Virus genome (UHGV): UHGV-0209617 | Origin: a virus | DNA length: 64,000 nt | Reading direction: 5' to 3' (one strand) | Position numbers and translations under genes: made by a program | Part shown: positions 1-64,000 of the stretch, in pieces | Numbering within the stretch: the first letter of the stretch is position 1 | How the letters are laid out: every line of letters begins with the position of its first letter | Notes under the pieces: generated by a model | Databases searched by the model: none | Told to the model about the DNA's origin: nothing | What the model saw: only the letters and a program-made list of their open reading frames with translations

Positions 1-267
1 AAGGATATGAACCTGCCTACCAAGGAACTTATGAAGCTGACATTGGAAAAAAGAATAGCTCATGGAGGCCACCCGGTGCTTAGATGGATGATGGATAACA
101 TCTTCATAAAAACGGATCCGGCGGGAAATATAAAGCCGGACAAAGAAAAATCCACAGAGAAGATTGACGGTGTGGTAGCAACCATAATGGCACTGGACCG
201 AGCAATCCGCTGTGGATTGGATGATGATGAAAGCGTGTATGATGAACGTGGGATATTACTGTTGTAA
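1..267 (+). CDS. Phage terminase large subunit, C-terminal end (gene continues upstream of the window)
   Basis: Frame is open from nt 1; the last ~85 aa (KELMKLTLEK...DRAIRCGL...RGILL) closely match the C-terminus of the intact terL at 38563-40170. Confidence 0.7.
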   Translation, partial: KDMNLPTKELMKLTLEKRIAHGGHPVLRWMMDNIFIKTDPAGNIKPDKEKSTEKIDGVVATIMALDRAIRCGLDDDESVYDERGILLL

Positions 268-639
268 GGGTGGCATATCTGAAAGAGAAACCTTAGCATA
301 AGCACCATTCTTTTTATCTTCTGGATGTGGTTCAAGTCCAATCACTGTAATAGCTTTATGGTCAGGTCCATACACCCAATACATACGCATGGCGCGGCTT
401 GTTTTGTTTTCTAAATAAGATTGCCATACTTTCATTCCATATCTTTTTGTAAGATCAGATATTTCATGGGTGTTCAAACTAGGATAAAATTGGTTTTCCG
501 AGAGCAGCTTCATGGTTTTACCCCATTTTTTATAGAGTTGAACGTCTGACTTTGATATTGTGCCTTCAGCATTTGATTTTTTGAGTCTGGTCCATAAAGC
601 AAGTATTTCAGGAATACCCAAGTGAATAGAAAATTTCAT
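256..639 (-). CDS. Putative toxin of a two-gene toxin-antitoxin-like module (RelE/ParE-like C-terminal region; family uncertain)
   Basis: About 127 aa from ATG at 639; C-terminal MRMYWVYGPDHKAITVIGLEPHPE resembles the RelE/ParE-type core; 4-nt gap to the upstream small ORF. Confidence 0.35.
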   Translation of the reverse strand: MKFSIHLGIPEILALWTRLKKSNAEGTISKSDVQLYKKWGKTMKLLSENQFYPSLNTHEISDLTKRYGMKVWQSYLENKTSRAMRMYWVYGPDHKAITVIGLEPHPEDKKNGAYAKVSLSDMPPLQQ

Positions 640-643
640 AATA

Positions 644-889
644 TCAGAACTCCGATAAATCAATTGCTTCAGAAACATTTCCCACAGTTATATTTTTTAC
701 AGCATTATCCATCATTTTTAGGGTATTTGCGGATATTTCTGCAGGAACCACAAGCTCACGAGGTTCAAGAAGAATGAAGCCATTATCATATTCCTTAACA
801 TTGTAGTACTCATGAGAGGCACCTCTTAATGTAAGGCGTTTTTTGGCATCAAGATGTGCATTATAGTTTGTTCTTATAGCAGCTTCCAT
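644..889 (-). CDS. Putative antitoxin partner (small protein directly upstream of the toxin-like ORF)
   Basis: 81-aa ORF, same strand, immediately upstream of 256-639; classic antitoxin-toxin order. Confidence 0.35.
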   Translation of the reverse strand: MEAAIRTNYNAHLDAKKRLTLRGASHEYYNVKEYDNGFILLEPRELVVPAEISANTLKMMDNAVKNITVGNVSEAIDLSEF

Positions 890-985
890 AATTTTTACCT
901 CCGTTCATAATGGTGGGATTTCCCACTGTTGTATATATCTATTTTAAACTAAAAAGAAATTTTTTTCAAGAGTAAAATGTAGAGA

Positions 986-1203
986 AACGAATAGTTCATG
1001 GAGGCCACCCGGTGCTTAGATGGATGATGGATAATATTTTCATAAAAACGGATCCAGCGGGAAATATAAAACCGGACAAAGAAAAATCCACAGAGAAGAT
1101 TAACGGTGTGGTAGCAACCATAATGGCGCTAGACCGTGCAATCCGCTGTGGATTGGATAATAGTGAAAGTGTTTATGATGAGCGTGGAATATTACTTATC
1201 TGA
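986..1203 (+). pseudogene. Duplicated 3' fragment of the terminase large subunit gene (no 5' body)
   Basis: About 216 bp at roughly 90% identity to 52-267; translation MLRWMMDNIFIKTDPAGNIKPDKEKSTEKINGVVATIMALDRAIRCGL matches the terL C-terminus. Confidence 0.7.
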
Positions 1204-1587
1204 AAAAGAATGATGCTCAGATGGGTTCATATAAAGGGTAGCCGTTTTGACACCATATTTCTTTACGGTGCATCGTTCTTTCTGGGAAGTGTATCCAAGT
1301 ACATACTTGAACACATAGCCCATTAAAGCACCCATGCACTGGCTTTCACTAGGAGAAAATTTAAAGTCGGGTGCTGGATTCATGGTTCGTTCATATATCA
1401 GAAGAAGTGATTTTACCGGGGGAATCTCAAGGTCATTGGCAAATACAATGTTTCCCATATGTACTGGATTAGCAATTGTGTTAATACAGAAATTCCACAA
1501 AGCACCAGAATTAACAAAAGGGGTTGCAGTTTTATAGGTAGTAGAGAAATCGGAATTGATTGCTTTTATAATTTCGCTGGTATTCAT
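1192..1587 (-). CDS. Hypothetical protein (131 aa)
   Basis: ORF in the intergenic space between the terL fragment and the portal fragment; no recognisable motif. Confidence 0.4.
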   Translation of the reverse strand: MNTSEIIKAINSDFSTTYKTATPFVNSGALWNFCINTIANPVHMGNIVFANDLEIPPVKSLLLIYERTMNPAPDFKFSPSESQCMGALMGYVFKYVLGYTSQKERCTVKKYGVKTATLYMNPSEHHSFSDK

Positions 1588-1720
1588 ATTAAAACCTCAT
1601 AAAAATATAACAGACAAAATATTGATGGTTTTATTATAAGCGTTTACATTGCCATTGTCAATAGTGAACATACAAAAAAATAATGGTTTAATAAGATTGA
1701 TATAAAGGAGGCATCAGCCT

Positions 1721-2212
1721 ATGAATTTCTTTTCTAAACTGTTCCGTTCAGGGGACAAGCCGACAAATTTTTTATCTACCCATTGGCCGTTCCTTTGGGG
1801 GCAGACCATATCAGGGCGGTCGGTAAATGACAGAACCGCTATGCAGGTTACAGCTGTTTATGCCTGTGTCAGAATTCTGGCAGAAGCTATAGCTGGGTTG
1901 CCGCTTAATGTGTATCAGTACCGCCCAGATGGTAGCAAGGAAAAACTTTACAGCCATCCGCTTTACCATCTTCTGCATGATGAGCCAAATCCTGAAATGA
2001 CCAGCTTCATTTTTAGGGAAACCATGATGAGCCATCTTCTGCTCCATGGTAATGCCTATGCCCAGATTATTCGTAATGGCAGGGGAGAGGTTGTGGCTTT
2101 GTACCCATTGCTTCCAAACAAGATGGATGTGAGCCGGGATAACTCTGGAAGACTTTACTACACCTACACCAGAAATTCTGACGAGCCAAATGGCAGACAG
2201 AATTATGTTTGA
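1721..2212 (+). pseudogene. Truncated phage portal protein gene (N-terminal 163 codons only)
   Basis: MNFFSKLFRSGDKPTNF...MQVTAVYACVRILAEAIAGLPL...HDEPNPEMTSFIFRET aligns with the N-terminus of the 425-aa portal at 40890-42167 and ends prematurely. Confidence 0.75.
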
Positions 2213-2543
2213 ACCACATAATACCAGTGCTATCTTCTCTGAAGTTGTATTAGCACGTTTTGCTTTTGTTTTATGGGTAGCCCCAACAGCAATTAATAGA
2301 GAACTTTTTATACATCCAGTGAGTGAGGCGTTATGCATCTATTTCATATATAGCCAATATTCAAGATAAATATCTACTGCTTCAGCGGCAGATACTTTAG
2401 TTGGTTGTACGGCAATAGAACAGCCAATAAAACTGCAATAGTAAGAAGAAAAATAGTAAAAATTTTTTTCGATGTAATCATCTAAAAAAGTATATTATCT
2501 GTCATTTGGAATACTTATTCATTAGAAGAATGTTTTCAGAAAA

Positions 2544-3044
2544 TCAATCTAGATACTGGCTGAGGTCAGCATAATAAGCTGACTTCCAGAATAATCTTTT
2601 CAGAAATCCGTTGTCCCATTTCACCATGCTTTTGGTAATATTTTCTCCTGTTTTTTGAAGAACAACGCTGTCAAGCATTATTATCCTTGTATTATTCATG
2701 CTTAATGTGCGGAATTTGTAAATTGCAGGAGTTACCTTGGCGGGAGAACCATCAGGGTTGGCACCACCGCCAGTGTTATATACCAAGCAACCGACTATTG
2801 CATAATCGCCATCAATGTAGTAATTGCAACTGGATGGATCAATATAATATGCACTTGATTCGCTGGCTCCTACCATTGGGTACTTACCATAAAGCATACG
2901 ATCGGGGTGTTCTTCCTCATTCATAGGGATAATTCCCCAAGGCTTCAGTAAATCGTGGTTTGAATTGGTGATGTTGTAAGAAGCAAAGCATACATTTGCT
3001 ACAAGGGATAGCATTAACATAGTGATAAATAAGATTTTTTTCAT
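2544..3044 (-). CDS. Secreted hypothetical protein (N-terminal signal peptide)
   Basis: ATG at 3044 gives MKKILFITMLMLSLVANVCFA..., a signal-peptide-like N-terminus; SD-like GAGGAGA upstream on the minus strand. Confidence 0.6.
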   Translation of the reverse strand: MKKILFITMLMLSLVANVCFASYNITNSNHDLLKPWGIIPMNEEEHPDRMLYGKYPMVGASESSAYYIDPSSCNYYIDGDYAIVGCLVYNTGGGANPDGSPAKVTPAIYKFRTLSMNNTRIIMLDSVVLQKTGENITKSMVKWDNGFLKRLFWKSAYYADLSQYLD

Positions 3045-3780
3045 ATCAGTATTATCTCCTCTCATATAATGGTTATTTGTGGTTATAGTAACACAACATA
3101 TTACTGTTTTCACTTTATAGGAAAGTTCTAGATTCTTTATCGTGATAAAGGCTCTAGAATAATAAAATATGACACAGCAAACAGAAGAATTAGTCAAATA
3201 ATTCTTCAAAAGGATCATCTTCGTTTAAAAAGTAGTCCATGTCTAGAATATCTTCATCTGTCATTTGTTGAATTTCTTTTTTGCTGAAGCCCTCTGGTAG
3301 ACGTTTTAGGTATTTTTTCGTATTTCTGCTACATTTTTTGGATTCATTTTATCCCTCCTCACTATTATATATTAACAAGTGGGGAGGGATTTTTCCAGTT
3401 AGAATTAAATCCTCTCTTTTCTTTGAGATAAAATTCAACAAATGGAATATTGTGATGTTCGTGGTATAGGGCGATCATCTTCATTGATGTACGGCAGTGG
3501 GGACAAGATAGTGGATCATAGCCAAATGATACCATTATTCGACAACGCCATGATTCTAGAGATCGCATATAGTTTTGCTGTTCTGGAAAATTTAAAAGAG
3601 TAGTATATAAAGGTGGTATGTAATTATGAACAGGGAAGAAATAAAAAAGGCAGCTGGGAAAGATATTGGGTGCCTTATTTTTTTGCAGGAGATTTGGGAT
3701 TTATGTAGAATAATTAAGATAGGATAGTAGATACATAGGTAAATAAAACTAAGGCTATAGGTATGGGAGGAAATGAGAAT

Positions 3781-4326
3781 ATGTATAAAAGAATATTCAT
3801 AATGATTATCGTGTTGCAGGCACTTTTTATAGGGGTATGCTCTGCCAATTCGGGCAGATTAGCAGACATTGGAGCAGAAGTATTTAAAGAAAGAATAGCT
3901 GCAGTCTCATCTTGTCGAGTGACGGAATTTGTCATTAGTACCCCAACAGGTGTTATAGCAAATTCGCGTCCAGAAACAACGGAGTATGAGTTCCGCATTT
4001 TCAATACCTCAGACAATATGGTACTTTTTGATGTATATGTGAATCAAGAAGGGTATATTGACAGTATAGTAATAAGTGGCCCATTCGCTAATCAAACAAA
4101 TCGTAAATTTTTATCCGATCTTGTAGTTAAATCAATGCTTGTTATTGGCTTGAGTTATGATGAGATGAGGTGGTTAGTTAACAATGGTAGTAATCAAAGT
4201 AGGCTATACGAAGGTAGGGTATATTCTGAAAAATTACTTAGGGATGTTTATTACTCTTTATGCATAGAATCAAACGGTTTTTGTATAAATACCATAGACA
4301 AAGTGTCGTTTAAAGATAGGTTGTAA
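3781..4326 (+). CDS. Secreted protein, paralog family member 1 (unknown function)
   Basis: MYKRIFIMIIVLQALFIGVCSANSGRLADIGAEVF signal-peptide-like N-terminus; conserved VYVNQEGYIDSI and GRDVYY motifs shared with 7393-7959 and 8061-8633; GGGAGG upstream. Confidence 0.7.
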   Translation: MYKRIFIMIIVLQALFIGVCSANSGRLADIGAEVFKERIAAVSSCRVTEFVISTPTGVIANSRPETTEYEFRIFNTSDNMVLFDVYVNQEGYIDSIVISGPFANQTNRKFLSDLVVKSMLVIGLSYDEMRWLVNNGSNQSRLYEGRVYSEKLLRDVYYSLCIESNGFCINTIDKVSFKDRL

Positions 4327-4441
4327 TAAGGAGAGATGTTTTTAAGATAATAAGCTAGTAGGATGTGTAGAATACTATAAAATAGGTTAACGGATACATC
4401 GGTAAATAAAATTAAGGTTATATGTATGGTGGCCAGATGAT

Positions 4442-4740
4442 ATGATAAAAAGAGTATTTTTTACGTTTATCGTGCTGCAGATATTTTTATAGGTCCGTGC
4501 TATGCAAGTTCAGACAGATTAGCAGATATTGGAGCGGAGTTATTTAAAGAAAGAATTGTAGAAGATATACCTTTCAAGGTTGCAGATTTCAAAATAACAA
4601 ATGAAGCGACCGTTGCTAGAGAACAGCCACATATGGCTGGTGACTCTAAATACGAATTTATGGCAGTGCAGAATCAAAATGTAATGCTTATGATTGATGT
4701 TTATGTGAACCGAGAAGGTTACATAGATAGTATTATTAAC
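4442..4740 (+). pseudogene. Frameshifted and 3'-truncated copy of the secreted paralog family (closest to 8061-8633)
   Basis: Near-identical DNA to the 5' part of 8061-8633 but with one T missing in a T-run (5 T vs 6 T), giving a stop after 16 codons; homology ends near 4740 where the 536-aa ORF begins. Confidence 0.7.
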
Positions 4741-4754
4741 TGTGGGGAAAATAT

Positions 4755-6365
4755 ATGGATGAGAAGAATTTTATCAGATATGGGGAGAAAGCTATAGAAT
4801 ACCTACATATGGGAGATGAACAAGGTTTTTTTGAGGCCTTGGGGGTTATTAAACATGTTGGAAATAAAGACTACGCTAATATGCTAACATCACTCTATTT
4901 TTATAAGAAAAAGCAGTTTAGAAAATGTATGGACTGTTTAGAAAAAATAGCAGAATGCAAAAACGATAATTTGAAGGAGATGTTAACGGTATGGTATTGG
5001 GATTTTAAAATATGTTGTTTGGCAGAGCAAAAAAAGTTTTCTGAAATATCGAGTATTTTTTGTGAAGATAAAGGACTGTTTAGCGAAGATGATGAGATCA
5101 TAATGCAATATTCAAGCTACGTATATGCTAGATATCTTGCAATAAAAAGTGGATTTCAAAAAGATAAAAACACTGTATATTATCCTGGAATTTTGGGTAA
5201 GAATGTTATTCGTACAGAAGATCAGTTTATGTCTGTTATTTACAGAGAATTAGGTCGAGATTTACTAGATATACATTTAAATTATCATGCTCTTTTACAA
5301 TTGAAGAAGGCAAATGTTGAAAAGAACATTTGTAGGGAAATGAAGGAAAAATTGTTAGTCAAGGTACAATATATCTGTGATTTAGGTGACCAGAAATATT
5401 ATGCATTAACACCGCAAGTTGTTAAATACATGGAGTATATTACAAATATCATTACCAATGAAAAAAATTTAAATGAGGATAAACTTAATGATTTGATTAT
5501 TTCTTTATTTTCAGACGAAATTTTAATCCAAGATATAGACAATTGGTTATTTATGGTTGATTTATTTTCTGTAACGGCAGATAATGAAAAATTTATTAAT
5601 TTCTTTAGATGTTATGATCAATTTATACTTAAATGTCTAAGTAGAGATAATGAGATCGTAGCAAAAAAATTAATATGGATGTGTAATGACGAGAGATTTT
5701 CCTCATTAAAATATGAACATACAACCTTTAAAGATTATTGGGAACATAAGATTGAGCTGTATATGCCTGGGTTTATTGCAAATAGTAGAGTTTATTCATG
5801 TGATAAATATATTCTTGATAATTTATCAGAAAAGAGTAAATGGGCATATGAAGCAGCAATATGGCAGTATGAAAATGTTATGGAATATGGCAGTGAATAT
5901 ATGGATGCTGGTTTGTTGAGTCTAGCGTTTATGAGAGTGCTAGAAACAGAATTGAATGCTAGAGTAATAGCGCCTTTATCAAAAGCTATAAGTGAAGATA
6001 CAAAGGGAAAAGCTTTACTAGACAAATTATTAGTTGGGGCTAATAGTTACCATTATAAGTTTTTGAAAAAAACGAATAAGGGAGCTACATTAGGTCAAAT
6101 CGGGCATTTTCTTGAGGGAATTCGGAAAAAAAGTATCGCAGAATATTCCTGTTTTTATAATATTTTATGTAATAGCTTATTGAGTATTTCTGGAAAAGAG
6201 GCCATAGATGCAGGGATATTCGAAGAAATGACTAGCCAAAAACTAATTGATAAGTATAGAAATCCACCTGCACATTCTAAATATCTTCAAAAGTCAGAAG
6301 CAGTAAAGGGAAAACTATTTGTAGAAGATAGTTTGAGAAAACTATTTACATATATTAACCGATAA
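4755..6365 (+). CDS. Hypothetical protein, 536 aa, unknown function, no signal peptide
   Basis: Long uninterrupted AT-rich ORF beginning where the paralog pseudogene homology stops; no P-loop, nuclease or other recognisable motif. Confidence 0.65.
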   Translation: MDEKNFIRYGEKAIEYLHMGDEQGFFEALGVIKHVGNKDYANMLTSLYFYKKKQFRKCMDCLEKIAECKNDNLKEMLTVWYWDFKICCLAEQKKFSEISSIFCEDKGLFSEDDEIIMQYSSYVYARYLAIKSGFQKDKNTVYYPGILGKNVIRTEDQFMSVIYRELGRDLLDIHLNYHALLQLKKANVEKNICREMKEKLLVKVQYICDLGDQKYYALTPQVVKYMEYITNIITNEKNLNEDKLNDLIISLFSDEILIQDIDNWLFMVDLFSVTADNEKFINFFRCYDQFILKCLSRDNEIVAKKLIWMCNDERFSSLKYEHTTFKDYWEHKIELYMPGFIANSRVYSCDKYILDNLSEKSKWAYEAAIWQYENVMEYGSEYMDAGLLSLAFMRVLETELNARVIAPLSKAISEDTKGKALLDKLLVGANSYHYKFLKKTNKGATLGQIGHFLEGIRKKSIAEYSCFYNILCNSLLSISGKEAIDAGIFEEMTSQKLIDKYRNPPAHSKYLQKSEAVKGKLFVEDSLRKLFTYINR

Positions 6366-6519
6366 TGTATTTTTGTTATTCATATCAAAAATAAGAAAAC
6401 ATAGATAATATTTACAGAATATATAGTTTATTAAATGAACTATATAATACGACGCAATTAAAATATGTACTGGGTTGATTAACAATTTTATTTCAAAGTG
6501 ATGATAGGAGTGTTTAAAG

Positions 6520-7197
6520 TTGAGGAGAATATTTTCATATTTTTTAGCATTAATAATCATGTTATCGGCTACCACAGGAATGGCTGCTGATGACAGATGG
6601 GTATGTATAGAAGATGATGGTATAGGTCAATTCTATTTAGATTCCAAGACAACGTCATATGATTCAGCAGCAAATACAGTAAAGTTCTGGGTTAAATACG
6701 AAGAGAATTCCAAAATCGTAAATATGGATTACTATTTGGTGGATATCAGTAACACAAAATATGGTATTATGCGTTCAGCATTTTATCAAAATAAAACATA
6801 TCCGGAGATAAAGAATTATGAAAATGTGGTACCGCAAAATCCGATTTGGCCAGATGATATTATAGAGAAGGCAGCTAACATGGTATGTGATAATAACAAC
6901 GCTAAGCATATGTATCCTAGTGGTGTCGACAGGTGGCATTGGCTGTATTCCACTGAGCAGTGCACATACAATTATGCTCCTGGTATGGTAGTTGTAGATA
7001 AAGAAAAACGCACAGTGACAGTGTGGACGCAATCTGTATACCCGGAGCATGGAATTGGTGGTGTAACACGGTGGGTATGTTATTTTAATGAAAATATGGT
7101 GGAGCACACTAATAGCAGAGGTGTATATAAGCAGTATGTCTTGCCAGATACATTAGAGGAAGCTGTCTGGGAAAAAGCTGAGCCATATATGAAGTAA
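6520..7197 (+). CDS. Secreted hypothetical protein (TTG start, signal peptide)
   Basis: TTG preceded by AGGAG at 9-nt spacing; N-terminus RRIFSYFLALIIMLSATTGMAADD is signal-peptide-like. Confidence 0.55.
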   Translation: MRRIFSYFLALIIMLSATTGMAADDRWVCIEDDGIGQFYLDSKTTSYDSAANTVKFWVKYEENSKIVNMDYYLVDISNTKYGIMRSAFYQNKTYPEIKNYENVVPQNPIWPDDIIEKAANMVCDNNNAKHMYPSGVDRWHWLYSTEQCTYNYAPGMVVVDKEKRTVTVWTQSVYPEHGIGGVTRWVCYFNENMVEHTNSRGVYKQYVLPDTLEEAVWEKAEPYMK

Positions 7198-7392
7198 ATT
7201 ATTTATTTCATATATGGCCTATAGGTTAGAATTAAGGTCTAACTTTTTGAGGTTGGTACAACATAGGGGGAAATCTTTGCTGTCTTATTTTTTGTGCATG
7301 AAATTAGGAATTTATGTGGAATACTATAAAATATGTCAATAGATACATCAGTAAATAAGACTAAGGTTATAAGTATGGGAGGGGACCATAAT

Positions 7393-7959
7393 ATGCTTAA
7401 AAGAATATTCATAATGATTATCGTGTTGCAGGCATTTTTTATAGGGGTATGCTCTGCCAATTCGGGCAGATTAGCAGATATTGGAGCAGAAGTATTTAGA
7501 GGAAAAATGGTGGAGAGTACGAATTCTTTTGTGAGTGGATTAGAAATTAAAAAGCTATCAGGAGGAATGGCAAAGCTATATCCAGGAACAACATTATATA
7601 CATTTTTTATGTTTGATAATTTGAATACAGATAAAGTTGTCAGTGTTTCGGTATTTGTAAATCAAGAAGGTTATATTGATGCTATAGGCGTAGCTGGCTC
7701 AGGAGCAAGTGAAAGCAGTAGAGCGTTTTCGACAAATATTGTGGAAGAGTCTATGAGGGCTATTGGTTTAAGTAATGATGACATTAACTGCTTGACAACT
7801 AAAGGTATACAAGGGAAAAAATATCAAGGGGTAGTTTTTTCTGAAAATATGGGTAGAGACGTTTATTATACATTTTGGATGGGACCTAATGCTGTCCATT
7901 CAAGTATTATAGATAGAATGTCTTATACGAATAGGGGTAATTTGTTTAGAGCAAGTTAG
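7393..7959 (+). CDS. Secreted protein, paralog family member 2
   Basis: MLKRIFIMIIVLQAFFIGVCSANSGRLADIGAEVF...FVNQEGYIDAI...GRDVYY; conserved ~70-nt upstream leader shared with the copy at 3781. Confidence 0.7.
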   Translation: MLKRIFIMIIVLQAFFIGVCSANSGRLADIGAEVFRGKMVESTNSFVSGLEIKKLSGGMAKLYPGTTLYTFFMFDNLNTDKVVSVSVFVNQEGYIDAIGVAGSGASESSRAFSTNIVEESMRAIGLSNDDINCLTTKGIQGKKYQGVVFSENMGRDVYYTFWMGPNAVHSSIIDRMSYTNRGNLFRAS

Positions 7960-8060
7960 TAAAATATACACAAAATGTATGTCACGGCTATGTATAGCTT
8001 AAGGGAGATAGGTATAAAGAAATAAATTTTTGAGTATATTTATGTAAAGGGGAAGATGAT

Positions 8061-8633
8061 ATGATAAAAAGAATATTTTTTACGTTTATCGTGCTGCAGA
8101 TATTTTTTATAGGGCCATGCTATGCAAGTTCAGACAGATTAGCAGATATTGGAGCGGAGTTATTTAAAGAAAGAATTGTAGAAGATATACCTTTTGAGGT
8201 TACAGATTTCAAAATAGCAAATGAAGCGTCCGTTGCTAGAGAACAGCCACATATGGCTTGTGACTCTAAATACGAATTTATGGCAGTGCAGAATCAAAAT
8301 GTAATGCTTATGATTGATGTTTATGTAAACCGAGAAGGTTACATAGATAGTATTATTATATGTGGGCCATCCGTCGAAAAAAGAAATAGCAAGTTTTTAA
8401 CACTCGTATTAGCAGAGTCTATGAAGGCTATAGGATTAAATATGGATGAGATAATGTGGTTATGTTCTAAAGGTTCAATATCAGGAAATACATATGAGGG
8501 GAGTGTTTTTTCTACAGGAATGGGAAGAACTGTCTATTATAGTATGAGTTTAACATCGGATGGCTTTGGTATTAATAGAATCGATAGAATGTCTTTAACA
8601 GATAGGTTTACAAGATCAATGTTAGCTAACTAA
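8061..8633 (+). CDS. Secreted protein, paralog family member 3
   Basis: MIKRIFFTFIVLQIFFIGPCYASSDRLADIGAELF...VYVNREGYIDSI...GRTVYY; SD-like AAAGGGGAAG upstream. Confidence 0.7.
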   Translation: MIKRIFFTFIVLQIFFIGPCYASSDRLADIGAELFKERIVEDIPFEVTDFKIANEASVAREQPHMACDSKYEFMAVQNQNVMLMIDVYVNREGYIDSIIICGPSVEKRNSKFLTLVLAESMKAIGLNMDEIMWLCSKGSISGNTYEGSVFSTGMGRTVYYSMSLTSDGFGINRIDRMSLTDRFTRSMLAN

Positions 8634-8702
8634 GTTTAGATGATTGGCCTTTGGTTTGTGTTTTAGGTTGTTTACTAATAATTTTGCGTGTTAAATGGCA
8701 AT

Positions 8703-8736
8703 AAGGCAGCAGGGAAAATATCCTTGCTGCTTTATT
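8703..8736 (+). terminator. Rho-independent terminator candidate after paralog 3
   Basis: Imperfect hairpin GGCAGCAGGG / CCTTGCTGC followed by a T-rich run. Confidence 0.45.
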
Positions 8737-8988
8737 GTAGACAATTAAACAGAATGGCTAAGGAAAATAGATATTAATTCATTTTTACAGAACGTATGTA
8801 GATATGAGAGGTAGGCAGAAATGAACTTTCTTTTTTATGGGAAATTTGGGATAAATTTGTGTGATTTGCTCCAGTATTTTTCATTTTCATACTTTTTCAA
8901 AGCTTATTATGGTACAATATTATAAATAGATAATGCCTTAACTTATACTTTGAAGTGTTAATTGCTAGCTGAAATGGGTGTGATATAA

Positions 8989-9231
8989 ATGAGCGTTGTA
9001 GTAAAAAAAATAGGTGATATGTCTGTAAAAGTAATCAGTGCAGACGATATTGCTTCAATCCGCCGGGAAATAAGTAGTAGAGATATGGAAATGGATAAAA
9101 GAGCTGTTGTAGCCGTAAATTCAGCTATAAATAGGGCGCAGGTATGTAATAAGCCTATAGCTAAATATGATTTGGCAAGTGGAAGGGCATATTTAGAATA
9201 TGCTGATGGGAGTAGGGATTATGTCAACTAA
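8989..9231 (+). CDS. Hypothetical small protein (80 aa) overlapping the start of the zeta-like kinase pseudogene
   Basis: ORF with an extended -10-like TGgTACAAT upstream; its 3' end overlaps the ATG at 9221 by 11 nt. Confidence 0.5.
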   Translation: MSVVVKKIGDMSVKVISADDIASIRREISSRDMEMDKRAVVAVNSAINRAQVCNKPIAKYDLASGRAYLEYADGSRDYVN

Positions 9232-9773
9232 GAAGCAGATGATATTGGTGTTAGTTGGTTCCAATGGCTCTGGAAAAAGTACTATTACCAAATTCTTTGA
9301 TGTTGTTGGCGAATATACTAATGCTGATGATATTGTAGCAGCCACTGGAATGGATAATCTTGCTGCAGCACGAATGGCTGATGAAAAATGTATTCTGCTA
9401 TAAAAGAAAAACGGGATTTTACCTTTGAAACGGTACTATCTTCAGAGTATAAGTTTGATATATTAAATAAGGCTAAAGCAGAGGGTATTTTATTAAGTGT
9501 GTATTTGTATTGACCGTGAATCCCTACATAAATGTAGCTAGAGTGCAGATGCGTGTAGCTAATGGTGGTCATTTTGTGGAAAAAGATAAGATTTTATCAA
9601 GATACTATAAATCATTGACAAATATAAAGAAACTGTTAGAAATATGTGATATTATGCATGTTTATGATAATACCGTTACCCCAACGCGTATCATACGAAA
9701 GCATAAGGATGATATTTCTACTTTTGCTAGTGAAATATGGAGCGAAGAGCAGATTCTAAAACTTATGTATTAA
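9221..9773 (+). pseudogene. Zeta-toxin-like P-loop kinase gene disrupted by at least two frame changes
   Basis: Walker A LVGSNGSGKST in the first segment, ...RDFTFETVLSSEYKFDILNKAKAEGILLSVYLY in a second frame, ...RVQMRVANGGHFVEKDKILSRYY in a third; stops at 9403 and about 9511. Confidence 0.55.
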
Positions 9774-9815
9774 GATGGTTTATGTGTTTGTATTTGTGTA
9801 AAAATAAGTGAGGAT

Positions 9816-10085
9816 ATGATTTATCCATTTATGACATTGGAAGATGATACAGAAATTACTAATTCTGAAATGCAGGCAAATGGTGAGGTAAAGGTGTATG
9901 TTGAAACACCAGATGAAAAGGATTGTTTCCATAGTATGATATGTTATCTTCCTGATTATCGTGTTGAAAAGGTAGAGGGGTATTCAGAAGAAGTGGAAAA
10001 GTATCTTGATTTTATTCGCAAGGCTGCGAATCTTATCCTTGAATTTTCTCAGGAAGGTGGATTTAACCATGCCAAAGCTGTTTAA
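9816..10085 (+). CDS. Hypothetical protein (89 aa)
   Basis: ORF only; no recognisable motif. Confidence 0.4.
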   Translation: MIYPFMTLEDDTEITNSEMQANGEVKVYVETPDEKDCFHSMICYLPDYRVEKVEGYSEEVEKYLDFIRKAANLILEFSQEGGFNHAKAV

Positions 10086-10380
10086 GATTGGTTGCCTCAT
10101 ATTCCAGATACATTAAGAAACATTATGCGTATTTTTAGCAATGGGGCAGAATAGGGCATAACGGGGCATTTTAGAGCATTTCAGGAAAGGAAAATGGCAT
10201 GAATAAGATTTTGTTTATCTGCCACGGCAGCGTATAAGGATAGAGTCGATAAACCGCATGGCTACGGGACTTTTGCAACGGTTAAATGATATTCATATAC
10301 TGAAAGCATACCGTTTATGCTGGGTCTTGTATATTCTATTGTGAAACGGTTACATTGAATTATTAAACGATACATATACA

Positions 10381-10399
10381 TTAACGATTTAATCGTTAA
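10381..10399. promoter_or_regulatory. Perfect 9-1-9 palindrome TTAACGATT-T-AATCGTTAA (operator-like)
   Basis: Read directly; lies just upstream of a hairpin plus T-run. Confidence 0.4.
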
Positions 10400-10411
10400 A
10401 TAATACCTTTG

Positions 10412-10439
10412 AGACTCCCGGCTGTGCCTGGGAGTTTTT
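10412..10439 (+). terminator. Rho-independent terminator candidate
   Basis: ACTCCC...GGGAGT stem followed by TTTTT. Confidence 0.45.
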
Positions 10440-10488
10440 CAATATAGGAGAAGGCGAATTTACTTCATAGGAAATGTTCTTATAGCTG

Positions 10489-10517
10489 TTGCCGTTGTAC
10501 TATTGACTTGCTATAAT
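10489..10517 (+). promoter_or_regulatory. Sigma-A-type promoter candidate (TTGCCG, 17-bp spacer, extended -10 TGcTATAAT)
   Basis: Hexamer spacing and extended -10 read directly; 49 nt upstream of the ATG at 10566. Confidence 0.5.
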
Positions 10518-10565
10518 TTAATAAATGACAATATTAATTTAATGAAGATACGGAGATTTGAGCAT

Positions 10566-11384
10566 ATGGAAAAGAATCTTGATGAGGCTGTTAAATGGTT
10601 GCGTAAGGCAGCAGAGCTTGGGCATAAGGATGCAATGGTAAAGCTGGGCGAGCTACTCAGTGGTACAGAGGAGCCATTGACAAAACTATTGGAAAAATCA
10701 TATATGGAAGGCTATGCAGATGGCAAAAATGGCAAGGCTAATAAATATTTCAAGGAAGCATATATTAAATCTACTATGGATAGAGCAGGTTTTGTTAATG
10801 TTAAGGTTGGAGATATAATCACATTTGGCAATTATTGGCAGGATAAAGATAAGTCAGCTGGTAAGCAGCCAGTAGAGTGGCAGGTGCTTGATGTCAAGGA
10901 TGGCAAGGCATTAGTTATTAGTAAATATGGTTTAATAAATCATAAATATAATAAAGAATGGACGGATGTTACATGGGAAACATGTACCTTGAGAAAATGG
11001 CTGAATGATACCTTTATTAAGGATATTTTCTCCGCAGAGGAAATGAAGGCTGTTATGTTATCAGATGTTAGTGCAGATAAAAATCCTAATTATAACACAA
11101 ATCAGGGAAATGACACTAAGGATAAATTGTTCCTGCTGAGTATAAAGGAAGTGGAGCAATATTTTGTTAGTGATGAAAAAAGACTGTGTAAGCCAACAGA
11201 ATATGCAGTTAACAACGGAGCTTATGAGAATAACCGTGGGCATAGTTGGTGGTGGCTACGCTCTGCTGGTGGCTATAGTAGCGATGCGGCGTATGTGGTC
11301 AGTTATGGCTGCGTCTACTACAGTGGCCGTAGTGTGTTCAGCGACGATGGTTCTGTGCGCCCAGCTTTTTGGCTAAATCTTTAG
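10566..11384 (+). CDS. Sel1-like repeat plus DUF6273-like domain protein
   Basis: N-terminal DEAVKWLRKAAELGHKDAMVKLGELL is Sel1/TPR-like; C-terminal W-rich block (WQVLDV...WETCTLRKWLN...WWWLRSAGGYS...VRPAFWLNL) is typical of the DUF6273 pattern as I recall it; start chosen at the ATG with a GGAG upstream. Confidence 0.6.
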   Translation: MEKNLDEAVKWLRKAAELGHKDAMVKLGELLSGTEEPLTKLLEKSYMEGYADGKNGKANKYFKEAYIKSTMDRAGFVNVKVGDIITFGNYWQDKDKSAGKQPVEWQVLDVKDGKALVISKYGLINHKYNKEWTDVTWETCTLRKWLNDTFIKDIFSAEEMKAVMLSDVSADKNPNYNTNQGNDTKDKLFLLSIKEVEQYFVSDEKRLCKPTEYAVNNGAYENNRGHSWWWLRSAGGYSSDAAYVVSYGCVYYSGRSVFSDDGSVRPAFWLNL

Positions 11385-11680
11385 TCTAAAATCTTCAAAT
11401 CTATGAATACGATAAGTGAAAAGTAGAAAAATAAAACAGGTAATTTACCTGCGAAGCAGGGGTGAAATTTTTTAGGAGTATAGGCTGTGAAAAAAAGGTT
11501 AGCGAAACTTTTGTAAGCAGATTGCAGAATTTAAGTTTATCAGCCATAGAAAATCTGTATAGAGCCAATGATATATTTGTGCAGCGTGGCAATTTGAGTG
11601 CCTTGGAACTGACAGGCACTTTTAATGATAAATAGTAATGTTAAATAGCTGTATTATAAAGACAGCTAGAAACAATTTTT

Positions 11681-11735
11681 CAGCGGGGTAACATACTCAA
11701 TAGGAAGCAAGAGTATGTTGCTCCGCTGATTTTTT
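11681..11735 (+). terminator. Long hairpin plus T-run (terminator or small-RNA 3' end)
   Basis: CAGCGGGGTAACATACTC / GAGTATGTTGCTCCGCTG, about 15 of 18 bp paired, followed by TTTTTT. Confidence 0.45.
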
Positions 11736-12357
11736 AGTTTAGGTTGAGTATGTAGAACTGCTATTGGCAGGGGTGGGTATGTAGGGACAATGTGGTTCTG
11801 AAATAGTGAACATATCGAAGCTGAAAGGTACGTGGATATTGAGGTTAGGTAGATATGTTCAGTGCGAGCAGGTTGAATAGATATGAAAAGAAAATGCCCC
11901 AGACCGTGGTATTCCACTTCCTACAATAATTCAGTATGGCAGTGCCGTAACCGCTATTCAGCCGTGAAATGCAAGACCATGAATATCTATGACAAGCTGC
12001 TGTTTATGTCCTGCACGATGTGGCAAAGGACATACGGACAGCAATAGTGGAATTCGCAGCAGATGTGGTCAGTGCTGACAGGCTGGCAGCCATTGAACGC
12101 TACATAGAGAACTTTGAAAGCATGAGTGCCTGGAAGATGCTTTCCAATGCAGATGACCTGTAATTCGTGATGAACATGGTTCTGGTCAAAACGGATAGGC
12201 GCATTGAGGTGATATGGTTGGACGGTGGTGTGGATGGATATGAAATTCCGAGGTATACACCGAAGGGGGGATAGAATGATTAGGTGTCTTTTTAGCATTG
12301 TAAAAGTAATTACATTTACAATGCTAAAAAGATGTAGAAAATATTTTGTAATAGGGA

Positions 12358-12386
12358 TTGTAATTACAGCTTAAATATGCTAAAAT
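12358..12386 (+). promoter_or_regulatory. Promoter candidate for the R-M operon (TTGTAA, 17 bp, TAAAAT) overlapped by palindrome TGTAATTACA; second GTAATTAC palindrome at 12306-12313
   Basis: Hexamers and palindromes read directly; the palindrome overlaps the -35. Confidence 0.4.
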
Positions 12387-12631
12387 ATAAGATGAAAGAC
12401 TATATGGAAATGGAGGAACTACAGTTGAGCGAAATGAAAAGAAAAATGCCTATGGAACATTTGAATATTGGTGAGTTCAACCGTGGGCAATCTTCAAAAC
12501 TAATCCGTAACTTGGTGGAAAAAGATAATGCTGCATTTATACAAAAAAATGGGAAGCCAATAGCCGTTGTTATCTCCTATGAACGATACGAGAGACTGCT
12601 TGAGTCTGGCATTGATATCAATGAGTTCTGA
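12377..12631 (+). CDS. Phd/YefM-fold small protein, first gene of the R-M operon (candidate controller); true start may be the in-frame TTG at 12425 or ATG at 12434-12452
   Basis: NIGEFNRGQSSKLIRNLVEKDNAAFIQKNGKPIAVVISYERYERLLE matches the Phd/YefM N-terminal pattern; ends 11 nt before the methyltransferase ORF; no toxin partner follows. Confidence 0.55.
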   Translation: MLKYKMKDYMEMEELQLSEMKRKMPMEHLNIGEFNRGQSSKLIRNLVEKDNAAFIQKNGKPIAVVISYERYERLLESGIDINEF

Positions 12632-12642
12632 GTATTCAAAAC

Positions 12643-14298
12643 ATGATTAAGGAGGTAACGGAGATGGTTGCGAAAAATTATGGTGTTGTTTACACACCGA
12701 ATAGACTGGCTGAGTTCGCAGCAGAACTTTTATATAGAGAGGCAGCAGAAACTAATACAGAAATAAAGTCGGTATTGGATCCTGCGTGTGGCGAATGCGC
12801 ATTGCTATGTGCTGCAAAGAAATATTTGAATGGTAATGTGAAATATTTGGGAATTGATGTCGATAAAGAAGCAATAATGAATGTTGAGGATGATTTTGAA
12901 ATTCTTTATAATGATTCAATTCTTCCGCGAAATGTAAAAAAACAGACGGCAGAATATTGGAAGAGCAAGATGCCAGTAATATCTGCTATAATTGCAAATC
13001 CACCGTGGAGTTCCGAAAAAATATATGTGCGAGAAGAATTGCAGAGTGCCGGTTTCTCGTTGACCACAGGACAATATGATAGCTTTGTGCTATTTATTGA
13101 GTTGGCATATAATCTGCTTGATGATGGAGGATACTTTTCGTTTATTATCCCCGATTCGTTATTTGATGCACAAAACGAAAAACTAAGAAGATTTTTGACT
13201 GAAAAGATGCAAATCAAAGTGATTGCCAGACTTGGAGAGAAGATTTTTGAAGAAGTGAATAGAGCAACTACTGTTATTGTTTGCAGAAAAGAAAAGCCAG
13301 TCAAAGATTCTGTCACCCACTGTTTCAGACTTACTACGGAAGAAAGAAGAAAGTTTTTGAATTCGAATCAGAGTTTGTTAAACTTTTACAACGAAGATGT
13401 GCATGATGTGTTGCAGGGGCGATTTGCTGAAAACGCTGCCTGTAACTTTGACGTTGATACGCGCACTGATGAAGAGGCATTGTTGGCTAAAATTAAGAAG
13501 CAGTCTATAAGTTGGGAGGATATATTCATTTTTGGTCGAGGTGTTGAGATATCCAAAACAGGAAAGGTCGTATTTTGTCCTTCGTGTGGTTATGCCCAAG
13601 GGTATAAAAAATCACAAATGGCTGAAGGAAAAAAAGAATGTACGAACTGTGGCAGTGAGATATCGGTTACTACGGCAAGTGTTCAAAATGTTATTTCACA
13701 AAGTCAAACGCCACAGACTGTTCAGATATATGTTGGAGAGAATGTTCGGAGATATGGAATAACAGGAGAATGCTATATCAAACCCAACATTCCCGGAATC
13801 AATTATAAAAATCGTGCGATGTACAACCCACCAAAACTGTTGGTGAGAAAGACTGGACTTGGAATATATGCATCGATTGATTATACGGGAAGCATGACAA
13901 GTCAGGCTGTATATATTTTGAAATTTAAAAACAGTCAACATAAGGCTCCGTTGGAATATTATCTGGCATTGCTTAACTCACGAGTGGTCTACTATTTTTA
14001 TTTGAAAGTATATGGAGAAAATGAATGGAAGTCCCATCCGTACTTTACGAAACAGATTATTTATTCTCTGCCTATTAGAGAATATGAGGATAGTGAGTTA
14101 GATAAACAGATCATTAAAGTGGCATCGGAATTGGCGCATAAATATGAATATGTCAAGGATGTTCAGCTTGAGAAGTTGGTAATGAAAAAGTATGGTCTGT
14201 CAGAGACCGAAAGCAATATGGTTTATGGTGAGATGAATCGTCTGCCTGACTTGAGTGCGATTAACAATATGAAAGTTGAGGTGGAAGCGAATGTATAG
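12643..14298 (+). CDS. N6-adenine DNA methyltransferase, gamma-class order (motif I then NPPW), with zinc ribbon and C-terminal recognition domain; probable start ATG at 12664
   Basis: VLDPACGECALL (motif I-like), IIANPPWS (motif IV), CPSCG...CTNCG zinc ribbon; AAGGAGGT 8 nt before the ATG at 12664. Confidence 0.85.
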   Translation: MIKEVTEMVAKNYGVVYTPNRLAEFAAELLYREAAETNTEIKSVLDPACGECALLCAAKKYLNGNVKYLGIDVDKEAIMNVEDDFEILYNDSILPRNVKKQTAEYWKSKMPVISAIIANPPWSSEKIYVREELQSAGFSLTTGQYDSFVLFIELAYNLLDDGGYFSFIIPDSLFDAQNEKLRRFLTEKMQIKVIARLGEKIFEEVNRATTVIVCRKEKPVKDSVTHCFRLTTEERRKFLNSNQSLLNFYNEDVHDVLQGRFAENAACNFDVDTRTDEEALLAKIKKQSISWEDIFIFGRGVEISKTGKVVFCPSCGYAQGYKKSQMAEGKKECTNCGSEISVTTASVQNVISQSQTPQTVQIYVGENVRRYGITGECYIKPNIPGINYKNRAMYNPPKLLVRKTGLGIYASIDYTGSMTSQAVYILKFKNSQHKAPLEYYLALLNSRVVYYFYLKVYGENEWKSHPYFTKQIIYSLPIREYEDSELDKQIIKVASELAHKYEYVKDVQLEKLVMKKYGLSETESNMVYGEMNRLPDLSAINNMKVEVEANV

Positions 14299-15349
14299 AT
14301 ATATAGGAAACAAATCAAAGCTGACTCCATACATTCTTGATAGGGTGGAACAGCTTATTGGAAAAACAGGAATTGTTGCTGACATTATGGCTGGAACAGG
14401 AACTGTGGCATTAGAATTGAGAAAAGCAGGTTATTCGGTTATCGCATCTGATGTAATGACCTATTCGTACCATCATTTGATGGTTAATCTTTGCTTAGAT
14501 TCAGCTCCTTCTTTTTCTGGGCTTGTGAATCATGGAGCAATAGGCAAGAATGAGGTGGATGCATATGGTGCAATCCTGACTTATTTAAATTGCATTGAAC
14601 CCAAAGAAGGTTTTTTCTTCAAGGAATTTTCTCCGGGTGGAACACCGCAGAATGGTTGCGACCCGAGAAAATATTTCACTACGGAAAATGCAAAGAAAAT
14701 TGATGCGATTAGAGAAAAAATAAATGAGTGGATTGATAATGGATATGTGAGCAAAGCTGAAGAATCGCTTTTAAAACATACTCTTATTATGGCAGTAAAC
14801 GAGGTTGCCAATATATCTGGAACTTACGGATATTTTTTGGCTGATTTCAAAAAGAATGCCAATGCACAGATTGATTTAAAACCTGTGGAATTTTGTTCTG
14901 TGAATTCAACTGGTCACATGGTAAAATTGGGATTTGCTGAAAATTTAGCTGCAACAATTACAGTTGATTTGTGCTACATCGACCCTCCGTATATGAAGAG
15001 ACAGTATGCTGCGAATTATCATATTCTGGAAACCATTGCACGAGGAGATTTCCCTGATGCTGTTGGTAAAAGTGGCTTGCGTGACTGGTGGGAGCAGCAC
15101 TCTAAATTGTGTACCAAAACACGAGGATTACAATCGTTTGAAAAGATATTAGGTGATATGCATTGCCCGAAATTTCTGATTAGCTACAGTGAGGATGGTT
15201 TGTTTACGCTGGGGCAATTAGAAGAATGTTTTAGCAAGTTTGGAACTGTTGACGTTCAAGAAATTGATTACAATCGATTTAGAAGCAATGATAGCAAGTT
15301 GCCTAAAAAACTGAAGGAATATTTGATTTCTATAGAAAGGCAGGTATAA
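14291..15349 (+). CDS. D12-class (Dam-like, alpha-order) N6-adenine DNA methyltransferase
   Basis: RYIGNKSKL N-terminal motif, ADIMAGTGTV (motif I), CYIDPPYM (motif IV); ATG overlaps the upstream stop (ATGTATAG). Confidence 0.85.
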   Translation: MYRYIGNKSKLTPYILDRVEQLIGKTGIVADIMAGTGTVALELRKAGYSVIASDVMTYSYHHLMVNLCLDSAPSFSGLVNHGAIGKNEVDAYGAILTYLNCIEPKEGFFFKEFSPGGTPQNGCDPRKYFTTENAKKIDAIREKINEWIDNGYVSKAEESLLKHTLIMAVNEVANISGTYGYFLADFKKNANAQIDLKPVEFCSVNSTGHMVKLGFAENLAATITVDLCYIDPPYMKRQYAANYHILETIARGDFPDAVGKSGLRDWWEQHSKLCTKTRGLQSFEKILGDMHCPKFLISYSEDGLFTLGQLEECFSKFGTVDVQEIDYNRFRSNDSKLPKKLKEYLISIERQV

Positions 15350-15353
15350 GTGA

Positions 15354-17024
15354 ATGGAGTGCATTGAAAGAATATTTTACAGAAAGATTAATCCTTCTGA
15401 TTTCAAAAAGTTGTATGATATTGACAAACCAGAAGGTGGCGGTGGTCAGACATACTTGGAAGCCGCTGGTATTTCAAATGAAAAAATCGTTGATTTCCTT
15501 TCCTATGCGGAGGTTACAAACAGTCCTTTGCCAGATGAAACAAGGTCTGTTTATACATTCAATGCCTATGTTTTGGGCGATTCAAAGGGTAAATGTTCGT
15601 TTGTAGAATTTGCACCTCGCAAAGGAAGAAATAACTATCGTATAAGCCGTCAGAACATGAAATATAAACATCCGGCATGGAGTTTGGATAATGGATTTCC
15701 CGAACCATCAAAAGGTGATGATGGCGAATACACATCTGCAGGCGATTTTGTGGGAATCATTGATAATCTTGTTATTCTTATCATAAGAACTACAAATCGG
15801 CGTTATTATGCAGGTTTTGTAAATATAGCGACAATGCCAGAGAACTGGCCACACAATATTGGCTTAGAGGGCATTTTTAGTGGTGAACGCAGAGATGTAC
15901 TAAAAATGGATGCGTATAAACTACAGTTTGTTAATGATGCCTGTAATCCATTCGGTGATTATGTCCCAACAATCGAAGAATGTAATCGAGCGACTACTGG
16001 TTGCAATGTGCTTTTGTACGGAGTTCCCGGAGCAGGAAAGAGTTGGACAATTGAACACGAATATTGTGCCGATGAAGGGTGTATGGAGCGATTGGTTTTC
16101 CATCCGGATTATATGTATTCGGATTTCGTTGGACAAATTTTGCCTGTAGTAAGGGACGATGACAAGGTTCGTTATGAGTTTACGCCGGGTCCGTTTACCA
16201 AATTATTAAAAAAAGCATATTGGAATACAGAACAGTCTTTTTACCTTATAATAGAAGAAATAAATCGTGGTAATGCACCAGCGATATTCGGTGAAATATT
16301 TCAGCTTTTGGATAGAAAAGATGAAGACGAAATAGATGAAAATAGGGAGATTCTCTACAAAAAAGGCACAAGTGAGTATGGAATAACAAATGCCAATATT
16401 GCACGAATCGTTTATGGCGATGAAAACCATAAGGTTCGAATTCCTGCAAATATGTCTATTTTGGGTACAATGAATACTTCTGACCAAAATGTTTTTACAT
16501 TAGACACAGCATTTCAGAGAAGATGGATTATGAGAATGATTCCGAATTCATTTGATAACCATAAGTTCGCAGACAAGAAGATTTTGGATACTGATATTTC
16601 CTGGAGACAGTTCTGTGAAGCAATTAATGAGGAAATTTTGCGTAGAAACAACATCACATCTTCTGAGGATAAGCGACTTGGGGCATATTTTATCTCGGCT
16701 TCGGATTTGGAGATGAAACCAATCACAGACGGGATGAGCGAAAAAGAAAAAATCCAAGTGGAGCATAGCAACAGCAGATTTGCAGAAAAAGTATTGAAAT
16801 ATTTATGGGATGATGCTTTCAAATTTTCCCATCAAGATACATTTAACACAAGACAGTTTGGTAGTCTTGAAAAAGTTATCGAAGGCTTTATGAATCCTGC
16901 CAAGCCTAAAAATGAGCGTTTTCGTGTATTCAATGAGAACCTTCGTAAAATGATTTTGGATGGAGTAACAGCAGAATCAAACGAGGTTTCTGATGATGAC
17001 AGCGAAGGCTCACAGGAATCTTAA
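15354..17024 (+). CDS. McrB-like AAA+ GTPase restriction subunit with an N-terminal domain of about 200 aa that I cannot assign
   Basis: LLYGVPGAGKSW (Walker A), LIIEEINRGNAPAIFGEIFQLLDR (McrB-type IDEINRAN-like motif), ILGTMNTSDQN (NTxD-type motif). Confidence 0.85.
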   Translation: MECIERIFYRKINPSDFKKLYDIDKPEGGGGQTYLEAAGISNEKIVDFLSYAEVTNSPLPDETRSVYTFNAYVLGDSKGKCSFVEFAPRKGRNNYRISRQNMKYKHPAWSLDNGFPEPSKGDDGEYTSAGDFVGIIDNLVILIIRTTNRRYYAGFVNIATMPENWPHNIGLEGIFSGERRDVLKMDAYKLQFVNDACNPFGDYVPTIEECNRATTGCNVLLYGVPGAGKSWTIEHEYCADEGCMERLVFHPDYMYSDFVGQILPVVRDDDKVRYEFTPGPFTKLLKKAYWNTEQSFYLIIEEINRGNAPAIFGEIFQLLDRKDEDEIDENREILYKKGTSEYGITNANIARIVYGDENHKVRIPANMSILGTMNTSDQNVFTLDTAFQRRWIMRMIPNSFDNHKFADKKILDTDISWRQFCEAINEEILRRNNITSSEDKRLGAYFISASDLEMKPITDGMSEKEKIQVEHSNSRFAEKVLKYLWDDAFKFSHQDTFNTRQFGSLEKVIEGFMNPAKPKNERFRVFNENLRKMILDGVTAESNEVSDDDSEGSQES

Positions 17025-17040
17025 AGCGAGGTGAGCGACA

Positions 17041-18321
17041 TTGGATTTAGGCTTAAACTTAAAAGTTAAATGTCATGTGAATAAAAATGGTGATGGCGAT
17101 AGGTTTGTCGGGATTAAGGCTGATGCTAATCAAGCAATGGTCTATTTTCCAATGGGGTATCGCCTGCCAGACAATGAAGAAGATATTAGGGATGATATTC
17201 TAAAATTGATTTCTGTATTAGCTGAGTTTACGGATTCAAAAGACAAGGTATTGGCTATGCAGAAATTTGAAGCACCACAGTCTGTGAATTTTCCAATCAA
17301 TGCCTATATGAATATTATCCGATACTATTTGGAACAACGTTCATATTACACAGAAAAGGATCCTATTCTAAAGACGAGTGACAGAGGAAAAATCGACTTT
17401 GCAGCATCTTTGCGTAGAAATGTTAGCTTTTTTCAAGAAGATGGAACTCCGTTTTTTGATAAATATACAGTAAAAGGGTCAACTCCTAATGATAAAAATT
17501 TAATAACTATGATTCACAAATACTGTGTGCATGAAAGTTTTGCTCAGATGGGTTGGCTGTTTATGCCGGATGTCCCACAAGATCCACATATTGAACGAAA
17601 CATTCCGCTTTTCCTCAGTGTACTGAAGAAAAAATTGGCAGTCACGCATCTTGAAAAGGATATTCTGCTATTTGAAGCAATGATTTCTATGCTGGAATAT
17701 TTGGATGAGAAAAGTGACGATAAACAATACTATTTTGGAACAGATAGATTTGAATATGTGTGGGAAAAACTGATAGATGCAGTGTTTGGCATAAAAGAAA
17801 AGAATGATTATTTTCCACGAACCTCTTGGAAACTAAACTATGGTGACCAACGAAGAAATTATGCATTAGAGCCGGACACCATAATGCTTTGTAATGGAAA
17901 AATCTATGTCATTGATGCAAAGTATTATAGATACGGTGTAACCGGTACACCTTCGCATTTGCCGGAATCATCATCTATCAACAAGCAGATTACATATGGT
18001 GAGTACATATATAATCATAAGAAATTTAAGGATGTATATGGTGATGATGTTCCTGTGTATAACGCATTCCTTATGCCGTATAACAAACAGGATAATCCAT
18101 TTCATATCAATGAGTATTTCGCCAATATTGGTGAGGCTGATAGTGACTGGAAATATGGCAATCATAATTATGAACGGGTGCAAGGAATTGTAGTTGATAT
18201 TCGTTTCTTGATGAACAATTACTATGGTTCGCACAAGAGTAAAATTATTAAGATGGCGAAGCTCATCGAGGAAGCCCTGCAGGAAAATGCAGATACGCTT
18301 CCAGAAGAAAAGACTGAATAA
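17041..18321 (+). CDS. McrC-like PD-(D/E)xK nuclease subunit (TTG start)
   Basis: ALEPDTIMLCNGKIYVIDAKYY gives PD...D-x-K; position immediately after the McrB-like gene; GAGGTGA 7 nt before the TTG. Confidence 0.75.
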   Translation: MDLGLNLKVKCHVNKNGDGDRFVGIKADANQAMVYFPMGYRLPDNEEDIRDDILKLISVLAEFTDSKDKVLAMQKFEAPQSVNFPINAYMNIIRYYLEQRSYYTEKDPILKTSDRGKIDFAASLRRNVSFFQEDGTPFFDKYTVKGSTPNDKNLITMIHKYCVHESFAQMGWLFMPDVPQDPHIERNIPLFLSVLKKKLAVTHLEKDILLFEAMISMLEYLDEKSDDKQYYFGTDRFEYVWEKLIDAVFGIKEKNDYFPRTSWKLNYGDQRRNYALEPDTIMLCNGKIYVIDAKYYRYGVTGTPSHLPESSSINKQITYGEYIYNHKKFKDVYGDDVPVYNAFLMPYNKQDNPFHINEYFANIGEADSDWKYGNHNYERVQGIVVDIRFLMNNYYGSHKSKIIKMAKLIEEALQENADTLPEEKTE

Positions 18322-18362
18322 AAAATCCGCAAGCAGTGATTATGCTGTTTGCGGATTTTTTA
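18321..18362. terminator. Bidirectional rho-independent terminator between the R-M operon and the convergent CGNR gene
   Basis: A-run, ATCCGCAAGCAG / CTGTTTGCGGAT stem, then TTTTTT. Confidence 0.65.
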
Positions 18363-19544
18363 TTTGCCCTTTTGAACTTTGATGCGATGGGAACGTTGAT
18401 TATTTGCGTTTCTACAGTTACTGCAACAATATTTATTTCTACTATTGGATGTCTTTACTAAGAAATATTTATGGCAAGAAGGATTGGCACACTTTCTATA
18501 TATTTCAGATCCGGGTTTCATGTAGAAAATAGAAAAATATAATGCAGAAAGCAATGATGGTGCCTTCCACGACGGTTCCAGTGAATTGGGACTGTAGAAA
18601 GGTTTTATACTTCTGGTATTATGATTTATTTCCCCACTTAAAACGAGTCGTGCGATAAGAGTAGCAGCCTCTTTTAATGGACTGTTAAATTTGCTGAAAT
18701 CTGGACTACTATAGTATTCAATGCCGCCCTCGAAAGTTACAGCTTTTATTACACCAACAGAATGCATATAGTGAAACAGGAATTCAACCATTAGTCGGAG
18801 CTTCTTGGATTGAATATTGTTATTCTTGTAAGCAATAGTAACCTGGCGATACAGCGTATCATTAATTCCAGGATAATCGTATGTAAATGTTTCTCCGTTT
18901 GAAATATCATCATATTCATCAGCATTTAATTCATATGAAGGAGCATAAATCATGTCTTTTACGGTAATAGATTCTGTTTCAGAGGATTGCTGTAGTGAAT
19001 CGATAGAGGCTTGATTTCTGATGCTATCATGAAATGGATGCCGATAGGTTGAATAAGTAATTCGTGCAGTGCCATTAAGCGTAACTTGTGTCCCAAGAAG
19101 CAAATACAAAGTTAAATGTAGAATCTGTTCATAATCAAGTGATGGTTTTTCCACTGCGGCCATAAGGAGAACTGTAGCCTTTATTCGATTCAAGACTTCT
19201 ACAAGCGCTACTATATCAATTTCCGTTCCTTCGGGCGAAATAGGAAGTAGATAACCATGTTCCTCGAAAAAACCAAGGACCTTTTTTACATTGGTTGCCG
19301 GAAGCGATATCAGAGAACCGAGAACATTTTTATTTTGAAGTGAACCGTGTGGAGTCGTTAAACATAAACCTCGGCTTCCGCTAAAGGCATAATTTATAAT
19401 TTCATCATTCACGGGATAGACTGTTAATATTTTATGCGCCTGCCCGTCCGTCTTTAAGACTTCTTCTATTCTAAATGTACATTTTTTGCAACTCAAAGAA
19501 AAATAATCGTTGCTAAGATTGAAAAAATTGTCTAACTCAGTCAT
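18360..19544 (-). CDS. Protein with C-terminal CGNR-type zinc finger; N-terminal ~340 aa unassigned
   Basis: C-terminus CANPSCHKYFLVKTSNSRNKYCCSNCRNANNQRSHRIK fits the CGNR zinc-finger pattern (C-x2-C ... C-x2-C-R). Confidence 0.65.
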   Translation of the reverse strand: MTELDNFFNLSNDYFSLSCKKCTFRIEEVLKTDGQAHKILTVYPVNDEIINYAFSGSRGLCLTTPHGSLQNKNVLGSLISLPATNVKKVLGFFEEHGYLLPISPEGTEIDIVALVEVLNRIKATVLLMAAVEKPSLDYEQILHLTLYLLLGTQVTLNGTARITYSTYRHPFHDSIRNQASIDSLQQSSETESITVKDMIYAPSYELNADEYDDISNGETFTYDYPGINDTLYRQVTIAYKNNNIQSKKLRLMVEFLFHYMHSVGVIKAVTFEGGIEYYSSPDFSKFNSPLKEAATLIARLVLSGEINHNTRSIKPFYSPNSLEPSWKAPSLLSALYFSIFYMKPGSEIYRKCANPSCHKYFLVKTSNSRNKYCCSNCRNANNQRSHRIKVQKGK

Positions 19545-19978
19545 AAAAAACTACTCCATATTTCCTTGCCCCTCGTAGAAGGGTCTTTTTTTATGTCGAA
19601 AAGTAAGTGATTACATAAGTAATAATGTAATTATAACGCTTACTATTGCTTGTTTCAAGCTAGTATAGTAATGAAATACACAGAAAGTAAGTGATTATAT
19701 CAGAAATTTACTTACTATACTGAAATTCTTATACTTAAAGACAGTGAAGGACAACCAAACTTTATATACAGCGGAGGTGTTTTTCACATCCCTGTTTCAA
19801 TGTTCATCGCCTGATCAGCGATGCCCAGAGCGGAGAAACGGACACAAGTAAATATCAGTCAACCCACTGGGACGGTTGGCCAGCTAAGAAATGAGGATTT
19901 CATTCTTATGGCCAATTATTATGGGAAGTTCAGTGTGGGTCCTCATTTCGGTTTTCAGACCGAAGGAGGGTCTACACG

Positions 19979-20488
19979 ATGGACAAATTTGAAAATCTAC
20001 AGACAAGCAACGAGAAGCAGTATTACATTCCTTTGGAAGTAACCGCAGAAACTATCAGAGATTTTGGCATCAACCCTAAAGATGTGGTATGGACGAGAAT
20101 CGGGAACAAGCCTAAAAAGGTTGTTATGATTCCCGTAACCGAGGAGCAGTACAAAACATTTATGCGTCCTCTGTGGCGTGAGGACAAGCGTCAGCAAAGA
20201 CAGGAGCCGATGGCATCGCTGGATAAGATGTACGAAAAAACCGAGTACGAAGCGGCTGATACCGACTCTGACCTTGAAGCGAATATTATGAAGAAAATGC
20301 TGATTGATGAGCTTCACAAGGCACTGGATGAACTGGAAGAAATCGACCGCACCATTATGAAGATGTACAGCAATAACCATAGCGAAGCCGAAATCGGACA
20401 GACTATCGGTATGAGCCAGAAGGGTGTTAATAAACGTAAGCACAAGGTGCTGCTGAAACTTAACACCAGATTGAAAGACTTCAGATAA
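19979..20488 (+). CDS. Sigma-70 region-4-like HTH protein (putative phage transcription factor)
   Basis: C-terminal EIGQTIGMSQKGVNKRKHKVLLKL HTH; GAAGGAGGG SD. Confidence 0.65.
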   Translation: MDKFENLQTSNEKQYYIPLEVTAETIRDFGINPKDVVWTRIGNKPKKVVMIPVTEEQYKTFMRPLWREDKRQQRQEPMASLDKMYEKTEYEAADTDSDLEANIMKKMLIDELHKALDELEEIDRTIMKMYSNNHSEAEIGQTIGMSQKGVNKRKHKVLLKLNTRLKDFR

Positions 20489-20502
20489 GGGATAATACCC
20501 TG

Positions 20503-20541
20503 CCTGCTCTGCCACAGCATTATCCGGTGGAGCAGGTTTTT
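20503..20541 (+). terminator. Rho-independent terminator candidate
   Basis: CCTGCTC ... GAGCAGG stem then TTTTT, 15 nt after the stop. Confidence 0.5.
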
Positions 20542-20562
20542 ATATTGTTTTCAAAAAATAGT

Positions 20563-20629
20563 GGTTCTTAAAACAACCGTATATGTCCTTTCACTCTCAG
20601 AGGGGCAAACAAGGCACCTCGGAAAGGAC
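20563..20629 (+). promoter_or_regulatory. Conserved leader element copy 1 (GGTTCTTAAAAC ... GTCCTTTCACTCTCAGAGGGG ... GAAAGGAC)
   Basis: Same blocks recur at 25507-25571; TCCTTTC and GAAAGGA can pair as a stem. Confidence 0.45.
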
Positions 20630-20807
20630 GGTGTCAAACGATGACAACCAGATGTAGAACAGGCACGAGGGGCTGCGGCAGTCAGGAACTCGACCGAGAG
20701 TTATCTGATGCGCTTATCGCAATCAGTGTCGTGTCAAAAAGAATCGCTGACCGTATTACAGCAGTCAGCGGCAGAGAAAAAAAAGAATATGGAAGGAGGA
20801 AGCCTAA

Positions 20808-21170
20808 ATGGGAAAGATGAACGAGTTGTCTATGCTCACAGAGGAACTTCGCAAATGTGGTGAAACGCTTATCAGCATTTCAGAGGAATTGGCGGGTATG
20901 TTCAGCGGCTCTGCGGAAGAAAAGCAGCCTGTCAAAAAGAGTGCTGCTAAGAATAAAGCCGCCGAGGCGACGAAGCCAGAAGCGCCGAAGAAAAAGGCTC
21001 TCACGCTGGAAGATGTCCGTGCCGTGTGTGCAGACAAATCCCGCAGTGGTTTTACGGCAGAAGTCAAAGCAATCCTGAATAAGCACGGTGTGGAAAAGCT
21101 GTCGGAGGTTAATCCAGCAGAATATAAGGCACTGCTTGCTGAAGTGGAGGTGCTGGGAAATGCCGGATAA
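20808..21170 (+). CDS. Hypothetical phage protein (120 aa, lysine- and alanine-rich middle)
   Basis: ORF with GAAGGAGG SD. Confidence 0.55.
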   Translation: MGKMNELSMLTEELRKCGETLISISEELAGMFSGSAEEKQPVKKSAAKNKAAEATKPEAPKKKALTLEDVRAVCADKSRSGFTAEVKAILNKHGVEKLSEVNPAEYKALLAEVEVLGNAG

Positions 21171-22332
21171 ACAGAAGGTGAATTGCACCGCAGGTGCAAG
21201 AGAGGCTGGCCTGGGCCACGCAGTTTTATCAGCATCATCCAGTCACCGCTGGCTTGCCTGCCCTCCTTCGGCTTTGCTTTGTGCGAAAGTCGGAGATACC
21301 ATAAGCGAGTTTGCTATGCAGGGTACCGATGCCCACAGCCTTTGCGAACATAAGGTGAAAACAGCATTGGGGCAGCAGTCGAAAGACCCTACAGAGAATT
21401 TAACGTTCTTTGACGAGGAGATGGCAGACTGTTCCGATATGTATGCTCAGTATGTGATGGAGCAGCTTGGGGCGGCAAAGGAAAAGTGCAAAGACCCAAT
21501 CGTTCTGATTGAACAGCGTCTTGATTTTTCCAAGTGGGTACCGCAGGGGTTCGGCACCGGGGACTGTGTCATTGTAGCTGATGAAACGCTGACAATCATT
21601 GACATGAAATACGGAGTCGGGATTCTTGTTTACGCAGAGAAAAATCCGCAAATGATGTGTTACGCATTGGGAGCTTTGGCGCTGTTTGATGGGATTTACG
21701 ATATAACACAGGTATCAATGACAATCTTCCAGCCGCGAAGAGACAATGTCAGCACATACACCATTTCTAAAGTAGAACTTCTGAAATGGGCGGATGAGGT
21801 GCTTGCTCCGACCGCACAGCTTGCAGCCAAGGGAGAAGGAGAATACAAGGCCGGAGACCACTGCCAGTTCTGCAAGGTCAAAGCCAAGTGTCGCAAAAGA
21901 GCCGAATACAACCTGGAACTTGCCCGTTATGATTTTGAAATGCCTTCCACCCTTGAAGACGATGAGATTGAGGCCATTTTAGAAAAAGCAGACGCGCTGG
22001 TATCCTGGGCGGGCGATGTCAAGGAATATGCATTGCAGCAGGCAGTCAGCGGCAAGCAGTGGAAAGACTGGAAGATTGTCGAAGGACGCTCCAACAGGAA
22101 GTATGTAAATGAAACAGCCGTGGCAGATACGGTCAAGGATGCAGGTTATGACCCGTTTGAACATAAGGTTCTGGGGATTACCGCAATGACCAAACTACTC
22201 GGCAAGGCAAAATTTGAAGAATTGCTCTCCGGGTTTATTGAAAAAACACAGGGCAAGCCAACATTGGTACCTATGTCGGACAAACGTCCGGCAATGAATA
22301 CAGCAGCTAACGATTTTAAGGAGGACAACTAA
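21160..22332 (+). CDS. DUF2800-type PD-(D/E)xK nuclease (Cas4/RecB-like, with Cys cluster)
   Basis: SASSSHRWLACP N-terminal motif, IIDMKYG, C-terminal CQFCKVKAKC cysteine cluster. Confidence 0.75.
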   Translation: MPDKQKVNCTAGAREAGLGHAVLSASSSHRWLACPPSALLCAKVGDTISEFAMQGTDAHSLCEHKVKTALGQQSKDPTENLTFFDEEMADCSDMYAQYVMEQLGAAKEKCKDPIVLIEQRLDFSKWVPQGFGTGDCVIVADETLTIIDMKYGVGILVYAEKNPQMMCYALGALALFDGIYDITQVSMTIFQPRRDNVSTYTISKVELLKWADEVLAPTAQLAAKGEGEYKAGDHCQFCKVKAKCRKRAEYNLELARYDFEMPSTLEDDEIEAILEKADALVSWAGDVKEYALQQAVSGKQWKDWKIVEGRSNRKYVNETAVADTVKDAGYDPFEHKVLGITAMTKLLGKAKFEELLSGFIEKTQGKPTLVPMSDKRPAMNTAANDFKEDN

Positions 22333-22333
22333 T

Positions 22334-22900
22334 ATGTCAAAGAATTACACAAATCCTACCAAGGTAATCACAGGAGTCAATACTCGTTGGTCTTACGCAA
22401 ATGTGTGGGATCCGAAATCCATCAACGGCGGTGCACCGAAGTACAGCGTGAGCCTTATCATTCCGAAGTCTGATACCGCAACGGTAAACAAGATAAAGGC
22501 AGCTATCCAGTCTGCTTATGAAGAGGGCGAATCCAAGCTGAAGGGCAATGGCAAGAGTGTACCTGCTCTTTCCATTATTAAGACCCCTCTTCGTGATGGT
22601 GATTTGGAGCGTCCGGATGATGTAGCGTATGCAGGCTGTTACTTCGTCAATGCCAACTCTGCAACTGCTCCCGGTATTGTTGACGCAGAACGTCAGCCGA
22701 TTCTTGACCGCAGTGAGGTATACAGCGGTGTGTATGGCCGTGCATCCATCAACTTCTATGCCTTCAATTCCAATGGGAATAAGGGTATCGCCTGCGGTCT
22801 TAATAACCTGCAGAAGATCCGTGATGGTGAGCCTCTTGGTGGAAAGAGCCGTGCCGAGGACGATTTTGCTACCGATGCAGATGAAGATTTTCTCGCATAA
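22334..22900 (+). CDS. DUF2815-type phage protein (SSB-like, usually partnered with DUF2800 and DNA polymerase)
   Basis: Size, position and sequence character fit my recollection of this family; AAGGAGGA SD. Confidence 0.6.
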   Translation: MSKNYTNPTKVITGVNTRWSYANVWDPKSINGGAPKYSVSLIIPKSDTATVNKIKAAIQSAYEEGESKLKGNGKSVPALSIIKTPLRDGDLERPDDVAYAGCYFVNANSATAPGIVDAERQPILDRSEVYSGVYGRASINFYAFNSNGNKGIACGLNNLQKIRDGEPLGGKSRAEDDFATDADEDFLA

Positions 22901-23127
22901 GGAGGACGGCTTATTATGACAACCATTCAGAGTATGATGCTGTGTGTTTCGGTGCCGTGATGGGAACTTTCATTGCAGATGTGGGGTTTCTCATCAAGTG
23001 TGTCATTGACAAGCACAAGGAGAAAAAGAGTAAGAAAAAAGAAGAGTCTGCTGATAAGGCAGAGTAAATGACAGCGGGCGGCGTAGGTGTATTCTTCGCC
23101 GCCTTGCTTATATGAAGGAGTGACAAT

Positions 23128-25119
23128 ATGGGAAAAATACAAACATTGTCCTTGGACTTGGAGACTTATTCTGATGTGGATTTGCAGAAGTGCGGGGTCT
23201 ATAAATATGCCCAGTCTCCTAATTTTGAAATTCTGCTATTTGGTGTATCCGTAAATGGCGGTGCGGTTGTGGTCTATGACCTGGCACAGGGCGATACCGT
23301 GCCGATTGAAATTATCAAAGCACTGACCGATGAAACCGTAACCAAATGGGCATATAATGCGGCTTTCGAGAGAATCTGTTTGTCAGTGTGGCTGCAGAGA
23401 AACTACCCGGAATATTTTTGCAGTTACAGCATCAATGAGGATACTGTCGGGGATTATCTGGATCCTTCTGCCTGGAAATGCTCCATGATATGGGCGGCAT
23501 ACATGGGACTGCCGTTATCCCTTGCGGGAGCCGGCACGGTGTTGGGATTGGAGGAACAGAAACTCAAGGAGGGCAAAGACCTTATAAGGTATTTCTGTGT
23601 TCCCTGCAAGCCGACCAAAGTGAACGGCGGCAGGACACGCAATCTGCCGGAGCATGATATGGAGAAATGGAATACCTTCGTTTTATATAACAAGCGAGAT
23701 GTGGAAGTGGAGACGTCCATACAGGACAAACTAAAAAAATTCCCTGTGCCGGATTTTGTGTGGGATGAGTACCACCTCGACCAGGAAATCAACGACCGTG
23801 GGATTGCTCTTGATATGGCGGTAGTGGAGAATGCCATTGCTTTTGATGCAAAATCCAAGGCGGAACTGGCAGAGAAAATGCAGGAACTGACTGACCTTGA
23901 TAACCCAAACTCCGTGGTACAGATGAAGCAGTGGCTATTGGATAACGGTTTGGAGATGGACAGCCTTGGAAAAAAGAAAGTAGCACAGGCGATAAAAACT
24001 GCTCCGAAGGAACTGGCGGAGGTTCTGCAGCTGCGACAACAATTATCCAAGTCCTCCGTAAAAAAGTATCAGGCAATGCAGAATGCTGTCTGTGAGGATG
24101 GCAGAGCCAGAGGGATGTTTCAGTTTTACGGGGCAAACAGAAGCGGCAGATGGGCAGGCAGAATGATACAGCTGCAAAATCTGCCTCAGAACCATATGCC
24201 GGATTTGGAACAGGCACGAGGACTGGTGAAGTCTGGTAATTACGCAGCGATGGAACTCTTATATGATGATATCCCCGATACTCTATCGCAGCTTATCCGC
24301 ACTGCCTTTGTGCCGAGACCGGGTATGAAATTTGTCGTGGCGGACTTCTCGGCAATTGAAGCAAGGGTGCTGTCGCATCTTGCAAAAGAAAACTGGCGAA
24401 CAGAAGTCTTTGCAAATAACAGGGATATTTATTGTGCATCGGCATCAGCCATGTTCGGTGTTCCTGTGGAAAAACATGGTGTCAACGGAAACCTCCGTCA
24501 AAAGGGCAAAATTGCTGAATTGGCTCTGGGCTACGGCGGTTCAGTCGGTGCTTTGAAAGCAATGGGTGCCATTGATATGGGACTTTCCGAAGAGGAATTA
24601 CAGCCACTGGTGGATTCTTGGAGAGCCGCCAACCCTAACATTGTGAAGTTCTGGTGGGAGGTTGACCGATGTGTCAAGGAAACTGTGAAAAAGAGAGTGC
24701 CGACCGAAACGCATGGCATCCGTTTTATCTATCAGAGCGGGATGCTTTTTATCAAGCTCCCTTCCGGCAGACAGCTTTCCTATGTGAAGCCTCGCATGGG
24801 AGAAAACCGTTTTGGCGGTGAGTCCGTAACCTATGAAGGTGTCGGAGGTACAAAGAAATGGGAACGCATCGAAAGTTATGGTCCAAAGTTTGTGGAAAAT
24901 ATCGTGCAGGCAATCAGCAGGGACATTTTGGCGCATTCCATGAGAACCTTGTCGCACTGCTTTATCTGCGGTCATGTGCATGATGAATTGATTATTGAGT
25001 GTAGTATGGGAGTTTCCCTTGATGCCGTGTGTGAACAGATGGGCAGGACTCCGGCCTGGATACCGGGTCTGCTTCTCCGTGCAGATGGGTACGAATGCAG
25101 CTTCTATAAAAAAGATTAA
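23128..25119 (+). CDS. Family A DNA polymerase (phage type, with 3'-5' exonuclease domain)
   Basis: LSLDLETYS (exo I), DFSAIEARV (motif A), RQKGKIAELALGYGG (motif B), VHDELIIE (motif C). Confidence 0.9.
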   Translation: MGKIQTLSLDLETYSDVDLQKCGVYKYAQSPNFEILLFGVSVNGGAVVVYDLAQGDTVPIEIIKALTDETVTKWAYNAAFERICLSVWLQRNYPEYFCSYSINEDTVGDYLDPSAWKCSMIWAAYMGLPLSLAGAGTVLGLEEQKLKEGKDLIRYFCVPCKPTKVNGGRTRNLPEHDMEKWNTFVLYNKRDVEVETSIQDKLKKFPVPDFVWDEYHLDQEINDRGIALDMAVVENAIAFDAKSKAELAEKMQELTDLDNPNSVVQMKQWLLDNGLEMDSLGKKKVAQAIKTAPKELAEVLQLRQQLSKSSVKKYQAMQNAVCEDGRARGMFQFYGANRSGRWAGRMIQLQNLPQNHMPDLEQARGLVKSGNYAAMELLYDDIPDTLSQLIRTAFVPRPGMKFVVADFSAIEARVLSHLAKENWRTEVFANNRDIYCASASAMFGVPVEKHGVNGNLRQKGKIAELALGYGGSVGALKAMGAIDMGLSEEELQPLVDSWRAANPNIVKFWWEVDRCVKETVKKRVPTETHGIRFIYQSGMLFIKLPSGRQLSYVKPRMGENRFGGESVTYEGVGGTKKWERIESYGPKFVENIVQAISRDILAHSMRTLSHCFICGHVHDELIIECSMGVSLDAVCEQMGRTPAWIPGLLLRADGYECSFYKKD

Positions 25120-25131
25120 AGCATAAAAAAT

Positions 25132-25157
25132 GGAGAGACGAAATAAATCGTCTCTCC
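25132..25157. terminator. Perfect 9-bp hairpin GGAGAGACG-AAATAAAT-CGTCTCTCC with an A-run on its 5' side
   Basis: Read directly; no T-run on the plus strand, so it is oriented to stop leftward transcription or to act as a structured site. Confidence 0.4.
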
Positions 25158-25506
25158 TGAAAGTCCAATCGGTTTGAGCATCTGTGAGAGGCTTGATTGG
25201 TTCTGTCAAATCCCAAAATGCAAGGAGAGCCGGATTTCTCTGACTCTCTCAAGTATGTATCCTTGAATACATACCCCAATTAGTGTCCATATTATACAGC
25301 TTCCGTTCGAAATATGCAAGACCTAAATGAAATTTTTCAAGGCAGACATTCGTGCTGATAAATCCGGATGAATGACGATTGCTGCTACTGCGGGATTGAC
25401 GGATATTTTATAGTCATCTGTGATTTTCTCAAATTCTCGAATGAAGGCCTTTATTTCGGTTTTGGCATATGTAGCAATTTTAAGAGCAAAAAAAGATTAA
25501 AAATAC

Positions 25507-25571
25507 GGTTCTTAAAACGCAGGGTTTTGTCCTTTCACTATCAGAGGGCAAGACCCTACTTTTATGAAAGG
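25507..25571 (+). promoter_or_regulatory. Conserved leader element copy 2; 3' arm overlaps the SD of the Rha gene
   Basis: GGTTCTTAAAAC ... GTCCTTTCACTATCAGAGGG ... GAAAGG; CCTTTCA can pair with TGAAAGG, which includes the SD. Confidence 0.45.
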
Positions 25572-25581
25572 CGGTATTTTT

Positions 25582-26247
25582 ATGAAAGAATTGATACCCA
25601 AAGACGAATACGGCATCTTTGCCGATGCACATGACACCGCAAGAGTAGACAGCTTGTTTGTAGCGGAGTTTTTTGAGAAGAACCATAAAGAGGTGCTGCG
25701 AGATATCCGCAAAATCACTGACCCCACATCCGGGTTAAGTGAAGAATTCCGACAGCGCAATTTTGCGCCGTCCTCATACACCAACAACCAGAATAAAAAG
25801 CAGCCGTGCTACTGCATGACTCGTGATGGATTCACAATGTTGGCAATGGGATATACCGGGCAAAAGGCAATGAAGTTCAAAGAACTGTACATTCACAGAT
25901 TTAATGAGATGGATGCTTTTATTAAGAACCTGGTATCTGCAAGACAGGAGTTTCCTCTTCTGACTGAAAATATCAAACTGCTCCATGACAAGCCGAAGCC
26001 TTACCACTTCAGCAATGAGTGCGATATGTTAAACCGCATCGTGCTTGGTATGACGGCAAAGCAGTTCAGACTTGCCAATAACATCGAAAAAGGCAAAAGT
26101 ATCAGACCGTATCTGACCAAAGAACAAATTGAGATGCTGGAAATCCTGCAGAAAGTTGATGTGGGTCTGCTCGTAGCATTCCCTGCTTACGAAGACAGAA
26201 AACGCCATCTTGAATGGTACAAAACCAAATTAGAGGAGGACAAATAA
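25582..26247 (+). CDS. Rha family phage regulatory protein
   Basis: DTARVDSLFVAEFFEKNHKEVLRDIRKI matches the Rha N-terminal domain. Confidence 0.8.
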   Translation: MKELIPKDEYGIFADAHDTARVDSLFVAEFFEKNHKEVLRDIRKITDPTSGLSEEFRQRNFAPSSYTNNQNKKQPCYCMTRDGFTMLAMGYTGQKAMKFKELYIHRFNEMDAFIKNLVSARQEFPLLTENIKLLHDKPKPYHFSNECDMLNRIVLGMTAKQFRLANNIEKGKSIRPYLTKEQIEMLEILQKVDVGLLVAFPAYEDRKRHLEWYKTKLEEDK

Positions 26248-26249
26248 AG

Positions 26250-26474
26250 ATGTTTTATGTGAAAGAACAGCTGAATGATGCGATGGAGGTTTCCATTGAA
26301 ATTAACGATGAGAATGTATTCTGCCGCTGCCCGTCCTGCGGGTCTGAGGTACAGGTTGACCTGGCAAAGGTATTTTCCGATGGTGACGGTGATCTGTTTG
26401 GCACATCGGTACTTTGCGACAGCTGCAGCAGAAAAATGATGGGAGGAAAGCCTTGTGGGAGTGAACAGGTATAA
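26250..26474 (+). CDS. Small zinc-ribbon protein
   Basis: CRCPSCG...CDSC four-cysteine ribbon; GAGGAGGA SD. Confidence 0.55.
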   Translation: MFYVKEQLNDAMEVSIEINDENVFCRCPSCGSEVQVDLAKVFSDGDGDLFGTSVLCDSCSRKMMGGKPCGSEQV

Positions 26475-26886
26475 CAGCGAGGGTTATCCTGCTCCGACCA
26501 CCTATGTGGCACTCACTTCCATCGAAAAAGAAACGAAAGCGGCAAGAGCGTACAGACCGATTGTGTATGTATGCTCTCCGTTTTCCGGAGATATTGCCGG
26601 GAACATTGCAAATGCACGAAAGTACAGTCGATTTGCTGTAGAGCAGGGGTATATCCCCATTGCTCCGCATTTGCTGTTTCCGCAGTTTCTTAATGATAAC
26701 GATTTAAGGTCACGTGAGCTGGGGCTTCATTTTGGAAATGTGCTGATGAGCCATTGCAGCGAGGTTTGGGTGTTCGGAGAAATTGTATCAGCCGGAATGG
26801 ATGCTGAAATCAGGAGAGCCAAAAGAAAAAATTACAGGCTGCGCTACTTTGGCAGTGATTTGAAGGAGGTTACAGAAAATGCGTGA
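26455..26886 (+). CDS. DUF4406-like (nucleoside 2-deoxyribosyltransferase-like) phage protein, GTG start
   Basis: RPIVYVCSPFSGD...GYIPIAPHLLF...CSEVWVFGE pattern; family name recalled with moderate certainty. Confidence 0.5.
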   Translation: MGVNRYNSEGYPAPTTYVALTSIEKETKAARAYRPIVYVCSPFSGDIAGNIANARKYSRFAVEQGYIPIAPHLLFPQFLNDNDLRSRELGLHFGNVLMSHCSEVWVFGEIVSAGMDAEIRRAKRKNYRLRYFGSDLKEVTENA

Positions 26887-29209
26887 TTTGAGTATTGCCT
26901 ATGGGAACGGCAGGACGGCAAAATTCTGGTCGAATAAAACGATTCGATTTGATGAATTATGTGACCGCCTGCGCAGTCCTATTTATACTTCGGAAACGGC
27001 AGAGGAATATCCGAAACTGCCCAAAGGTCAGCGTGATGATATCAAGGACAAAGGCGGATTTGTTGCCGGACATTTGCGTGATAACCGCAGACAGGCAAAT
27101 AAAGTGGTGTGCCGTTCTATGTTGGTGTATGACCTTGACAGCATCGAAGCAGAGTTTTTGAAGGACATCGGCAGCAAAATTTCCAACAAGGGATGCTATT
27201 ACACTACCCACAGCCATACCCCGGAGCATCCGAGGGCGAGAATGATTATTCCGGTCAGCCGTGATATGTCTCCGGATGAGTTCAATGCGGCTGCAAGATA
27301 TTATGCCCAAGATAACGGCTTTATCAGTATGCTTGATCCGTGTTCGTTTTCTCCACATCAGCTGATGTATTGGCCGACCTGTTCGTCCAATGGAGAATAC
27401 CTCTTTGACACAATAGACGGTGGCTGGCTTGACCCAGATACGATTTTTGCGAAGCATCCTAATTGGAGAGATTGTTCGCTGCTTCCTACCACACCGAAGG
27501 AGAGTAAGGCATCCGACCATAATGTAAAACAGCAGAAAGACCCGCTTGAAAAAGAGGGGGTGGTCGGTCTGTTCAACCGTGTTTATTTCCCTATCAGCAC
27601 GGCAATTGATGAGTTCCTTCAAGGTGTATATGAGCCGACCGCAGATACCTCCGGCAGATATGATTTTATCCCCGGCGAGGGTTCTGCGGGTGTTGTAATT
27701 TATGATGATAAATTCTCCTACAGCCACCATGCAACTGACCCTGCAGGCGGTAAACTGTGCAATGCCTTTGACCTTGTCCGCCTTCATAAATTCAGTGAGG
27801 ACGATGAGAAAAAATCCTATAAGCAGATGTGCGAGTTTGCCATGACCCTTGATAAAGTCAAACTGCAGGATCTTGAGGAAAAGAAACAAAGGGCAGCAGA
27901 TGATTTTTCGGAGAATGCCAACTGGCAGACCAAACTTCGCTATATGCCAAGAAGCAAGTGCCTGGAAAACAGCGTGTGGAATCTGATGCTGATATTAAAC
28001 AATGACCCGGATTTTGCAAATATTGCCTTCAATGAACTGGTAGGCAGAGTGCAGATTACGGGTGCCATTCCGTGGACAAGACCCAGTGACAATAAGTTCT
28101 GGAGGGATGCGGATACAGCACAGCTGAAGGCACTCATTGACATTCGTTATGAAACTTTCTCAAGCAGAAACCATGATGTGGCTTTTACTAAGGTGGTTGA
28201 GGACAGACATTTCAATCCCCTTCGTGATTGGCTTGACGCATTGCCAGAATGGGATGGTGTGGTAAGGCTTGAAAATCTGTATATCGATTTTCTTGGTGCG
28301 AATAACACGGTATATGTTAAGGCTGCGACCAGAAAATCCTTTGTGGCGGCTGTAGCGAGAATTTACGAGCCGGGTACAAAGTTTGATTCGGTTGTTGTAT
28401 TGGTGGGTCCGCAGGGCTGTGGTAAGTCTACGATTTTTGCAAGGATGGGAAATGAGTATTATTCCGACAGCTTGAATCTGACGGATATGAAGGACAAGAG
28501 CGGTGCGGAGAAACTGCAGGGATACTGGATTTTGGAACTAGGCGAACTGGCAGGACTCAAAAAAGCGGATGTTGAGGTAGTGAAAGCCTTTGTCAGCCGT
28601 ACCGATGATATTTACCGCCCTTCCTATGGTAGAACGATTGAAAGCCACCCAAGGCAGTGCATTATTGTGGGGACAACAAACTCGGAGTCCGGCTTTCTGC
28701 GTGATATTACGGGAAACCGCAGATTCTGGCCTATTAAGGTCACAGGTGTCAGCAAAAGAAAATCATGGGATATGACTGATGAAGAAGTCCTGCAAATGTG
28801 GGCGGAGGCAAAGTACCTGTATGGGCAGGGCGAGCCTTTGTATCTGAATTCGCAGGAAAGCAGTGAAGCATTGAGCGAACAGATTGATGCAATGGAAAGC
28901 GATGAGCGCCAGGGCATAGTCGAGGAGTACTTAAATACACTTCTGCCGGATAACTGGAACAGCATGGATCTGTATGAGAGAAGGAATTTTCTGACAGACA
29001 GCGCTTCGGCAAAGGGTACGGTACAAAGAAAGACCGTAAGCAATGCGGAAATATGGAGCGAGTGTTTTTGCAGAAACTTGTCCGACCTCAAGCCCTCTGA
29101 CTCCTATGCGATAGCTGCCCTTATGACCAAAGTGGACGGTTGGCAGAGAACCGACAAAATCAGAAAGCTTGCCATCTATGGAAGGCAGAGGATTTACGAG
29201 AGGTTGTGA
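26879..29209 (+). CDS. VirE-family (virulence-associated protein E) phage primase/helicase-like P-loop NTPase
   Basis: VLVGPQGCGKST Walker A; 776 aa; position in the replication module. Confidence 0.8.
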   Translation: MRDLSIAYGNGRTAKFWSNKTIRFDELCDRLRSPIYTSETAEEYPKLPKGQRDDIKDKGGFVAGHLRDNRRQANKVVCRSMLVYDLDSIEAEFLKDIGSKISNKGCYYTTHSHTPEHPRARMIIPVSRDMSPDEFNAAARYYAQDNGFISMLDPCSFSPHQLMYWPTCSSNGEYLFDTIDGGWLDPDTIFAKHPNWRDCSLLPTTPKESKASDHNVKQQKDPLEKEGVVGLFNRVYFPISTAIDEFLQGVYEPTADTSGRYDFIPGEGSAGVVIYDDKFSYSHHATDPAGGKLCNAFDLVRLHKFSEDDEKKSYKQMCEFAMTLDKVKLQDLEEKKQRAADDFSENANWQTKLRYMPRSKCLENSVWNLMLILNNDPDFANIAFNELVGRVQITGAIPWTRPSDNKFWRDADTAQLKALIDIRYETFSSRNHDVAFTKVVEDRHFNPLRDWLDALPEWDGVVRLENLYIDFLGANNTVYVKAATRKSFVAAVARIYEPGTKFDSVVVLVGPQGCGKSTIFARMGNEYYSDSLNLTDMKDKSGAEKLQGYWILELGELAGLKKADVEVVKAFVSRTDDIYRPSYGRTIESHPRQCIIVGTTNSESGFLRDITGNRRFWPIKVTGVSKRKSWDMTDEEVLQMWAEAKYLYGQGEPLYLNSQESSEALSEQIDAMESDERQGIVEEYLNTLLPDNWNSMDLYERRNFLTDSASAKGTVQRKTVSNAEIWSECFCRNLSDLKPSDSYAIAALMTKVDGWQRTDKIRKLAIYGRQRIYERL

Positions 29210-29430
29210 TTCTATCCTCTTGTGTTTCCAGCAGAAGTTGTGAACCGTAAAAAAGCCATTAAAACAGGCACTTCCAAGCACCAACTGACACAAGTATCAC
29301 AAGAATTTCTATATTAAATGAAATCTATTATATAGAGAATATCGTAAGCGTGTATACGCACATACACACGTATAGGATTTTTCCGAAACTGTTGTGTCAG
29401 TTGTGTCTTGTGAATTTTAGGAGGAATGGA

Positions 29431-29715
29431 ATGCGAGAAAAAACGATTGAACAGAAACTTGTAACGGCAGTAAAAAAGCATGGCGGGATTTGTCCGAAGT
29501 TTGTATCTCCCGGCTTCGATGGAATGCCAGACCGTTTATTGCTTTTACCACATGGCAGGTTTGCCTTTGTGGAAGTCAAAGCACCGGGAGAAAAACCAAG
29601 ACCACTGCAATTGGCAAGACACCGACTCCTTCACCGTTTGGGACTTATGGTATATGTCCTGGACAGCGAAGGACAGATTGGGGGGATAATAGATGAAATT
29701 ATCAATTCAATGTGA
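29431..29715 (+). CDS. VRR-NUC domain nuclease
   Basis: GICPKFVSPGFDGMPDRLLLLPHGRFAFVEVKAPGEK has the PD...E-x-K core. Confidence 0.7.
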   Translation: MREKTIEQKLVTAVKKHGGICPKFVSPGFDGMPDRLLLLPHGRFAFVEVKAPGEKPRPLQLARHRLLHRLGLMVYVLDSEGQIGGIIDEIINSM

Positions 29716-30202
29716 TTGGTGCGGGAAAGAATTTGTAAGAGATTCTTCCAAATTGAAAGGTAAAAAGCATCACTTTTGTTGCAGACAGTGTCTTGCCGAT
29801 TTTAGCAATAAGGCAAAGAATCCTAGTGGGTATGCCTCCTTGAAGGACTTTACAAATATCAGCAAAAATATGACACAGATTAATGAGCGTATGAATCCAA
29901 GCAGGATGATGAAGAAAACGAGAAAAAAACTGAGAGAGGCTCATCTTGGAAAAGGAGAATGCACTGGGTATTCAAAAATCTACAGTAGGCTTGCACATCG
30001 TGTAATTGCAGAGAAAATGTTAGGCAGACCACTTAAACCAGAGGAAGTAGTGCATCACAGGGATGGAAACAGGTATAACAATATTCCAGAAAACTTGGTC
30101 GTGTTCCCTTCGGTTAGTGAGCATTCAAGATTTCATAACGAGTTTAGATGGTTTCTGCGAGAGTTGGAGAGATTGGAGATGGAGAATGTTGAAACGAAGT
30201 GA
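29693..30202 (+). CDS. HNH endonuclease
   Basis: CxxC pairs and VVHHRDGNRYNNIPENL. Confidence 0.75.
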   Translation: MKLSIQCDWCGKEFVRDSSKLKGKKHHFCCRQCLADFSNKAKNPSGYASLKDFTNISKNMTQINERMNPSRMMKKTRKKLREAHLGKGECTGYSKIYSRLAHRVIAEKMLGRPLKPEEVVHHRDGNRYNNIPENLVVFPSVSEHSRFHNEFRWFLRELERLEMENVETK

Positions 30203-31568
30203 CCTGCATTATTATCAATCATATTGTGTGGAATACATTAAGCAAAATCACACTGCTGCAGTTTTATTGGATTGTGGATTAGGAAAAACTTCAATAACTT
30301 TGACGGCTCTTGCCGATTTGCTGTTTGACAGCTTCGAGATTCATAAGGTTTTGGTTATCGCACCTCTTCGAGTGGCTTCTGTAACATGGAGCGCGGAGAT
30401 TGAAAAATGGGAGCATTTGAAAATTCTAAAGTATTCCGTGGCAGTGGGTACCGAAGCAGAAAGGCTGGCGGCACTGAATGCACAGGCAGATATTTATATC
30501 ATAAACCGAGAAAACGTGCAGTGGCTGATTGAGAAAAGTGGTATTCCCTTTGATTTTGATATGCTTGTTGTCGATGAACTGTCAAGTTTCAAGAACCACC
30601 AGTCCAAGCGATTCAAGGCACTGATGAAGGTAAGACCAAAAGTAAAAAGAGCCGTGGGTCTGACAGGTACTCCTTTCAGCAACGGTTTAATGGATTTATT
30701 CGCAGAATTTAAACTGCTGGATATGGGAGCAAGGCTTGGCAGATTTATCGGTCAATACCGAAATGCCTACTTCTCCCCGGATAAGCGAAACGGTCAGATT
30801 ATTTACAGTTATAAGCCACTGCCGGATGCTGAACAGCAGATTTATGAGAAAATCTCCGATATTACGATTTCCATGAAATCCACGGACCATTTGAAAATGC
30901 CGGAGCTGATCAACACGCAGTATGAAGTGGTGCTTTCCAACAAGGAGCAGGAAAAGTACGAGGAGCTTAAAAAGGATCTGGTGCTGCAGCTTCCAAACGG
31001 AGAAATCACAGCCGCCAATGCTGCAAGTCTTACCGGAAAACTGTCACAGATGGCAAATGGTGCGGTGTATGGGGATGATGAGAAAGTTCTGGAGATACAC
31101 GAAAAGAAGCTGGATGCTTTGGAGGATATCATTGAAGCCGCAAATGGGAAACCGATACTGGTGGCATATTGGTTTAAGCACGATTTGGAACGCATCTGCA
31201 GACGGCTGGAGGAACTGAAGGTGGAGTATGCCAGAATATCTTCTCCCGGCAGTATCGAAATGTGGAACAGAGGTGAGTTTGCAGTAGGTCTTATCCATCC
31301 CGCATCAGCTGGTCACGGCTTGAATTTGCAGGCTGGAGGAAGTACACTGATATGGTATGGCTTAACCTGGAGCCTTGAACTTTACCAGCAGACCAATGCG
31401 AGGCTCTATCGCCAGGGACAGAAGGATACGGTGGTCATTCAGCACATCGTGGCTGAAGGCACCATTGATGAAAGAGTCCTTGCTGCTCTTGAAGCAAAGG
31501 ATAAAACACAGTCAGCACTCATGGATGCCGTGAAAGCTGAACTTGGAGGTGATGGCTGTGTCGGATAA
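30186..31568 (+). CDS. SNF2-family helicase
   Basis: LDCGLGKTS (motif I), VVDELSSF (motif II), QTNARLYRQGQ (motif VI). Confidence 0.85.
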   Translation: MLKRSDLHYYQSYCVEYIKQNHTAAVLLDCGLGKTSITLTALADLLFDSFEIHKVLVIAPLRVASVTWSAEIEKWEHLKILKYSVAVGTEAERLAALNAQADIYIINRENVQWLIEKSGIPFDFDMLVVDELSSFKNHQSKRFKALMKVRPKVKRAVGLTGTPFSNGLMDLFAEFKLLDMGARLGRFIGQYRNAYFSPDKRNGQIIYSYKPLPDAEQQIYEKISDITISMKSTDHLKMPELINTQYEVVLSNKEQEKYEELKKDLVLQLPNGEITAANAASLTGKLSQMANGAVYGDDEKVLEIHEKKLDALEDIIEAANGKPILVAYWFKHDLERICRRLEELKVEYARISSPGSIEMWNRGEFAVGLIHPASAGHGLNLQAGGSTLIWYGLTWSLELYQQTNARLYRQGQKDTVVIQHIVAEGTIDERVLAALEAKDKTQSALMDAVKAELGGDGCVG

Positions 31569-31782
31569 AGGTATAGAAAATCTCCGTAATGCTATCATCC
31601 TTCAGGCAGTAAATGATTTGAAGAGAGCGTACAGAAACCTAAAGAGGAATCCAGACAGCGTACAGCTGAAGGCTGCTGCAGAATACGAGGAGAGGTTCTT
31701 CAGTTCCAAATGGTACAAGACCCTTACCACGATTGATGGCAGTATGGTGGTAGCCCATGTAAGAGAGGAGGCAGGCTTATGA
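31558..31782 (+). CDS. Hypothetical small phage protein (probable GTG start)
   Basis: ORF overlapping the SNF2 3' end; GGAGGTGA upstream. Confidence 0.45.
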   Translation: MSDKGIENLRNAIILQAVNDLKRAYRNLKRNPDSVQLKAAAEYEERFFSSKWYKTLTTIDGSMVVAHVREEAGL

Positions 31783-32222
31783 CAGCAAAAGAATACTTGA
31801 GTCAGGCATTCCTGCTGAACGAACAGATAAACACAAAGCTTGAGCAGGTCAGTGCCTTGAGGCATCTTGCCACAAAGACCTGCACACCTATAAACGATAT
31901 GCCGGGTTCTCCAACAAAGCGTGTTGATGGAATGGAGGAAACCATAATCAAGATGGTTACCTTAGAGAATGAAATCAATGCAGACATCGATAAGCTGGTG
32001 GATTTGAAGGTTGAAATAACACGGCTCATCAACAAGGTGAGCAAGGTTGAATGCAGACTGCTCCTGGAGAAAAGATATCTCTGCATGGAAGCATGGGAGG
32101 TTATAGCAGCGGGGCTTAATTACAACCTGAGGTATATCCACAAACTGCACAGCAAAGCATTATCTTCTTTTGATGAAGTCATGGCAGAATATAAAGTAGA
32201 CACCAAAGGGCACTATTTGTGA
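31779..32222 (+). CDS. Putative late-gene transcriptional activator (sigma-region-4-like HTH; ArpU/RinA-type position)
   Basis: Small protein just upstream of HNH, terS and terL with an HTH-like C-terminus. Confidence 0.5.
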   Translation: MTAKEYLSQAFLLNEQINTKLEQVSALRHLATKTCTPINDMPGSPTKRVDGMEETIIKMVTLENEINADIDKLVDLKVEITRLINKVSKVECRLLLEKRYLCMEAWEVIAAGLNYNLRYIHKLHSKALSSFDEVMAEYKVDTKGHYL

Positions 32223-32325
32223 CTGCCAAACTATAGTATAATGTAAACTGTGAAAAGAATATAATCATAGAGCCATTGGAGAGCAATCTTCGATGGCTTT
32301 TCTTATGCCCGAAAGAGGTGAAGCC

Positions 32326-32697
32326 ATGCCAAGGAAACCAAAGCGTCCCTGCAGATACAGCGGATGCCCGAAGCTGACAGAAGGATACTATTGCGATGAA
32401 CATCAGAAGCTAATGGACAGGCAGTACGATAAATACCGCCGCCCGGCTGAAGCCAAGAAAAGGTATGGCTATCAGTGGAGAAAGATAAGAGCTGCGGTAC
32501 TGGCAAGAGAGCCGTTCTGTCTGGAGTGCCGAAAGGCTGGAAGAATAACCAAGGCCACAGAGGTGCATCATGCTGTGCCATTAGACCACGGCGGTACCAA
32601 CGAGGATAGTAATTTGATACCGCTCTGCAAGCCGTGTCACTCCCGCATAACTGTGGAGATGGGGGATAGATGGCATAAGAAAAAGCTGCCCATATGA
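32326..32697 (+). CDS. HNH endonuclease (packaging-associated)
   Basis: CxxC...EVHHAVPLDHGG...CKPCH; AGGTGA SD. Confidence 0.8.
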   Translation: MPRKPKRPCRYSGCPKLTEGYYCDEHQKLMDRQYDKYRRPAEAKKRYGYQWRKIRAAVLAREPFCLECRKAGRITKATEVHHAVPLDHGGTNEDSNLIPLCKPCHSRITVEMGDRWHKKKLPI

Positions 32698-32778
32698 GCA
32701 GCTTAAAATAAATCGGAATGGCTTCCTGTGCGAGATAGAAAGAGCATTAAATCATTACCATCAATTCGATAGATGATA

Positions 32779-33060
32779 TTAAGCATCACCTAATACCTCG
32801 TTGCGTAATTCCTTGAATGAAGAATAACGTTTATACTTTTCCGGATTAGCTTTCATTGTATAGTATTCATTCATGGCATCGAGTGTTTCCGGATTAGGTA
32901 CTGAACGCTTGATGTCGAAGGGAATGCGCTGTTCACGAACAGCCTGCCGAAGGAATATTGTGACAGCTGTAGTCAAATCCATACCAAGGTCTGAAAAAAG
33001 ACTTTGTGCATTGAGCTTCAACTGAGGGTCTAATGCTATGTTTGTACTTACTTTAGCCAT
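32779..33060 (-). CDS. RelB/DinJ-family antitoxin-like protein with no adjacent toxin gene
   Basis: MAKVSTNIALDPQLKLNAQSLFSDLGMDLTTAVTIFLRQAVREQRIPFDI matches the RelB/DinJ fold; strong SD AGGAGGTG; opposite strand to all neighbours. Confidence 0.7.
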   Translation of the reverse strand: MAKVSTNIALDPQLKLNAQSLFSDLGMDLTTAVTIFLRQAVREQRIPFDIKRSVPNPETLDAMNEYYTMKANPEKYKRYSSFKELRNEVLGDA

Positions 33061-33119
33061 ATCTATGCACCTCCTATTAAGGTTAATTGTAGCATAATAT
33101 GTGCAAAAAGAAAGCATGA

Positions 33120-33129
33120 CATGCGCATG
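33120..33129. promoter_or_regulatory. Perfect palindrome CATGCGCATG upstream of the DinJ-like gene (operator candidate)
   Basis: Read directly, about 60 nt upstream of the minus-strand ATG. Confidence 0.35.
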
Positions 33130-33252
33130 ATAAGCATAAAAATAACGGGAGGGGGTGTCTGATTCTCTACAGATGTACAAATGTAGACCGGGGGGCTCCC
33201 TTCACGCGCAAAAAAGGCGATTTCAAAAGGGTAAAAGAAGGGAGGAGTTGGA

Positions 33253-33804
33253 TTGCCAACAAAATCCAACAACACCGGCGGCCGTGGAGGTAAAAGACTA
33301 GGTGCCGGACGCAAGAAAAAAGCACTGGCAGACAAGCTGGAAACAAATAATCCAGGTGGCCGCCCGCTGGTGGTTTTAGACATACCAGAATTTGAAGGAA
33401 TGGATATGCCACCGCCCAGGGAATTTCTATCCGCCCAGCAGCGTGATGGAAGTGACCTGCAAGCAAATGAGATATATGAGGAAACATGGGAGTGGCTGAA
33501 GAAAATCGGCATGGCAGGAAAGGTAAGCAAGCAGCTTCTTGAACGCTATGCAATGTGCGCTGCCCGCTGGGTGCAGTGCGAGGAAATGACCAGCCGAATG
33601 GGTATGCTTTCTAAGCACCCTACAACGGGAAAACCTATCCCAAGTCCATTCATAAACATCGGGATAAACTACATGAATCAGGCTAACAGGCTGTGGGGAG
33701 AAATCTTCCAGCTTGTTAAGGAGAACTGCTCGACAGGCTATGAGGGAGCCAATCCAACAGACGATGTGATGGAGCGGCTGCTCAGAGCAAGGAGCGGAAG
33801 GTAA
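33253..33804 (+). CDS. Phage terminase small subunit (P27-like), TTG start
   Basis: Basic glycine-rich N-terminus NTGGRGGKRLGAGRKKK and position before terL; GGAGGAG SD. Confidence 0.75.
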   Translation: MPTKSNNTGGRGGKRLGAGRKKKALADKLETNNPGGRPLVVLDIPEFEGMDMPPPREFLSAQQRDGSDLQANEIYEETWEWLKKIGMAGKVSKQLLERYAMCAARWVQCEEMTSRMGMLSKHPTTGKPIPSPFINIGINYMNQANRLWGEIFQLVKENCSTGYEGANPTDDVMERLLRARSGR

Positions 33805-33849
33805 TATGCTAGTGCAGAATTGTACTGGCTATTTTTTATGGAGGCAGCA

Positions 33850-35127
33850 ATGGCGAATACAGAACGATTTGAAAAAGTACATATAGACAAGCTGGTGCCC
33901 TATGCCAGAAATGCCAGGACACACAGCAAGGAGCAGGTCATGGAACTGAGAGCGTCCTTAAGGGAGTTCGGATTCGTTACTCCCGTCCTGGTAGATGAAA
34001 ACTATACAATCCTCGCGGGGCACGGACGTGTCAGGGCTGCAAAGGAAGAAGGCATTACCGAGGTGCCATGTGTATTTGCGAACCAGCTGACGGATGCACA
34101 GAAGAAAGCCTATATCCTAGCAGATAACCGTCTTGCGCTTAATGCGGGATGGGATAACGAGATGCTGGCAGTTGAACTGGCTGATCTGCAGGGCGAGGCT
34201 TTTGATATCGGCCTTTTGGGATTTGATGACAAGGAGCTGGAGAAGCTCCTTGGCAATAACGATGAGGCAGAGGATGATGATTTCGATGTTGATGCCGAAC
34301 TTCAAAAACCATGCTTCAGCCGCCCAGGAGATATCTGGAAACTCGGCAGGCACAAGGTTATCTGTGGTGACAGCACTGACCCGAATGTTTACACTTCTCT
34401 TCTTGGAGATGTGAAAGTAAACCTAGTCTGCACTGACCCGCCGTATTTTGTAGCCTTCGAGAATAAATCAGGGAAAATCCAGAATGACAATCTGGGTGAT
34501 GAGGAAGGATATAAATTCCTCAAATCCGCTATGGATAATTTCCATAATGCTATGGCAAAGGATGCCAGCATTTATGTGTTTTATGCTACATCCAAAGCCA
34601 GGGTATTCCATGATGCTTTTGAGGATGCAGGGTTTAAGGTTGGAGCAGGACTTGTCTGGAAGAAGGATCGCCTGGTGCTGACCCGCACGGATTGGAAGTA
34701 CATCCATGAGCCAATTATCTTCGGCTGGCGTAAGGACGGAAAGCATATCTGGTACGGAGATCAGAAGCAGACTACTGTATTTGAGTTTTCCCGTATCAAG
34801 GATTCTGGCAAGGATGGATACGGTCATCCTACCAGCAAGCCTGTACCTCTCATTGCTTATCTCATTAAGCAGTGCACCCAGACTAACGGTATTGTGCTGG
34901 ATGGCTTCTTGGGTTCTGCCAGCACCCTTATTGCCTGTGAGCAGCTTGAAAGAAACTGTTATGGCGTAGAGCTTGAGCCGAAGTTCGTGGATGTGGCTGT
35001 AAACAGATACATCGCAGCCCATGATGGCTCCGCCCAGGATGTTGTCCTTATCCGAGATGGAAAAGAATACAGCTACGAAGAGTCCCAAGCGATGATGGAG
35101 GATAGTGCTGAAAATGACGAACAATAA
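33850..35127 (+). CDS. ParB-like nuclease domain fused to a DNA methyltransferase (N6-adenine or N4-cytosine)
   Basis: N-terminal ParB-N pattern (VPYARNARTHSKEQV...GHGRVRAAKEEG); C-terminal LVCTDPPYF and HPTSKPVPL methyltransferase motifs. Confidence 0.85.
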   Translation: MANTERFEKVHIDKLVPYARNARTHSKEQVMELRASLREFGFVTPVLVDENYTILAGHGRVRAAKEEGITEVPCVFANQLTDAQKKAYILADNRLALNAGWDNEMLAVELADLQGEAFDIGLLGFDDKELEKLLGNNDEAEDDDFDVDAELQKPCFSRPGDIWKLGRHKVICGDSTDPNVYTSLLGDVKVNLVCTDPPYFVAFENKSGKIQNDNLGDEEGYKFLKSAMDNFHNAMAKDASIYVFYATSKARVFHDAFEDAGFKVGAGLVWKKDRLVLTRTDWKYIHEPIIFGWRKDGKHIWYGDQKQTTVFEFSRIKDSGKDGYGHPTSKPVPLIAYLIKQCTQTNGIVLDGFLGSASTLIACEQLERNCYGVELEPKFVDVAVNRYIAAHDGSAQDVVLIRDGKEYSYEESQAMMEDSAENDEQ

Positions 35128-35246
35128 CGGAGTCGATACTTTAATCGTTTAAAGTCGAGCCACTAGCTGGTGTGAAAGTCAAAGTATACAGTATCTTCTG
35201 CCCTAAGAGAGAAAAAGCCGCCCGCAGGCGGCAGGGAGAAGATGAG

Positions 35247-35420
35247 TTATTCTCCGTAGAGAATGAACTTCACATAAGCGGCACGGTCTTCCTCAATGAA
35301 GCATACCAGCTCGTAGTAGTGGCTTTCAAAGGCCAGCCGCTGTACATAATTGGTATCAAGCATATTGGTCTTGCCGGTGTCCCTGATTGCCAGAATCTGT
35401 TCCTTGATTTTCTCTGTCAT
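35247..35420 (-). CDS. DUF5049-like small protein
   Basis: MTEKIKEQILAIRDTGKTNMLDTNYVQRLAFESHYYELVCFIEEDRAAYVKFILYGE; SD AAAGGAGG on the minus strand. Confidence 0.65.
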   Translation of the reverse strand: MTEKIKEQILAIRDTGKTNMLDTNYVQRLAFESHYYELVCFIEEDRAAYVKFILYGE

Positions 35421-35596
35421 TGAAATGACCTCCTTTGTTTTTGGTATGTACATATATCACTCTAAAGAGGACAAATAGCAAGTCATTTCTTTGGAATATG
35501 TAATAAATATTTTTACAAAAAATATCTACAAAACCCTTGCTATTACTGGCGTTTAGAGTGATTAATGTAGTACCGAAATTAAAGGAGGCAAACAAA

Positions 35597-36298
35597 ATGA
35601 TTTACAAGCTGAAAATGGAAAACGGCACCCGCAAGGAGCTGGCAAAGGAAATCGGAAAGATTATCGCCCAGGAAGCAAAGTACATGGGAGTTCCAAGCTG
35701 CGGCTACAGGATCGGGGACATGGTCTTGGATAAGGATTGGAACCTTGAGGTTCCGGATGGCATGGATGCGCGGGAGCTTCTGATGGCACTAACAGACCTT
35801 GGCTTCTACGAGCCGAAGGAAGAAATACCCGCAAAGACAGAAGAAGAGCCAACACAGGCGGCCACAGCCCCTCTTACGGGTCTTGTGGTAAAGATTCCGC
35901 TGAGTGCCATGACCACGGAAGCAATCATAAACCTTACGGATTTGCTTATCGCAAAGGACAAGCTGCTCTGCCACGCATTTGGCATAGAAAGCCTTGACCT
36001 TATCCGAAACGAGGAGAACATAGAGTTCAGATGGTTTGAAGGGATGGATATCGGAGCGGAGGAAGCCAATGCTTACATGACCTTTATTTCCAAGCTCTGC
36101 GATTTGGCAAGAACCCTCAAGAGGGTAAACGGTAAGGAAAAAGAAGTGCCGAATGAGAAATACGCCTTCAGATGTTTCCTGCTGAGACTTGGCTTTGTCG
36201 GCAAGGAATACAAGGAGCAGAGAAAAATCCTTTTAAGTAAGCTCAGCGGTTCATCCGCATTCAGGGATGGGAGGAAAAAAGATGAAGTATCCGAATAA
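35597..36298 (+). CDS. Protein whose C-terminal ~100 aa are homologous to the C-terminal region of the adjacent amidoligase; lacks the amidoligase N-terminal catalytic part
   Basis: IEFRWFEGMDIGAEEANAYMTF...NEKYAFRCFLLRLGFVGKEYKEQRKILLSKLSGSSAFR versus VEFRLFNSTLHAGELKAYIQF...[38 protein letters not shown]. Confidence 0.7.
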   Translation: MIYKLKMENGTRKELAKEIGKIIAQEAKYMGVPSCGYRIGDMVLDKDWNLEVPDGMDARELLMALTDLGFYEPKEEIPAKTEEEPTQAATAPLTGLVVKIPLSAMTTEAIINLTDLLIAKDKLLCHAFGIESLDLIRNEENIEFRWFEGMDIGAEEANAYMTFISKLCDLARTLKRVNGKEKEVPNEKYAFRCFLLRLGFVGKEYKEQRKILLSKLSGSSAFRDGRKKDEVSE

Positions 36299-36500
36299 GG
36301 AATTGCTGGAAAGTCTCAGAAAGGAATACCCAAATGGGTGCAGGGTGGAGCTGGTGCAGATGGATGATGCACAGGCACCGCCGCCCGGCACGAAGGGAAC
36401 GGTAAAGCACGTGGATGATATCGGCACCATCCATATCAGCTGGGATACCGGCTCAGGACTTGGGGCGGTTTACGGTGAAGATATCATCAGAAAGGTCTAA
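36282..36500 (+). CDS. DUF4314-like small phage protein
   Basis: MKYPNKELLESLRKEYPNGCRVELVQMDD...GTKGTVKHVDDIGTIHISWDTGSGLGAVYGEDIIRKV. Confidence 0.6.
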   Translation: MKYPNKELLESLRKEYPNGCRVELVQMDDAQAPPPGTKGTVKHVDDIGTIHISWDTGSGLGAVYGEDIIRKV

Positions 36501-36575
36501 TGGAAAGGCGGGGATAAAACCCCGCCAGCCCAGTAAAATAGTGTAAAAATAATCCATAAATCTCGCATAAATGAC

Positions 36576-36604
36576 TTGATAATAATACAGATGTACGGTA
36601 ATAT
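36576..36604 (+). promoter_or_regulatory. Near-consensus sigma-A promoter (TTGATA, 17 bp, TAATAT) upstream of the amidoligase gene
   Basis: Hexamers and spacing read directly; the same architecture and flanking sequence recur at 38144-38172. Confidence 0.6.
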
Positions 36605-36653
36605 ACACACAACAAAAGGGAACACCCCACCAAGAGAAAGCGAGGAAAACAAA

Positions 36654-37541
36654 ATGGATTTAAGAGCACAGACCTTCGGAGTAGAGATTGAGATGACCGG
36701 CCTTACAAGAAACAGGGCCGCAAAGGTAATCGCCGCATACTTCGGAACGGAGGCAACCTACTTCGGAGGCGGATACGATGAGCACCACGCAAAGGACAGC
36801 AAGGGCAGAATCTGGAAGGCCATGAGCGATTCAAGCATCAGGGCAGAAAAGAAGGACGGCTCCTACGCAAGCGACCTTTACAAGACCGAGGTGGTAACCC
36901 CAATCCTCAGATACGAGGACATTGAAGACCTACAGGAAATCCTGAGAAAGCTCAGAAAGGCAGGGGCGATGGTAAACAGCAGCACAGGGATTCACATCCA
37001 CATCGGAGCGGAGAATTTCACCCCGGCTACCCTTTGCAACCTTCTGAAGAACATCCGAAGCAAGGAGGACATTCTTTACAGAGCCATTCAGGTCAAGGAA
37101 AACCGCGCAAGGTACTGCAGAAAAACAAACCAGAAGCTCATCGAGATGATTGAGGCACACCGCCCCAAGACAAAGGAGCAGCTTGCAGACCTTTGGTATG
37201 CAGAAGCACCATACGGAAGAAACAGGCATTACAACGACAGCAGATACCACGGACTTAACCTCCACGCATACTTCACTAAGGGAACGGTCGAGTTCAGGCT
37301 TTTCAACAGCACCCTCCACGCAGGCGAATTGAAAGCCTACATACAGTTCTGCATGGCGGTTACAGCAAAGGCCATAAACACCAAGAAGGCAAGCGCGAAG
37401 CCAAGCATCAGCGACAACGAAAAATACACTTTCAGATGCTGGCTCCTCCGCCTGGGCCTTAACGGAGAAGAATTCAAGACCTGCAGAACCCACCTTTTGA
37501 AGCACCTCGAAGGAAACAGCGCCTGGAGGCACCTTTCCTAA
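36654..37541 (+). CDS. Amidoligase-family enzyme (phage-associated amidoligase)
   Basis: N-terminal FGVEIEMTG and overall pattern consistent with the Amidoligase_2 family; GGCT-like gene follows. Confidence 0.7.
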   Translation: MDLRAQTFGVEIEMTGLTRNRAAKVIAAYFGTEATYFGGGYDEHHAKDSKGRIWKAMSDSSIRAEKKDGSYASDLYKTEVVTPILRYEDIEDLQEILRKLRKAGAMVNSSTGIHIHIGAENFTPATLCNLLKNIRSKEDILYRAIQVKENRARYCRKTNQKLIEMIEAHRPKTKEQLADLWYAEAPYGRNRHYNDSRYHGLNLHAYFTKGTVEFRLFNSTLHAGELKAYIQFCMAVTAKAINTKKASAKPSISDNEKYTFRCWLLRLGLNGEEFKTCRTHLLKHLEGNSAWRHLS

Positions 37542-37638
37542 AACAAACCGGCCTACCAGCCCCGAAAGGGGCCTTTCGGTGGTAGAAGCACCTAGCTTCT
37601 GAATAAACCGATTTGCTTTAGGAAGGGAGTCTTCAACA

Positions 37639-38097
37639 ATGAAAAGAAAAATCTATCTGGCCTACGGAAGCAACATGAGCCTTTTGCAGATGTACCACCG
37701 TTGCCCTGATGCAGAACCGATTGGCAAGGGCATCATCAAGGATTACCGCCTGATGTTTAAGGGAAGTAAGAGTGGCAACTATGCGACCATCGAATACGAG
37801 GAAGGACGGCAGGTGCCTGTGGTAGCCTGGGCAATCAGTGAAAGGGATGAAAAATGCCTTGACCGCTATGAAGGATTTCCGAGCTTTTATGTGAAGGACA
37901 CCATCGCATTTGAATATATCGGTGATCGCCCAGGAAGAAGGATGAAGGATGAGGGCATGGTTTATGTGATGCCGCCAGATGAGACTGTTCTGGGGCTTCC
38001 AAGTGGTCACTACATGGATGTCCTTCTTGAAGGCTACCATCGCTTCGGATTTAATTCCAGAATCCTTTGGGAAGCCTACGAATACAGCGATGAGTGA
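37639..38097 (+). CDS. Gamma-glutamylcyclotransferase-like (GGCT/AIG2-like) protein
   Basis: N-terminal YLAYGSNMS motif typical of the GGCT fold; GGAAGGGAG SD. Confidence 0.75.
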   Translation: MKRKIYLAYGSNMSLLQMYHRCPDAEPIGKGIIKDYRLMFKGSKSGNYATIEYEEGRQVPVVAWAISERDEKCLDRYEGFPSFYVKDTIAFEYIGDRPGRRMKDEGMVYVMPPDETVLGLPSGHYMDVLLEGYHRFGFNSRILWEAYEYSDE

Positions 38098-38143
38098 GCC
38101 GATAAAGTATACAAAAATATCCTCCGAATGTGTGAAGTATAAC

Positions 38144-38172
38144 TTGATATAAGTACGAATGTACGGTAATAT
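38144..38172 (+). promoter_or_regulatory. Second copy of the TTGATA-17-TAATAT promoter, upstream of an unlisted small ORF
   Basis: Identical -35 and -10 and near-identical spacer and downstream sequence (GTACGGTAATATACACACAAC) to the copy at 36576. Confidence 0.6.
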
Positions 38173-38220
38173 ACACACAACGAAAGGGGAACAGCCCTAA
38201 AGCAAAAGGAGGAAACCACA

Positions 38221-38400
38221 ATGACAAAGAAGGAAAGCGCAAGGATTTTAGAGATTGCAAAGAAGTACATTTACGCAATCGAAGTGAGAGGGAGCCTTGA
38301 GATGATGCAGTCCGACAGCGATGACTTCATCGAAACCTCGGTCGGCAGCATCGAGGCAGCCCTTGAAGCGGCCTACAGAGCAGGCAAGGCCGCAAGATAA
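38221..38400 (+). CDS. Small protein (59 aa), just below the ORF-track length cutoff
   Basis: ATG preceded by AAAGGAGGAAACCACA; MTKKESARILEIAKKYIYAIEVRGSLEMMQSDSDDFIETSVGSIEAALEAAYRAGKAAR; its own promoter upstream and hairpin downstream. Confidence 0.55.
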   Translation: MTKKESARILEIAKKYIYAIEVRGSLEMMQSDSDDFIETSVGSIEAALEAAYRAGKAAR

Positions 38401-38562
38401 CAAAGAAAAGCCGGAAGGACCTCGGAAGGGGGCCTTTTGGTCGTGGTAGCATAAATAGACTTTACAAGTTCCCAACTACACCATGTTAAAGTATCGGCTC
38501 CGATGGGAGCTTCATATCTAACCGCCTCTGGGCGGATTTTTTTATGTCTGGAAGTGAGAGAA

Positions 38563-40170
38563 ATGGCAATAAGGAAACTGAAAAAATACATACCGACAAA
38601 ATTCATGTCTGAAGACAGCCATTATGATAAGGGGGCGGCTGACTATGCCGTAGCATTTATTGAAGCCTTATGCCATACCAAGGGAACTTGGGCAGGTAAG
38701 CCTTTTGAGCTAATCGATTGGCAGGAACAGATTATTCGTGACCTTTTTGGTATCCTAAAGCCAAATGGATATAGGCAGTTTAATACAGCCTATGTTGAAA
38801 TACCCAAAAAGCAAGGAAAATCTGAGCTGGCAGCGGCCGTTGCAATCCTTTTAACCTGCGGTGATGGTGAGGAACGTGCGGAGGTTTATGGCTGTGCTGC
38901 AGACCGGCAACAGGCATCCATTGTTTTTGATGTTGCTGCGGATATGGTCAGTATGTGTCCTGCTTTAGCCAAGCGCGTAAAAATACAGAAATCTATGAAG
39001 CGCATGATATATCTTCCTACGAACAGCTTCTACCAGGTGCTTTCGGCAGAGGCCTATTCAAAGCATGGCTTCAATATCCATGGTGTTATCTTTGATGAGC
39101 TTCATACCCAGCCAGACCGCAAGCTGTATGATGTAATGACCAAAGGCTCCGGCGATGCAAGAATGCAGCCGATGTATTTTAATATAACTACAGCAGGGAC
39201 GGATACTCATTCCATATGCTACGAAATACATCAGAAGGCAAAGGATATTATTGCTGGGCGGAAGATTGATACAACCTTCTATCCTGTGATTTATGGTGCG
39301 GATGAAGGAGAGGATTGGACTTCTCCAGAAGTGTGGAAGAAGGCAAATCCGTCTCTTGGCATTACTGTTGGCATGGATAAGGTTGAAGTTGCTTGTGAGT
39401 CTGCAAGGCAGAATCCAGGGGAAGAAAATGCTTTTCGCCAACTTCGTCTTAACCAATGGGTAAAGCAGTCGGTTCGTTGGATGCCTATGGAAAAATGGGA
39501 TGAGTGCAGCTTCAAAGTTAACCCTGATGACCTAGAAGGACGCGTATGCTATGGAGGTCTTGACCTATCCAGCACCACAGATATAACAGCCTTTGTATTG
39601 GTGTTTCCTCCGGAGGATGAGGAGGATAAATATCATATACTGCCTTATTTCTGGATACCGGAGGAAACAATGGATCTTCGTGTAAAGCGTGACCATGTGC
39701 CCTATGATATCTGGCATAAGCAGGGATTCCTTGAAACCACCGAAGGCAATGTAGTCCACTATGGCTACATCGAGAAATTCATTGAATCCCTCGGTGAAAA
39801 ATATAATATCCGTGAGATTGCCTTTGATAGATGGGGTGCGACACAGATGGTGCAGAATCTTGAGGGCATGGGATTTACTGTTGTTCCCTTTGGACAAGGT
39901 TACAAGGATATGAGTCCGCCAACCAAGGAGCTGATGAAGCTGACCCTTGAAAAGAAACTGGCTCATGGCGGTCATCCAGTTCTGAGGTGGATGGCAGACA
40001 ATATCTTCATCCGAAGGGATCCCGCTGGGAACATCAAGGCAGACAAAGAAAAGTCCACAGAGAAGATTGACGGTGTCATAGCCACCATAATGGGGCTGGA
40101 CAGAGCAATTCGCTGTGGATTGAATTCTGGAGATTCCGTTTATGATGGGCGAGGAATTTTGTTAATATAA
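38563..40170 (+). CDS. Phage terminase large subunit (intact)
   Basis: 536-aa ORF; nuclease-domain C-terminus matches the fragments at 1-267 and 986-1203; preceded by CCGCC/GGCGG hairpin plus T-run at 38523-38543. Confidence 0.9.
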   Translation: MAIRKLKKYIPTKFMSEDSHYDKGAADYAVAFIEALCHTKGTWAGKPFELIDWQEQIIRDLFGILKPNGYRQFNTAYVEIPKKQGKSELAAAVAILLTCGDGEERAEVYGCAADRQQASIVFDVAADMVSMCPALAKRVKIQKSMKRMIYLPTNSFYQVLSAEAYSKHGFNIHGVIFDELHTQPDRKLYDVMTKGSGDARMQPMYFNITTAGTDTHSICYEIHQKAKDIIAGRKIDTTFYPVIYGADEGEDWTSPEVWKKANPSLGITVGMDKVEVACESARQNPGEENAFRQLRLNQWVKQSVRWMPMEKWDECSFKVNPDDLEGRVCYGGLDLSSTTDITAFVLVFPPEDEEDKYHILPYFWIPEETMDLRVKRDHVPYDIWHKQGFLETTEGNVVHYGYIEKFIESLGEKYNIREIAFDRWGATQMVQNLEGMGFTVVPFGQGYKDMSPPTKELMKLTLEKKLAHGGHPVLRWMADNIFIRRDPAGNIKADKEKSTEKIDGVIATIMGLDRAIRCGLNSGDSVYDGRGILLI

Positions 40171-40178
40171 ATTATAGG

Positions 40179-40207
40179 TTGAATATATCCTAGAGATGGT
40201 ATATAAT
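40179..40207 (+). promoter_or_regulatory. Promoter candidate for Phd-Doc (TTGAAT, 17 bp, TATAAT)
   Basis: Hexamers and spacing read directly. Confidence 0.5.
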
Positions 40208-40230
40208 AGCCATGAAAGGAGATGATACCT

Positions 40231-40473
40231 ATGATGGTTGATACTAATAATCTTGTTTCAATAACTGAGGCAAACCAGAATTTTTCAAAGGTCGCTCGTA
40301 TGGTAGATGAGTCAGGTTCTGTTGTAATCCTAAAAAATAATGTACCTAAATATTTAGTAGTTAATTTTGATGTGGCTGATAGCGTGGATTATACTTCAGA
40401 TGAAGAGCTGCTCATGGTATCAGATAAATTTATGAAGAAAAATAAAAAGGCGTATGAGGTATTGGCAAAATGA
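40231..40473 (+). CDS. phd: Phd/YefM-family antitoxin
   Basis: VSITEANQNFSKVARMVDESGSVVILKNNVPKYLVV; stop overlaps the Doc start (ATGA). Confidence 0.8.
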   Translation: MMVDTNNLVSITEANQNFSKVARMVDESGSVVILKNNVPKYLVVNFDVADSVDYTSDEELLMVSDKFMKKNKKAYEVLAK

Positions 40474-40844
40474 AGCGAATATCTAAACGTCAGGTATTAT
40501 TGCTGCATAATAAGCTGATAGAGGAAAGTGGCGGCTCTGATGGTATCAGGGAAGATGGACTCTTGGAATCAGCTTTGAATGCGCCTTACCATGAGTTTGC
40601 AGGTTTTTCAAACTATCCCACGATAGAAGAAAAAGCTGCCAGGCTCGGTTATGGTATAATCAAGAACCATCCATTTGTTGATGGGAATAAAAGAATTGGT
40701 ACCCATATTATGCTTCTGCTTTTGTATATCAATGGTGTTGAGTTGGTATATGAACAGGAGGAGCTGATAGACATAATTCTACAAGTTGCATCAGGACAAG
40801 CTGATTATGAAGAGTTATATGCTTGGGTTTTAGATCATGAATAA
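40470..40844 (+). CDS. doc: Doc (death-on-curing) Fic-family toxin
   Basis: Fic motif HPFVDGNKRIG. Confidence 0.85.
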   Translation: MKRISKRQVLLLHNKLIEESGGSDGIREDGLLESALNAPYHEFAGFSNYPTIEEKAARLGYGIIKNHPFVDGNKRIGTHIMLLLLYINGVELVYEQEELIDIILQVASGQADYEELYAWVLDHE

Positions 40845-40889
40845 CAAGGGTGTTGCCGTAATGGTAACGCCTATTTTTATGGAGGAAAA

Positions 40890-42167
40890 ATGAATATATT
40901 TACAAAACTTTTCAAGTCGAGGGATAAGCCGACCAACTATCTGGGCGGTTTATCCTTTTTATTTGGTCAGACTGCAGCCGGTAAGCCGGTTAATGAGAAG
41001 TCTGCCATGCAGGTAACAGCAGTTTATGCCTGTGTCAGAATTTTGGCAGAATCCATAGCAGGGCTGCCGCTTCATGTGTATAGGTACAATTCGGGTGGCG
41101 GCAAGGAAATGGTGACAGACCATAATCTGTACCGCATCCTGCATGATGAGCCTAATCCGGATATGACAAGCTTCATATTTAGGGAAACACTGATGAGCCA
41201 TCTTCTCTTGTGGGGTAATGCCTATGCACAGATTATTCGTGATCATGCTGGCAGGATGATAGGGCTGTATCCTTTACTTCCAGATAAGGTAGAGGTAGAT
41301 AGGGACAGCAGCACCGGTGAAATCTTCTATACCTATACCAAAAGCACAGACGAAAATCCGAACTTCAAGCAGGGCGGACAGATAAGGCTTAACAAGAATG
41401 CTGTACTTCATATTCCAGGTCTTGGCTTTGATGGACTTGTAGGATATAGTCCTATTGCCATGGCGAAAAATGCTGTAGGTATTGCTCTTGCCACCGAAGA
41501 ATATGGTGCTACCTTCTTTGCTAACGGTGCAACACCGGGCGGTATCTTAGAGCACCCTGGTGTGGTAAAAGACCCAGAACGTCTACGTCAGAGCTGGCAG
41601 AGTCAGTTTGGGCAGAAGAACAGCCACAGGGTAGCTGTGCTGGAAGAAGGCATGACCTTTCACCAGATGACCATACCGCCAGAAGAAGCACAGTTCCTGG
41701 AAACAAGGAAGTTTCAGATTGATGAGATTGCCCGTATTTTCAGGGTACCGCCACACATGGTAGGTGACCTTGAAAAATCCAGCTTCTCTAATATTGAGCA
41801 GCAGAGCCTTGAGTTTGTGAAATACACACTGAACCCTTGGGTTATCCGCTGGGAGCAGGCCCTTCAGAAAGCACTCCTTACAGATAAGGAAAAGGGCGAG
41901 TATTTCGTAAAGTTCAACGTGGATGGACTTCTCCGTGGTGACTACCAGAGCCGTATGAACGGCTACGCCATTGGGCGGCAGAATGGCTGGTTTTCAGCCA
42001 ATGACATCAGGGAAATGGAGAACCTAAATCCAATACCTGATGAAGAAGGTGGAAATCTCTATCTTATTAATGGCAATATGACAAAATTAAAGGATGCTGG
42101 CCTTTTTGCCGGTCAGCAGAAAGGAAAAGAAAATGAAGAGAAAGTTTTGGAACTGGGTGCGAAATGA
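40890..42167 (+). CDS. Phage portal protein (HK97-like)
   Basis: 425 aa; position after terL; homolog of the fragment at 1721-2212. Confidence 0.85.
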   Translation: MNIFTKLFKSRDKPTNYLGGLSFLFGQTAAGKPVNEKSAMQVTAVYACVRILAESIAGLPLHVYRYNSGGGKEMVTDHNLYRILHDEPNPDMTSFIFRETLMSHLLLWGNAYAQIIRDHAGRMIGLYPLLPDKVEVDRDSSTGEIFYTYTKSTDENPNFKQGGQIRLNKNAVLHIPGLGFDGLVGYSPIAMAKNAVGIALATEEYGATFFANGATPGGILEHPGVVKDPERLRQSWQSQFGQKNSHRVAVLEEGMTFHQMTIPPEEAQFLETRKFQIDEIARIFRVPPHMVGDLEKSSFSNIEQQSLEFVKYTLNPWVIRWEQALQKALLTDKEKGEYFVKFNVDGLLRGDYQSRMNGYAIGRQNGWFSANDIREMENLNPIPDEEGGNLYLINGNMTKLKDAGLFAGQQKGKENEEKVLELGAK

Positions 42168-42846
42168 TGAAACCCAGGAGCGTATTCTTATGTTAAACGG
42201 TCAGATTTCCGATGAGACCTGGTTTGGTGACGAGGTAACTCCGGGACTGTTTCGTGATGAGCTTAATGCTGGTGATGGTGATGTTACTGTATGGATTAAC
42301 AGTCCAGGTGGTGACTGCTTTGCAGCCGCCCAGATTTACAATATGCTTATGAATTACAAGGGCAATGTAAATGTAAAGATTGATGGTCTTGCAGCGTCAG
42401 CGGCTTCCGTCATTGCCATGGCAGGCACTACCGTAGAAATGAGTCCTGTGGCCATGATGATGATTCATAATCCTATGACAGCAGCTATCGGTGACAGCAG
42501 GGAAATGCAGAAAGCCATCGAGATGCTGAGTGAGGTTAAGGAAAGTATTATCAATGCCTATAACCTTAAATCTGGTATGTCCAGAAATAAGCTATCTAAA
42601 CTGATGGATGCCGAAACTTGGATGAATGCCAAAAAGGCAGTGGAGCTAGGCCTAGCAGATAGTATCATGTTTTCAGATAAAGAAGCAGATGAAGATGATG
42701 AAAGGATAGAAGCTATGCTGTTTAGTCGGGCGGCGGTAAATAACTCGCTGATGGATAAGCTCAGAAGCAAGTTTACAGAAAACAAAATTGAAAATAAAGT
42801 TGATGCAGGGCAGCTTCAAAAGAGGCTGTCTTTAATTATGCACTGA
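42133..42846 (+). CDS. ClpP-like prohead maturation protease
   Basis: WINSPGGDCFAAAQIYNML and GLAASAASVIAMAG fit the ClpP-type serine protease pattern. Confidence 0.8.
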   Translation: MKRKFWNWVRNDETQERILMLNGQISDETWFGDEVTPGLFRDELNAGDGDVTVWINSPGGDCFAAAQIYNMLMNYKGNVNVKIDGLAASAASVIAMAGTTVEMSPVAMMMIHNPMTAAIGDSREMQKAIEMLSEVKESIINAYNLKSGMSRNKLSKLMDAETWMNAKKAVELGLADSIMFSDKEADEDDERIEAMLFSRAAVNNSLMDKLRSKFTENKIENKVDAGQLQKRLSLIMH

Positions 42847-42859
42847 GGAGGAATTTACA

Positions 42860-44056
42860 ATGGATAAGATTACAGAACTTCGTGAAAAAAGAGTAAAGGC
42901 ATGGGAGGATGCCAAGGCATTTCTTGATTCCCATACCGATGCAGATGGCAAGATGTCTGTTGAAGATGCAGCCGCCTATGACAAGATGGAAGCAGATATG
43001 GTGGAGCTGGGTAAGTCCATCGAGCGCTTTGAAAAGCAGGCGGCTATGGATAAGGCCATGGCTCAGCCTGTGGCAAAGCCTATAATGAATCAACCTACTA
43101 AGGATACTGCCGTAAAGATTGGCAGAGCTAGTGATGAGTATCGGGAAGCTATGCTGGCAGCTCTCCGTTCCAACTTTCAGAAGGTAAGCAATGTGCTTAT
43201 GGAGGGAACTGACACAGCTGGCGGTTATCTTGTTCCTGTGGAATATGACCGCCGCCTGGTGGATGTGCTGACTGAGGAGAACATTATGCGTGGCCTTGCT
43301 ACCAAGATTACTACCTCTGGTGAGCACAAAATTAATATCGCAGCTACTAAGCCTGCTGCCTCCTGGATTGAGGAAGGGGCGGCTATCAGCTTTGGTGATG
43401 CAACCTTTGACCAGATCATGATGGATGCCTATAAGCTGCATATCGCCATCAAGATTACCGAGGAGCTTCTTTATGATAATGCTTTTAATCTTGAAAGCTA
43501 CATTATTGAGCAGTTTGGTAAGGCTATGGCAAATGCCGAGGAGGATGCCTTCTTAAATGGTGATGGTAAGGGTAAGCCTACCGGTCTTTTTCATGCTACC
43601 CTGGGCGGTCAGTATAACTGCACTACAGCAACTGCAAATATTTCAGCTGATGATGTGATTAACCTTATCTACACCTTGAAGCGACCATACCGCCGTAACG
43701 CTTCCTTCATTACTAATGACCAGACCATTGCGGCCCTTCGTAAGCTGAAGGACAATAATGGTGCGTATATCTGGCAGCCAGCACTTACAGCAGGTGAGCC
43801 TGACCGTATCTTTGGCTATGCCATTCATACCTCGCAGTTTGCACCGGTGGCAGCTGCTGGAAAGCCTGTCATGTCTTTCGGTGATTACAGCTACTACAAT
43901 ATCGGTGATCGCGGTCCTCGTTCCCTGCAGCAGCTCCGTGAGCTCTTTGCGGGCAACGGCATGGTGGGTTATCTCATGAAGGAGCGTGTGGATGGCCGTC
44001 TGATTCTGCCGGAGGCAGTTCAGATTCTGAAAATGAAGGGGACAGCCTCTTCTTGA
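42860..44056 (+). CDS. Major capsid protein (HK97-like)
   Basis: 398 aa immediately after the protease; typical module order. Confidence 0.8.
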   Translation: MDKITELREKRVKAWEDAKAFLDSHTDADGKMSVEDAAAYDKMEADMVELGKSIERFEKQAAMDKAMAQPVAKPIMNQPTKDTAVKIGRASDEYREAMLAALRSNFQKVSNVLMEGTDTAGGYLVPVEYDRRLVDVLTEENIMRGLATKITTSGEHKINIAATKPAASWIEEGAAISFGDATFDQIMMDAYKLHIAIKITEELLYDNAFNLESYIIEQFGKAMANAEEDAFLNGDGKGKPTGLFHATLGGQYNCTTATANISADDVINLIYTLKRPYRRNASFITNDQTIAALRKLKDNNGAYIWQPALTAGEPDRIFGYAIHTSQFAPVAAAGKPVMSFGDYSYYNIGDRGPRSLQQLRELFAGNGMVGYLMKERVDGRLILPEAVQILKMKGTASS

Positions 44057-44069
44057 TGGGGTGATGTAA

Positions 44070-44348
44070 ATGCTGGTAACACTTGAGGAAATGAAGAACT
44101 ACCTACGGGTAGATTCGGAGGAGGACGATGTGCTTATTACCAGCCTTCTCATGACAGCGGAAAGCCTGTGCAGGGATATACTGAGGATTCAGGATGTGGC
44201 AGTCTTGGCGGATTCAGCTGAAACGCTAAAGACTGCCATTTTATATGCTGTGAGCTATATGTATGAGCATAGGGAAGAGGCAGACCATAAGGAGCTGGTG
44301 CTTACCCTGCGCTCACTGCTGTTTGGTATAAGAGAGGAGCAGTTCTAA
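44070..44348 (+). CDS. Head-tail connector (gp6-like)
   Basis: LEEMKNYLRVDSEEDDVLITSLLMTAESL pattern. Confidence 0.7.
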   Translation: MLVTLEEMKNYLRVDSEEDDVLITSLLMTAESLCRDILRIQDVAVLADSAETLKTAILYAVSYMYEHREEADHKELVLTLRSLLFGIREEQF

Positions 44349-44662
44349 TGAGGGTTTCAAGGCTTGATAAAAGAGTCGGCATCTATAAGCCTGTGTCAGA
44401 AGCTGATGAGTATGGCGGCAGGAACGAGTCCTTTGAGCTGGAATGTTACCGCTGGGCGGAGTTCCTGCGGCCTAACTTCTCCAGCCGTACCCTTGAAGGT
44501 GACGGAAGGGCGGAGATTATTACTCAGGGTATAAGGCTTAGAAACACAGATGCTGAGACCGGATGGCAGGTTCATCACAAGGGTCACATCTATGAGGTGC
44601 TTCATGTTGATGAGTCAGCCAAGGGTGAAATAATCCTTACTACATCGGAGGTGAACCGCTGA
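44348..44662 (+). CDS. Head closure / head-tail adaptor protein
   Basis: Size and position; translational coupling. Confidence 0.6.
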   Translation: MRVSRLDKRVGIYKPVSEADEYGGRNESFELECYRWAEFLRPNFSSRTLEGDGRAEIITQGIRLRNTDAETGWQVHHKGHIYEVLHVDESAKGEIILTTSEVNR

Positions 44663-45108
44663 TGGCCAGAAGTTTCTGGGTAAATACCAATAAGAGCCAG
44701 GCTATAAGCTCTGCTATACGGGATATAGATAAGTTTCAGGATAAGACACAGCGGAATATAAAGGATGCCATAGCAGACAGCACTAGAGCTGTAAAGGATG
44801 CGGCTGTATCAAGGGTCAGGGTGCATAGCGGTAAGCTTAAGAAATCTATCGGTATGAAGCTGAGTGAAAAGGAAACCACAGGCTTTGTATCAGCCAATGC
44901 TCCCCATGCCCATCTGGTAGAGTTTGGGGTATCTGCTGCTCTCGTCATGCCGAAGAATAAGAAGGCCATAAAGATTGGTGACAGGCTAGTGCATCATGCC
45001 ATTGTGCCTGAGCGAAAGGCCAAGCCTTTCATGAGGCCTGCTGCTGACAGTGAAAAAGCAAACCTTGAGAAAAGGATTGTGGAGGCGATAAAGGATGAGC
45101 GTCATTAA
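44662..45108 (+). CDS. HK97 gp10-like tail component
   Basis: RVHSGKLKKSIGMKL...PHAHLVEFG pattern. Confidence 0.6.
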   Translation: MARSFWVNTNKSQAISSAIRDIDKFQDKTQRNIKDAIADSTRAVKDAAVSRVRVHSGKLKKSIGMKLSEKETTGFVSANAPHAHLVEFGVSAALVMPKNKKAIKIGDRLVHHAIVPERKAKPFMRPAADSEKANLEKRIVEAIKDERH

Positions 45109-45511
45109 GACCAGGGTTCCTATACTGGCTTTTCATAAGGCGGTATATAAGCTTTTGTCTGAAGGGCAGACCACATCCGTATATGATGATGTGCTGCCTA
45201 AATCAAAGCCGCCCTATGTGACAATAGGAGCCATAAACATAAAGCCCAACGGCAGCAAGGACAAAGCAATATATGATGCAAGCGTACAGCTTCATATATG
45301 GTCCAGCTACCAGGGCAAGCGTGAAATAAACAGTATCATGAATGACATTTCTACAGTGCTCTCTTATGCGAAACTGAGCCTGGAGGATGGATTCCAGCTT
45401 ATTTCACAGGATGTAGATTTCTATGAGGTCTATTCCGAGGAGGAATACGGCTATCATGGAGTAATAACAGTGATTGCAAGAATACAGGATATGGAGTGTG
45501 AAAGACTATGA
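45095..45511 (+). CDS. Tail completion/terminator-like protein
   Basis: Position between gp10-like and major tail genes. Confidence 0.5.
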   Translation: MSVIKTRVPILAFHKAVYKLLSEGQTTSVYDDVLPKSKPPYVTIGAINIKPNGSKDKAIYDASVQLHIWSSYQGKREINSIMNDISTVLSYAKLSLEDGFQLISQDVDFYEVYSEEEYGYHGVITVIARIQDMECERL

Positions 45512-45990
45512 GTACTACTTTAGATAACATTACCCTTCCGCAGAATCCAGATGTAAGTGCGGCAGAGGTAGGCAAGGATTTTCTTTTGTATATAAATACT
45601 GGGACTGAGGCAGTTCCTGAGTGGCAGATGATTGGCGGTCAGCGAAACAGCGGTCTTACCCGTCAGGCTGAAACTATTGATGTGTCCCACAAGACCAGTG
45701 GTGGCTGGAGTGCTACCAAGGCAGGTCTTCGCTCCTGGAGCATCTCTCTTGATGGGCTGGTGCTTCTGCAGGACATCGGTGTCCGAGCAGTATCCCTTGC
45801 TTTTGAGGATGGCAAGGATGTTCATATCAAGCTGGAATATCCGGATAGCTCCTACCGAACCGGTTGGGCATCTGTGACAGAATTCAGCCTGGATAATCCG
45901 CATGATGGTGCGGCCACTATTTCTGGCACTTTATCTGGTAATGGTGCGCTTTCTGCACTTACAAAAGATAGTATTGGAGGTGGCATCTGA
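45508..45990 (+). CDS. Major tail protein
   Basis: 160 aa; position immediately before the chaperone pair. Confidence 0.65.
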   Translation: MSTTLDNITLPQNPDVSAAEVGKDFLLYINTGTEAVPEWQMIGGQRNSGLTRQAETIDVSHKTSGGWSATKAGLRSWSISLDGLVLLQDIGVRAVSLAFEDGKDVHIKLEYPDSSYRTGWASVTEFSLDNPHDGAATISGTLSGNGALSALTKDSIGGGI

Positions 45991-46328
45991 TGATTAAGTC
46001 AGTGACTGTAACAATAAATGGAAAGCCTCAGAGCATGGCTTTCAACATCAAGCGTCTGGCAAGGTTTGAGCAGTATATCGGTAAGAGTCTGTTTTTTGTA
46101 ATGAGTAGTGGCGGTATCCTAAAATCCATGGATATCAACTTTACCGTAGCTGGCATTGCAACCGCCCTGGATAAGGAAATGACTATGGAGGAGGCAGCTG
46201 ATCTGGTGCAGGCTCACTGCGATGGCGGCGGTCTTTTGGATGACCTTAATGATGGCATCTACAGAGCTATCATTGCATCCGGTCTATTCGTGAAGAATGA
46301 GGATTCAGCCAGCCAGGGAAACGACTGA
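45990..46328 (+). CDS. Tail assembly chaperone (short form)
   Basis: Position before the tape measure gene; overlapping -1 frame open to 46648. Confidence 0.7.
   Translation: MIKSVTVTINGKPQSMAFNIKRLARFEQYIGKSLFFVMSSGGILKSMDINFTVAGIATALDKEMTMEEAADLVQAHCDGGGLLDDLNDGIYRAIIASGLFVKNEDSASQGND
46316..46322 (+). promoter_or_regulatory. Slippery heptamer G_GGA_AAC for a programmed -1 frameshift producing the long chaperone form (45990-46648)
   Basis: X_XXY_YYZ heptamer in the 0 frame, 4 nt before the stop; the -1 frame is open from 46301 to 46648. Confidence 0.6.
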
Positions 46329-46871
46329 ACTCCTTTGCTGAGTGGGTAGAGTATGCCGAAGGTTATGCTTACGGCATACTCGCACTTAAGCCAAGGGAGC
46401 TTGATGAAATAACGCCTGGAGAGTTTTATAAGATGCTGAAGGGCTACGAGGAACGGCAGGAAGTACACAATACTACCACAGCCTATTTCGTGACTAATCT
46501 TATGAACCTCTTTGGTAAATCACTTAAATCCAGTATGACAGTAGAGAAGCTCATGAAGCCGCTTCTCGGAACAAAGAAGAAATCCCCATCAGACAGGAAA
46601 GCTGATGAGGAATATCTACGGACATTATTCAACTTGGCGAAGAAGTAATATCTTCTTTTGGTGGTGCAGGTTGTACGGTGGTTTTACGGATACCTTCGAC
46701 AACCTGTTCTTTAGCATCCATAAGGGCTTCGTTTAACCCTTCGAGAATGGCTTCTGCAGGTGCAGATATTTTTTAACCCATAATTCTCGGCCTCCTTTAT
46801 GGTAAGCACTGCTGATATAGATATTATGCTTGGTTAATTGTAGTAAGTCAACAAATTATGGAGGGATTAGT

Positions 46872-49800
46872 GTGTCGGTAATTTCAAATTTAATGGTTAA
46901 GATCGGTGCAGATTCCTCCGGTCTTAAAAAAGGGCTGGCAGAAGCCGGCAATCAGATAAAAACATCATTCAATACGGCGCCCGTTGAAGCATTCAGCACC
47001 CAGGTGGATGCTTCAAGGAAAACTGTCGAGGGTCTTATCGGAAAGATGAAAGGCTTTGCCGTTCTTGCTGCCGGCGGTTTTGGTATGACTGCCATGATTA
47101 AGGGCATTGCTGAAGCAGGAGATAACTCCTATCGCCTCGCACAGCGTATGCACATAACTGCAGCAGAGGCAGGTGCCTTATCCAGAATCATGAGCATAAC
47201 GGGCGGTGATGTAAACTCCCTCTCCGGTGCCATGATGCGTCTAGATAAATCCTTTTCGTCTGCATCCACGGATGGAGAGCAGACAAGGGCAATCCTTGAT
47301 GCGGTTGGAGTAAGCCTTACCAATCAGAAGGGACAGCTTCTTCCGATAAACGAACAGCTGAAGAACTTGGCGGCTGGATATAAGAAAGCAACGGATGCTG
47401 GCTACGGTCAGGAGTTTATCATGAACACCCTGGGCGTAAAGGGTATGGCTCTTGTATCTACCCTGGAGCAGTACAATGAGGCTGCTGAAGCTGCAGGAAA
47501 GGTAAAGACTGTAGGCCTTGACCCGAAGGCTATGCATGAGCTTAATATGCAGCTGAAGATCATGCAGATGGAAAGCGGTCAGATACAGAATGCCCTTGTG
47601 ATGGGATTTGCACCCGTGGTGCAGGAGTTTCTGCCAGGAATTATGACAGGGCTTCAGACAACGGCCTTATTCCTTCGTGAAAATAAGACTGAGATTGCTG
47701 CCCTTACCAAGGCGGCAGTTGAGTTCTACCTTACCATGAAGGCAATAAGCCTTGTTACTACAGCTGGTGCCAATGTACTGAATTTCTGGAAATCCATAAG
47801 CATGGCTGCCAAGGAAAGTGCGGTCGTTCAGGAAGCAGTATCAGCAGAACTTACAGCAAAGCAGATATCCCAGATAAACAAGGTGGTGGCAAAGTCCAAT
47901 CAGGGCTATGCCAAGATGCAGGTTGATGCAATTAAGGCCGCCCAGAAGCAAGGGATGGCTTCTGAAGAAGCAAGGGCTAAGCTTGAAAAAGACCTGCTTG
48001 CAATTCAACTTGAGGCAGAAAAGACTGCAGCCTTCATAACAAGAAGCTTTACGGCACACTTTATGGAGGTAAATGCAGCGGCTAATGCCATGGCTGCGGG
48101 AACTGCTGAATCCATGACTGCTATGGGGGCGGCTGGGGTTAAGGCAACTACTGCCCAGACCATGGCAACAGCAGAGCTTACGGCAGCTCATGCAGCAGAA
48201 GGAGCTGCGGCATTAAGGGCTGGCGAGAGCAATGTGGCTGCCAGTGCTATGGCAACAAAGGCCACTGTATCACAGACTGTTGCAACAGGTGAGCTTACCG
48301 TTGCTACGGTAGCGTCTGGAAATGCTGCAGCCGTGGCAGGAGCAAAGACAGTTTCCTTTACAGCAGGGGCATTGAAGGGAATCAAGGCACTGCAGGCAGG
48401 AGTTCTTGCTCTGACTGGCGGCTGGCTTGGCCTTGCAGCTGCCATTGCCTATGCCGGATACTGCCTTTATGAGTATCAGAGCGAGAAGATCGCAGAGGAA
48501 AAAGCACATACCTATACTGTTGATGGCCAGCAGTATGAAGAAAAGAATGGCTATTTCTATACCAAGGACAGGGTGAATCCTGATTGGGAGCCAAGCCCTT
48601 ATGATGAGTTTGATGATACTGCCATCATCAAGGGCGGTGAGCTGGTAACAGACAATGACCTCAATGAAAAGCTACAGGCAGCATGGTGGGAACGCCATAA
48701 GGATGACCCGGATTATAAGGCACATCTTGAGCAGGAGGCTGCCGAGACAAAGATGCGTGAGGCAGACAGCAAGCTGGCCGAACTAATGCAGAACCTTAAT
48801 GTAGGAACAGAAAGCGGCTCTAAGGCTCCAGTAAAGGAGCCTGTTACTTATGAGGTGGCTGTGCCAGTAGGTGAGGATGTTGTTGCGGCCGCTATGTATC
48901 ATGTTGGAGAGTCCTGGGGTGAAAATACCTGCTCCATCTTTGCGTCCAAGATGCTGGAAGAGGCAGGTATAACAGGACTATCAGATCCAAACGGGGATAA
49001 TATGGCAGCAAAAGCAGGAGCAGCCTATCACGATGTGAATGATGGTTACCAGCCGAAAGCTGGTGATGTCATTGAGTGGGGCGGTCATGTCGGTATTTAT
49101 GATGGAAATGGCGGATATATTGCATCCAACACAAAGACAGGAGTTCATCATGGCTCCATGGATGAAGCTGAAAGCTGGTTCGGACCGGTGCAGGGTTATA
49201 TCAGCACAGCAGAGTACACTGGGAACAAGACGGTGCTCAAGAACATGGATAGTGAAGCCAAGGCTGTGGAAGATGCCACCGCCAAGCTGAATAAGGCTAA
49301 AGAGGATGCCAAGAAATTATTCTCATCCATGGAATCCGAGATTCAGCGTGAGACAGGCACAGAATACAGCTATGGCATGAACCAGATTGAAGCCAATATC
49401 CGCAAAAAGCAGGTGGAAATTAATCAGCTGAAGGAGTCTGGGGTAGATACCGGTATGCTTGAAAAGGAGCTTCAGGACTATGAGACAGTGCTTAAATCCA
49501 AGATTATAGATAACTGGGAAAAAGCAAACGAGGAAATAAAGGGTTCTACCGCTGTAACCCTGGCAGAGGTAAAGAAAAACTACATCCAGGCAGCAGACGA
49601 AGAGTACAAGGTTACTCTTCAGAAGCTTGCCAGGGAGAGGGAGGAAAAGGAAAAAGAGCTGCTTCGGGATAAGGAGGATGCAGAAAGCCGCCTTGCTATA
49701 GATGAGTGGTATGCAGCTGAATCCTTGAAAGCTATGGAAACAAGGAATAAGAACATACGGGCAAGCTACAGCAAACTGATTTCAGATCTGGAAGAGACTG

Positions 49801-50579
49801 GTGATATAGATGCCCTGCAGGATTTTCTAGGTTCTAATGATGCGCAGGATATGATGTATCTTGAAGGACAGCAGAATCTTGCCAGAGCCTATGTGGATAT
49901 TTGGAAGGAAGCCCATAAAACCACCGAGGATATGGTGGCTGACCTTGCTGTAAGCGTCAACAGCTCAATGGCTGACAGCCTTAAAAGCTTCATTACTGGC
50001 TCAAAGACTGCAATGGATGTGGTGCATGACCTTGGCAGAACCATCATGAACACAATAGCTGAAATCGTAGCCAAGAAAGCTGCCACCCAGATTGTTACCT
50101 CCATGTTTGGAGGATTCTTCAAGGATGGCGGTGAGCTGCCAGGATTTGCTTCGGGAGGCTCTATTGCCGGCGGATATATCAGCGGTGCGGGGACGGGTAA
50201 AAGCGACAGCATAGTTGCGTATCTTGAGAGAAGCGGTCAGTTCGTAAGGCTCTCTGATGGAGAGTTCGTCATGACTGCCGAGGCTACAAGGAAGAACCGC
50301 CCAATGCTTGAAGCCATGAACGCAGGTGCCTATGCTAATGGTGGCTTCATAACAGCTCCGGGAGTAAGACCAGCCTATGCCGGTTCATATTCTGTTGGAA
50401 GCAATCAGCCGGCTGGTGGTGTCATAGTAAACATTACAAATAACTCCGACAGCAGGGTTGAAGCAAGACAGGCAGGATTTGACTCGCAGGCCCAGCGTTA
50501 TATTTTGGATATTGTGATAGACGGAGCACAGAGAAATGTAAACGGTTTTGGAAATAATCTTAAAGCAGTGATGGGGTGA
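46872..50579 (+). CDS. Tape measure protein with embedded CHAP/NlpC-P60-like peptidoglycan hydrolase domain (GTG start)
   Basis: 1236 aa, Ala/Gln-rich coiled-coil-like segments; ENTCSIFASKML...GDVIEWGGHVGIYDG Cys/His hydrolase-like block. Confidence 0.8.
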   Translation: MSVISNLMVKIGADSSGLKKGLAEAGNQIKTSFNTAPVEAFSTQVDASRKTVEGLIGKMKGFAVLAAGGFGMTAMIKGIAEAGDNSYRLAQRMHITAAEAGALSRIMSITGGDVNSLSGAMMRLDKSFSSASTDGEQTRAILDAVGVSLTNQKGQLLPINEQLKNLAAGYKKATDAGYGQEFIMNTLGVKGMALVSTLEQYNEAAEAAGKVKTVGLDPKAMHELNMQLKIMQMESGQIQNALVMGFAPVVQEFLPGIMTGLQTTALFLRENKTEIAALTKAAVEFYLTMKAISLVTTAGANVLNFWKSISMAAKESAVVQEAVSAELTAKQISQINKVVAKSNQGYAKMQVDAIKAAQKQGMASEEARAKLEKDLLAIQLEAEKTAAFITRSFTAHFMEVNAAANAMAAGTAESMTAMGAAGVKATTAQTMATAELTAAHAAEGAAALRAGESNVAASAMATKATVSQTVATGELTVATVASGNAAAVAGAKTVSFTAGALKGIKALQAGVLALTGGWLGLAAAIAYAGYCLYEYQSEKIAEEKAHTYTVDGQQYEEKNGYFYTKDRVNPDWEPSPYDEFDDTAIIKGGELVTDNDLNEKLQAAWWERHKDDPDYKAHLEQEAAETKMREADSKLAELMQNLNVGTESGSKAPVKEPVTYEVAVPVGEDVVAAAMYHVGESWGENTCSIFASKMLEEAGITGLSDPNGDNMAAKAGAAYHDVNDGYQPKAGDVIEWGGHVGIYDGNGGYIASNTKTGVHHGSMDEAESWFGPVQGYISTAEYTGNKTVLKNMDSEAKAVEDATAKLNKAKEDAKKLFSSMESEIQRETGTEYSYGMNQIEANIRKKQVEINQLKESGVDTGMLEKELQDYETVLKSKIIDNWEKANEEIKGSTAVTLAEVKKNYIQAADEEYKVTLQKLAREREEKEKELLRDKEDAESRLAIDEWYAAESLKAMETRNKNIRASYSKLISDLEETGDIDALQDFLGSNDAQDMMYLEGQQNLARAYVDIWKEAHKTTEDMVADLAVSVNSSMADSLKSFITGSKTAMDVVHDLGRTIMNTIAEIVAKKAATQIVTSMFGGFFKDGGELPGFASGGSIAGGYISGAGTGKSDSIVAYLERSGQFVRLSDGEFVMTAEATRKNRPMLEAMNAGAYANGGFITAPGVRPAYAGSYSVGSNQPAGGVIVNITNNSDSRVEARQAGFDSQAQRYILDIVIDGAQRNVNGFGNNLKAVMG

Positions 50580-50583
50580 TTGT

Positions 50584-50943
50584 ATGCTTGTTTTTCCGGA
50601 TATTGAACCTAATATATCCTCTGCCAATGGCTGCGGAGACAGCTATAAGATGTCTATAAAAGACAGTACCGTTTCAACGGTGACAGATGGAAACTATAAA
50701 ATGACCAGACCACGCACGACCAGGATGCTGGCTGCGTGGTCTTTTTCCTGGGTGGCCTTATCTGAGGATGAGTTCAGGAAAATAGAGGACTTCTTCCGAA
50801 AGGTGGGTACCTTCCAGAAGTTCCTCTTTAATAATCCCATGGATGGCAAGGAATACACTGTGAGATTTTCCGAGCCACTTACAGATTGGCAGTATGTTCA
50901 TCCCTATGGCTGGCAGGGAAAGCTCAGTTTTGAGGAGGTGTAA
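50584..50943 (+). CDS. Minor tail protein (lambda gpM-like position)
   Basis: Position and size after the tape measure gene. Confidence 0.5.
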   Translation: MLVFPDIEPNISSANGCGDSYKMSIKDSTVSTVTDGNYKMTRPRTTRMLAAWSFSWVALSEDEFRKIEDFFRKVGTFQKFLFNNPMDGKEYTVRFSEPLTDWQYVHPYGWQGKLSFEEV

Positions 50944-50946
50944 GCC

Positions 50947-51531
50947 ATGCAGGTATGGTCACAGGCGGCAACCCTTGAAAAGAACAGCCTATCTTCGGAT
51001 ACACCGTTTCTTCTTCTGGTTGAGGTCATATCCAAGGAGATGTCAGAGCCGATATATCTGGTCAGAAATACAGAGAATATCGTATGGCGTGGAAAGGAAT
51101 GGACGGCCTTTCCCATAGAGGTGGAATCATCCTCCGAGGATGGAAAGACAATACCGTACATAAACATCAAGGTCAGCAACTGCGGAGGCATGATAGGTGC
51201 CTACCTTCAAAGGTATAACGGCCTTGTGGATTCCGAGATAAGGATTTATGTGGTACTTGCTAGCAATCTGCGATCTGAGTCAGCTGAGTTTGAGCTGGAC
51301 TTTCTTATAACCGAGGCAAAGTACACCGAGGACTGGATAACCTTTGTCCTGGGGGCAAGTGCAGAGCTGGTATCAAGATTTCCCACATTCCGCTATAACA
51401 AGAATTTCTGTCCTTTTATCTGCGGAGATGTGCGGTGCGGCTATGTGGGAAATGAAAGCTGTGTTAATACCCTGGATTCATGTAAGATTCCAGGAAGATT
51501 TGGCGGGGAGCCAGGGATGGTGAGTGCATGA
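50947..51531 (+). CDS. Minor tail protein L-like, with C-terminal cysteine cluster
   Basis: C-terminal FCPFICGDVRCGYVGNESC...C cluster, as in gpL-type tail tip proteins. Confidence 0.6.
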   Translation: MQVWSQAATLEKNSLSSDTPFLLLVEVISKEMSEPIYLVRNTENIVWRGKEWTAFPIEVESSSEDGKTIPYINIKVSNCGGMIGAYLQRYNGLVDSEIRIYVVLASNLRSESAEFELDFLITEAKYTEDWITFVLGASAELVSRFPTFRYNKNFCPFICGDVRCGYVGNESCVNTLDSCKIPGRFGGEPGMVSA

Positions 51532-51911
51532 TGTACAGTGATTTGATTGGTGTGCCATTTGAAGATGGCGGCAGGAACAAAAATGGTATGGACTGCTGGG
51601 GTCTTGTGATGGAGTGCTTTTTCCGTAAGGGAATAGTTCTGCCGGAATATGGTATATCTGCAGAGGAGCTTCTAAGAATTTCAGACAAAATGGCATCTGA
51701 AGAATCCAAATGGGAAAAGCTCACTGAACCGACAGACGGATGCCTTGTGCTTATCCGCACTGCTGAAGGTGCATGGGCAAACCATGTGGGAATCTATATC
51801 GGGGATGGCAGGTTCATCCATGCATATCCCGCAGCAGGGGTATGCATTTCTAAAATCTCTCGCTGGAAGAGTCACATTGTAGGTTTTTATTATCCGAAGG
51901 AGGGCGGCTGA
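51528..51911 (+). CDS. NlpC/P60-family tail-associated peptidase (gpK-like)
   Basis: DCWGLVMECF...H...GDGRFIHA Cys/His pattern. Confidence 0.7.
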   Translation: MMYSDLIGVPFEDGGRNKNGMDCWGLVMECFFRKGIVLPEYGISAEELLRISDKMASEESKWEKLTEPTDGCLVLIRTAEGAWANHVGIYIGDGRFIHAYPAAGVCISKISRWKSHIVGFYYPKEGG

Positions 51912-54900
51912 TGGTAAAGGTCATAATAATTGAAAATCCATTCGAGCCGCATATCCATGATGCATATGAGGTTCTATATACCGGTAAATCCTTGGAAAGC
52001 TACACATCCCTTGAAAGCAGGGATGTGTTCATCAACGGTCATAAGGCTGAAGATATAGCTATTCCAGCAGACGAGGACTGTATCATTTCCATTCCACACA
52101 TAGCAGGAGGCGGTGTAGGAAAGATTCTAGGCTTTGTGGCTATGGTAGCACTTACTGTGGTTACAGGTGGTATTGCTGCTAATGGTCTTACTGGCTTTCT
52201 TGGGCTTACCGTAAAGGGAGCGACCCTTGCCAGCTGTCTTATCTCAGGCGCTGTGATGTATCTGGGCGGCAGGCTCATAAATGCAGTGTTTCCGCAGGGG
52301 GCAGCTACCCAAAGTATTGGAGGATACAGCGAAGGACAGAAGACTCAGACCTATGGCTGGGATCTTCCGACAGTAGCAACAAGAGAAGGCGGCATCATAG
52401 GAGAAACCTATGGCACCTGCATTCCACAGCCCCAGCTCTTGGAGGAGCACGTTGAAACAATCGGTGGAAAGCAGTACCTTAATCTTCTATATTGCGGCGG
52501 TTATGGTGAAGTGGACAACATAACGGATATGCGGATTGATTCTACTCCCATTGACTGCTTTTCAAATGTACAGATAGAAAAGAGGTTTGGCACCAATGAC
52601 CAGAAGCCAATCTCCTTCTTTGACGATACTCCGACCGACCAGGGCGTGAGCCTTCTATTAGACCTCAATAAGCCAATCATCCGTACCACGGATTCCATCA
52701 AGGCATCAGCTCTTGAGGTAACTTTGGAGTGGCCTAATGGACTATACCATCTGAACAATGATGGCAACTATGAAAGTGCCAGCATCGTATGCAGGATAGA
52801 TTACAGGCTTCGCGGGGATGAAGCATGGATTTACCATAATTCCTATACGGTCAGCAACTCATCAGCGGATGCCTTCAGGCGTTCCTTCAAGTGGAAGGTA
52901 TCAAAGGCAGGGCAGTATGATGTAAAGCTGGTGCTTACAACAAAGCCATCTGGCTCAAGGTATATGACCTACACCAGCTGGTCTATCCTGACCTCATATA
53001 ATTCTGGCATTTACAGCAGGCCCAATAAGGTGCTTATTGGCCTTCGCATCCTGGCAACGAATCAGCTGTCGGGCGGAGTTCCTAACCTTACCTGGAAACA
53101 GACACGAAGCAGGGTGTATGTCTATAATCCGCATCTTAAATGCTATGAGATTAAGCCTGCCGACAATCCAATCTGGGCGGCATATGATATCCTTCATGGC
53201 TGCAGGTATCTGAAGAATATCAACACAGGAAGCTTTGAGTATGTGGTGGACGGATGTGCTCATGAGAGACTTGATGCCTATTACGATGAGTGGCTAAGTG
53301 CAGCAGCTTATGCTGATGAAGAAATAGTAAACCATGATGGCGAAAAGGAAAGACGCTTCAAGTTTGATGCGTTCTATGATACCGCCCAGAAACGCTATGA
53401 TGCAGCAGTCAAGGCTGCGGCAGTAGGACACAGTAACATAATAATCCATGGCTGTAACTACGGCATCACAGTGGATAGGCCGGGTATCATAACCCAGGTG
53501 TTCAGCGAAGGGAGAACCACAAAATCCTCTGTGATAGGCTCATTCTTAAGCAGGAGCGAAAGAGCCAGGTCTGTAGAGATTACCTATAATGATGAAAACA
53601 ATGACTACAAGAATACTCAGTTCACCCTGAGAAGTGCCTTGTATGACAGGGATATGGAGCAGGATAATACCGCTCAGCTTACTCTCTTTGGTGTGAGCCG
53701 AAGAAGCCAGGCATACCGTGAGGGTATCATGGCCCTGGCTGCATCAGAAAGACAGCTACAGACAATCGAGCTATCTACGGACATAAATGGCATTACGGCA
53801 GAATACGGGGATATCGTTGGTTACTCACACAGTATCAGCAGAATTGGCATCGCATCCGGCAGGATCGTAAGTGCCACTAAAAACACAGTGAAGCTGGATA
53901 AGAGCGTAACCATGGATGAGGGCAGAACCTATGAAATCTATCTTCAGACACGGAAGGATGAGCTTATACATAGGCTGGTCAAGACCGAGGAGGGCACAAC
54001 TGACCTTCTTACTGTGATGCTGCCGTTTGACACTGCTGTATCTGAATACGACTGCTATTCCTTTGGTGAGGCTGAAAGGGCAGTAAAGCCTTTCCGCATT
54101 GTGGGAGCAGAGCGTGACGGAGATTTTCTGGTGAAGCTGAAGCTCATAGAATATGACGAGGCAGTCTATGCTACCGAAATGGACTATAGTAAATATCCAA
54201 GGATTGACTACACATCATCCGATAGCTTTACCACAGATAACATAACCCTTACGGAAGATACCTATGTGCAAAAAGACGGTACTGTGGTATCTGCTATAGA
54301 TATCGAGTGGGAAAGCCAGTCGGTGTATCAGTCCTCCTTGGATGGCTACAGCGTTGAGATAACGGATATGGAGACTGATACCACAGAGGAGTTCATCGTA
54401 AGCGGTCTGTCTTACAGATACTCTGGGGTAAAGGCAGGAAATACCTATAAGGTAAGGGTGCGGCCTGTGGTTCATGGCAACCGCATCAACGGAAGGTCAG
54501 CATCCATAACCATCACGGGAAAGGTTACGCCACCAGGGGATGTGGCTTATATGTCACTTGTAGAGGTGGATGGCAAAATCCTCGTAACAATCCAGCAGGT
54601 GGCAGAGCCGGATATTGACCACTATGAGCTTAGGCTTGGCAGCAGCTGGGATAATTCCTTTAAGGTATGTGATTTTTCAGGAAGTCCTGTAACTGTCCAG
54701 CCAAGTATGAACGGCACCTGCACATACTTTGTAAAGGCAGTGGATACCTCTGGTAATAAGTCGGAAAATGCCTGCAGGCAGATCATAAACATCAGCAGCA
54801 TCACGGCAAACAATGTAATCCTTGAAAGAAACTTTGATATTCATGACTTTGCTGACTGGGACAATTTTTATGAGCATAGGGGAGCTTTGCTGATGGCAAG

Positions 54901-55603
54901 CAGAGAAAGAATCACTGACTTTGAGTATTTCTGGGAAATCTTCGACCAGCTTACCTATCTTGATGGTTCGGTGTATCTTCCGCTTATTGATTTAGGGGAA
55001 AACATCATAGATACTGACTGCTACTACATAGACAGCAAGGGAATCATCCATCAGCAGAATCTACGGCGCATAAGGGATTTTAAGTATTTTTCCGAGCTAT
55101 TCGAGAAGGATGACCGCCTTGCGGCTCCCGTATCCCTGGACAGTACATTCTTAAGGATTGCCATTGATGGTGATAACAGCAGTGATGTACTGAAGGCAGT
55201 GGAGTATCGGACAAGCATTGATGGATATACCTTCAGCAATTGGATAGCCGCATCCCAGACAGCCTTCAAGGGAAGGTTCGTGCAGATAAGGATTAATCTC
55301 AGCAGCATATCCGGTCATACCCAAGGATACATTAAATCAGTATGTGTCAGCATAGATGTGCCAGATACGGAGGTAATCCTTGAAAATGTACTCCTTAATG
55401 CGGGAGATAACTACATTCGGTATAATCACCGCTTCATGGAAAAGCCATCCTCGGTTGCCGTTTTTACGGCAGATGATAACGGCATGGCTGCAACATGGCA
55501 GATTACGGATTATGACAGGGATGGAGTACACCTTACCATATTCAATGCAAAAGGTGAAAGCTGTAGTGGTAAATTAATAAGAGCCATGGTTCGTGGCTAC
55601 TAA
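51911..55603 (+). CDS. Host-specificity (gpJ-like) tail tip protein
   Basis: 1230 aa immediately after the gpK-like gene. Confidence 0.7.
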   Translation: MVKVIIIENPFEPHIHDAYEVLYTGKSLESYTSLESRDVFINGHKAEDIAIPADEDCIISIPHIAGGGVGKILGFVAMVALTVVTGGIAANGLTGFLGLTVKGATLASCLISGAVMYLGGRLINAVFPQGAATQSIGGYSEGQKTQTYGWDLPTVATREGGIIGETYGTCIPQPQLLEEHVETIGGKQYLNLLYCGGYGEVDNITDMRIDSTPIDCFSNVQIEKRFGTNDQKPISFFDDTPTDQGVSLLLDLNKPIIRTTDSIKASALEVTLEWPNGLYHLNNDGNYESASIVCRIDYRLRGDEAWIYHNSYTVSNSSADAFRRSFKWKVSKAGQYDVKLVLTTKPSGSRYMTYTSWSILTSYNSGIYSRPNKVLIGLRILATNQLSGGVPNLTWKQTRSRVYVYNPHLKCYEIKPADNPIWAAYDILHGCRYLKNINTGSFEYVVDGCAHERLDAYYDEWLSAAAYADEEIVNHDGEKERRFKFDAFYDTAQKRYDAAVKAAAVGHSNIIIHGCNYGITVDRPGIITQVFSEGRTTKSSVIGSFLSRSERARSVEITYNDENNDYKNTQFTLRSALYDRDMEQDNTAQLTLFGVSRRSQAYREGIMALAASERQLQTIELSTDINGITAEYGDIVGYSHSISRIGIASGRIVSATKNTVKLDKSVTMDEGRTYEIYLQTRKDELIHRLVKTEEGTTDLLTVMLPFDTAVSEYDCYSFGEAERAVKPFRIVGAERDGDFLVKLKLIEYDEAVYATEMDYSKYPRIDYTSSDSFTTDNITLTEDTYVQKDGTVVSAIDIEWESQSVYQSSLDGYSVEITDMETDTTEEFIVSGLSYRYSGVKAGNTYKVRVRPVVHGNRINGRSASITITGKVTPPGDVAYMSLVEVDGKILVTIQQVAEPDIDHYELRLGSSWDNSFKVCDFSGSPVTVQPSMNGTCTYFVKAVDTSGNKSENACRQIINISSITANNVILERNFDIHDFADWDNFYEHRGALLMASRERITDFEYFWEIFDQLTYLDGSVYLPLIDLGENIIDTDCYYIDSKGIIHQQNLRRIRDFKYFSELFEKDDRLAAPVSLDSTFLRIAIDGDNSSDVLKAVEYRTSIDGYTFSNWIAASQTAFKGRFVQIRINLSSISGHTQGYIKSVCVSIDVPDTEVILENVLLNAGDNYIRYNHRFMEKPSSVAVFTADDNGMAATWQITDYDRDGVHLTIFNAKGESCSGKLIRAMVRGY

Positions 55604-55617
55604 GGAGGTAGAGATGA

Positions 55618-57972
55618 ATGATAAAGTTTTACGATAGCATGGGAGCCGCCCAGGGCATATCCGTCCTGTCGGACCTGGTGGATGCCTGTGACTTCTGGCA
55701 AAATGGCAAAGAGATTAAGTCGGGCAGTATTGCAAGAAGCTCAACGGACAGCCTTATTTATGCTGAGTGCATTGCAGGAGGCATAACAGGTGATGCAGAA
55801 CCCATCTGGGGGATAACAGATGGAACAGAGATAAACGATGGCAGCGTTAAATGGAAGGTGCATGATTTAAGAAAGGCACTTACTGCAGAAACGACTGACA
55901 GGTTCTCAGTTCCAAGGAAAATAAACGGCATAGAATTTGATGGCAGCAAGGATATAATCCTTCCGGCAGATTCCGTAGACGAGTCCACCTACATTGCAAA
56001 GGGACTGAAGGTTGGCGGTTTCTCTGGGAAGGATTTATTTATTTCCAGCGGTACGGCAAAGGTCAATGGCCGTACTGTAAACTTTGATGGTGGCAGCATT
56101 GAATTAGGGGAAAGGGAAACAGCCCTTGTTCATGTCACGGCAGAGGGGAAGCTGGGCAAGCGAAAGGCGGCATATCCAACGGAGTGGATTGATGACAATA
56201 CCATTGGCTTTTGGATTTTCAACAAGACAATAGCTGGTGATGCCGTGCCTAACATTGCTGTTGGAAAGTCAGCTGTAGCACAGAAAAATGACTTCATTCC
56301 ATACGGTGGCATTACATCGGTTGATGGTTGGGCGGATTATTCCCTGCAGACTGATGTGGCAACAGGTTATTTTGAGCTTCAGAATAACCTTGGCTTTATG
56401 ACGGGTGTTGTGCCATTTGAGTACAACATCCTTATAACACCAGATAAGATTGATGGCTCTACAGACTTCATTTTCAATTATGCAGGAAATGTTACGACCA
56501 TATACATCAACAGCAACGGCCTTCTTTACTGCGGTGGTCAGAACACTGGCTATATCTGCGAGACAGGGAGAACCTTCTTCCTGACCTATCAGTATGATGG
56601 CAGGATTGCCTATGTGTATATTGACGGAAGGCTTGTATTCCAGGTTACAGTAAATATCTCTCTTTCTCTGAATACCAGCCAGAACACAAGAATTGGCTGT
56701 GCCTATGATAAGTCGGATATGTTTCCGGCCACATTCCATTTCGTGGAGATCAGAAAAGCAATCCGTAAGCCGGAGGAGATTGCACATATATCAAATGAAC
56801 TGCTTTTGCCATGCTTCTATGAAAAGGGCAGTTCTACTTATCCTGTCATTCCATCTGAGTATACCAATTATGCCGAGTGGAAATTCGATGATGAGACACC
56901 GGATACTTTGAAGGAAACCAACGGTATCAATAGCGGTGTGGTCGGCAGTACTGTTACTCCCACACAGGAAGAAAGCCAGCTTGGACTTGGCAAGGCTATG
57001 CGTTTTACGGGAGCCAATACCTGCTATATGAGTATCGGCACCATTACAATCCCAGAGGAGTTTACCATCATAGCTGTAGCTAATCCATTCCAGCTCACTG
57101 GACTGAACCGAATCTTTGGCAACAAGATTGGTGCAAGCCAAACCTTCATGTTCTGCTCCTCACAGGATGGAACGCTTGGAGTGTCATTTTACACGGGAAA
57201 TCAGAACAGCAACTCATGGATTAACTCTGGCCTTAAGCCGAATGTGGGAATGGAAAACTTCATTGCTCTTAGGACTACCGCCAAGAATCACTATTTTAGA
57301 GTGAACAGGGAAACGGCAGTAAGGCAAAATGCTTATTGGAGAAAGCCGGTATCTACAGAATTTGCCATAGGTGCCTGCTATGACAATAACTATCCATTCA
57401 AGGGTACATTAGCCTATCTGCTCTTTGTGCCTAGAGCCTTGACTGATGCAGAAATAGAGGAAATGTATGACTGCCTTATGGTAAAGGGCAGGAAGAACAT
57501 CATTGATGATATGGTTCCCGCAGATGCCGCAGTTGTTGCCATGGCAAGGGCTGATGGGGAGTCTGTCATTGAGTATAACGATGCTGACTACAAGTTCGGC
57601 AGGCGAGAAGGCGCGGTTGGCGGCAATAGGAAGGTGTTCCTTGGCTATAAGTATTTCTCTGGCACATCGGTATTATCATGGGATAACCCATTCGGGACAA
57701 GCAGAGTGAAACGATACTTCACATGGGCATCTGATGCCAAGGGTACCAATGAGATTGAAGCCATGAAGATGGTCTATGTGTATAACACTGGCTGGGGAGG
57801 TCTGTGGCCATTCTCGGATTCTGACACAGGAAACGATGATATGAAGATTACCTGTTATGTTAGCACCGTCTATGGAGGTGTTGCTCTATACAACGGAGCA
57901 TGGAAATCCTCTGGCTATATTGGCTGCTATGTGGAGGTAATGGAAGATTATACGGGGGTTGATGGCAGATGA
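55618..57972 (+). CDS. Tail fiber / receptor-binding protein candidate
   Basis: 784 aa at the end of the tail module. Confidence 0.55.
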   Translation: MIKFYDSMGAAQGISVLSDLVDACDFWQNGKEIKSGSIARSSTDSLIYAECIAGGITGDAEPIWGITDGTEINDGSVKWKVHDLRKALTAETTDRFSVPRKINGIEFDGSKDIILPADSVDESTYIAKGLKVGGFSGKDLFISSGTAKVNGRTVNFDGGSIELGERETALVHVTAEGKLGKRKAAYPTEWIDDNTIGFWIFNKTIAGDAVPNIAVGKSAVAQKNDFIPYGGITSVDGWADYSLQTDVATGYFELQNNLGFMTGVVPFEYNILITPDKIDGSTDFIFNYAGNVTTIYINSNGLLYCGGQNTGYICETGRTFFLTYQYDGRIAYVYIDGRLVFQVTVNISLSLNTSQNTRIGCAYDKSDMFPATFHFVEIRKAIRKPEEIAHISNELLLPCFYEKGSSTYPVIPSEYTNYAEWKFDDETPDTLKETNGINSGVVGSTVTPTQEESQLGLGKAMRFTGANTCYMSIGTITIPEEFTIIAVANPFQLTGLNRIFGNKIGASQTFMFCSSQDGTLGVSFYTGNQNSNSWINSGLKPNVGMENFIALRTTAKNHYFRVNRETAVRQNAYWRKPVSTEFAIGACYDNNYPFKGTLAYLLFVPRALTDAEIEEMYDCLMVKGRKNIIDDMVPADAAVVAMARADGESVIEYNDADYKFGRREGAVGGNRKVFLGYKYFSGTSVLSWDNPFGTSRVKRYFTWASDAKGTNEIEAMKMVYVYNTGWGGLWPFSDSDTGNDDMKITCYVSTVYGGVALYNGAWKSSGYIGCYVEVMEDYTGVDGR

Positions 57973-58202
57973 TGTATTACAACAGAAAAACAGGAGACTT
58001 GAGCAGTGTTCCACCATGGGGCGCTGCTTTTTTACTGCCCAAAATCAGGAAGGCAAGATTTCCAGATTGGGAAGAAGTGGATGATGGCTTTGTTCCAAAG
58101 AATAAGAAGGTTGAGCTATCTGAGCCTGAAACCAGCAAGGCTGACATCGAGCTTGCTGAGGCTTTAATAGAAATCTACAGCATATTGGAGGAGAGAAAAT
58201 GA
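57969..58202 (+). CDS. Hypothetical small phage protein
   Basis: ORF translationally coupled to the fiber gene. Confidence 0.5.
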   Translation: MMYYNRKTGDLSSVPPWGAAFLLPKIRKARFPDWEEVDDGFVPKNKKVELSEPETSKADIELAEALIEIYSILEERK

Positions 58203-58357
58203 AGATTTACAAGTACAAGGCAAAGGCCTACGCAGTGCTGGTAAAGGCAGGAAGGTACATACTGTCTGAAGATCAGAGGGAGAACAAGAAGCAGGAGCTT
58301 GTACCAGAGGAGTATGCAGATCTTGTGGCAGAGATTCTTCTTGGAGGCGATAGCTGA
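58199..58357 (+). CDS. Small protein (52 aa), not in the ORF track
   Basis: ATG overlaps the upstream stop (ATGA), GGAGGAGAGAAA SD, and its stop overlaps the next ATG (ATGA). Confidence 0.5.
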   Translation: MKIYKYKAKAYAVLVKAGRYILSEDQRENKKQELVPEEYADLVAEILLGGDS

Positions 58358-58725
58358 TGGATGAGAGGGATGTAGTCATGCTTTACATCCAGGTTGGTGG
58401 TGCGTTACTTGTCAGTGCCATCACAGGCGTAATGGGTGCTCTGGTACGTGAGGTATGGGCGCTTAGAAAGGAACGACAGGAAAAAGCCATAGAGGAAGAA
58501 GCTGAACGGGGAAAACGCAGAAAGGCATTAAAGGCACTCTTGAAGTTTCAGCTTCATCGCTCCTGGCAGTATCACACCAGCAATGGCTTCATGCCAGCCA
58601 ACGAGATGAGCCTTCAGACAGAGCTGTATGAGGCTTATCACGATATGGGAGGTAACGGCACCGGGACAAAGCTCTATAACGAGATGATGGAGCTGCCACA
58701 TATCAAGCACACGGAGGTAAAGTAA
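58357..58725 (+). CDS. Membrane protein, holin-like (one N-terminal TM segment plus charged coiled region)
   Basis: VMLYIQVGGALLVSAITGVMGALV hydrophobic segment; GGAGG SD; in the lysis cassette. Confidence 0.5.
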   Translation: MDERDVVMLYIQVGGALLVSAITGVMGALVREVWALRKERQEKAIEEEAERGKRRKALKALLKFQLHRSWQYHTSNGFMPANEMSLQTELYEAYHDMGGNGTGTKLYNEMMELPHIKHTEVK

Positions 58726-59030
58726 TGAAGAACTTAATAGTACAGTTTTCTGCATGGGCGCAGGCCAACTGGCTTGCGCTTGTTATTTTTATGATTTTTT
58801 CCATGATGGCATTCCTGTGCATGGTCATGGGAAGCTGGCTTTATGGCTACTGGTCAAATGCTCTCTGCGGCACGAAGTTTGAACTTGGTAGCTGCTGGCA
58901 GGGAATCACTGTTGTTATCACGGGCCTTGGCGGTGTTGCAGCACTGGCCAAGGCTGCATGGACCAAGTATTCAACGGACAGCCAGTATAACAGCATGATG
59001 GGGAGTCATCCATACGAAAGGGGTAAGTGA
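58725..59030 (+). CDS. Holin (two predicted TM segments)
   Basis: Two hydrophobic stretches; immediately upstream of the endolysin. Confidence 0.6.
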   Translation: MKNLIVQFSAWAQANWLALVIFMIFSMMAFLCMVMGSWLYGYWSNALCGTKFELGSCWQGITVVITGLGGVAALAKAAWTKYSTDSQYNSMMGSHPYERGK

Positions 59031-59602
59031 TTATGATTAAGGGTATTGATGTATCGGAGAACAACGGCACTGTAGATTGGCAGGCAGTAAAGAATGCCGG
59101 GATTGAGTTTGCTATTGTAAGAAGCTCCTATGGTAAGACGGGAGTGGATGAGAAGTTCCTGGAAAATGTAAATGGTGCTCATGCAGTGGGGCTGAAGGTT
59201 GGTGCTTACCATTATGGCTATGGCCTGACTCCGGCTGATGCAGTGCTTGAAGCAAGGAACTGCCGTGAGGTAATTGATGAGGCAGGAGTGCTTCTGGAGC
59301 TTCCTGTTTTCTATGACATGGAAGATGCTGATGGCTATAAAGAAAGACACGGATTTTGGTTTGACCCAGAGAATGCCACAGGTATCTGCAGGGCATTCCT
59401 GGATAACATTGGCCTGAACTGTGGTGTATACGCATCATACAGCTGGCTTTGTGATTTGATTGACTGGCGCAGTCTCGGCTGCTCAGTCTGGAACGCAGAA
59501 TGGGGAGGTAGCGATGATATTGAAGGATATATGTGGCAGTTTACGGAAAAGCTTTATATCTCTGGTAAGCAGTTTGATGGAAACTATCTCTACAACTGGT
59601 AA
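59027..59602 (+). CDS. GH25-family lysozyme endolysin (muramidase)
   Basis: IKGIDVSENNGTVDWQAVKNAGIEFAIVR ... GAYHY pattern typical of GH25. Confidence 0.8.
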   Translation: MIMIKGIDVSENNGTVDWQAVKNAGIEFAIVRSSYGKTGVDEKFLENVNGAHAVGLKVGAYHYGYGLTPADAVLEARNCREVIDEAGVLLELPVFYDMEDADGYKERHGFWFDPENATGICRAFLDNIGLNCGVYASYSWLCDLIDWRSLGCSVWNAEWGGSDDIEGYMWQFTEKLYISGKQFDGNYLYNW

Positions 59603-59616
59603 GGCGGTGATGGGGC

Positions 59617-60036
59617 ATGAGAAAATCATTCTGGTTTGTGCTGCTGTTATTGCTCTTGTGTGTGCCGCAGCTTTCCTTTGCTGCAGAGAGGACATACCAA
59701 GTGACGGAGACAGAGCTGACGAGGTTAGAACAGAACTTGACGGAGCTATCCGAAATGAACAGCAAGCAATCAATGAACTTAGAACAGCAGAAGATACAGC
59801 TTCAGAACTCGGATTTGCAGTTGAAGCAGGCCGAAGAGAAGTACAGTCTGCTATCCAGTCAAATGAAGAACTTGGAGAAGGAAATGCTAGAGCAGCAGGA
59901 CTCATTAGAGAATGCCAGGAAATCCTTCGAACAGTTCGCCAAAGAGGAACAATTGAAGAGAGATAAGCTGAAGCGTGAAAAGAATATAGGATACTGGCTT
60001 GCAGGGATACTAGCTGTAGTATGTATTGCCAGATAA
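59617..60036 (+). CDS. Signal peptide + coiled-coil + C-terminal membrane anchor protein (unknown function)
   Basis: MRKSFWFVLLLLLLCVPQLSFAAE signal-like N-terminus; heptad-like Q/E/K/L-rich middle; hydrophobic C-terminus IGYWLAGILAVVCIAR. Confidence 0.6.
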   Translation: MRKSFWFVLLLLLLCVPQLSFAAERTYQVTETELTRLEQNLTELSEMNSKQSMNLEQQKIQLQNSDLQLKQAEEKYSLLSSQMKNLEKEMLEQQDSLENARKSFEQFAKEEQLKRDKLKREKNIGYWLAGILAVVCIAR

Positions 60037-60040
60037 GTGA

Positions 60041-60084
60041 AAAGCCCGATGTGGAGAAAAAATTTCTCTGCATCGGGCTTTTTC
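60041..60084 (+). terminator. Rho-independent terminator after the lysis cassette
   Basis: AGCCCGATG ... CATCGGGCT stem followed by TTTTT. Confidence 0.7.
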
Positions 60085-60174
60085 AGTTATTGGTCATATA
60101 CATAACGAGTAGCAAACGGCGCTAATAAACGTGCGTATATAAATTATAAAATAAGCACGAATGTTAAAATTATC

Positions 60175-60203
60175 TTTACAACTGTGCTTATTTAATTTAT
60201 AAT
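60175..60203 (+). promoter_or_regulatory. Consensus-like promoter for abiE (TTTACA, 17 bp, TATAAT) flanked by ATAAGCAC repeats
   Basis: Hexamers read directly; ATAAGCACG at 60151 and 60204 and its inverse GTGCTTAT at 60184 overlap the promoter. Confidence 0.6.
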
Positions 60204-60228
60204 ATAAGCACGGTTGGAGGTGATTGCC

Positions 60229-60810
60229 ATGAATGACATTGAAAAGCTTGTTGATGAGTCAGGAATGATTACAACTAGAGATATAGTGAAAAATAATCAG
60301 TCAAAAGTAGAATTTTACAATTACCTGAGAAAAAATGATTTTGAACAAGTATCGCGTGGTATATATGCTTCTAAGGATGCGTGGGTAGACCCATTATTGA
60401 TTGCGCATATGAGATGTCCTAAAGCGGTGATCTCTCATGATGTGGCACTTCATTATTATGGCTTGGTTGATAGAGAGCCTTCAGCTCCAACGCTTACTAT
60501 TTATTCTGGATACAACACAAGCAGGTTAAAAGAAGCAGGGTACAAGGTGTTTTTCGTGAAGAAGGAATACCTTGATGCTGGCAAAGAAGAGGTTGTAAAT
60601 TTTGATGGCAACATCATTCCTATGTATAACCTTGAAAGAACGATGTGTGACCTTGTCAGAAACAGAAGCAGCTTTGAGATTCAAGATTTCAATGCAGCTA
60701 TAAAAGCGTATGCCAGAAAAAAGGAAAAGAATCTTACAAGGCTATTTGAATATGCGAAAATGCTTAGGGTGGAAAAATTGATGCGGTCATATATGGAGGT
60801 GCTTTTGTAA
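60229..60810 (+). CDS. abiEi: AbiEi-family antitoxin / transcriptional regulator
   Basis: N-terminal DNA-binding-like region ending ...VSRGIYA; paired with a DUF1814-type nucleotidyltransferase; GGAGGTGA SD. Confidence 0.75.
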   Translation: MNDIEKLVDESGMITTRDIVKNNQSKVEFYNYLRKNDFEQVSRGIYASKDAWVDPLLIAHMRCPKAVISHDVALHYYGLVDREPSAPTLTIYSGYNTSRLKEAGYKVFFVKKEYLDAGKEEVVNFDGNIIPMYNLERTMCDLVRNRSSFEIQDFNAAIKAYARKKEKNLTRLFEYAKMLRVEKLMRSYMEVLL

Positions 60811-61664
60811 TGATCTTATCAGCTGCACAGGCAAGAGGCAGGATTAAGAATATTGTGGCAAAAAATGGTGCGGACCCAAGACTGCTTATGAGAATTTATA
60901 TGATGGAGAGATTTTTGGAACGAGTATCCCTTTCTGCATACAAGGATAATTTCATCATTAAGGGCGGAATGCTTATAACATCATTGGTTGGTATTTCCAT
61001 GCGGTCAACTATGGATATTGACACAACTGTAAAAGGCCAGGATGTAAGCATGGAAAATGCACAGCGTATTGTTAAAGAAATTGCTGACATTCAGATTGAT
61101 GATGGGGTTTCTTTTGTGATTAAAGATGTAGAAAACATAATGGATGAGATGGAATATCCAGGAATCAAATTTCACTTGGAAGTGTTATTAGACAAAATGG
61201 TTACGCCAATAAAGATTGATGTTTCTACGGGCGATGCAATTACACCCAGAGCGATTGAATATAATTACAAGCTTATGCTTGAAGATAGAGAAATCGGGCT
61301 GTGGAGCTATAATCTGGAAACAATCCTTGGGGAAAAATTACAGACGATACTTGTACGTGAACGTGCAAACACCAGAATGAGAGATTTCTATGATATATGT
61401 GTATTGGTAGAAATGTATGACAGTAAGATAAATACTGTCAATTTCAAAGCAGCATATGAGGCGACCTGTAGAAAAAGAGGGTCATTACACTTATTTGGTA
61501 ATGAAGGAAAAATACTGGATATAATAGCTGGTGAAAGTAAAATGATTGATAGATGGACAAATTATCAGAAGAAGTTTTCTTATGCATCTGATATCAGTTT
61601 TGAGAAAGCTATTCAGTGTGCAAAGGGGTTAATTTCATTCTTGAAAAATAGTACCGGAAAATAA
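60810..61664 (+). CDS. abiEii: AbiEii-family nucleotidyltransferase toxin (DUF1814-type)
   Basis: 284 aa directly coupled to the AbiEi gene; typical gene pair. Confidence 0.75.
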   Translation: MILSAAQARGRIKNIVAKNGADPRLLMRIYMMERFLERVSLSAYKDNFIIKGGMLITSLVGISMRSTMDIDTTVKGQDVSMENAQRIVKEIADIQIDDGVSFVIKDVENIMDEMEYPGIKFHLEVLLDKMVTPIKIDVSTGDAITPRAIEYNYKLMLEDREIGLWSYNLETILGEKLQTILVRERANTRMRDFYDICVLVEMYDSKINTVNFKAAYEATCRKRGSLHLFGNEGKILDIIAGESKMIDRWTNYQKKFSYASDISFEKAIQCAKGLISFLKNSTGK

Positions 61665-61697
61665 TATGTCAGCTTAATAGTATATGGAAATGTACGT

Positions 61698-61736
61698 CCC
61701 TATGTGGAACTTGAGGTTCTGCATAGGGTATTTTTT
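61698..61736 (+). terminator. Rho-independent terminator after abiEii
   Basis: CCCTATG ... CATAGGG stem followed by TTTTTT. Confidence 0.65.
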
Positions 61737-61892
61737 GTTATCGCTGGTTCTAAAAATGGTTCTTGTTGTCCTTGTACTGTTGAGGTGAAGAATCATGACG
61801 GATTTCCGTTCAAAGAGTGCATTTCTGTCATGGGACTGTTAAAGGGGTTCGATTTGCCCTGATTTGCCGCATATAAGTAGGAGGGATGCATC

Positions 61893-62270
61893 ATGACAGA
61901 AGTAGAGAAGAAAAGAATAAAGGAGCTTCATTATCAGGGGCTGGGATATCGGAAGATTGCTGCCGAACTTGGCATGTCCCCTAATACTGTGAAATATGTA
62001 ACCAAGAATCTGGTAGCTACGGATAATCATACCTGCAGGAACTGCGGCATCAAAGTTTTACAGACAGCAGGACGCAAGGAGAAGAAGTTCTGTTCAGATA
62101 AATGCCGTATGGATTGGTGGAACAGCCATCTCGATACTGTTAATCGCAAGGGATATAAGACCTTTACCTGTAAATGCTGCAGTAAGGAATTCATGGCTTA
62201 TGCCAGGACAGGCAGGAAATACTGCAGCCGGGAATGTTATTTCAAGGCTAGATATGGAGGTGCAAGATGA
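61893..62270 (+). CDS. HTH protein with C-terminal zinc-ribbon motifs (Tn916 orf7-like position)
   Basis: LHYQGLGYRKIAAELGMSPNTVKY HTH followed by several CxxC pairs. Confidence 0.6.
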   Translation: MTEVEKKRIKELHYQGLGYRKIAAELGMSPNTVKYVTKNLVATDNHTCRNCGIKVLQTAGRKEKKFCSDKCRMDWWNSHLDTVNRKGYKTFTCKCCSKEFMAYARTGRKYCSRECYFKARYGGAR

Positions 62271-62458
62271 GTACGCCGTTGAATGAAAAGTACACACTTA
62301 GTATAAAGGAATCCGCCAAGTATTTCGGTATTGGCATGAAAAGGCTGCGGCGGCTTGCAGAAGAACATATGGACACCTTTGCTATCCGCTGTGGCAACAA
62401 GTATCTCATCATCCGCACTGAGTTTGAAGCCTTTCTGAAGGATTCAGAAGAAATATAG
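62267..62458 (+). CDS. xis: Excisionase-family DNA-binding protein (Tn916 Xis-like)
   Basis: EKYTLSIKESAKYFGIGMKRLRRLAEEH resembles the Tn916 Xis N-terminus. Confidence 0.7.
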   Translation: MSTPLNEKYTLSIKESAKYFGIGMKRLRRLAEEHMDTFAIRCGNKYLIIRTEFEAFLKDSEEI

Positions 62459-62526
62459 CTTATATGCCAAATAGTAGTTGAATAATATCGCAAACAGAGT
62501 GATATATAGTGTCGGAGGTGATGAGC

Positions 62527-62751
62527 ATGCAGAAATCAGATCTTGGGGAACGGGAATACCTTAGCAAGAAGTATACTGCCGTCTTCTTCGGACTCAGTCC
62601 CAGGCGGCTTGAGCGATTCCTCAAAGCAGATGACTATGATTTTGTTGTGTATTATAAGAAAAGAACACTGATATTAAGGGAGGCCTTCAACAGATATCTC
62701 TGGAGGAATCCTGATGTAAGGGAGATGTTGAAACGTGGCAAGACGAGGTGA
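62527..62751 (+). CDS. Second excisionase-like HTH protein
   Basis: YLSKKYTAVFFGLSPRRLERFLK; start chosen at the ATG 8 nt after GGAGG. Confidence 0.55.
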   Translation: MQKSDLGEREYLSKKYTAVFFGLSPRRLERFLKADDYDFVVYYKKRTLILREAFNRYLWRNPDVREMLKRGKTR

Positions 62752-64000
62752 AGTAAGAAGGGATTCAAGGAACAGGCTGTTAAGGATAGGTGAATCCCAG
62801 CGTAAAGATGGCAAGTACATGTTCAAATACCATGTGGATGGCAGACCGTATTTCGTCACCAGCTGGAGACTGCTGCCTTCAGATAGGCAGCCAAAAGGTA
62901 CAAAGCCTACCCTTTCACTGAGGGAATTGGAAAAGAAGGTAGGAAGGGAAATCGACCTGCAGATGAGCCTTGAACTCAGGAACTGCACGGTTAAGGATTT
63001 GGTTGAGCGGTATTTGGCTACCAGGATTAATGCAAAGCCGAATACCAAGATGGGGTATAATACTGTAAAGAATGTACTGGAAAGTGAGCCCTTTTATCAT
63101 AGGAAGATAAAAACAATCAAGGTATCTGATGCAAAGATATTCCTCATCAAGTTGCAGGAAAATGGCAGGAAGGCCAGCACGGTGAAATGCATCAGAGGGG
63201 TTCTCCGCCCGGCTTTTCAGATGGCTGTAGATGATGATATGCTGGTCAAGAATCCTTTTGCTTTCGAGCTGGCAGGTGTCCTGGTAAATGACTCAGTCAC
63301 AAGGGAGGCTGTCAGCAGGAGGGAAATGAAAAAGTTCTTGCAGTTTGTCAGGAACGATGATTGCTACTGCAAATACTATGAGGCAGTACATATACTGTTC
63401 CATACGGGAATGCGAATATCTGAATTCTGCGGTCTGACGATAAATGACCTTGATATGGAGAACAGAATCATAGATATAAACCATCAGCTGGTGCGTGTGG
63501 GAATGAAGCTGATAATACAGACCACAAAGACCAACGCAGGCACCAGAAGGATTCCGATGTCTGAGGATGTATATGAAATGTTCAAGAGCATATTGGCTAA
63601 CAGGCCAACAGGCATAGATGAGAAAGCCGTTGATGGGTATAAGGGGTTCCTCTACCTTGATAATGCCGGACTGCCACTTGTGGCAATGCACTGGTCAAAC
63701 AGGTTCAGGCATATGGTCGGGCGCTACAATGACATTTACAAAGAACAGATGCCTAAAATCACTCCTCACGTCTGCCGCCATACCTACTGCAGCAACATGG
63801 CAAAATCGGGAATGCATCCAAAGATCCTGCAGTACCTTATGGGGCATTCGGACATTGGTGTGACGCTCAATACATATACCCACTTAGGGCTTGAGGACGC
63901 CCAGGGCGAGATGGACAGACTGAAGGATGCCCAACAGGAGATTGACAAGGGCAAGGTAAGGGAACTGCCACCAACCAAGGCTCAATTCAAAGTAGTATAA
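62735..64000 (+). CDS. int: Tyrosine site-specific integrase (Tn916 Int-like), GTG start, stop codon at the window end
   Basis: N-terminal RRDSRNRLLRIGESQRKDGKYMFKY resembles the Tn916 Int arm-binding domain; C-terminal ...HVCRHTYCSNMAKSG...LMGHSDIGVTLNTYTH carries the recombinase R...H-x-x-R...Y region. Confidence 0.85.
   Translation: MARRGEVRRDSRNRLLRIGESQRKDGKYMFKYHVDGRPYFVTSWRLLPSDRQPKGTKPTLSLRELEKKVGREIDLQMSLELRNCTVKDLVERYLATRINAKPNTKMGYNTVKNVLESEPFYHRKIKTIKVSDAKIFLIKLQENGRKASTVKCIRGVLRPAFQMAVDDDMLVKNPFAFELAGVLVNDSVTREAVSRREMKKFLQFVRNDDCYCKYYEAVHILFHTGMRISEFCGLTINDLDMENRIIDINHQLVRVGMKLIIQTTKTNAGTRRIPMSEDVYEMFKSILANRPTGIDEKAVDGYKGFLYLDNAGLPLVAMHWSNRFRHMVGRYNDIYKEQMPKITPHVCRHTYCSNMAKSGMHPKILQYLMGHSDIGVTLNTYTHLGLEDAQGEMDRLKDAQQEIDKGKVRELPPTKAQFKVV

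Follow-up and report, generated by a model that had tools for sequence, protein, structure and literature searches.

Tandem cargo modules between terL and portal in a prophage remnant, with a direct repeat of the terL 3' end at their boundary

Organization of the remnant and of the terL-portal slot

The window (the whole 64,000-nt stretch of virus genome UHGV-0209617 that was analyzed) begins with a prophage remnant and also carries an intact prophage that served as comparator. The features are as follows.

1-267, plus strand: terL 3' fragment, running past the window edge; repeat copy 1 is 46-267
256-639, minus strand: toxin candidate, 127 aa, predicted RelE/ParE/HigB fold, start fixed by homologues
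644-889, minus strand: 81-aa antitoxin candidate, its gene separated by 4 nt from the downstream toxin gene
913-926: palindrome GTGGGATTTCCCAC, resembling an operator; it follows the -10 box of the antitoxin gene and precedes its ribosome-binding site
941-969, minus strand: promoter-like site of the pair, TTGAAA-17-TAAAAT (10/12 consensus match)
982-993: putative recombination joint, where homology to the relative L003 ends and the terL codons E-K-R-I (GAGAAACGAATA) begin
982-1203, plus strand: terL-end copy 2, codons 481-555, 78% aa identity with residues 481-555 of the intact terL
1192-1587, minus strand: ORF131, 131 aa, single-gene cargo with its own promoter-like site and an unplaced predicted fold
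1633-1661, minus strand: promoter-like site of ORF131, TTGACA-17-TATAAT (12/12 consensus match)
1721-2212, plus strand: portal gene fragment, codons 1-161 of ~425 (Phage_portal 1.6e-40, TIGR01537 1.3e-33)
38503-42167, plus strand: intact prophage comparator (terL 38503-40170, Phd 40222-40473, Doc 40470-40844, portal 40890-42167)

The terL 3' end forms a direct repeat. Positions 46-260 and 982-1196 are 92% identical over 215 nt (blastn E 3e-82), and the copies stay in register up to their stop codons at 265-267 and 1201-1203, giving 222 nt at 90.1% identity. Each copy reads in frame as a terL C-terminus (Pfam TerL_nuclease 3.8e-12 for copy 1 and 9.2e-06 for copy 2). A preliminary description, made from the letters of the window, had proposed two ~216-bp terL-end copies, roughly 90% identical, on either side of a minus-strand gene pair. 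The blastn and Pfam results agree with this, homology of the copies included; the coordinates given there (52-267 and 986-1203) were right except that their left ends lay a few bases short. Copy 1 shares 82% aa identity with residues 468-555 of the intact terL. Copy 2 has neither a start codon nor upstream terL sequence, there is an in-frame stop at 973-975, and it is most probably an untranslated relic of a second parent phage. The minus-strand pair lies between the two copies, and ORF131 and the portal fragment lie downstream of copy 2, so that the remnant holds two cargo modules in tandem: the candidate toxin-antitoxin operon, followed by ORF131.

The locus had been described as a prophage remnant with a truncated portal gene, and both ends fit this status. 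A 100% identical metagenome contig (L001) extends the terL fragment leftward by 113 nt, to about codon 430. There, the terminal part of an IS3-family transposase gene cuts terL off, and residues 430-555 follow directly. At the other end, the portal fragment has its ribosome site AAAGGAGG at 1705-1712, and its homology stops at ~2200, at about codon 161. In tblastn with the 425-aa intact portal, the fragment covered residues 1-161 and nothing beyond, and no further piece of the gene was found in the window. An Rfam search of positions 1-3000 gave no match.

The terL and portal pieces of the remnant are ~80% identical to those of the intact prophage at the nucleotide level. A Phd-Doc pair had been suggested at the terL-portal junction of this prophage. 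Doc was recognized without difficulty (PF02661 Fic/DOC, 5.3e-18, 66 bits with a cut-off of 24; TIGR01550, 2.1e-20, 73 bits with a cut-off of 38.65). Phd, which lies upstream of Doc and overlaps it by 4 nt, matched below the cut-offs (PF02604 PhdYeFM, 2.8e-05, 24.2 bits with a cut-off of 29.8; TIGR01552, 14 bits) and is a weakly supported candidate for the antitoxin half of the pair.

The preliminary description had further regarded the terL-portal gap as a recurrent cargo site, and a survey of related phages (66%-87% identity in terL, 66%-78% in portal), among them close relatives of the intact prophage, bears this out. About 11 cargo types occupy exactly the same place, four of which are toxin-antitoxin pairs, and one distant relative has an empty gap of 141 nt. 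The pair seen in the window is the only cargo between terL and portal in L083-L086; L083 and L086 show the order terL, toxin, antitoxin, portal with full terL, portal, protease, and major capsid protein (MCP) genes, and L084 and L085 are shorter contigs. ORF131 is alone between terL and portal in L089-L098 and L100-L102. Further cargo comprises Phd-Doc, Gp49/HigB with an HTH protein, RelE with an HTH protein, a YbjN-like protein, a Zn-ribbon/TM2 protein, and several unknown genes. By these comparisons, the interval from the terL stop codon to the portal ribosome-binding site is a hypervariable cargo slot in this lineage of HK97-type temperate phages of Selenomonadaceae and other Bacillota.

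The two cargo modules

The toxin candidate ends at a TAA stop (256-258) that falls within the terL end. Neither protein of the pair is matched by any toxin-antitoxin sequence model in Pfam, NCBIfam, PHROG, or PADLOC. For the 127-aa protein, these four libraries were also silent when 24 members of its family were searched, and the family profile found no match among PDB sequences. The 81-aa protein gave no match in Pfam or among PDB sequences, nor to any known antitoxin family. Because the sequence libraries are blank, the toxin assignment rests on predicted structure, by which the 127-aa protein has a RelE/ParE-type fold, at a Foldseek E of only 1.6e-3. The toxin family also has an invariant C-terminal GLEPHPEDKKNGAY motif. 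In hhalign comparisons with E. coli MazE and B. subtilis AbrB, for which approximate sequences were used, the antitoxin family was not significantly similar to either (probability <2%); only a stretch of 8-11 residues, DG.I.LEP, was aligned, and an AbrB/MazE-type assignment was not adopted.

The gene arrangement is strongly conserved. An 81-aa homologue lies directly upstream of the 127-aa homologue in all 88 loci compared, which span many phyla, and none of the 226 homologues of the 81-aa protein is annotated. The family comprises at least 1600 proteins (~500 clusters at 50% identity) from phages, plasmids, and chromosomes of several phyla. When the toxin and ORF131 were compared by tblastn with 50,697 GenBank phage records, no match was obtained.

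The region upstream of the antitoxin gene carries the palindrome GTGGGA-N2-TCCCAC. The general form GTGGGA-N(0-4)-TCCCAC occurs in 74 of 78 distinct regions upstream of antitoxin homologues, across phyla, while the sequence around it is not conserved; it usually sits downstream of the -10 box and ahead of the ribosome site. A literature search for GTGGGA-N2-TCCCAC found no papers. Most homologous loci have a TTGACA/TATAAT-like pair of hexamers in the corresponding position, and this conservation supports the promoter-like site of the pair. In a general promoter scan, the total number of sites was no higher than in shuffled sequences, and no clear terminator was seen. The antitoxin may repress its own promoter through the palindrome, whose conservation and place would fit an operator.

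The fold, the conserved operon, and the operator-like palindrome together support the assignment of the pair as a type II toxin-antitoxin module, with the fold being a model prediction. The toxin-antitoxin character put forward in the preliminary description therefore stands on these features; the HMM search it had proposed as a check returned no toxin-antitoxin family. By this assignment, the 127-aa protein would be toxic and the 81-aa protein would neutralize it. The toxin would somewhat more probably be an mRNA endonuclease than a gyrase poison. The family is a putative type II toxin-antitoxin family that has so far not been catalogued. The pair could also be a two-gene regulator or defence unit in which the RelE-like fold serves another use, e.g., in a non-toxic RNA-binding protein. 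The absence of any matching toxin-antitoxin sequence model and the silence of PADLOC would fit such a unit, as would the fact that the catalytic residues of the predicted toxin could not be mapped, but we consider it unlikely.

The 131-aa ORF that had been noted after the second terL-end copy was found at 1192-1587 on the minus strand. Its TAA stop (1192-1194) lies in copy 2, at the position homologous to that of the toxin's stop in copy 1. Searches with its sequence (Pfam, NCBIfam, PHROGs, PADLOC, and the PDB by phmmer and family profile) yielded nothing usable. The ORF131 family has a confidently predicted fold, which could not be placed among known folds. In L105 and L106, a copy-2-type terL end (98.4%) adjoins an ORF131 that is 98% identical. 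L105 and L106 may be the same element.

Origin of the repeat

Copies 1 and 2 differ by 14 synonymous changes (Sd, over 47 sites) and 7 non-synonymous changes (Nd, over 172 sites), which corresponds to a dN/dS of 0.11 (Fisher p 3e-6). They diverged under purifying selection. Because copy 2 cannot be translated as terL, this divergence is older than the join, and the predominance of synonymous differences indicates that the copies stem from two different phages.

The joint at 982-993 was delimited by comparison with single-cargo relatives. L003 is colinear with positions 121-993 at 89% identity, and then jumps to 1720-1800, where identity is only 75%. On its side of the joint, it has the toxin-antitoxin upstream region and the portal ribosome-site sequence GAGAAAGG. 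L100 and L102, with ORF131 as sole cargo, match 1021-1768 without a break. At the joint, terL codons 481-484 and the region of the portal ribosome site have the microhomology GAGAAA.G (6-8 nt) in common. The terL end of L003 is equally distant from the two copies (89% each), so copy 1 was assigned to the toxin-antitoxin parent by colinearity and not by a closer match. Nearest-neighbour assignment of the copies to parent lineages was rejected for the same reason, with only L105/L106 tying copy 2 to ORF131.

A second, independent joint is present in L116. There, a third terL-end copy (codons 515-555) follows right after a portal ribosome site and ATGAATTTCTTTT, and the portal side of this joint consists of the ribosome site, the ATG, and 4-5 codons. 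These were the only two independent joints of a portal start to terL that were found. The toxin-antitoxin/copy-2 joint itself recurs in six independent assemblies (L001, L002, and L116-L119), and at least five different cargos lie behind copy 2, with a full portal-to-tail module in L117. The exact 27-nt joint was absent from the JGI metagenomes and IMG/VR; a search with a degenerate pattern of the joint found four contigs. Three oral Selenomonadaceae species share, at 96% identity, a 3.5-kb unit in which the toxin-antitoxin pair has a stub on either side; its flanks differ.

Three observations together point to two phages, each with its own cargo, that were joined out of register: dN/dS between the copies is 0.11, colinearity breaks at 982-993, and there is microhomology with the region of the portal ribosome site. 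A phage with the order terL, toxin-antitoxin, portal would have been broken in its portal ribosome-site region, and the broken end would have been joined, at 6-8 nt of A-rich microhomology, to terL codon 481 of a phage with the order terL, ORF131, portal. With terL whole at its left end and portal whole at its right, the recombinant could have been viable; it would have carried both cargos and, between them, a short terL tail of no use. The joined structure would then have spread, with the cargo behind copy 2 being swapped by ordinary recombination. In this genome, terL would later have been interrupted by an IS3-family element and the portal gene shortened by a deletion, so that the intact toxin-antitoxin operon and ORF131 were left behind. 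The pair itself may favour the retention of such remnants. No intact phage with tandem cargo and full-length terL was recovered, and wherever a contig extends to the left of copy 1, an IS interrupts terL; the viability of the recombinant is thus inferred. As a whole, this history, from out-of-register illegitimate recombination that stacked cargo to IS insertion and deletion that left a remnant, is the likely one. Of the earlier proposal that the pair had arrived by recombination that duplicated the terL end, the recombination scar was retained, whereas insertion of the pair with local duplication was not.

The recurrence of the joint can also be read as the work of a dedicated cassette system, in which a circle with a terL-end arm enters by a Campbell-type single crossover or through a site-specific enzyme, comparable to integron attC/attI. 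Exactly such a direct repeat would result if a circle with 222 nt of terL entered by a single crossover. In L116, terL-end copies, up to three of them, stand between one cargo module and the next, and the unit of toxin-antitoxin pair plus copy 2 recurs beside different neighbours. However, no recombinase gene lies in or beside the slot in any locus, and the terL breakpoints differ (codon 481 vs codon 515). Both joints have, on their left, the portal start region of another phage, which is predicted by an unequal crossover between genomes and not by a cassette circle. An integron-like or site-specific cassette array was rejected on these three grounds, and the broader cassette reading is improbable. 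With a similarly small chance of being right, the terL 3' end and the portal start could be a preferred capture site at which a recombinase-free, integron-like array accretes. Modules, up to three in L116, would then be added in tandem, each bounded by a terL-end repeat. Toxin-antitoxin cargo of the addiction type would let the array outlive the phage as a mobile remnant, as the 3.5-kb unit would illustrate, and the ORF131 family would represent a new cargo class, expressed in lysogens and with a fold that the PDB lacks.

In-situ tandem duplication, by which a single prophage would have doubled its terL end and cargo before the copies drifted and one cargo copy was replaced, is very unlikely. 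A segment flanked by direct repeats is the classic product of tandem duplication, and both minus-strand ORFs end at the same TAA inside the repeat. Yet drift of a dead copy 2 would give synonymous and non-synonymous changes at ~1:3.7 and not at the observed 14:7. The two cargos are unrelated, and L003 identity is 89% up to the very joint and 75% beyond it, as two parents predict.

An assembly artefact that merged two co-occurring phage variants through their shared terL end is hardly credible: the window does match a metagenome contig and repeats of ~220 nt can mislead short-read assemblers, but the six assemblies with the joint were made in different projects and with different assemblers, identity between the copies is no more than 90%, and collapse through a repeat would not create the non-terL sequence at the left boundary of copy 2. 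Transposon target-site duplication was rejected, as it is expected to leave short (2-15 bp), identical repeats instead of 222 nt at 90% identity, and there are no notable terminal inverted repeats and no transposase between the copies.

Comparison with known systems

Out-of-register recombination of this kind is ordinary, known biology seen in unusually clear detail, and nothing here overturns current views. What is new is the putative toxin-antitoxin family and the ORF131 cargo gene with its unplaced fold. The family is large, has been missed by current protein-family libraries, and comes with a ready operator-like motif for experiments. The slot is compact and recognizable in gut, rumen, and oral Bacillota phages, and could serve as a source of defence and counter-defence genes, with the ORF131 family among the candidates. 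Extra terL-end fragments between terL and portal would provide a search rule for recent cargo gains.

The old/tin and Z/fun hotspots of P2 have conserved core-gene flanks and exchangeable, often defence-related cargo, and old/tin adjoins the portal gene, as does the terL-portal slot (Rousset et al. 2022, PMC9122126). The hotspots defined by iLund4u likewise combine conserved flanking core genes with interchangeable cargo (bioRxiv 10.1101/2024.10.15.618418). In contrast to these, the slot described here belongs to HK97-type Bacillota phages and is flanked by the terL stop and the portal ribosome site; it is rich in toxin-antitoxin pairs (4 of ~11 types) and keeps the scars of stacking.

Unlike RelBE, HigBA, YefM-YoeB, and ParDE, the pair in the window has no sequence match in Pfam, NCBIfam, PHROG, PADLOC, or the PDB, even by family profile, and its toxin candidate has 127 aa, whereas RelE/ParE toxins mostly have 85-115 aa. 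Phd-Doc of P1 is likewise toxin-antitoxin accessory cargo of a temperate phage, and in the intact prophage the slot is occupied by a Phd-Doc pair. The P1 module stabilizes a plasmid prophage, whereas the modules in the window lie within the late packaging/head operon of integrating phages. By its predicted fold, the pair in the remnant also belongs to a toxin superfamily different from that of Phd-Doc.

Morons and the illegitimate-recombination model of phage mosaicism reportedly go back to Hendrix, Juhala, and colleagues. Morons are autonomous units with their own promoter, located between two late-operon genes. The cargo of the slot resembles them in lying within the late operon, in many cases on the opposite strand, and its promoter-like sites may likewise be promoters of its own. 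According to the model, novel joints form at short microhomologies and survive if the essential genes remain whole. The joint described here differs in lying inside a gene copy, and would have survived because a complete terL was retained upstream. The record is still readable and was seen twice independently, as a portal start fused to an internal terL site, and these two joints would provide direct sequence evidence for the model.

Anatomy of the remnant

The preliminary description reported two homologous copies of the terL 3' end at the left end of the window, and the alignment bears this out. Positions 46-260 matched 982-1196 over 215 nt at 92% identity (blastn E 3e-82), and in register the repeat reached both stop codons, at 265-267 (copy 1) and 1201-1203 (copy 2; 222 nt, 90%). 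Both copies are in-frame large terminase C-termini (Pfam TerL_nuclease, 3.8e-12 and 9.2e-06), with 82% (residues 468-555) and 78% (residues 481-555) protein identity to the complete terL of the intact prophage (38503-40170). The remaining features are as follows:

256-639, minus strand: 127-aa ORF, candidate toxin, between the terL-end copies
644-889, minus strand: 81-aa ORF, candidate antitoxin, between the terL-end copies
1192-1587, minus strand: 131-aa ORF (ORF131), after copy 2
1721-2212, plus strand: portal fragment, with a match limited to residues 1-161 of the intact 425-aa protein (40890-42167)

No further portal pieces were found elsewhere in the window. The left edge of the window falls within terL, and a metagenome contig with 100% identity across 10.6 kb reaches 424 nt beyond this edge. 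Because terL in that contig is truly cut at ~codon 430, next to where an IS3-family transposase gene ends, the element is a ~2.3-kb remnant with the order IS, terL 430-555, candidate toxin, candidate antitoxin, terL 481-555, ORF131, portal 1-161. The TAA stops of the toxin gene (256-258) and ORF131 (1192-1194) are a shared Leu codon (TTA) of the two terL-end copies read on the complementary strand, 12 nt into terL. These two reading frames merely run into the terL end and, correspondingly, the C-termini vary in both families.

The stretch that separates the remnant from the intact prophage contains a four-gene LlaJI-type restriction-modification cluster (12643-18321; N6_Mtase/Eco57I/TaqI_C methylase, D12 methylase, AAA_5 ATPase, and RE_LlaJI endonuclease). 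Several ORFs at 2.5-11.4 kb have no family match, and one has DUF6273.

The candidate toxin-antitoxin pair

The pair had been described as toxin-antitoxin-like. Neither protein matched Pfam, NCBIfam, PHROGs, PADLOC, or PDB sequences, and family profiles and scans of each family member against libraries likewise gave no match. Both families are nevertheless well conserved, with 1629 homologues of the 127-aa protein (~495 clusters at 50% identity) and 226 of the 81-aa protein, none of them named. The 81-aa gene was directly upstream of the 127-aa gene in 88/88 loci from genomes and viral contigs. The palindrome GTGGGA-N2-TCCCAC was present in 74 of the 78 distinct regions upstream of the pair, in most cases flanked by a -10-like box and the ribosome-binding site (913-926 in the window), while the neighboring sequence varied freely. 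Type II operons that regulate their own expression typically leave such a footprint. Selenomonadaceae, Lachnospiraceae, Gardnerella, Fusobacterium, Treponema, and Lactobacillus carry versions of the pair at 60-75% identity. It was also found beside ordinary chromosomal genes and on plasmids, where it is annotated as hypothetical every time.

We conclude that the pair is probably a type II toxin-antitoxin module of the RelE/ParE superfamily, with a sequence family absent from the libraries searched. Because the candidate toxin family has invariant His, Arg, Lys, and Tyr residues, among them those of a C-terminal HPEDKKNGAY motif, we lean towards a predicted mRNA endonuclease. In one viral contig (L087:1-4049, IMGVR_UViG_3300006879_000565), a homologous antitoxin-toxin pair is on the plus strand and is flanked by portal and the ClpP-like protease gene, which gives the head module two insertion sites.

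Cargo of the terL-portal slot

Relatives of the intact prophage (terL 66-87% and portal 66-78% identical) were surveyed, and the claim of a recurrent cargo site held, with ~11 cargo types between terL and portal, 4 of them toxin-antitoxin pairs.

Cargo found in the terL-portal slot
Phd-Doc (relatives and the intact prophage; in the latter, Doc strong match, Phd weak match)
New candidate toxin-antitoxin pair
ORF131
Gp49/HigB toxin and HTH_3 antitoxin (PF05973, 6e-19)
RelE-like protein and HTH_3 partner
YbjN-like proteins
Zn-ribbon/TM2 proteins
358-aa membrane protein
157-aa, 406+134-aa, and 508-aa proteins, no assigned function

A distant relative has an empty slot (141-nt gap). Homology between elements stops within the last few terL codons, and the right flank AAAGGAGGCAT(C/A)AGCCTATG recurs at the three portal starts compared (the window, contig L117, and a scar in contig L116).

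ORF131 is a regular single-gene occupant of the slot, because the order terL, opposite-strand ORF131 homologue, portal, protease, capsid was found in 10/10 homologue-bearing IMG/VR contigs and in phage loci L100-L102. A perfect TTGACA-17-TATAAT lies upstream of ORF131 on its own strand, and the PDB gave no fold match for the family. Our best guess is a putative lysogen-expressed accessory protein. Outside phages, the family recurs near replication-initiation genes: between rpmH and dnaA in the chromosomal origin region of Urinicoccus massiliensis (L115:4001-4393), and beside RepA_N, ParA/ParB, a DnaC-like ATPase, and TraG in an M. gnavus-type conjugative element (L114:4001-4390).

Origin and decay of the tandem

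The two copies differ by 14 synonymous and 7 non-synonymous changes (dN/dS 0.11, p 3e-6). Copy 2 has no start and an in-frame stop just upstream, so it cannot have been under selection at its present site; the copies therefore diverged within two working terL genes. L003, a relative with the pair alone in its slot, aligns colinearly with window 121-993 (89%) and resumes at the portal start (1720), with 75% identity from there on. Phages L100 and L102, in which ORF131 is the sole cargo, align colinearly with 1021-1768. The microhomology GAGAAA.G at the joint is common to L003 ...AAAATGATGAGAAAGGTAATATATATG (portal ribosome site and start) and to terL codons GAG AAA CGA ATA. Given this colinearity and microhomology, the break would lie in the portal ribosome-site region of the left parent phage and at terL codon 481 of the right one.

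Contig L116 preserves another joint of this type that arose independently. It runs from the portal ribosome site, ATG, and four to five codons directly into terL codon 515, so that two further cargo modules are separated by a third copy of the terL end. Both joints would leave terL complete upstream and portal complete downstream, and both appear to be the expected product of an out-of-register crossover between two phage genomes. An assembly artefact is ruled out by the occurrence of the pair/copy-2 joint in six independent assemblies, each with different cargo after copy 2; L117 carries a complete portal-to-tail module. From these differing assemblies, the joined structure probably spread and continued to recombine. 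The proposed recombination origin of the repeat is supported and sharpened to two phages joined out of register.

In every contig showing the left side of copy 1, terL is cut by an IS3-family element, at differing sites and orientations (~codon 430 in the window's source; codon 518, other strand, in L117 and L118). A third independent IS strike on this small region, an IS110-family transposase pair, is inserted immediately before the position of the portal ribosome site (~1707 in window coordinates) and adjoins a 98%-identical ORF131 (L105 and L106:152-1349).

Where the pair abuts phage genes in bacterial genome assemblies, all loci are stubs (L003-L008, L010, L018); viral contigs supply the intact versions. 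In this small sample, the pattern fits an addictive module kept after phage death, a causal link that we infer. Selenomonas sp. oral taxon 892, Mitsuokella sp. oral taxon 131, and S. flueggei (L004, L005, L006: 4097-7597) share a 3.5-kb block at 96% identity, with unrelated flanks. It comprises a portal stub (1-108), the antitoxin and toxin genes, a terL stub (380-555), and a few small ORFs, and this stub-bounded unit appears to be transferred or maintained in one piece. In two Selenomonas genomes (L008 and L018: 6382-6525), the toxin gene abuts terL codons 463-503 only, without the C-terminal end, which implies a further deletion or rearrangement distinct from that of the window. Like the window, L003 and L004-L007 have a portal gene cut short at codons 90-161. 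In L099:1-6598 (ENA ERZ28634252 scaffold_5944), with ORF131 in the slot, a 5-kb insert splits portal at ~codon 110. It carries two Phage_integrase ORFs together with genes for an HTH repressor-like protein and a D5_N/DUF5906 primase, and resembles a satellite or integrative element with its attachment site in portal.

Overall, the finding of the preliminary description was correct, and its interpretation gained both support and precision. New are a candidate toxin-antitoxin sequence family whose upstream regions conserve an operator-like palindrome, the ORF131 cargo family without a PDB fold match, and two clear recombination scars. The remnant itself illustrates processes already known: a hotspot for phage cargo, the carriage of toxin-antitoxin modules, illegitimate recombination, and the decay of a prophage.

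Follow-up and report, generated by a model that had tools for sequence, protein, structure and literature searches.

Exported-type paralogs in a putative Anaerovibrio prophage remnant, probably two copies of a small two-gene moron cassette

The window analysed here, a 64,000-nucleotide stretch of the virus genome UHGV-0209617, carries three intact related open reading frames on its plus strand: A (3781–4326, 181 aa), C (7393–7959, 188 aa) and D (8061–8633, 190 aa). They are clear homologs. Their amino acid identities are 40–48% in pairwise comparison, where BLASTP gives E values of 1e-43 to 1e-56, and 47–49% in a three-way alignment, of which 61 columns are invariant. A combined HMM and tblastn scan of the entire window found exactly four family copies, the fourth being B, a plus-strand pseudogene (4442 to about 4746). 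The original description of three intact genes and one disrupted copy was thus borne out, and that of common internal motifs proved approximately right. One motif occurs as VYVNQEGYIDSI in A, VFVNQEGYIDAI in C and VYVNREGYIDSI in D, and the other reads GRDVYY in C, GRTVYY in D and, rather than the GR[DT]VYY first described, LRDVYY in A. Invariant motifs persist down to 20–25% identity across the family. A phylogenetic tree and comparison of the loci define two subfamilies and their order: P1, which includes A and C, followed by P2, which includes B and D.

Over its first 305 nt or so, copy B matches the 5′ half of D at 302 of 317 aligned nucleotides (about 95%). It is frameshifted by a 1-nt deletion in a T-run and lacks its 3′ part, the similarity ending at about 4746, just ahead of an ORF which starts at 4755. 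Since the identical frameshifted and truncated copy was found in an independent sample (L038), the disruption is not an assembly error. The 3′ half of B is replaced by a plus-strand ORF for a putatively cytoplasmic 536-aa protein (4755–6365; GC 30%; no match in the family searches), and the inserted segment also includes a 225-aa ORF with a signal peptide predicted heuristically (6520–7197, plus strand). Sequence comparison shows neither this ORF nor a neighbouring 166-aa exported ORF to be related to the paralogs. The surroundings are those of a decayed, defence-rich prophage remnant, with an LlaJI-type restriction-modification operon and toxin-antitoxin-like genes. The remnant has lost its structural genes, yet three intact paralog ORFs remain. 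The related prophages are Anaerovibrio siphophage-like and come from gut metagenomes (e.g. pig gut). Because flanking genes are identical to Anaerovibrio proteins and the attB neighbourhood is shared, we infer that the host is Anaerovibrio, a diderm Firmicute (Negativicutes).

The family is very small, with 14 clusters in a collection of 5.8 billion proteins and 17 matches in one of 1.84 billion representatives. Internal repeats make artefacts of two of these 17, P0009 (2389 aa, 21 stretches) and P0017 (1089 aa, 7 stretches), and a PDB match named ‘CAP REPEAT’ (E 1.3e-7, 0 stretches) was also treated as an artefact. The paralogs had no match in Pfam (including mature domains at E ≤ 10), PHROGs, NCBIfam or PADLOC, none in GenBank phages by tblastn or blastn, and no relative in IMG/VR or among GTDB species representatives. 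A literature search found nothing on this paralog family or on Anaerovibrio prophages.

Heuristic sequence analysis identifies the n-, h- and c-regions of a signal peptide in all family members. The n-region carries two or three basic residues (+2 or +3) in every member (the called ORF of P0004 has a longer N-terminal extension), the hydrophobic core is 12–15 residues long with a mean Kyte-Doolittle value of 2.2–3.4, and the c-region contains an invariant C-x-A. The basic n-region, an h-region of about 10–15 residues and small residues at −3 and −1, as in Sec/SPase I substrates, are all present by this heuristic, and no member has a further transmembrane-like segment beyond the N-terminal one. 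The canonical lipobox [LVI][ASTVI][GAS]C is absent, the invariant Cys being preceded by V, P, Q, N or T in every member, and the C-x-A region is possibly a non-canonical lipobox. A canonical L-T-G-C is present in a gene neighbouring the family member in L081. The AlphaFold2 (AF2) model of D, built from a 12-sequence alignment, has a pLDDT of 88 and a pTM of 0.82; the predicted fold is globular alpha+beta, with no coiled coil and no C-terminal transmembrane segment, and the N-terminal signal segment appears as a detached, low-confidence helix. Structure searches with this model found no close relative, the scores being at noise level for small alpha+beta folds. DUF4309/YjgB-like secreted alpha+beta domains (PDB 4ygt, 4h0a, 4ifa) may be counted among the closest known systems. 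A BLIP-like tandem internal duplication was considered and rejected, hhalign of the two halves being negative (probability 0.1). The proposal that these are exported paralogs is supported by the n-region, the hydrophobic core, the C-x-A, the lack of another transmembrane-like segment and the modelled helix. As the host appears to be diderm, ‘secreted’ most likely means periplasmic, and export would probably end there.

The similarity upstream of A, C and the disrupted copy is real and somewhat longer than the roughly 70 nt first reported. A and C are 81% identical over positions −140 to −71 and 78% over −70 to −1, and B has the −70 to −1 part in common with both (78–79%). The leader of D is short, intergenic and of a different type; it occupies the P1–P2 spacer (7960–8060) and resembles that found between P1 and P2 in the sibling prophages L007 and L001. 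On the plus strand upstream of A, positions 3581–3654 (97% identical to L007 8875–8948) are left over from phage DNA situated ahead of the cassette in siblings, and they contain the initial codons of an 88-aa gene. This gene is intact in L001, L007 and L081 and is otherwise deleted in the window, its start being fused directly to a copy of the intrinsic terminator which flanks the cassette (3647–3682, alignable with the L007 and L001 terminators). The copy is eroded, its hairpin reaching only −11.5 kcal/mol (z −1.2) versus −22 to −28 kcal/mol in intact copies. A predicted promoter-like site, TTGCAG-17-TAGAAT, follows at 3683–3711; it is identical in L001, L007 and L081, and a pattern scan gives an overlapping site. 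The remainder, 3712–3780, is an AU-rich 5′ UTR with a Shine-Dalgarno sequence, GGGAGG, at 3765–3770 and without conserved structure. The leader of B (4366–4441) retains the TAGAAT hexamer and a UTR like those of A and C, and its −35 region is not conserved. Upstream of C (7266–7392) are an eroded terminator copy (7266–7293), a weakened promoter-like site, GTGCAT-17-TGGAAT (7294–7322), and a UTR with a Shine-Dalgarno sequence.

The first-pass annotation had raised the possibility that these leaders are conserved for their structure. A riboswitch, thermometer or attenuator controlling the paralogs would accord with identities of about 78–81% across the three window leaders and with leader conservation in L001, L007 and L081. 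It is nevertheless very improbable. The leaders fold weakly (minimum free energies (MFEs) of −6 to −9 kcal/mol, z −1.3 to +0.6) and into a different structure in every copy. Their consensus fold, at −0.84 kcal/mol, amounts to one A-U hairpin of 6 pairs, which covers the start codon and lacks meaningful covariation, and Rfam has no match in them, the sole hit being an unrelated sub-threshold one at 4996–5040. They are also less conserved (78%) than the adjoining signal-peptide codons (95%, A versus C). Genomes of IMG/VR and GTDB contain 25 matches to a leader 19-mer, TTGCAGGAGATTTGGGATT. The four loci that looked most promising, namely the sole IMG/VR match and three contigs of Lachnospiraceae/Clostridiales genomes, are coincidental and lie inside unrelated sequence. 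The only strong hairpins are those of the flanking terminators, including the intact 3′ copy at 8692–8740 (plus strand; −28.2 kcal/mol, z −9.1), which shares 98% identity with the terminator that precedes the L001 cassette. There is no RNA structure in the leaders. The more parsimonious alternative envisaged at first reading, plain duplicated promoter DNA, fits them: they consist of an eroded terminator copy, a predicted sigma-70-like promoter and an AU-rich UTR, and their similarity would simply reflect duplication of promoter and UTR.

The sibling prophages delimit the unit to which these parts belong. In L001–L008 and L081, the family genes lie directly after an Amidase_3 endolysin gene and the 88-aa gene and are followed by Sigma70_r4_2, Tn916-Xis and integrase genes. 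The cassette, of about 1.5 kb, begins with a terminator copy and a TTGCAG-17-TAGAAT promoter-like site, continues with P1 and P2 and closes with a second terminator copy. In L047 and L049, whose loci are otherwise collinear, the slot is empty and holds a single terminator; in filled slots the 1.5-kb insert is bracketed by two terminators. The hairpins on either side in L007, and that 3′ of D in the window, have energies of −22 to −28 kcal/mol and z-scores of −6 to −9. Other cargo occupies the same slot elsewhere: AbiEi/AbiEii in the intact prophage of the window and in L040–L045, and an HNH-like gene with a Sel1 protein gene in L048. The GC content of the cassette is 0.33, versus 0.43 for flanking phage and host DNA (L007, L001), and that of window positions 3560–8740 is 0.326. 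Positions 7273–8736 of the window are collinear with the entire L007 cassette (9213–10687), and the window carries two cassettes, A with pseudogene B and C with D. L081 has P1 without P2, and an IS30-like gene downstream; this P1-only locus weakens the idea of obligate P1–P2 pairing.

Temperate-phage morons include lambda bor and lom, HK97-type morons and the cargo between lysin and attachment site in Gram-positive siphophages. Like these, the cassette is an insert in some but not all collinear phages, with its own predicted promoter and terminators and a deviating composition, and it is located at the lysis/integration junction and has probable envelope-targeted products. It differs from described morons in that neither sequence nor any clear structural similarity links its products to theirs, and in being a pair of diverged paralogs, duplicated here, from a diderm Firmicute host. 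We therefore read the paralogs as two copies of a small, self-contained two-gene prophage moron cassette (probability about 0.6). The family of diverged exported paralogs described at first reading stands, and what was missed is that duplicated cassette. The basic unit would consist of a sigma-70-type promoter-like site, an unstructured UTR of about 70 nt, a P1-type gene, a P2-type gene and an intrinsic terminator. It would be autonomous, accessory and not needed for phage growth, inserted between the lysis genes and the integration module, and the second gene of the first unit would have been destroyed on arrival of the 536-aa and 225-aa genes. Both gene types would give alpha+beta proteins of about 165 aa behind a cleavable Sec signal peptide, delivered in a diderm Firmicute to the periplasm or envelope.

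The position directly downstream of the endolysin region and the predicted envelope targeting might also suggest spanin-like accessory proteins which help to breach the diderm outer membrane. This is hardly credible: L047 and L049 have the same lysis genes without the cassette, its promoter-like site, terminators and GC content set it apart, and the predicted fold and signals lack the coiled coil, C-terminal transmembrane segment or canonical lipobox of such proteins.

We found no demonstration of the diversifying selection that had been proposed. Between the genes, dN/dS is 0.13–0.72, and in 25-codon windows it is 0.26–0.85, never above 1, dS being saturated in the A/C/D comparisons; pseudogenised copies are common. 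Values below 1 across such deep comparisons show that the intact copies are constrained. Another possibility, that the cassette is decaying or near-neutral cargo which spreads by recombination at conserved flanks with little or no benefit and whose paralogs are heading for loss, has some points in its favour. Inactivation or loss has occurred in at least four independent events (B; a frameshift of P1 in L007/L008; the P1 deletion of L001–6; the absence of P2 in L081), omega is 0.92 between close alleles and the family is tiny. We consider it unlikely in view of the three intact ORFs that survive in a remnant without structural genes, the low omega over saturated divergence, the motifs that remain invariant in the most distant relatives and the confident fold prediction from few sequences.

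Codons 1–36 of A and C differ with a dS of 0.04, versus 1.3 for the remainder. Together with the near-identity of B and D, this tract indicates gene conversion or recent exchange among copies. Recombination or gene conversion in the conserved segments (leader, signal peptide and terminator) may account for the number and mosaicism of the paralogs. Borrelia cp32 prophages carry the paralogous Erp and Mlp lipoprotein families, with conserved upstream regions and leader peptides. The present genes resemble these as prophage-borne exported paralogs whose 5′ flank and signal-peptide codons are far more conserved than the mature part, a pattern that 5′-end recombination could produce. The two groups are unrelated in sequence, host and genome organisation, and those of Borrelia are lipoproteins at the cell surface for which host ligands are known.

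Lysogens acquire defence and fitness genes through the cargo slots of their prophages. We infer that the P1 and P2 proteins are expressed in the lysogen, reside in the periplasm and benefit the lysogen at the level of the envelope. Our best guess, with low confidence, is that they exclude superinfecting phages or protect against an antagonist that acts on the envelope. Envelope proteins involved in superinfection exclusion include Ltp of S. thermophilus phage TP-J34, Sie2009 of lactococcal phages and Cor/Llp of T1/T5-like phages. By analogy, the paralogs may be comparable in being small, carried by a prophage, equipped with an N-terminal export or anchor signal and presumably expressed in the lysogen, and the AbiE defence genes in the same slot of a sibling prophage provide a further parallel. 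We detected no sequence or fold homology to Ltp, Sie, Cor or Llp. Ltp, Cor and Llp are canonical lipoproteins, unlike the paralogs, and Ltp and Sie2009 are encoded between integrase and repressor rather than after the lysin.

Other activities at the envelope can be envisaged. The paralogs might form arrays of orphan immunity proteins which neutralise the periplasm-acting toxins of competitors (bacteriocins, contact-dependent effectors), different paralogs covering different toxin variants. Neighbouring ORFs contain no toxin or polymorphic-toxin domain, the structural scores are noise and no sequence link leads to any immunity family, and we regard this as rather improbable. Gram-positive prophages encode secreted toxins and immune-evasion proteins beside the lysin, and the lysin–att junction, the putative export signals and the gut-metagenome origin would suit host-interaction or colonisation factors, released upon lysogenic conversion with the animal host or surfaces as their target. 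There is little to recommend this here: in a diderm host a protein with a plain Sec signal would remain in the periplasm, nothing that could serve outer-membrane translocation was found (canonical lipobox, beta-barrel, autotransporter or the like), and the proteins lack similarity to known effectors.

Within the moron reading, a more specific and rather speculative proposal is that phages of diderm Firmicutes have in P1 and P2 a hitherto undescribed protection module, made of two components, acting in the periplasm and exported via the unusual C-x-A signal. A P1/P2 heterodimer might, for example, block genome injection by related phages, and exchange of mature-domain cassettes at the conserved leader/signal-peptide sequence might renew its specificity.

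The idea of a conserved leader with diversifying paralogs gives way to an ordinary duplicated-moron explanation. The feature is of an ordinary kind, a prophage moron, and its protein family is without annotation or a close structural relative. The analysis delimits one prophage slot in Anaerovibrio, a little-studied diderm Firmicute of gut and rumen, which can be empty or hold AbiE, an HNH-like and Sel1 pair or the exported-protein pair. This unannotated and very narrowly distributed family makes a reasonable candidate, if no urgent one, for a new function in phage exclusion or protection at the level of the envelope.

Three intact paralogs, A (3781-4326, 181 aa, its ATG behind a GGGAGG Shine-Dalgarno site), C (7393-7959, 188 aa) and D (8061-8633, 190 aa), appear in the ORF list. 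They share 47-49% identity with 61 invariant columns in a three-way alignment, and BLASTP E values between pairs range from 1e-43 to 1e-56, which bears out the family described, together with a disrupted copy, in the first-pass annotation. This disrupted copy, B (start 4442), agrees with D at 302 of the 317 nt aligned and is frameshifted by the loss of one T from a T-run. The same lesion occurs in L038, a locus from an independent sample. The likeness of B to D ends at ~4746, nine bases ahead of the start of a 536-aa ORF. A scan of the 64-kb window with an HMM built from the family revealed no copy beyond these four. An internal duplication within the paralog was tested, with a negative result.

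The signal-peptide-like N-termini noticed earlier extend throughout the family: every member carries 2-3 basic residues, a hydrophobic core of 12-15 residues and an invariant C-x-A, and no further TM-like segment is present in any of them. The invariant Cys is preceded by V, P, Q, N or T, a departure from the canonical lipobox; a canonical L-T-G-C is present in a neighbouring gene of the comparison locus L081. From these residues, the family signal is read as a predicted Sec/SPase I signal, which leaves the invariant Cys unexplained. Unrelated small exported ORFs lie at 2544-3044 (minus strand) and 6520-7197, and at 5191-5625 of locus L061, and two of the three share the C-x-A signal end (NVCFA/SY and FTCFA/NE). 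Since these two belong to the same kind of element and also end in C-F-A, the ending is perhaps a trait of the host lineage, and C-x-A may be a feature of its signal peptides rather than a family-specific motif. The AlphaFold2 model of D (12-sequence alignment; pLDDT 88, pTM 0.82) has an N-terminal helix of low confidence followed by a compact alpha+beta domain, for which Foldseek found nothing significant in PDB or BFVD.

Database searches recovered 5 family clusters with one query and 14 with a 15-sequence profile among 5.8 billion proteins, and 17 matches, two of them repeat-protein artefacts, among 1.84 billion representatives. None of the clusters or matches from either search is annotated. 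The family is unannotated, very narrowly distributed and without a clear structural relative. A distant branch with 20-31% identity to A, C and D forms a tandem array of three genes at 3-2300 of L011, a contig of only 2.8 kb; the array alternates subtypes, the first and third genes being 57% identical and the second 21-24% identical to them. The window comes from the end of a 154,734-nt ENA contig, and nr also lists several of its proteins under TPA 'Caudoviricetes sp.'. The host genes flanking L001, a locus carrying the family, are identical to Anaerovibrio proteins, and in other contigs the intact prophage of the window (~20-64 kb, GC 0.46) occupies this same part of the chromosome. Anaerovibrio is a member of the Negativicutes, which possess an outer membrane.

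The upstream similarity reported between the copies is real: A and C are 81% identical over -140 to -71 and 78% over -70 to -1, the likeness in B is limited to the proximal ~75 nt, and D has a different leader, a short spacer. This common DNA is made up of an eroded terminator, a promoter-like site, and a UTR that is AU-rich and carries a Shine-Dalgarno sequence. A conserved structure in the leaders, for which a test had been suggested, did not emerge from alignment and folding. Folds of the single leaders are weak, at -6 to -9 kcal/mol (z -1.3 to +0.6 against shuffles), and differ from copy to copy, the consensus fold reaches -0.84 kcal/mol, and Rfam has no match within the leaders; a regulatory RNA was rejected on these grounds. 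Leader identity (78%) is also lower than that of the adjoining signal-peptide codons, which is 95% between A and C and 97% between B and D. Duplicated promoter/UTR DNA, the alternative already named in the first-pass annotation, is the parsimonious explanation.

In the relatives' loci L001-L008 and L081, the family genes lie downstream of an Amidase_3 endolysin gene and an 88-aa gene, and upstream of a Sigma70_r4_2-like gene, a Tn916-type Xis and a tyrosine integrase. In the siblings L047 and L049 this site is empty, the 88-aa gene being followed by one terminator and the sigma-like gene. This terminator sequence recurs in L007 and L001 (hairpins of -22 to -28 kcal/mol, z -6 to -9), where it flanks on both sides an insert of ~1.5 kb, with a GC content of 0.33 vs 0.43 for its surroundings, in the order TTGCAG-17-TAGAAT, a ~70-100-nt UTR, a first gene (P1), a ~100-nt spacer and a second gene (P2). 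The same lysin-to-integration-module slot of the intact prophage in the window holds an AbiEi/AbiEii pair (60214-61664; PADLOC E 4e-63 and 2.5e-93), an abortive-infection toxin-antitoxin with GC 0.37 vs 0.46 for the phage, and that of L048 an HNH-like and Sel1-repeat pair. The slot, empty or filled with AbiE, the HNH-like and Sel1 pair or the paralogs, is therefore a variable cargo slot in which the paralog pair is one cargo. The paralog unit is shown to be a moron, an accessory cassette that is autonomous and whose products are of the export type, and a prophage moron encoding exported proteins is a well-known kind of feature. The Sel1-like protein of L048 (4602-5552), which adjoins an HNH-like 358-aa ORF, resembles at its N-terminus a Sel1-repeat and DUF6273 protein encoded in the window at 10503-11384 (DUF6273 E 2.6e-30).

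In a neighbour-joining tree the close relatives fall into a P1 type (A, C, L007-P1 and the database proteins P0007 and P0008) and a P2 type (D, B, L001/L007-P2 and L037). P1 precedes P2 wherever the context is visible except in L081, where an IS30-like transposase gene comes after P1 and no trace of P2 could be detected. From these types and their order, the window contains two cassettes. At the first, 3581-3654 is 97% identical to the L007 DNA preceding the 88-aa gene; this gene is deleted, so that its first codons join an eroded terminator copy directly, and a promoter-like site (3683-3711), A and the remnant of B follow. The 536-aa ORF (4755-6365) and a 225-aa exported ORF stand in place of the 3' half of B. 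The second cassette (7273-8736) is collinear with the entire L007 cassette at 70% identity and has an intact terminator hairpin at its end (8692-8740).

The surroundings include two pieces of the TerL C-terminus (7-267 and 1012-1203), whose identity with one another and with the intact terL (39904-40160) is 77-82%, a portal N-terminal fragment (1721-2212), toxin-antitoxin-like genes (a pair at 256-889, minus strand) and, at 12377-18321, a PhdYefM-like antitoxin gene followed by a LlaJI-type restriction-modification operon (N6_Mtase/Eco57I/TaqI_C methylase, D12 methylase, AAA_5 protein and RE_LlaJI). The two-cassette region is a decayed prophage with accessory genes kept or accumulated. The TerL and portal fragments within 1-2212 are remains of a second prophage; the source contig ends ~420 nt upstream of the window, within terL. 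About 100 nt at 10130-10229 are 95-97% identical to L007 13324-13419, just downstream of the integrase, and to L001 7946-8044, where the host LMWPc gene begins. The stretch is probably a relic of an attachment site at the end of the decayed prophage and suggests that several elements were stacked at one attB. One 127.6-kb contig from another sample (L007 and L041) carries two prophages in tandem at one attB, the first with the paralog cassette and the second the counterpart of the intact AbiE prophage, mirroring the window before decay of its first prophage.

Between A and C, dS is 0.04 in codons 1-36 and 1.3 in the remainder, and B and D are ~95% identical along the whole part retained by B; as judged from the sequences, such a mosaic suggests that the conserved 5' end has undergone gene conversion or cassette exchange. 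Between genes, dN/dS is 0.13-0.72, and in pooled 25-codon windows 0.26-0.85, highest at residues ~50-80 and in the C-terminal third. Of the changes that separate two near-identical P2 alleles, 3 are synonymous and 11 non-synonymous (omega 0.92, from small numbers). Inactivated copies are common: B, a P1 frameshift in L007/L008 and an in-frame P1 deletion in L001-6. As no value exceeds 1 and inactivated copies are common, the diversifying selection suggested earlier is not shown. The pattern fits constrained but fast-evolving cargo with high turnover; near-neutral decaying cargo is a less likely rival. The frameshifts lie in homopolymers: B has T5 for T6 (4480-4490), and in L007 P1 the A-run at the start is shortened (9342-9360). 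Both are seen again in an independent assembly, the first in L038 and the second in L008; phase variation at these runs is possible.

The 536-aa cytoplasmic ORF matches no protein family, Pfam giving nothing up to E <= 10; other contigs carry the protein in fragmented form, and its C-terminal YRNPPAHS is, by eye only, an Rx4H motif reminiscent of HEPN nucleases. Immediately 3' of the GH25 endolysin gene, a 139-aa ORF (59617-60036) opens with an N-terminal signal (LLLLLLCVPQLSFA), continues through a long coiled-coil-like region and ends in a hydrophobic anchor. The layout is like that of a unimolecular spanin and would suit a phage of a diderm Firmicute. Spanins were rejected as the identity of the paralogs themselves.

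The paralogs would be expressed from the prophage and their products delivered to the periplasm or envelope of a diderm host. Less likely rival readings make them host-interaction factors or orphan immunity proteins. Our best guess, to which we give a probability of only about 0.3, is a protective role at the level of the envelope, either superinfection exclusion or the neutralisation of an envelope-acting antagonist, and it is favoured because the AbiE system occupies the same slot and the neighbourhood is rich in defence genes.

Follow-up and report, generated by a model that had tools for sequence, protein, structure and literature searches.

HEPN RNases are defined by an Rx4-6H motif located at the end of helix-3, by a polar residue after the motif arginine and an acidic residue in helix-2, and by an insert between helices 2 and 3 (PMC3710099). 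HEPN families fused to TPR include LA2681 and C6orf70/DUF4209 (Anantharaman et al. 2013, PMC3710099). HepS, a solo HEPN abortive-infection protein of prophage Gifsy-1, is activated by a phage structural protein and cleaves RNA (tRNA); it has a single HEPN domain with the catalytic residues R100-H105, and no TPR region has been reported for it (PMC13043305). RAZR, in which a zinc finger is combined with a divergent HEPN domain (DUF4145), is likewise activated by phage structural proteins (PMC13017515). A literature search for 'TPR-HEPN' found no paper.

The locus described here lies in a window of 64,000 nt (the whole stretch of DNA that was analysed), and its features are collected in Table 1. 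It is apparent that two separate things stand side by side at this locus, the stub of a secreted-protein gene and an intact gene for a 536-aa protein. The best explanation, to which a probability of roughly 60% is assigned, is that a dead paralog stub and a recombination scar adjoin an autonomous gene, putatively a TPR–HEPN-like abortive-infection/toxin gene.

Table 1. Features of the stub, the joint, the 536-aa gene and the secreted-protein paralogs (positions are those of the window)
Feature	Position	Strand	Details
Paralog A, 187 aa, signal peptide	3763..4326	+	
Pseudogene stub	4442..4738	+	Covers codons 1-~99 (5' ~52%) in a copy of the gene at 8061-8633 for a 190-aa secreted protein
T5 run	4484..4488	+	T6 in intact copies; -1 frameshift
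Recombination joint	4727..4746	+	Crossover within ATTA 4735-4738; three-way comparison
Shine-Dalgarno-like GGGGAA	4744..4749	+	5-10 nt before ATG; GAGGAA in L001, L003, L004
Intact 536-aa gene	4755..6365	+	ORF; exact match to DAM45493.1, which is annotated as a hypothetical protein
N-terminal TPR-like helical hairpins, aa 1-131	4755..5147	+	
Middle all-helical region, aa 157-345	5223..5789	+	Sequence kept only among ~500-aa relatives
C-terminal ~185-aa conserved domain, aa 350-536, putative HEPN-like RNase	5802..6362	+	224 representatives
E397-x-E399, long helix 386-414, candidate HEPN helix-2 acidic residues	5943..5951	+	Conservation
R502-N-P-P-A-H507, Rx4H motif	6258..6275	+	End of helix 495-502 and start of the following loop
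Intact paralog (190 aa) with a signal peptide, of the type from which the stub derives	8061..8633	+	

The 536-aa gene stands on its own as an accessory gene that selection maintains, and its family is undescribed. Its start ATG is conserved among the relatives of the protein, and a dN/dS of 0.23 was obtained in comparison with its 96% allele in L001, one of three related metagenome contigs (L001, L003 and L004). In L003 and L004 it is broken by two frameshifts, and the gene is therefore dispensable. Its G+C content (29.9%) is below that of the island (35.6%) and of the prophage (46.4%), and its product is without the N-terminal signal sequence that the neighbouring proteins have; the earlier note was thus correct in describing a large, AT-rich protein, cytoplasmic by its sequence, among secreted neighbours. 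The same note had called the protein an orphan of no recognisable family, and only the second part of that description stands. The query alone gave nothing meaningful against Pfam, NCBIfam, PHROGs, PADLOC or PDB sequences, and nothing below E=0.01 was found by Foldseek against PDB and BFVD. Relatives do exist, in that besides the allele there are three full-length relatives at 34–41% identity, and the C-terminal domain is common to 224 cluster representatives (E<=1e-3; 114 at E<=1e-10), most of which match only aa ~350–534 of the query.

The family is thinly spread, with 224 clusters (50% identity) in a set of 1.84 billion representatives, and every source name matched in the search with the C-terminal alignment reads 'hypothetical protein'. 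No relatives of the 536-aa protein were detected by tblastn against phage and plasmid collections, or by pattern scans of GTDB genomes, IMG/VR and JGI metagenomes. Two matches to named models were rejected. That to PADLOC PDC-M32B (E=0.004, aa 87–134) was shared by a single one of the 51 relatives and put down to noise, and that to Symplekin_C (E=2e-4, below its cut-off) falls in a low-complexity insert.

The AF2 model of the 536-aa protein (pLDDT 88.9, pTM 0.79) is all alpha. Its N-terminal part is predicted to form tandem antiparallel helix hairpins that are superposable on TPR structures, as in a TPR-like alpha-solenoid. At two loci (L013 and L014) the N- and C-terminal modules are encoded by adjacent separate genes, the upstream ORFs of which match the N-terminal profile at 1e-8 and 1e-18, and at least one relative of ~700 aa (P0025) has an N-terminal zinc-binding SEC-C motif.

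An Rx4H motif can arise by chance in helical proteins. Over 172 domains of this family, conservation was 99% for R502, 98% for N503, 98% for A506 and 97% for H507, so that a chance origin of the motif is less likely here. E397 (98%), E399 (95%) and D384 (95%) were also strongly conserved over these domains, and R394 is a further near-invariant residue of the C-terminal region. The spacing R502-NPPA-H507 falls within Rx4-6H, and the motif is predicted to run from a helix into a loop; the loop, which is modelled with moderate confidence (pLDDT ~63, residues 501–510), precedes the last long helix (513–533). The position directly after the motif arginine, where HEPN proteins have a polar residue (N/D/H), is occupied by N503. 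Upstream of the motif, the acidic residues E397 and E399 lie in the second long helix of the model, the candidate counterpart of HEPN helix-2, and a helical insert of ~80 residues is predicted between that helix and R502-H507. Judged from the alignment and the AF2 model, the position of the motif and the order of the helices match the definition of a HEPN RNase.

Similarity to HEPN families, whether of sequence or of profile, was not detected in Pfam, NCBIfam, PADLOC, PHROGs or PDB sequences. The family consensus and a profile of the motif region gave no HEPN match against Pfam, PADLOC, NCBIfam and PDB at E<=10, and the Pfam models Abi_2 (AbiD/AbiF), DUF4145 and HEPN_LA2681 matched neither the query nor the 51 relatives nor the consensus at or near their gathering scores. 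The C-terminal domain may nevertheless be homologous to HEPN domains and may act as an RNase. It is suggested, tentatively, that the 536-aa protein typifies an undescribed single-protein anti-phage/abortive-infection system, in which a TPR-like sensor is combined with a new and highly divergent family of HEPN-like RNases with the signature DAG..SL...R..E.E.N ... [YF]RNPPAH[TS]; the family would also comprise two-gene split and ~700-aa versions, and would occur in defence islands of Firmicutes and other bacteria. In such a system, the TPR-like part would recognise a trigger (a protein or peptide, probably of phage origin), upon which a dimeric, metal-independent HEPN RNase would be set free to cut cellular or phage RNA. 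Both the trigger and the role in defence are put forward as a working hypothesis. A more radical variant would see in the C-terminal domain a new helical nuclease or toxin fold rather than HEPN.

On another reading, the 536-aa protein would be a non-catalytic TPR scaffold or receptor, e.g. an RRNPP-like peptide-sensing regulator or an adaptor, and its conserved C-terminal domain a binding or oligomerisation module instead of an RNase. This is considered unlikely. RRNPP receptors have an HTH or phosphatase effector at the N-terminus, TPR repeats at the C-terminus and a pro-peptide gene next to them; the TPR-like part of the 536-aa protein is N-terminal, there is no match to an HTH domain and no small ORF is present in 6366–6519.

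The reading as a defence gene is consistent with the genomic neighbourhood. The 536-aa gene sits in an island made up of genes for secreted proteins and for defence, in agreement with the earlier note, and the window contains an LlaJI-type R-M operon at 12643–18321, a broken P-loop (AAA_21/AbiEii-type) gene, an AbiEii-carrying prophage and an integrase. Relatives adjoin TIR/SEFIR, HindVP and ArdA at one locus and an LlaJI R-M operon at another; others adjoin ScoMcrA-HNH and an integrase, AbiEii, giant STAND NTPases, or an MmeI-type R-M system and ImmA. This association with defence islands covers ~10 neighbourhoods, without a statistical control. No partner gene is conserved across these loci. 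A HEPN-MNT (HepT/MntA) toxin-antitoxin pair would have a minimal nucleotidyltransferase antitoxin gene beside it; neither in the window nor in those related loci that have Pfam annotation is an NTase gene found there.

The gene is embedded among same-strand signal-peptide proteins in the window and in L001, L003 and L004, as it would be if its product worked with the secreted paralogs, as a cytoplasmic chaperone, immunity factor or regulator, and if its juxtaposition with the stub were functional. Such a partnership is nevertheless very unlikely. Distant family members have no secreted neighbours, no neighbour is common across the loci, and the gene immediately upstream in the window differs from that in L001, L003 and L004. 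It is apparent, furthermore, from comparison of the contigs that the secreted-protein genes decay and shuffle independently. Gene order is A-stub-X-S-B-C in the window, U-X-S-B'-C in L001 and U-X'-S-A-stub in L003, where the gene for paralog A and a stub of ~20 nt come after a 225-aa gene.

The stub is what remains of a secreted-protein paralog that is dead on two counts, the frameshift in the T run and the truncation at the joint. Positions 4442–4746 are 95.8% identical in nucleotide sequence to 8061–8366 (12 substitutions and one indel in 306 columns), and the signal-peptide sequence MIKRVFFTFIVLQIFF is still carried by the stub. The pair formed by paralog A and the stub mirrors the pair at 7333–7959 and 8061–8633, the segments 3656–4746 and 7268–8366 being 75% identical in a self-alignment of the window. 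A scan of sequence collections for the paralog gave no match. In place of the five T residues of the stub, six are present in the intact copy of the window (8103–8108) and in that of L001; the shortfall of 1 nt shifts the reading frame and therefore leads to a premature stop, TAG at 4490–4492, at codon 17. With six T residues, the gene of the stub would be truncated all the same.

The joint was placed by a three-way comparison of the window, the paralog at 8340–8366 and the three related contigs. The window follows the paralog through 4738 and, from 4739 onwards, the sequence upstream of the 536-aa gene in L001, L003 and L004, ATTA being common to both; homology to these contigs begins at 4727 in BLAST, and 4739–4740 (AC) and 4748–4754 match the bases 5' of the gene in all three. 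The joint sits in a patch of imperfect homology of ~30 nt, in which paralog codons ~93–102 are opposed to the sequence just 5' of the 536-aa gene, and ~21 of the 30 positions flanking the joint are alike. The ATTA of the joint comes 17 nt before the ATG of the 536-aa ORF. In L001, L003 and L004, a different secreted-protein gene, followed by a 216-bp spacer, is found 5' of the gene. In scans for promoters and terminators, neither the region of the joint nor the L001 spacer departed from the shuffled expectation, and the counts were uninformative.

Apart from the stub, self-BLAST of the window revealed only three complete paralogs (3763–4326, 7333–7959 and 8061–8633). Since no 3' half of the truncated paralog is present downstream, what stands here is a recombination joint. 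Simple insertion of the 536-aa gene into the paralog was rejected for this reason and because the related contigs have an unrelated upstream gene. A translational fusion of the stub and the 536-aa ORF was rejected as well, in that the reading frames differ; the paralog frame that follows the frameshift (ORF 4633–4797) overlaps the 536-aa ORF out of frame. What the earlier note had observed in this region is thereby borne out, namely that the copy at 4442 is frameshifted by loss of one T, that its homology ends near 4740 (the last paralog-specific bases are at 4738) and that its 3' half is absent downstream. Its proposal of a replacement or fusion is right in setting aside a simple insertion and wrong as to fusion, the 536-aa ORF being out of frame and having its own Shine-Dalgarno-like site and ATG. 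Its view that the protein occupies the place of the 3' half holds in that this half is missing, but the protein did not displace the paralog; to judge from the related contigs, the 536-aa gene is the resident at the joint and the paralog stub the newcomer. The note put forward no function for the protein.

Illegitimate, microhomology-mediated recombination probably joined codon ~99 of the paralog to a point 17 nt 5' of the ATG. In the proposed order, loss from the T run would have come first and recombination second, and the latter event would have both deleted the 3' half of the paralog and stripped the 536-aa gene of its native upstream region (in the relatives, the spacer and the different secreted-protein gene). 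The joint would then be the scar of a deletion or an unequal crossover within an array of paralogs whose order changes from strain to strain, and the 536-aa gene may now be transcribed from the promoter of the stub. Least probable of all is an origin of the joint, of the T5 run or of the two together in faulty assembly or sequencing, e.g. in reads mis-joined at the repeated paralog: the window does come from a metagenome-derived contig (DAM45493.1, 154.7 kb), its junction sequence was found in no other contig of the collections searched (including the JGI metagenome collection), scans of IMG/VR and GTDB gave no relative of the 536-aa protein, and homopolymer length errors are common, but the stub and the intact copy differ at 12 positions over 300 nt and hence represent separate loci, a repeat-induced chimera would join in identical sequence and not at a 4-nt microhomology outside the homologous partner, L003 independently has paralog A with a stub cut at another point, so that truncated paralog copies exist, and the truncation does not depend on whether the run has five or six T residues.

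With the locus read as a stub and a scar beside an autonomous gene, the stub itself is an ordinary scar, yet it documents microhomology-mediated shuffling of a secreted-protein array beside a gut-bacterial prophage, and it leaves a candidate defence gene without its native upstream region. The 536-aa family is rare and uncatalogued, cannot be seen by current defence-finding pipelines, and looks like a phage-defence RNase, with a repeat sensor and a HEPN-like nuclease. If the HEPN reading is true, the catalogue of defence RNases gains a family absent from Pfam, NCBIfam and PADLOC, and a compact sensor-plus-effector protein becomes available for the study of TPR-mediated trigger recognition. Natural variants, i.e. 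the split two-gene forms, the other N-termini (one with SEC-C) and the frameshifted alleles in Hadza gut metagenomes, offer ready material for separating the sensing from the killing part.

Among known systems, the Avs/STAND TPR-sensor proteins and the RRNPP receptors differ from the 536-aa protein, which lacks an NTPase domain and an HTH and is not accompanied by a cognate peptide gene. The lactococcal proteins AbiD/AbiF (Pfam Abi_2) and other Abi HEPN proteins differ in their N-terminal architecture, and no Pfam Abi_2 or PADLOC Abi model is matched by the family; they are similar in that abortive infection is encoded by one gene, whose product has an RNxxAH-type motif and which travels on mobile elements of Firmicutes. 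RAZR lacks a TPR region, and its nuclease belongs to Pfam DUF4145, which the family does not match, but it shares the logic of a sensor and a divergent HEPN domain in one polypeptide, and the SEC-C motif of P0025 recalls its zinc finger. For HepS, unlike the 536-aa protein, no TPR region has been reported, and no sequence similarity between the two was detected; like HepS, the candidate is a single, prophage-associated gene with an Rx4-6H motif and no conserved partner, and HepS serves as the model for how a phage structural protein could trigger it and for cleavage of RNA (tRNA). Compared with the HEPN RNases (PMC3710099), above all with the TPR-fused LA2681 and C6orf70/DUF4209 families, the family of the 536-aa protein has an unusually rigid motif (Y/F-R-N-P-P-A-H-T/S), an insert of ~80 residues and a second conserved block (D-A-G-x-x-S-L-x-x-x-R-x-x-E-x-E-x-N), and is without detectable similarity to the HEPN models of Pfam, NCBIfam and PADLOC. 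It resembles them in its all-alpha fold, in an Rx4H motif with N after R at the end of a helix and in the loop that follows, in having a conserved acidic residue within a long helix further upstream, separated from the motif by a helical insert, in its fusion to a TPR-like region, and in its location near R-M systems and mobile elements.

It is X, the 536-aa protein, and not the broken paralog preceding it, that is the interesting part of this locus. The broken copy (the stub) belongs to a family of small signal-peptide proteins, four members of which, all on the + strand, were identified in the window from the ORF listing and by direct reading. A self-BLAST of the window showed that 3656-4746 is a repeat of 7268-8366, with 75% identity. 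The stub was compared with paralog C by alignment of 4330-4800 with 7950-8700 and by a base-by-base count, which revealed 12 substitutions and one indel between 4442-4746 and 8061-8366 (95.8% match). The indel is a run of five T residues (4484-4488), as against six in the intact window copy and in the copy on L001, and the ensuing frame reaches a TAG at codon 17 (4490-4492). The loss of one T reported in the earlier note was therefore confirmed. So were its observations that paralog homology ends near the start of X (4738 is the last paralog-specific base, and the X ORF begins at 4755) and that the 3′ half of the paralog is absent downstream, since self-BLAST detected no orphan half anywhere in the window. 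As a rearrangement scar combined with a homopolymer frameshift, the stub is ordinary and well explained.

Features of the window, with coordinates and supporting details
Feature	Coordinates	Strand	Details
Terminase remnants and portal fragment	7-267, 1012-1203, 1721-2212		Left of island; self-BLAST
Paralog A	3763-4326	+	187 aa
Stub	start 4442	+	Family member
X	4755-6365	+	536 aa
Paralog B	7333-7959	+	208 aa
Paralog C	8061-8633	+	190 aa
P-loop gene, broken	9200-9773		AAA_21/AbiEii-type; weak AAA_21/AbiEii-type and ABC matches
Sel1-DUF6273 protein	10503-11384		293 aa; weak Sel1 repeat match, DUF6273 E=2.6e-30
LlaJI-type R-M operon, complete	12643-18321
DUF2800 RNA	19792-19945	+	Rfam; left end of prophage
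abiF RNA motif	25164-25200	-	Rfam, 43.3 bits; intergenic, after prophage DNA polymerase gene
198-aa ORF, unannotated	60214-60810		Precedes AbiEii; position expected for AbiEi antitoxin
AbiEii toxin gene	60810-61664

The related metagenome contigs L001, L003 and L004 are collinear with the window from 4727 on (95-97% at the nucleotide level) and share with it the order X-S-paralog, S being a secreted protein of 225 aa. The region upstream of X is different in these contigs and consists of a gene for an unrelated signal-peptide protein of 200 aa (U) and a spacer of 216 bp. In a three-way comparison, paralog C reads ...GGTTACATAGATAGTATTATTATATGTGGGCC, the X-upstream sequence of the three contigs ...GTCACATATAATATAGTAACATTAACTGTGAGGAAAATATATG and the window ...GGTTACATAGATAGTATTATTAACTGTGGGGAAAATATATG. 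Up to and including ATTA (4735-4738) the window agrees with the paralog, and from AC (4739-4740) on it agrees with the X-upstream sequence; near the crossover, the two parental sequences have the same base at roughly 21 of 30 positions. Judged from these sequences, the joint bears the marks of illegitimate recombination at a short stretch of imperfect homology, which removed the paralog 3′ half and, at the same time, all but 28 nt of the native upstream region of X. X has kept its ATG and a Shine-Dalgarno-like GGGGAA, which is GAGGAA in relatives.

The joint could have originated either by deletion or as a new junction formed when an unequal crossover or duplication took place. A search of the JGI metagenome collection for the exact junction sequence returned no match. 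It could be argued that the joint is an assembly chimera, but this is unlikely, because 12 scattered differences set the stub apart from C, the two parents were joined at a microhomology of 4 nt rather than within a stretch of identical repeat, and L003 has an independently truncated copy. A fusion of the paralog with X, which had also been suggested, can be set aside, since the paralog (ORF 4633-4797) is read in a different frame from X where the two overlap, and no fusion protein is made.

The gene order is A-stub-X-S-B-C in the window, U-X-S-B (frameshifted)-C in L001, and U-X (broken)-S-A in L003, where there follows a stub of about 20 nt of the same paralog with another truncation point. 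The secreted-protein array is clearly fluid between contigs, and its members decay independently between strains. The frameshifted B homologue of L001 (3821-4321) comprises 166 aa, as compared with 208 aa in the window.

X is a real gene, resident at this site. It matches exactly DAM45493.1, 'MAG TPA: hypothetical protein [Caudoviricetes sp.]', from a 154.7-kb contig, and L001 carries an allele with 96% identity, differing at 49 nucleotides (dS 0.085, dN 0.019, dN/dS 0.23). Full-length relatives, including P0003 from Anaerovibrio lipolyticus, have 34-41% identity and share its start and length; no relative turned up when GTDB genomes and IMG/VR were scanned. In L003 (2887-4497) and L004 (2007-3617), from Hadza and other gut metagenomes, X is frameshifted by loss of a G at nt 308 and by expansion of A7 to A8 at nt 908. 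These changes are of opposite sign and occur identically in both samples, which are independent; they leave three ORFs, of 129, 194 and 228 aa, so X is dispensable and, in keeping with an accessory gene, decaying in some strains. In protein cluster 1, contigs with broken forms outnumber those with intact forms.

The G+C content is 29.9% for X, 35.6% for the surrounding island (about 2.5-19.5 kb) and 46.4% for the adjoining prophage (about 19.8-64 kb). The island is bordered on its left by a portal fragment and by a large-terminase 3′ end present in two copies, which are 92% identical to each other at the nucleotide level. The identity of these pieces to genes of the intact prophage (39904-40160, 40987-41243) is 77-79%, and they therefore appear to be left over from a second, related prophage. 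The island contains the secreted-protein array, a broken P-loop gene, a Sel1-DUF6273 gene and, beyond it, a complete LlaJI-type operon. The P-loop gene retains a Walker A motif (GSNGSGKST) in three overlapping ORFs (9200-9403, 9388-9513, 9510-9773) and probably represents what is left of a toxin or ATPase gene after decay. The operon encodes an N6_Mtase/Eco57I/TaqI_C methylase, a D12 methylase, an AAA_5 McrB-like GTPase and RE_LlaJI; upstream of it, self-BLAST revealed a 46-nt near-perfect palindrome (12287-12332, 95.7% self-complementary).

The prophage encodes a DNA polymerase, VapE primase, terminase, GH25 lysin, AbiEii toxin and Tn916-type integrase. No obvious abiF-type gene was found downstream of the abiF RNA motif on the same strand. 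A low-G+C segment (37%) with AbiEii lies between the lysin and the integrase (60214-61664 and 62735-64000). It gives the window a second site of defence or addiction cargo.

Comparison of the X protein with Pfam, NCBIfam, PHROGs, PADLOC and PDB sequences found nothing. A three-sequence profile, searched exhaustively with HMMER against 1.84 billion representatives, recovered 224 proteins at E<=1e-3, of which 114 reached E<=1e-10; in nearly all of the 224 the match was limited to residues ~350-534. X belongs to a rare protein family, absent from current domain and defence libraries. Among all family proteins retrieved, 172 near-full-length domain matches were used to determine N-terminal lengths: 28 domains stand alone (under ~30 aa), 63 have an N-terminal region of 200-400 aa, the TPR-like type found in X, and in 59 this region measures 400-500 aa, the one checked example of which (P0025) contains a SEC-C zinc-binding motif. 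At the two stand-alone loci that were checked the modules are split into separate genes, of 423+200 aa with a gap of ~150 bp (L014, 1325-3349) and of 298+244 aa with a gap of 134 bp (L013, 6970-8735). The upstream ORFs match the N-terminal profile (E=1e-18 and E=1e-8, respectively), so the two modules are linked even as separate genes. No other neighbouring gene was common to the family loci compared.

Conservation across the 172 domains is marked for D384 (95%), R394 (92%), E397 (98%), E399 (95%), N401 (92%) and G447 (94%), and for R502 (99%), N503 (98%), P504 (95%), A506 (98%), H507 (97%) and A516 (97%); most contain the motif [KR][YF]RNPPAH[TS][RK]. In the predicted model, the first helix (359-378) is followed by a second long helix (386-414) bearing E397 and E399, a helical insert (415-494) and a short helix (495-502) ending at R502; NPPAH opens a loop (pLDDT ~63) before the long C-terminal helix (513-533). 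HEPN domains are described as having an Rx4-6H motif at the end of helix-3, a polar residue directly after the arginine of this motif, inserts between helices 2 and 3 and, in those that have one, a conserved acidic residue in helix-2 (PMC3710099). All four HEPN features described there are found in the C-terminal domain of X, which on this basis we take to be a divergent HEPN-type, metal-independent RNase domain, with a probability of about 0.6. Profile, consensus, motif-region and fold searches retrieved no HEPN model or structure.

Family members elsewhere were found near TIR/SEFIR, HindVP endonuclease, ArdA and transposases; ScoMcrA-HNH and an integrase; AbiEii and a T4SS coupling protein; two giant STAND NTPases; MmeI-type R-M with ImmA/IrrE; and, in L003, Eco57I-type R-M and a helicase. 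The stand-alone member P0152, at L013, adjoins an R-M operon that is, like the one in the window, of LlaJI type. These neighbourhoods, an anecdotal list of loci, are consistent with a defence-island gene. The odds of a defence role for X are about even. Given the loss of its native upstream region at the joint, we infer that X is probably transcribed in this strain by read-through from the stub's promoter. Promoter scans at the joint gave counts no different from those of shuffled sequence.

Taken together, the architecture and conserved residues of X fit a TPR-HEPN-type defence RNase. By analogy with single-polypeptide HEPN defence proteins, the TPR-like and middle regions would keep the HEPN-like domains arranged in an inactive state; when a trigger (probably a phage protein) binds, a composite R/H site would be formed or exposed, and RNA cleavage would then abort infection. 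Among known systems, HepS is a prophage-encoded solo HEPN that cleaves tRNA anticodons once a phage tail-tip protein has activated it (PMC13043305), and RAZR, which combines a zinc finger with a divergent HEPN, is activated by phage ring proteins (PMC13017515).

Follow-up and report, generated by a model that had tools for sequence, protein, structure and literature searches.

In the epsilon/zeta system of pSM19035 and the PezA/PezT system of Streptococcus pneumoniae, a small gene lies upstream of a coupled P-loop kinase gene, an arrangement that is also found at the locus described here. Canonical zeta and PezT kinases are about 250-290 aa long, whereas the kinase considered here has 184 aa and an identity of just 14-17% to the zeta and PezT structures. 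In this family a Walker A motif is followed soon after by an invariant aspartate, which may correspond to the catalytic one of zeta and PezT; the GTXR motif that is present in zeta and PezT is missing in the family (motif definition: PMC6362051). The absence of this motif is shared by Rv0366c of Mycobacterium tuberculosis, a zeta-like toxin of 197 aa that is toxic via K15, D36 and R116, that also conserves H122 and for which a substrate other than UDP-N-acetylglucosamine (UNAG) has been proposed (PMC6362051). Its antitoxin Rv0367c is a ParD-like protein of 129 aa (PF11903) and is unrelated to the 80-aa partner of the present kinase. AvrRxo1 of Xanthomonas, in turn, is a zeta-fold NAD kinase that a small protein, its chaperone or antitoxin Arc1, neutralises, and it acts on a nucleotide cofactor and not on UNAG (PMC6362051); it is a much larger secreted effector, with about 330 residues in the crystal chains, and Arc1 is likewise unrelated to the partner here. 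A literature search for zeta toxin together with COG4185 found no publication, and zeta is unmentioned in the survey of Makarova (2009). For the erosion of toxin-antitoxin (TA) systems, a survey of Photorhabdus counted 185 copies in which the toxin alone was pseudogenised and 186 in which both genes were, while the antitoxin alone was defective or absent in 8 copies; toxin-only pseudogenisation is the common route of TA erosion (PMC13617665).

The DNA analysed here, called the window throughout, is a stretch of 64,000 nt from the virus genome UHGV-0209617, and the locus in question occupies positions 8989 to 9773. Its features are the following.

8989..9231, plus strand: partner gene, 80 aa, intact, candidate antitoxin (open reading frame, with homologous ORFs in 79 of 80 loci)
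9003..9010, plus strand: A8 run covering partner codons 5-8, intact in the window (haplotype table)
9221..9231, plus strand: 11-nt overlap of the partner stop with the kinase start, ATGTCAACTAA (ORF coordinates)
9221..9773, plus strand: kinase pseudogene of the Zeta_toxin family, 184 aa when repaired, in three frames (repair, Pfam, DNA alignment)
9257..9283, plus strand: Walker A motif or P-loop, GSNGSGKST (direct reading)
9384..9390, plus strand: frameshift 1, A6 to A5 plus G>T (DNA alignment to the intact gene)
9388..9513, plus strand: middle fragment of the kinase, residues about 57-89, second frame (ORF listing, repair)
9483..9486, plus strand: frameshift 2, the C of GGC-TAT lost between 9485 and 9486 (DNA alignment)
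9486..9773, plus strand: C-terminal part of the kinase, residues 90-184, third frame (repair, protein comparison)

According to the ORF listing and direct reading, three consecutive plus-strand ORFs in three different frames follow the partner gene, at 9221 (or 9200)-9403, 9388-9513 and 9510-9773, and joined together they are one P-loop kinase. The lesions that separate them were placed by DNA alignment against two metagenome contigs with an uninterrupted kinase gene (L001 and L002), and exactly two 1-bp deletions were found. At the first site the window reads GATGAAAAATGTAT and the intact gene GATGAAAAAAGGTAT: the A run at 9384-9388 has five residues for six, a G>T change follows at 9389, and past this point translation would continue as EKCILL and end at a stop codon at 9401-9403. 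At the second site the window reads GAGGGTATTTT and the intact gene GAGGGCTATTTC, with a single C missing outside any homopolymer. When one base is added at both sites, conceptual translation yields a stop-free protein of 184 aa, which over its full length is 95% identical to the intact proteins P0001 and P0002 and 94% identical to P0003, an agreement that is far beyond what chance would be expected to give. The sequence-only reading, made from the letters of the window and its ORFs, had followed the kinase through three frames with at least two frame changes and had described an 80-aa ORF overlapping the kinase start by 11 nt. Since repair at only two sites restores the protein, this observation was accurate, coordinates included: the frame changes are confirmed at base level, and the overlap is exact (8989-9231 against the ATG at 9221). 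The overlap suggests translational coupling of the two genes, and we infer that the window copy makes no active kinase. Its fragments are on record at NCBI as DAM45501-DAM45505, from a third-party-annotation (TPA) contig of 154,734 bp labelled 'Caudoviricetes sp.'.

Contigs with an identical 80-aa gene derive from several other samples. Two of them, L083 (119 kb) and L088, agree with the window at 100% identity over the aligned cassette (785 and 685 nt, respectively) and carry both frameshifts; they may come from the sample of the window itself or from a related one, and frameshift 2 is known elsewhere only there. Three contigs from three other studies (L084, SAMEA10739666; L085, SRR30334848; L086, ERR7365099) carry frameshift 1 only and encode fragments of 60 and 128 aa, while L089 and L090 have kept the 80-aa gene next to a kinase whose middle part is about 460 bp shorter through a deletion. 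A similar variety is seen in the 90%-identity cluster of the kinase, which has 156 members, of which 15 are listed, so that proportions taken from it are rough. Among the members listed, the EKCILL* form of the window is represented by P0133, P0136, P0140 and P0143 (P0136 and P0143 with an additional Walker A replacement, G16S), the plain A6 to A5 form, EKGILL*, by P0138 and P0142, a form with an extra 1-bp deletion by P0145, and a form ending after DFTF by P0134, P0137 and P0144, with 54 contigs; C-terminal fragments of 74 aa account for about 200 contigs among the members listed and the intact 184-aa kinase for 11. The DFTF form results from a stop codon at E70 and belongs to a separate haplotype lineage (L091-L108 and L118), which has replacements of its own, namely F25L, N34D, D66N, E141G, T152I and S171N. 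A scan of JGI metagenomes over site 2 returned three loci, two of them intact alleles and one an E70-stop allele, with frameshift 2 in none of the three, and IMG/VR viral contigs contained no copy at either frameshift site. Among these alleles, which are about 98% identical, the kinase has been inactivated independently no fewer than three times.

With changes polarised by the more distant intact allele, L002, the ratio of nonsynonymous to synonymous changes (N:S) in the kinase is 13:3 on the broken lineages and 6:34 between intact alleles (Fisher p=5e-6). Four of the five replacements in the lineage of the window (P6Q, A12V, P14S and R57M) are located at columns that are invariant in 42-46 homologues, P14S within the Walker A motif and A12V just before it (the family motif is AGPNGSGKST), and in the other lineage N34D and E70* likewise strike invariant columns. 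This bears on two readings in which the gene would still be functional. The first is that the organism has an intact gene and that the frameshifts arose as errors in sequencing or assembly, for which the position of site 1 within an A run might speak; however, site 1 has the G>T change too and site 2 is a lone lost C, frameshift 1 has been recovered from no fewer than four further samples and studies and both lesions from L083 and L088, an intermediate allele with frameshift 1 alone exists, invariant residues are hit by four lineage-specific replacements, and N:S is inflated. According to the second, full-length kinase is still made by programmed ribosomal frameshifting or reversible phase variation, with the A run at site 1 as a place where slippage might occur. 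This would need two separate +1 corrections, one of them at a site without a slippery run, whereas the kinase is a single intact ORF in 71 of 80 species-representative loci; moreover, the window allele has lost invariant P-loop residues, and in other alleles it is a stop codon or a deletion that inactivates the kinase. Because of the recurrent lesions, the relaxed selection, the loss of invariant residues and the 71 intact homologues, artefact and programmed frameshifting can in practice be excluded, and we regard either one as extremely improbable. The inactivation claimed from the window alone is thus genuine, given the recurrence of frameshift 1 in assemblies of other studies and the contrast in N:S.

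The kinase had been proposed to be of the zeta-toxin type, with conceptual repair and a profile search as the way to verify this. The repaired translation does match Pfam Zeta_toxin (PF06414), with 42.6 bits against a cut-off of 22.3 (E=5.9e-11), and a precomputed match to the same family is present in all of its close homologues. Databases hold 1,549 homologues of the repaired kinase, the closest being intact 184-aa proteins with 92-95% identity. An AF2 model of an intact homologue (P0146; pLDDT 91.8) has its best Foldseek matches in the PDB with zeta (3q8x, 1gvn), PezT (2p5t) and AvrRxo1 (4z8q), at E-values of 3e-6 to 8e-6, TMq of 0.60-0.74 and identities of 13-17%; the highest TM-score, 0.74, is that to 4z8q, at 13-14% identity to AvrRxo1. 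Polynucleotide kinases and PFK-2 kinase domains follow just behind (E about 2e-5 versus 3e-6). Sequence profiles built from 12 and 42 homologues gave only P-loop-level matches against the PDB plus Pnkp1, which is the only long profile match among the PDB matches listed (E=0.02); zeta and PezT are not among the 18 matches at E<=1 for the 12-homologue profile and are absent from the best 60 of the 112 matches at E<=10 for the 42-homologue profile. The UNAG-binding GTXR motif was found neither in the window protein nor in the family consensus.

Within the family, G13-x-N-G-S-G-K19-S/T and D36 are invariant across 42-46 homologues, and K19, D36, E70, R108, R112 and H118 are all invariant; from its position alone, D36 is inferred to be equivalent to D67 of zeta and D66 of PezT. 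K19, D36, R112 and H118 can be set beside K15, D36, R116 and H122 of Rv0366c, with an equal spacing of the arginine and the histidine, a likeness in described residues and size. The label 'zeta-toxin-like P-loop kinase' is justified at the level of superfamily and fold because of the Pfam and fold matches, the invariant residues and the resemblance to Rv0366c. Judged by its motifs, the kinase is not a canonical UNAG kinase but a short, non-canonical zeta variant without GTXR.

The same comparisons bear on a different reading of the locus, in which the kinase is no toxin at all but a harmless accessory enzyme, PNK-like in repair or active on a small molecule, the small protein is its regulatory or adaptor subunit, and the kinase gene decays only because it is dispensable. 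The Clostridium thermocellum Pnkp and Pnkp1 structures match the fold nearly as well as zeta does, and the profile match to Pnkp1 and the missing UNAG motif would agree with such a function. The evidence that makes this reading unlikely comes from the partner gene and from the distribution of the pair.

The partner protein has a conserved core, D-EMD-R...KPIAKYD...AYLEYxDGxRxYV, and the core common to its homologues in the wider family reads D-EMD-R...KPIAxYD...AYLEYPDGxxxY. It has no family match in Pfam, NCBIfam, PADLOC or PHROGs, and a Pfam scan of 23 diverse members of the partner family gave no match either. When 1.84 billion cluster representatives were searched with a profile of the partner, 295 clusters were retrieved, all of them stand-alone proteins of 40-172 aa. 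The model of the partner, which is of low confidence (pLDDT 70.7), comprises a hairpin, one long helix (residues 18-52) and a three-stranded sheet, and a Foldseek search of this low-confidence model against the PDB returned nothing at E<=0.001. In contrast to epsilon and PezA, to which it has no similarity, the partner has no predicted three-helix bundle and no HTH or other DNA-binding domain for autoregulation, and the locus has no omega regulator. The small gene had been described as occupying the place of an epsilon-like antitoxin, and of this description the position stands, while sequence and predicted fold (no family match, a fold of low confidence) do not bear it out. Since there is no sequence match and no three-helix bundle is predicted, the partner is epsilon-like in position alone.

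To follow the pair across genomes, 80 loci with kinase homologues were fetched from species-representative genomes, which include Selenomonas, Schwartzia, Anaerovibrio, Butyrivibrio, Treponema, Bacteroides, Fretibacterium and Desulfovibrio as well as Lachnospiraceae and Oscillospiraceae; the cassette covers the phyla Bacillota, Spirochaetota, Bacteroidota and Synergistota, and is present in Desulfovibrio. An upstream ORF of 57-97 aa that ends at the kinase start is present in 79 of the 80 loci (in a few loci the call begins at an earlier start and is longer), and the sole exception is a kinase at a contig end. All 79 of these ORFs are homologous to the 80-aa protein of the window (phmmer E 1e-30 to 5e-4), and the identical 11-nt overlap recurs in 46 of the 80 loci as well as in L001 and L002. 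A look-up from the side of the partner gave the same picture, with homologues of ~59% identity that were followed each time by an intact Zeta_toxin protein of 183 or 184 aa, although the genomic surroundings were unrelated. The genes around the cassette vary from locus to locus. The conserved pairing fits a self-contained TA-like cassette.

A kinase that is always paired with, and translationally coupled to, so small a protein suggests a cassette of the selfish or defence type more than a benign kinase with its subunit, as does a patchy spread over phyla with a different neighbourhood in each genome. Several independent knock-outs of the kinase occur among near-identical alleles in which the 243-bp partner is mostly open, and their pattern is the toxin-first erosion known for TA systems. 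We therefore consider it likely that what is left at this locus is an eroded two-gene, type II TA-like cassette, in which the kinase is dead and the partner has been kept.

In intact relatives, a gene for a protein of 65-80 aa is coupled in translation to a 184-aa P-loop kinase of the zeta superfamily. If this kinase acts as zeta, PezT, AvrRxo1 and Rv0366c do, it would transfer phosphate from ATP to an essential metabolite of the nucleotide type, and growth would stop; the residues for this action would be K19 of the Walker A motif, D36 as the catalytic base, R108, R112 and H118. The small partner would attach to the kinase and occlude the nucleotide site, in the manner of epsilon, PezA and Arc1 with their kinases. 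In the lineage of the window, the deletion in the A run, then the G>T change, plus the second 1-bp deletion split the kinase into three frames, and after breakage the invariant residues P6, A12, P14 and R57 were replaced. The partner may still have a use, perhaps in protecting against related cassettes that enter the cell, or it may simply not have decayed yet.

The cassette lies within a low-GC stretch (31-38% GC, at about 4-20 kb), which is followed by a prophage at 45-49% GC that starts near 20 kb and has genes for an exonuclease, a DNA polymerase, a primase-helicase, a large terminase, a portal protein, a major head protein, a tape measure protein and tail protein J. The genes downstream of the cassette in the low-GC stretch include the following.

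10503-11384: DUF6273 protein
12377-12631: Phd/YefM-like gene, 84 aa
12643-18321: LlaJI-type restriction-modification system, consisting of two methyltransferases, an AAA_5 protein and RE_LlaJI

In other samples the cassette is found between uvrA and genes for LMWPc, DUF896 and oxaloacetate decarboxylase, and variable genes at that spot encode Fic, RhuM, McrBC or an Eco57I-type methylase. This marks the place that holds the cassette as a chromosomal variable or defence spot, and, the 'Caudoviricetes' label of the record notwithstanding, the cassette probably does not belong to the core DNA of a phage. Such a neighbourhood, with a complete LlaJI-type system 3 kb downstream in the window and other defence genes at the same spot elsewhere, raises the question of whether the intact cassette is primarily an anti-phage module, acting by abortive infection or otherwise in defence, of which the window holds a disarmed copy in a defence island. 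Weak matches to the defence ATPases HEC-01A (6e-8) and MAD3 (6e-7) in the P-loop region would be in line with this. However, the PADLOC and NCBIfam matches are far under the family cut-offs and mostly confined to the P-loop, and we consider a primary role in defence improbable, clearly more so than a benign kinase. It is also compatible with the remnant of a TA-like cassette and no exclusive alternative to it.

The reading from the letters alone, that the toxin has decayed and the upstream gene has been retained, agrees with the state of the partner in the window, which is intact and differs by a single conservative change (A41V), although one sister lineage is starting to lose it. Among the ingroup haplotypes the N:S ratio of the partner is 2:5 against a neutral expectation of ~3:1 (binomial p=0.013), a comparison of small numbers in which some sites are homoplasic. 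In three alleles of the stop-codon lineage (L096, L097 and L091) the deletion 15delA in the A8 run truncates the partner, and two of the 15delA alleles are also without the next start codon (M11I), which leaves a call of 48 aa. Since the partner is also decaying in one sister lineage, the retention of the antitoxin may partly be a matter of timing, and since the toxin was broken first, with decay of the partner following in one lineage or more, the order of erosion is toxin first. The locus thereby resembles the eroding TA systems of Photorhabdus (PMC13617665), with a frameshifted toxin ORF and an open ORF in the position of the antitoxin. Unlike in that survey, erosion is traced here across metagenome-derived alleles of one gut-bacterial locus.

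Because toxin-first erosion is already well documented, the finding in the window is ordinary as a phenomenon, and the single locus, as one more chromosomal TA remnant, is of little weight. The alleles from metagenomes, however, form a natural series from an intact kinase to one frameshift and then to two frameshifts with P-loop substitutions, with stop-codon and deletion lineages in parallel, which could be used to establish the order in which such cassettes are disarmed in the wild. The pair of kinase and partner looks like an undescribed variant. With this cassette family, which is widespread in gut and rumen bacteria, the zeta-kinase toxins would gain a new type of antitoxin and probably a further substrate. 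A broader reading, which we put forward tentatively as a serious possibility but with less confidence than the remnant itself, is that the family, with 1,500 or more homologues of the kinase and some 295 clusters of the partner, stands as a distinct TA or defence system among gut and rumen anaerobes, with a new antitoxin fold, a substrate other than UNAG, a costly toxin and a partner that serves as immunity. If so, the repeated, independent knock-outs of the kinase in human-gut populations would demonstrate an in vivo cost of the active toxin, and the partner would be kept for the immunity that it gives against related cassettes arriving from outside.

A few minor observations concern the DNA on either side of the two genes. 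The ORF of 89 aa downstream of the kinase (9816-10085) was considered as a third component and rejected: it has homologues in the closest clade only and none in the 80 loci, the one match outside this clade is a weak one in L008, and in L002 the gene downstream of the kinase is a different one. An Rfam scan of 8400-10600 gave one match, at chance level. Upstream of the partner gene a weak promoter candidate was found.

8894..8923, plus strand: candidate sigma-70-like promoter, TTTTCA/TTCAAA ... TATTAT (consensus scan, weak)

The number of promoter-like consensus sites in the upstream region is not above the expectation from shuffled sequence, and the region of this candidate is conserved in L001 and L002. 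The upstream palindromes are small, and an inverted repeat of 17 nt at 8699-8737 is located just past the stop codon of the preceding gene (8633).

Decay of the zeta-toxin-like kinase is not restricted to the clade of the window, since a distant member of the family in the cultured isolate genome of Lachnospira intestinalis CLA-AA-H89B (L058) is also truncated, with an ORF of 81 aa and a tblastn match that spans residues 1-137 only. The full-length 'intact' reference kinase (L001, equivalent to P0002) carries replacements of its own at residues 94 and 117, and the latter, G117S, falls in a column that is invariant in the 42-46 homologues compared. Missense changes may therefore have weakened some of the uninterrupted alleles, which would then not be truly active. 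In the public record, the three kinase fragments of the window are not marked as a single pseudogene, and the 60-aa N-terminal fragment (DAM45502.1; 9221-9403) is labelled 'HPr Serine kinase C-terminal domain', which most likely reflects resemblance in the P-loop only.

Downstream of the cassette, the 89-aa ORF at 9816-10085 is confined to the closest clade. Compared with several sister contigs (L084-L086, L101-L106, and L108) its identity is only 72-74%, and there it is called as 46 aa, so that in these contigs this ORF also appears to be decaying or to carry deletions. Upstream lies a tandem pair of paralogous genes (7333-7959 and 8061-8633; products of 208 and 190 aa) whose products resemble each other in a hydrophobic, signal-like stretch at the N-terminus and share the motif RLADIGAE(V/L)F after it. 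Pfam and PHROG gave no family for either paralogue, nor for the larger ORFs that precede them (4755-6365 and 6520-7197).

In many human gut contigs from other samples (L091-L108), the cassette occupies a variable spot with uvrA on one side and LMWPc/DUF896/oxaloacetate decarboxylase genes on the other. The co-occupants differ between samples (Fic, Virulence_RhuM, McrBC, an Eco57I-type methylase, or TnpV), and the spot looks like a hotspot for defence or accessory genes. The window itself contains a complete LlaJI-type restriction-modification system, preceded by a small gene, at 12377-18321:

12377-12631, 84-aa gene upstream of the system, sub-threshold Phd/YefM antitoxin match
12643-14298, N6_Mtase/Eco57I/TaqI_C methyltransferase
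14276-15349, D12-class methyltransferase
15354-17024, AAA_5 McrB-like protein
17041-18321, RE_LlaJI

No obvious toxin partner was found for the 84-aa gene.

Near 20 kb the GC content rises from 31-38% to 45-49%, and the higher-GC block (about 20000-62000) is the genome of a siphovirus-like phage or prophage, encoding an exonuclease, DNA polymerase, primase-helicase, portal, and major head protein as well as:

38503-40170, large terminase
46830-50579, tape measure protein
51911-55603, tail protein J

Although the entire 154.7-kb contig is labelled Caudoviricetes in its NCBI record, the cassette does not lie within this block.
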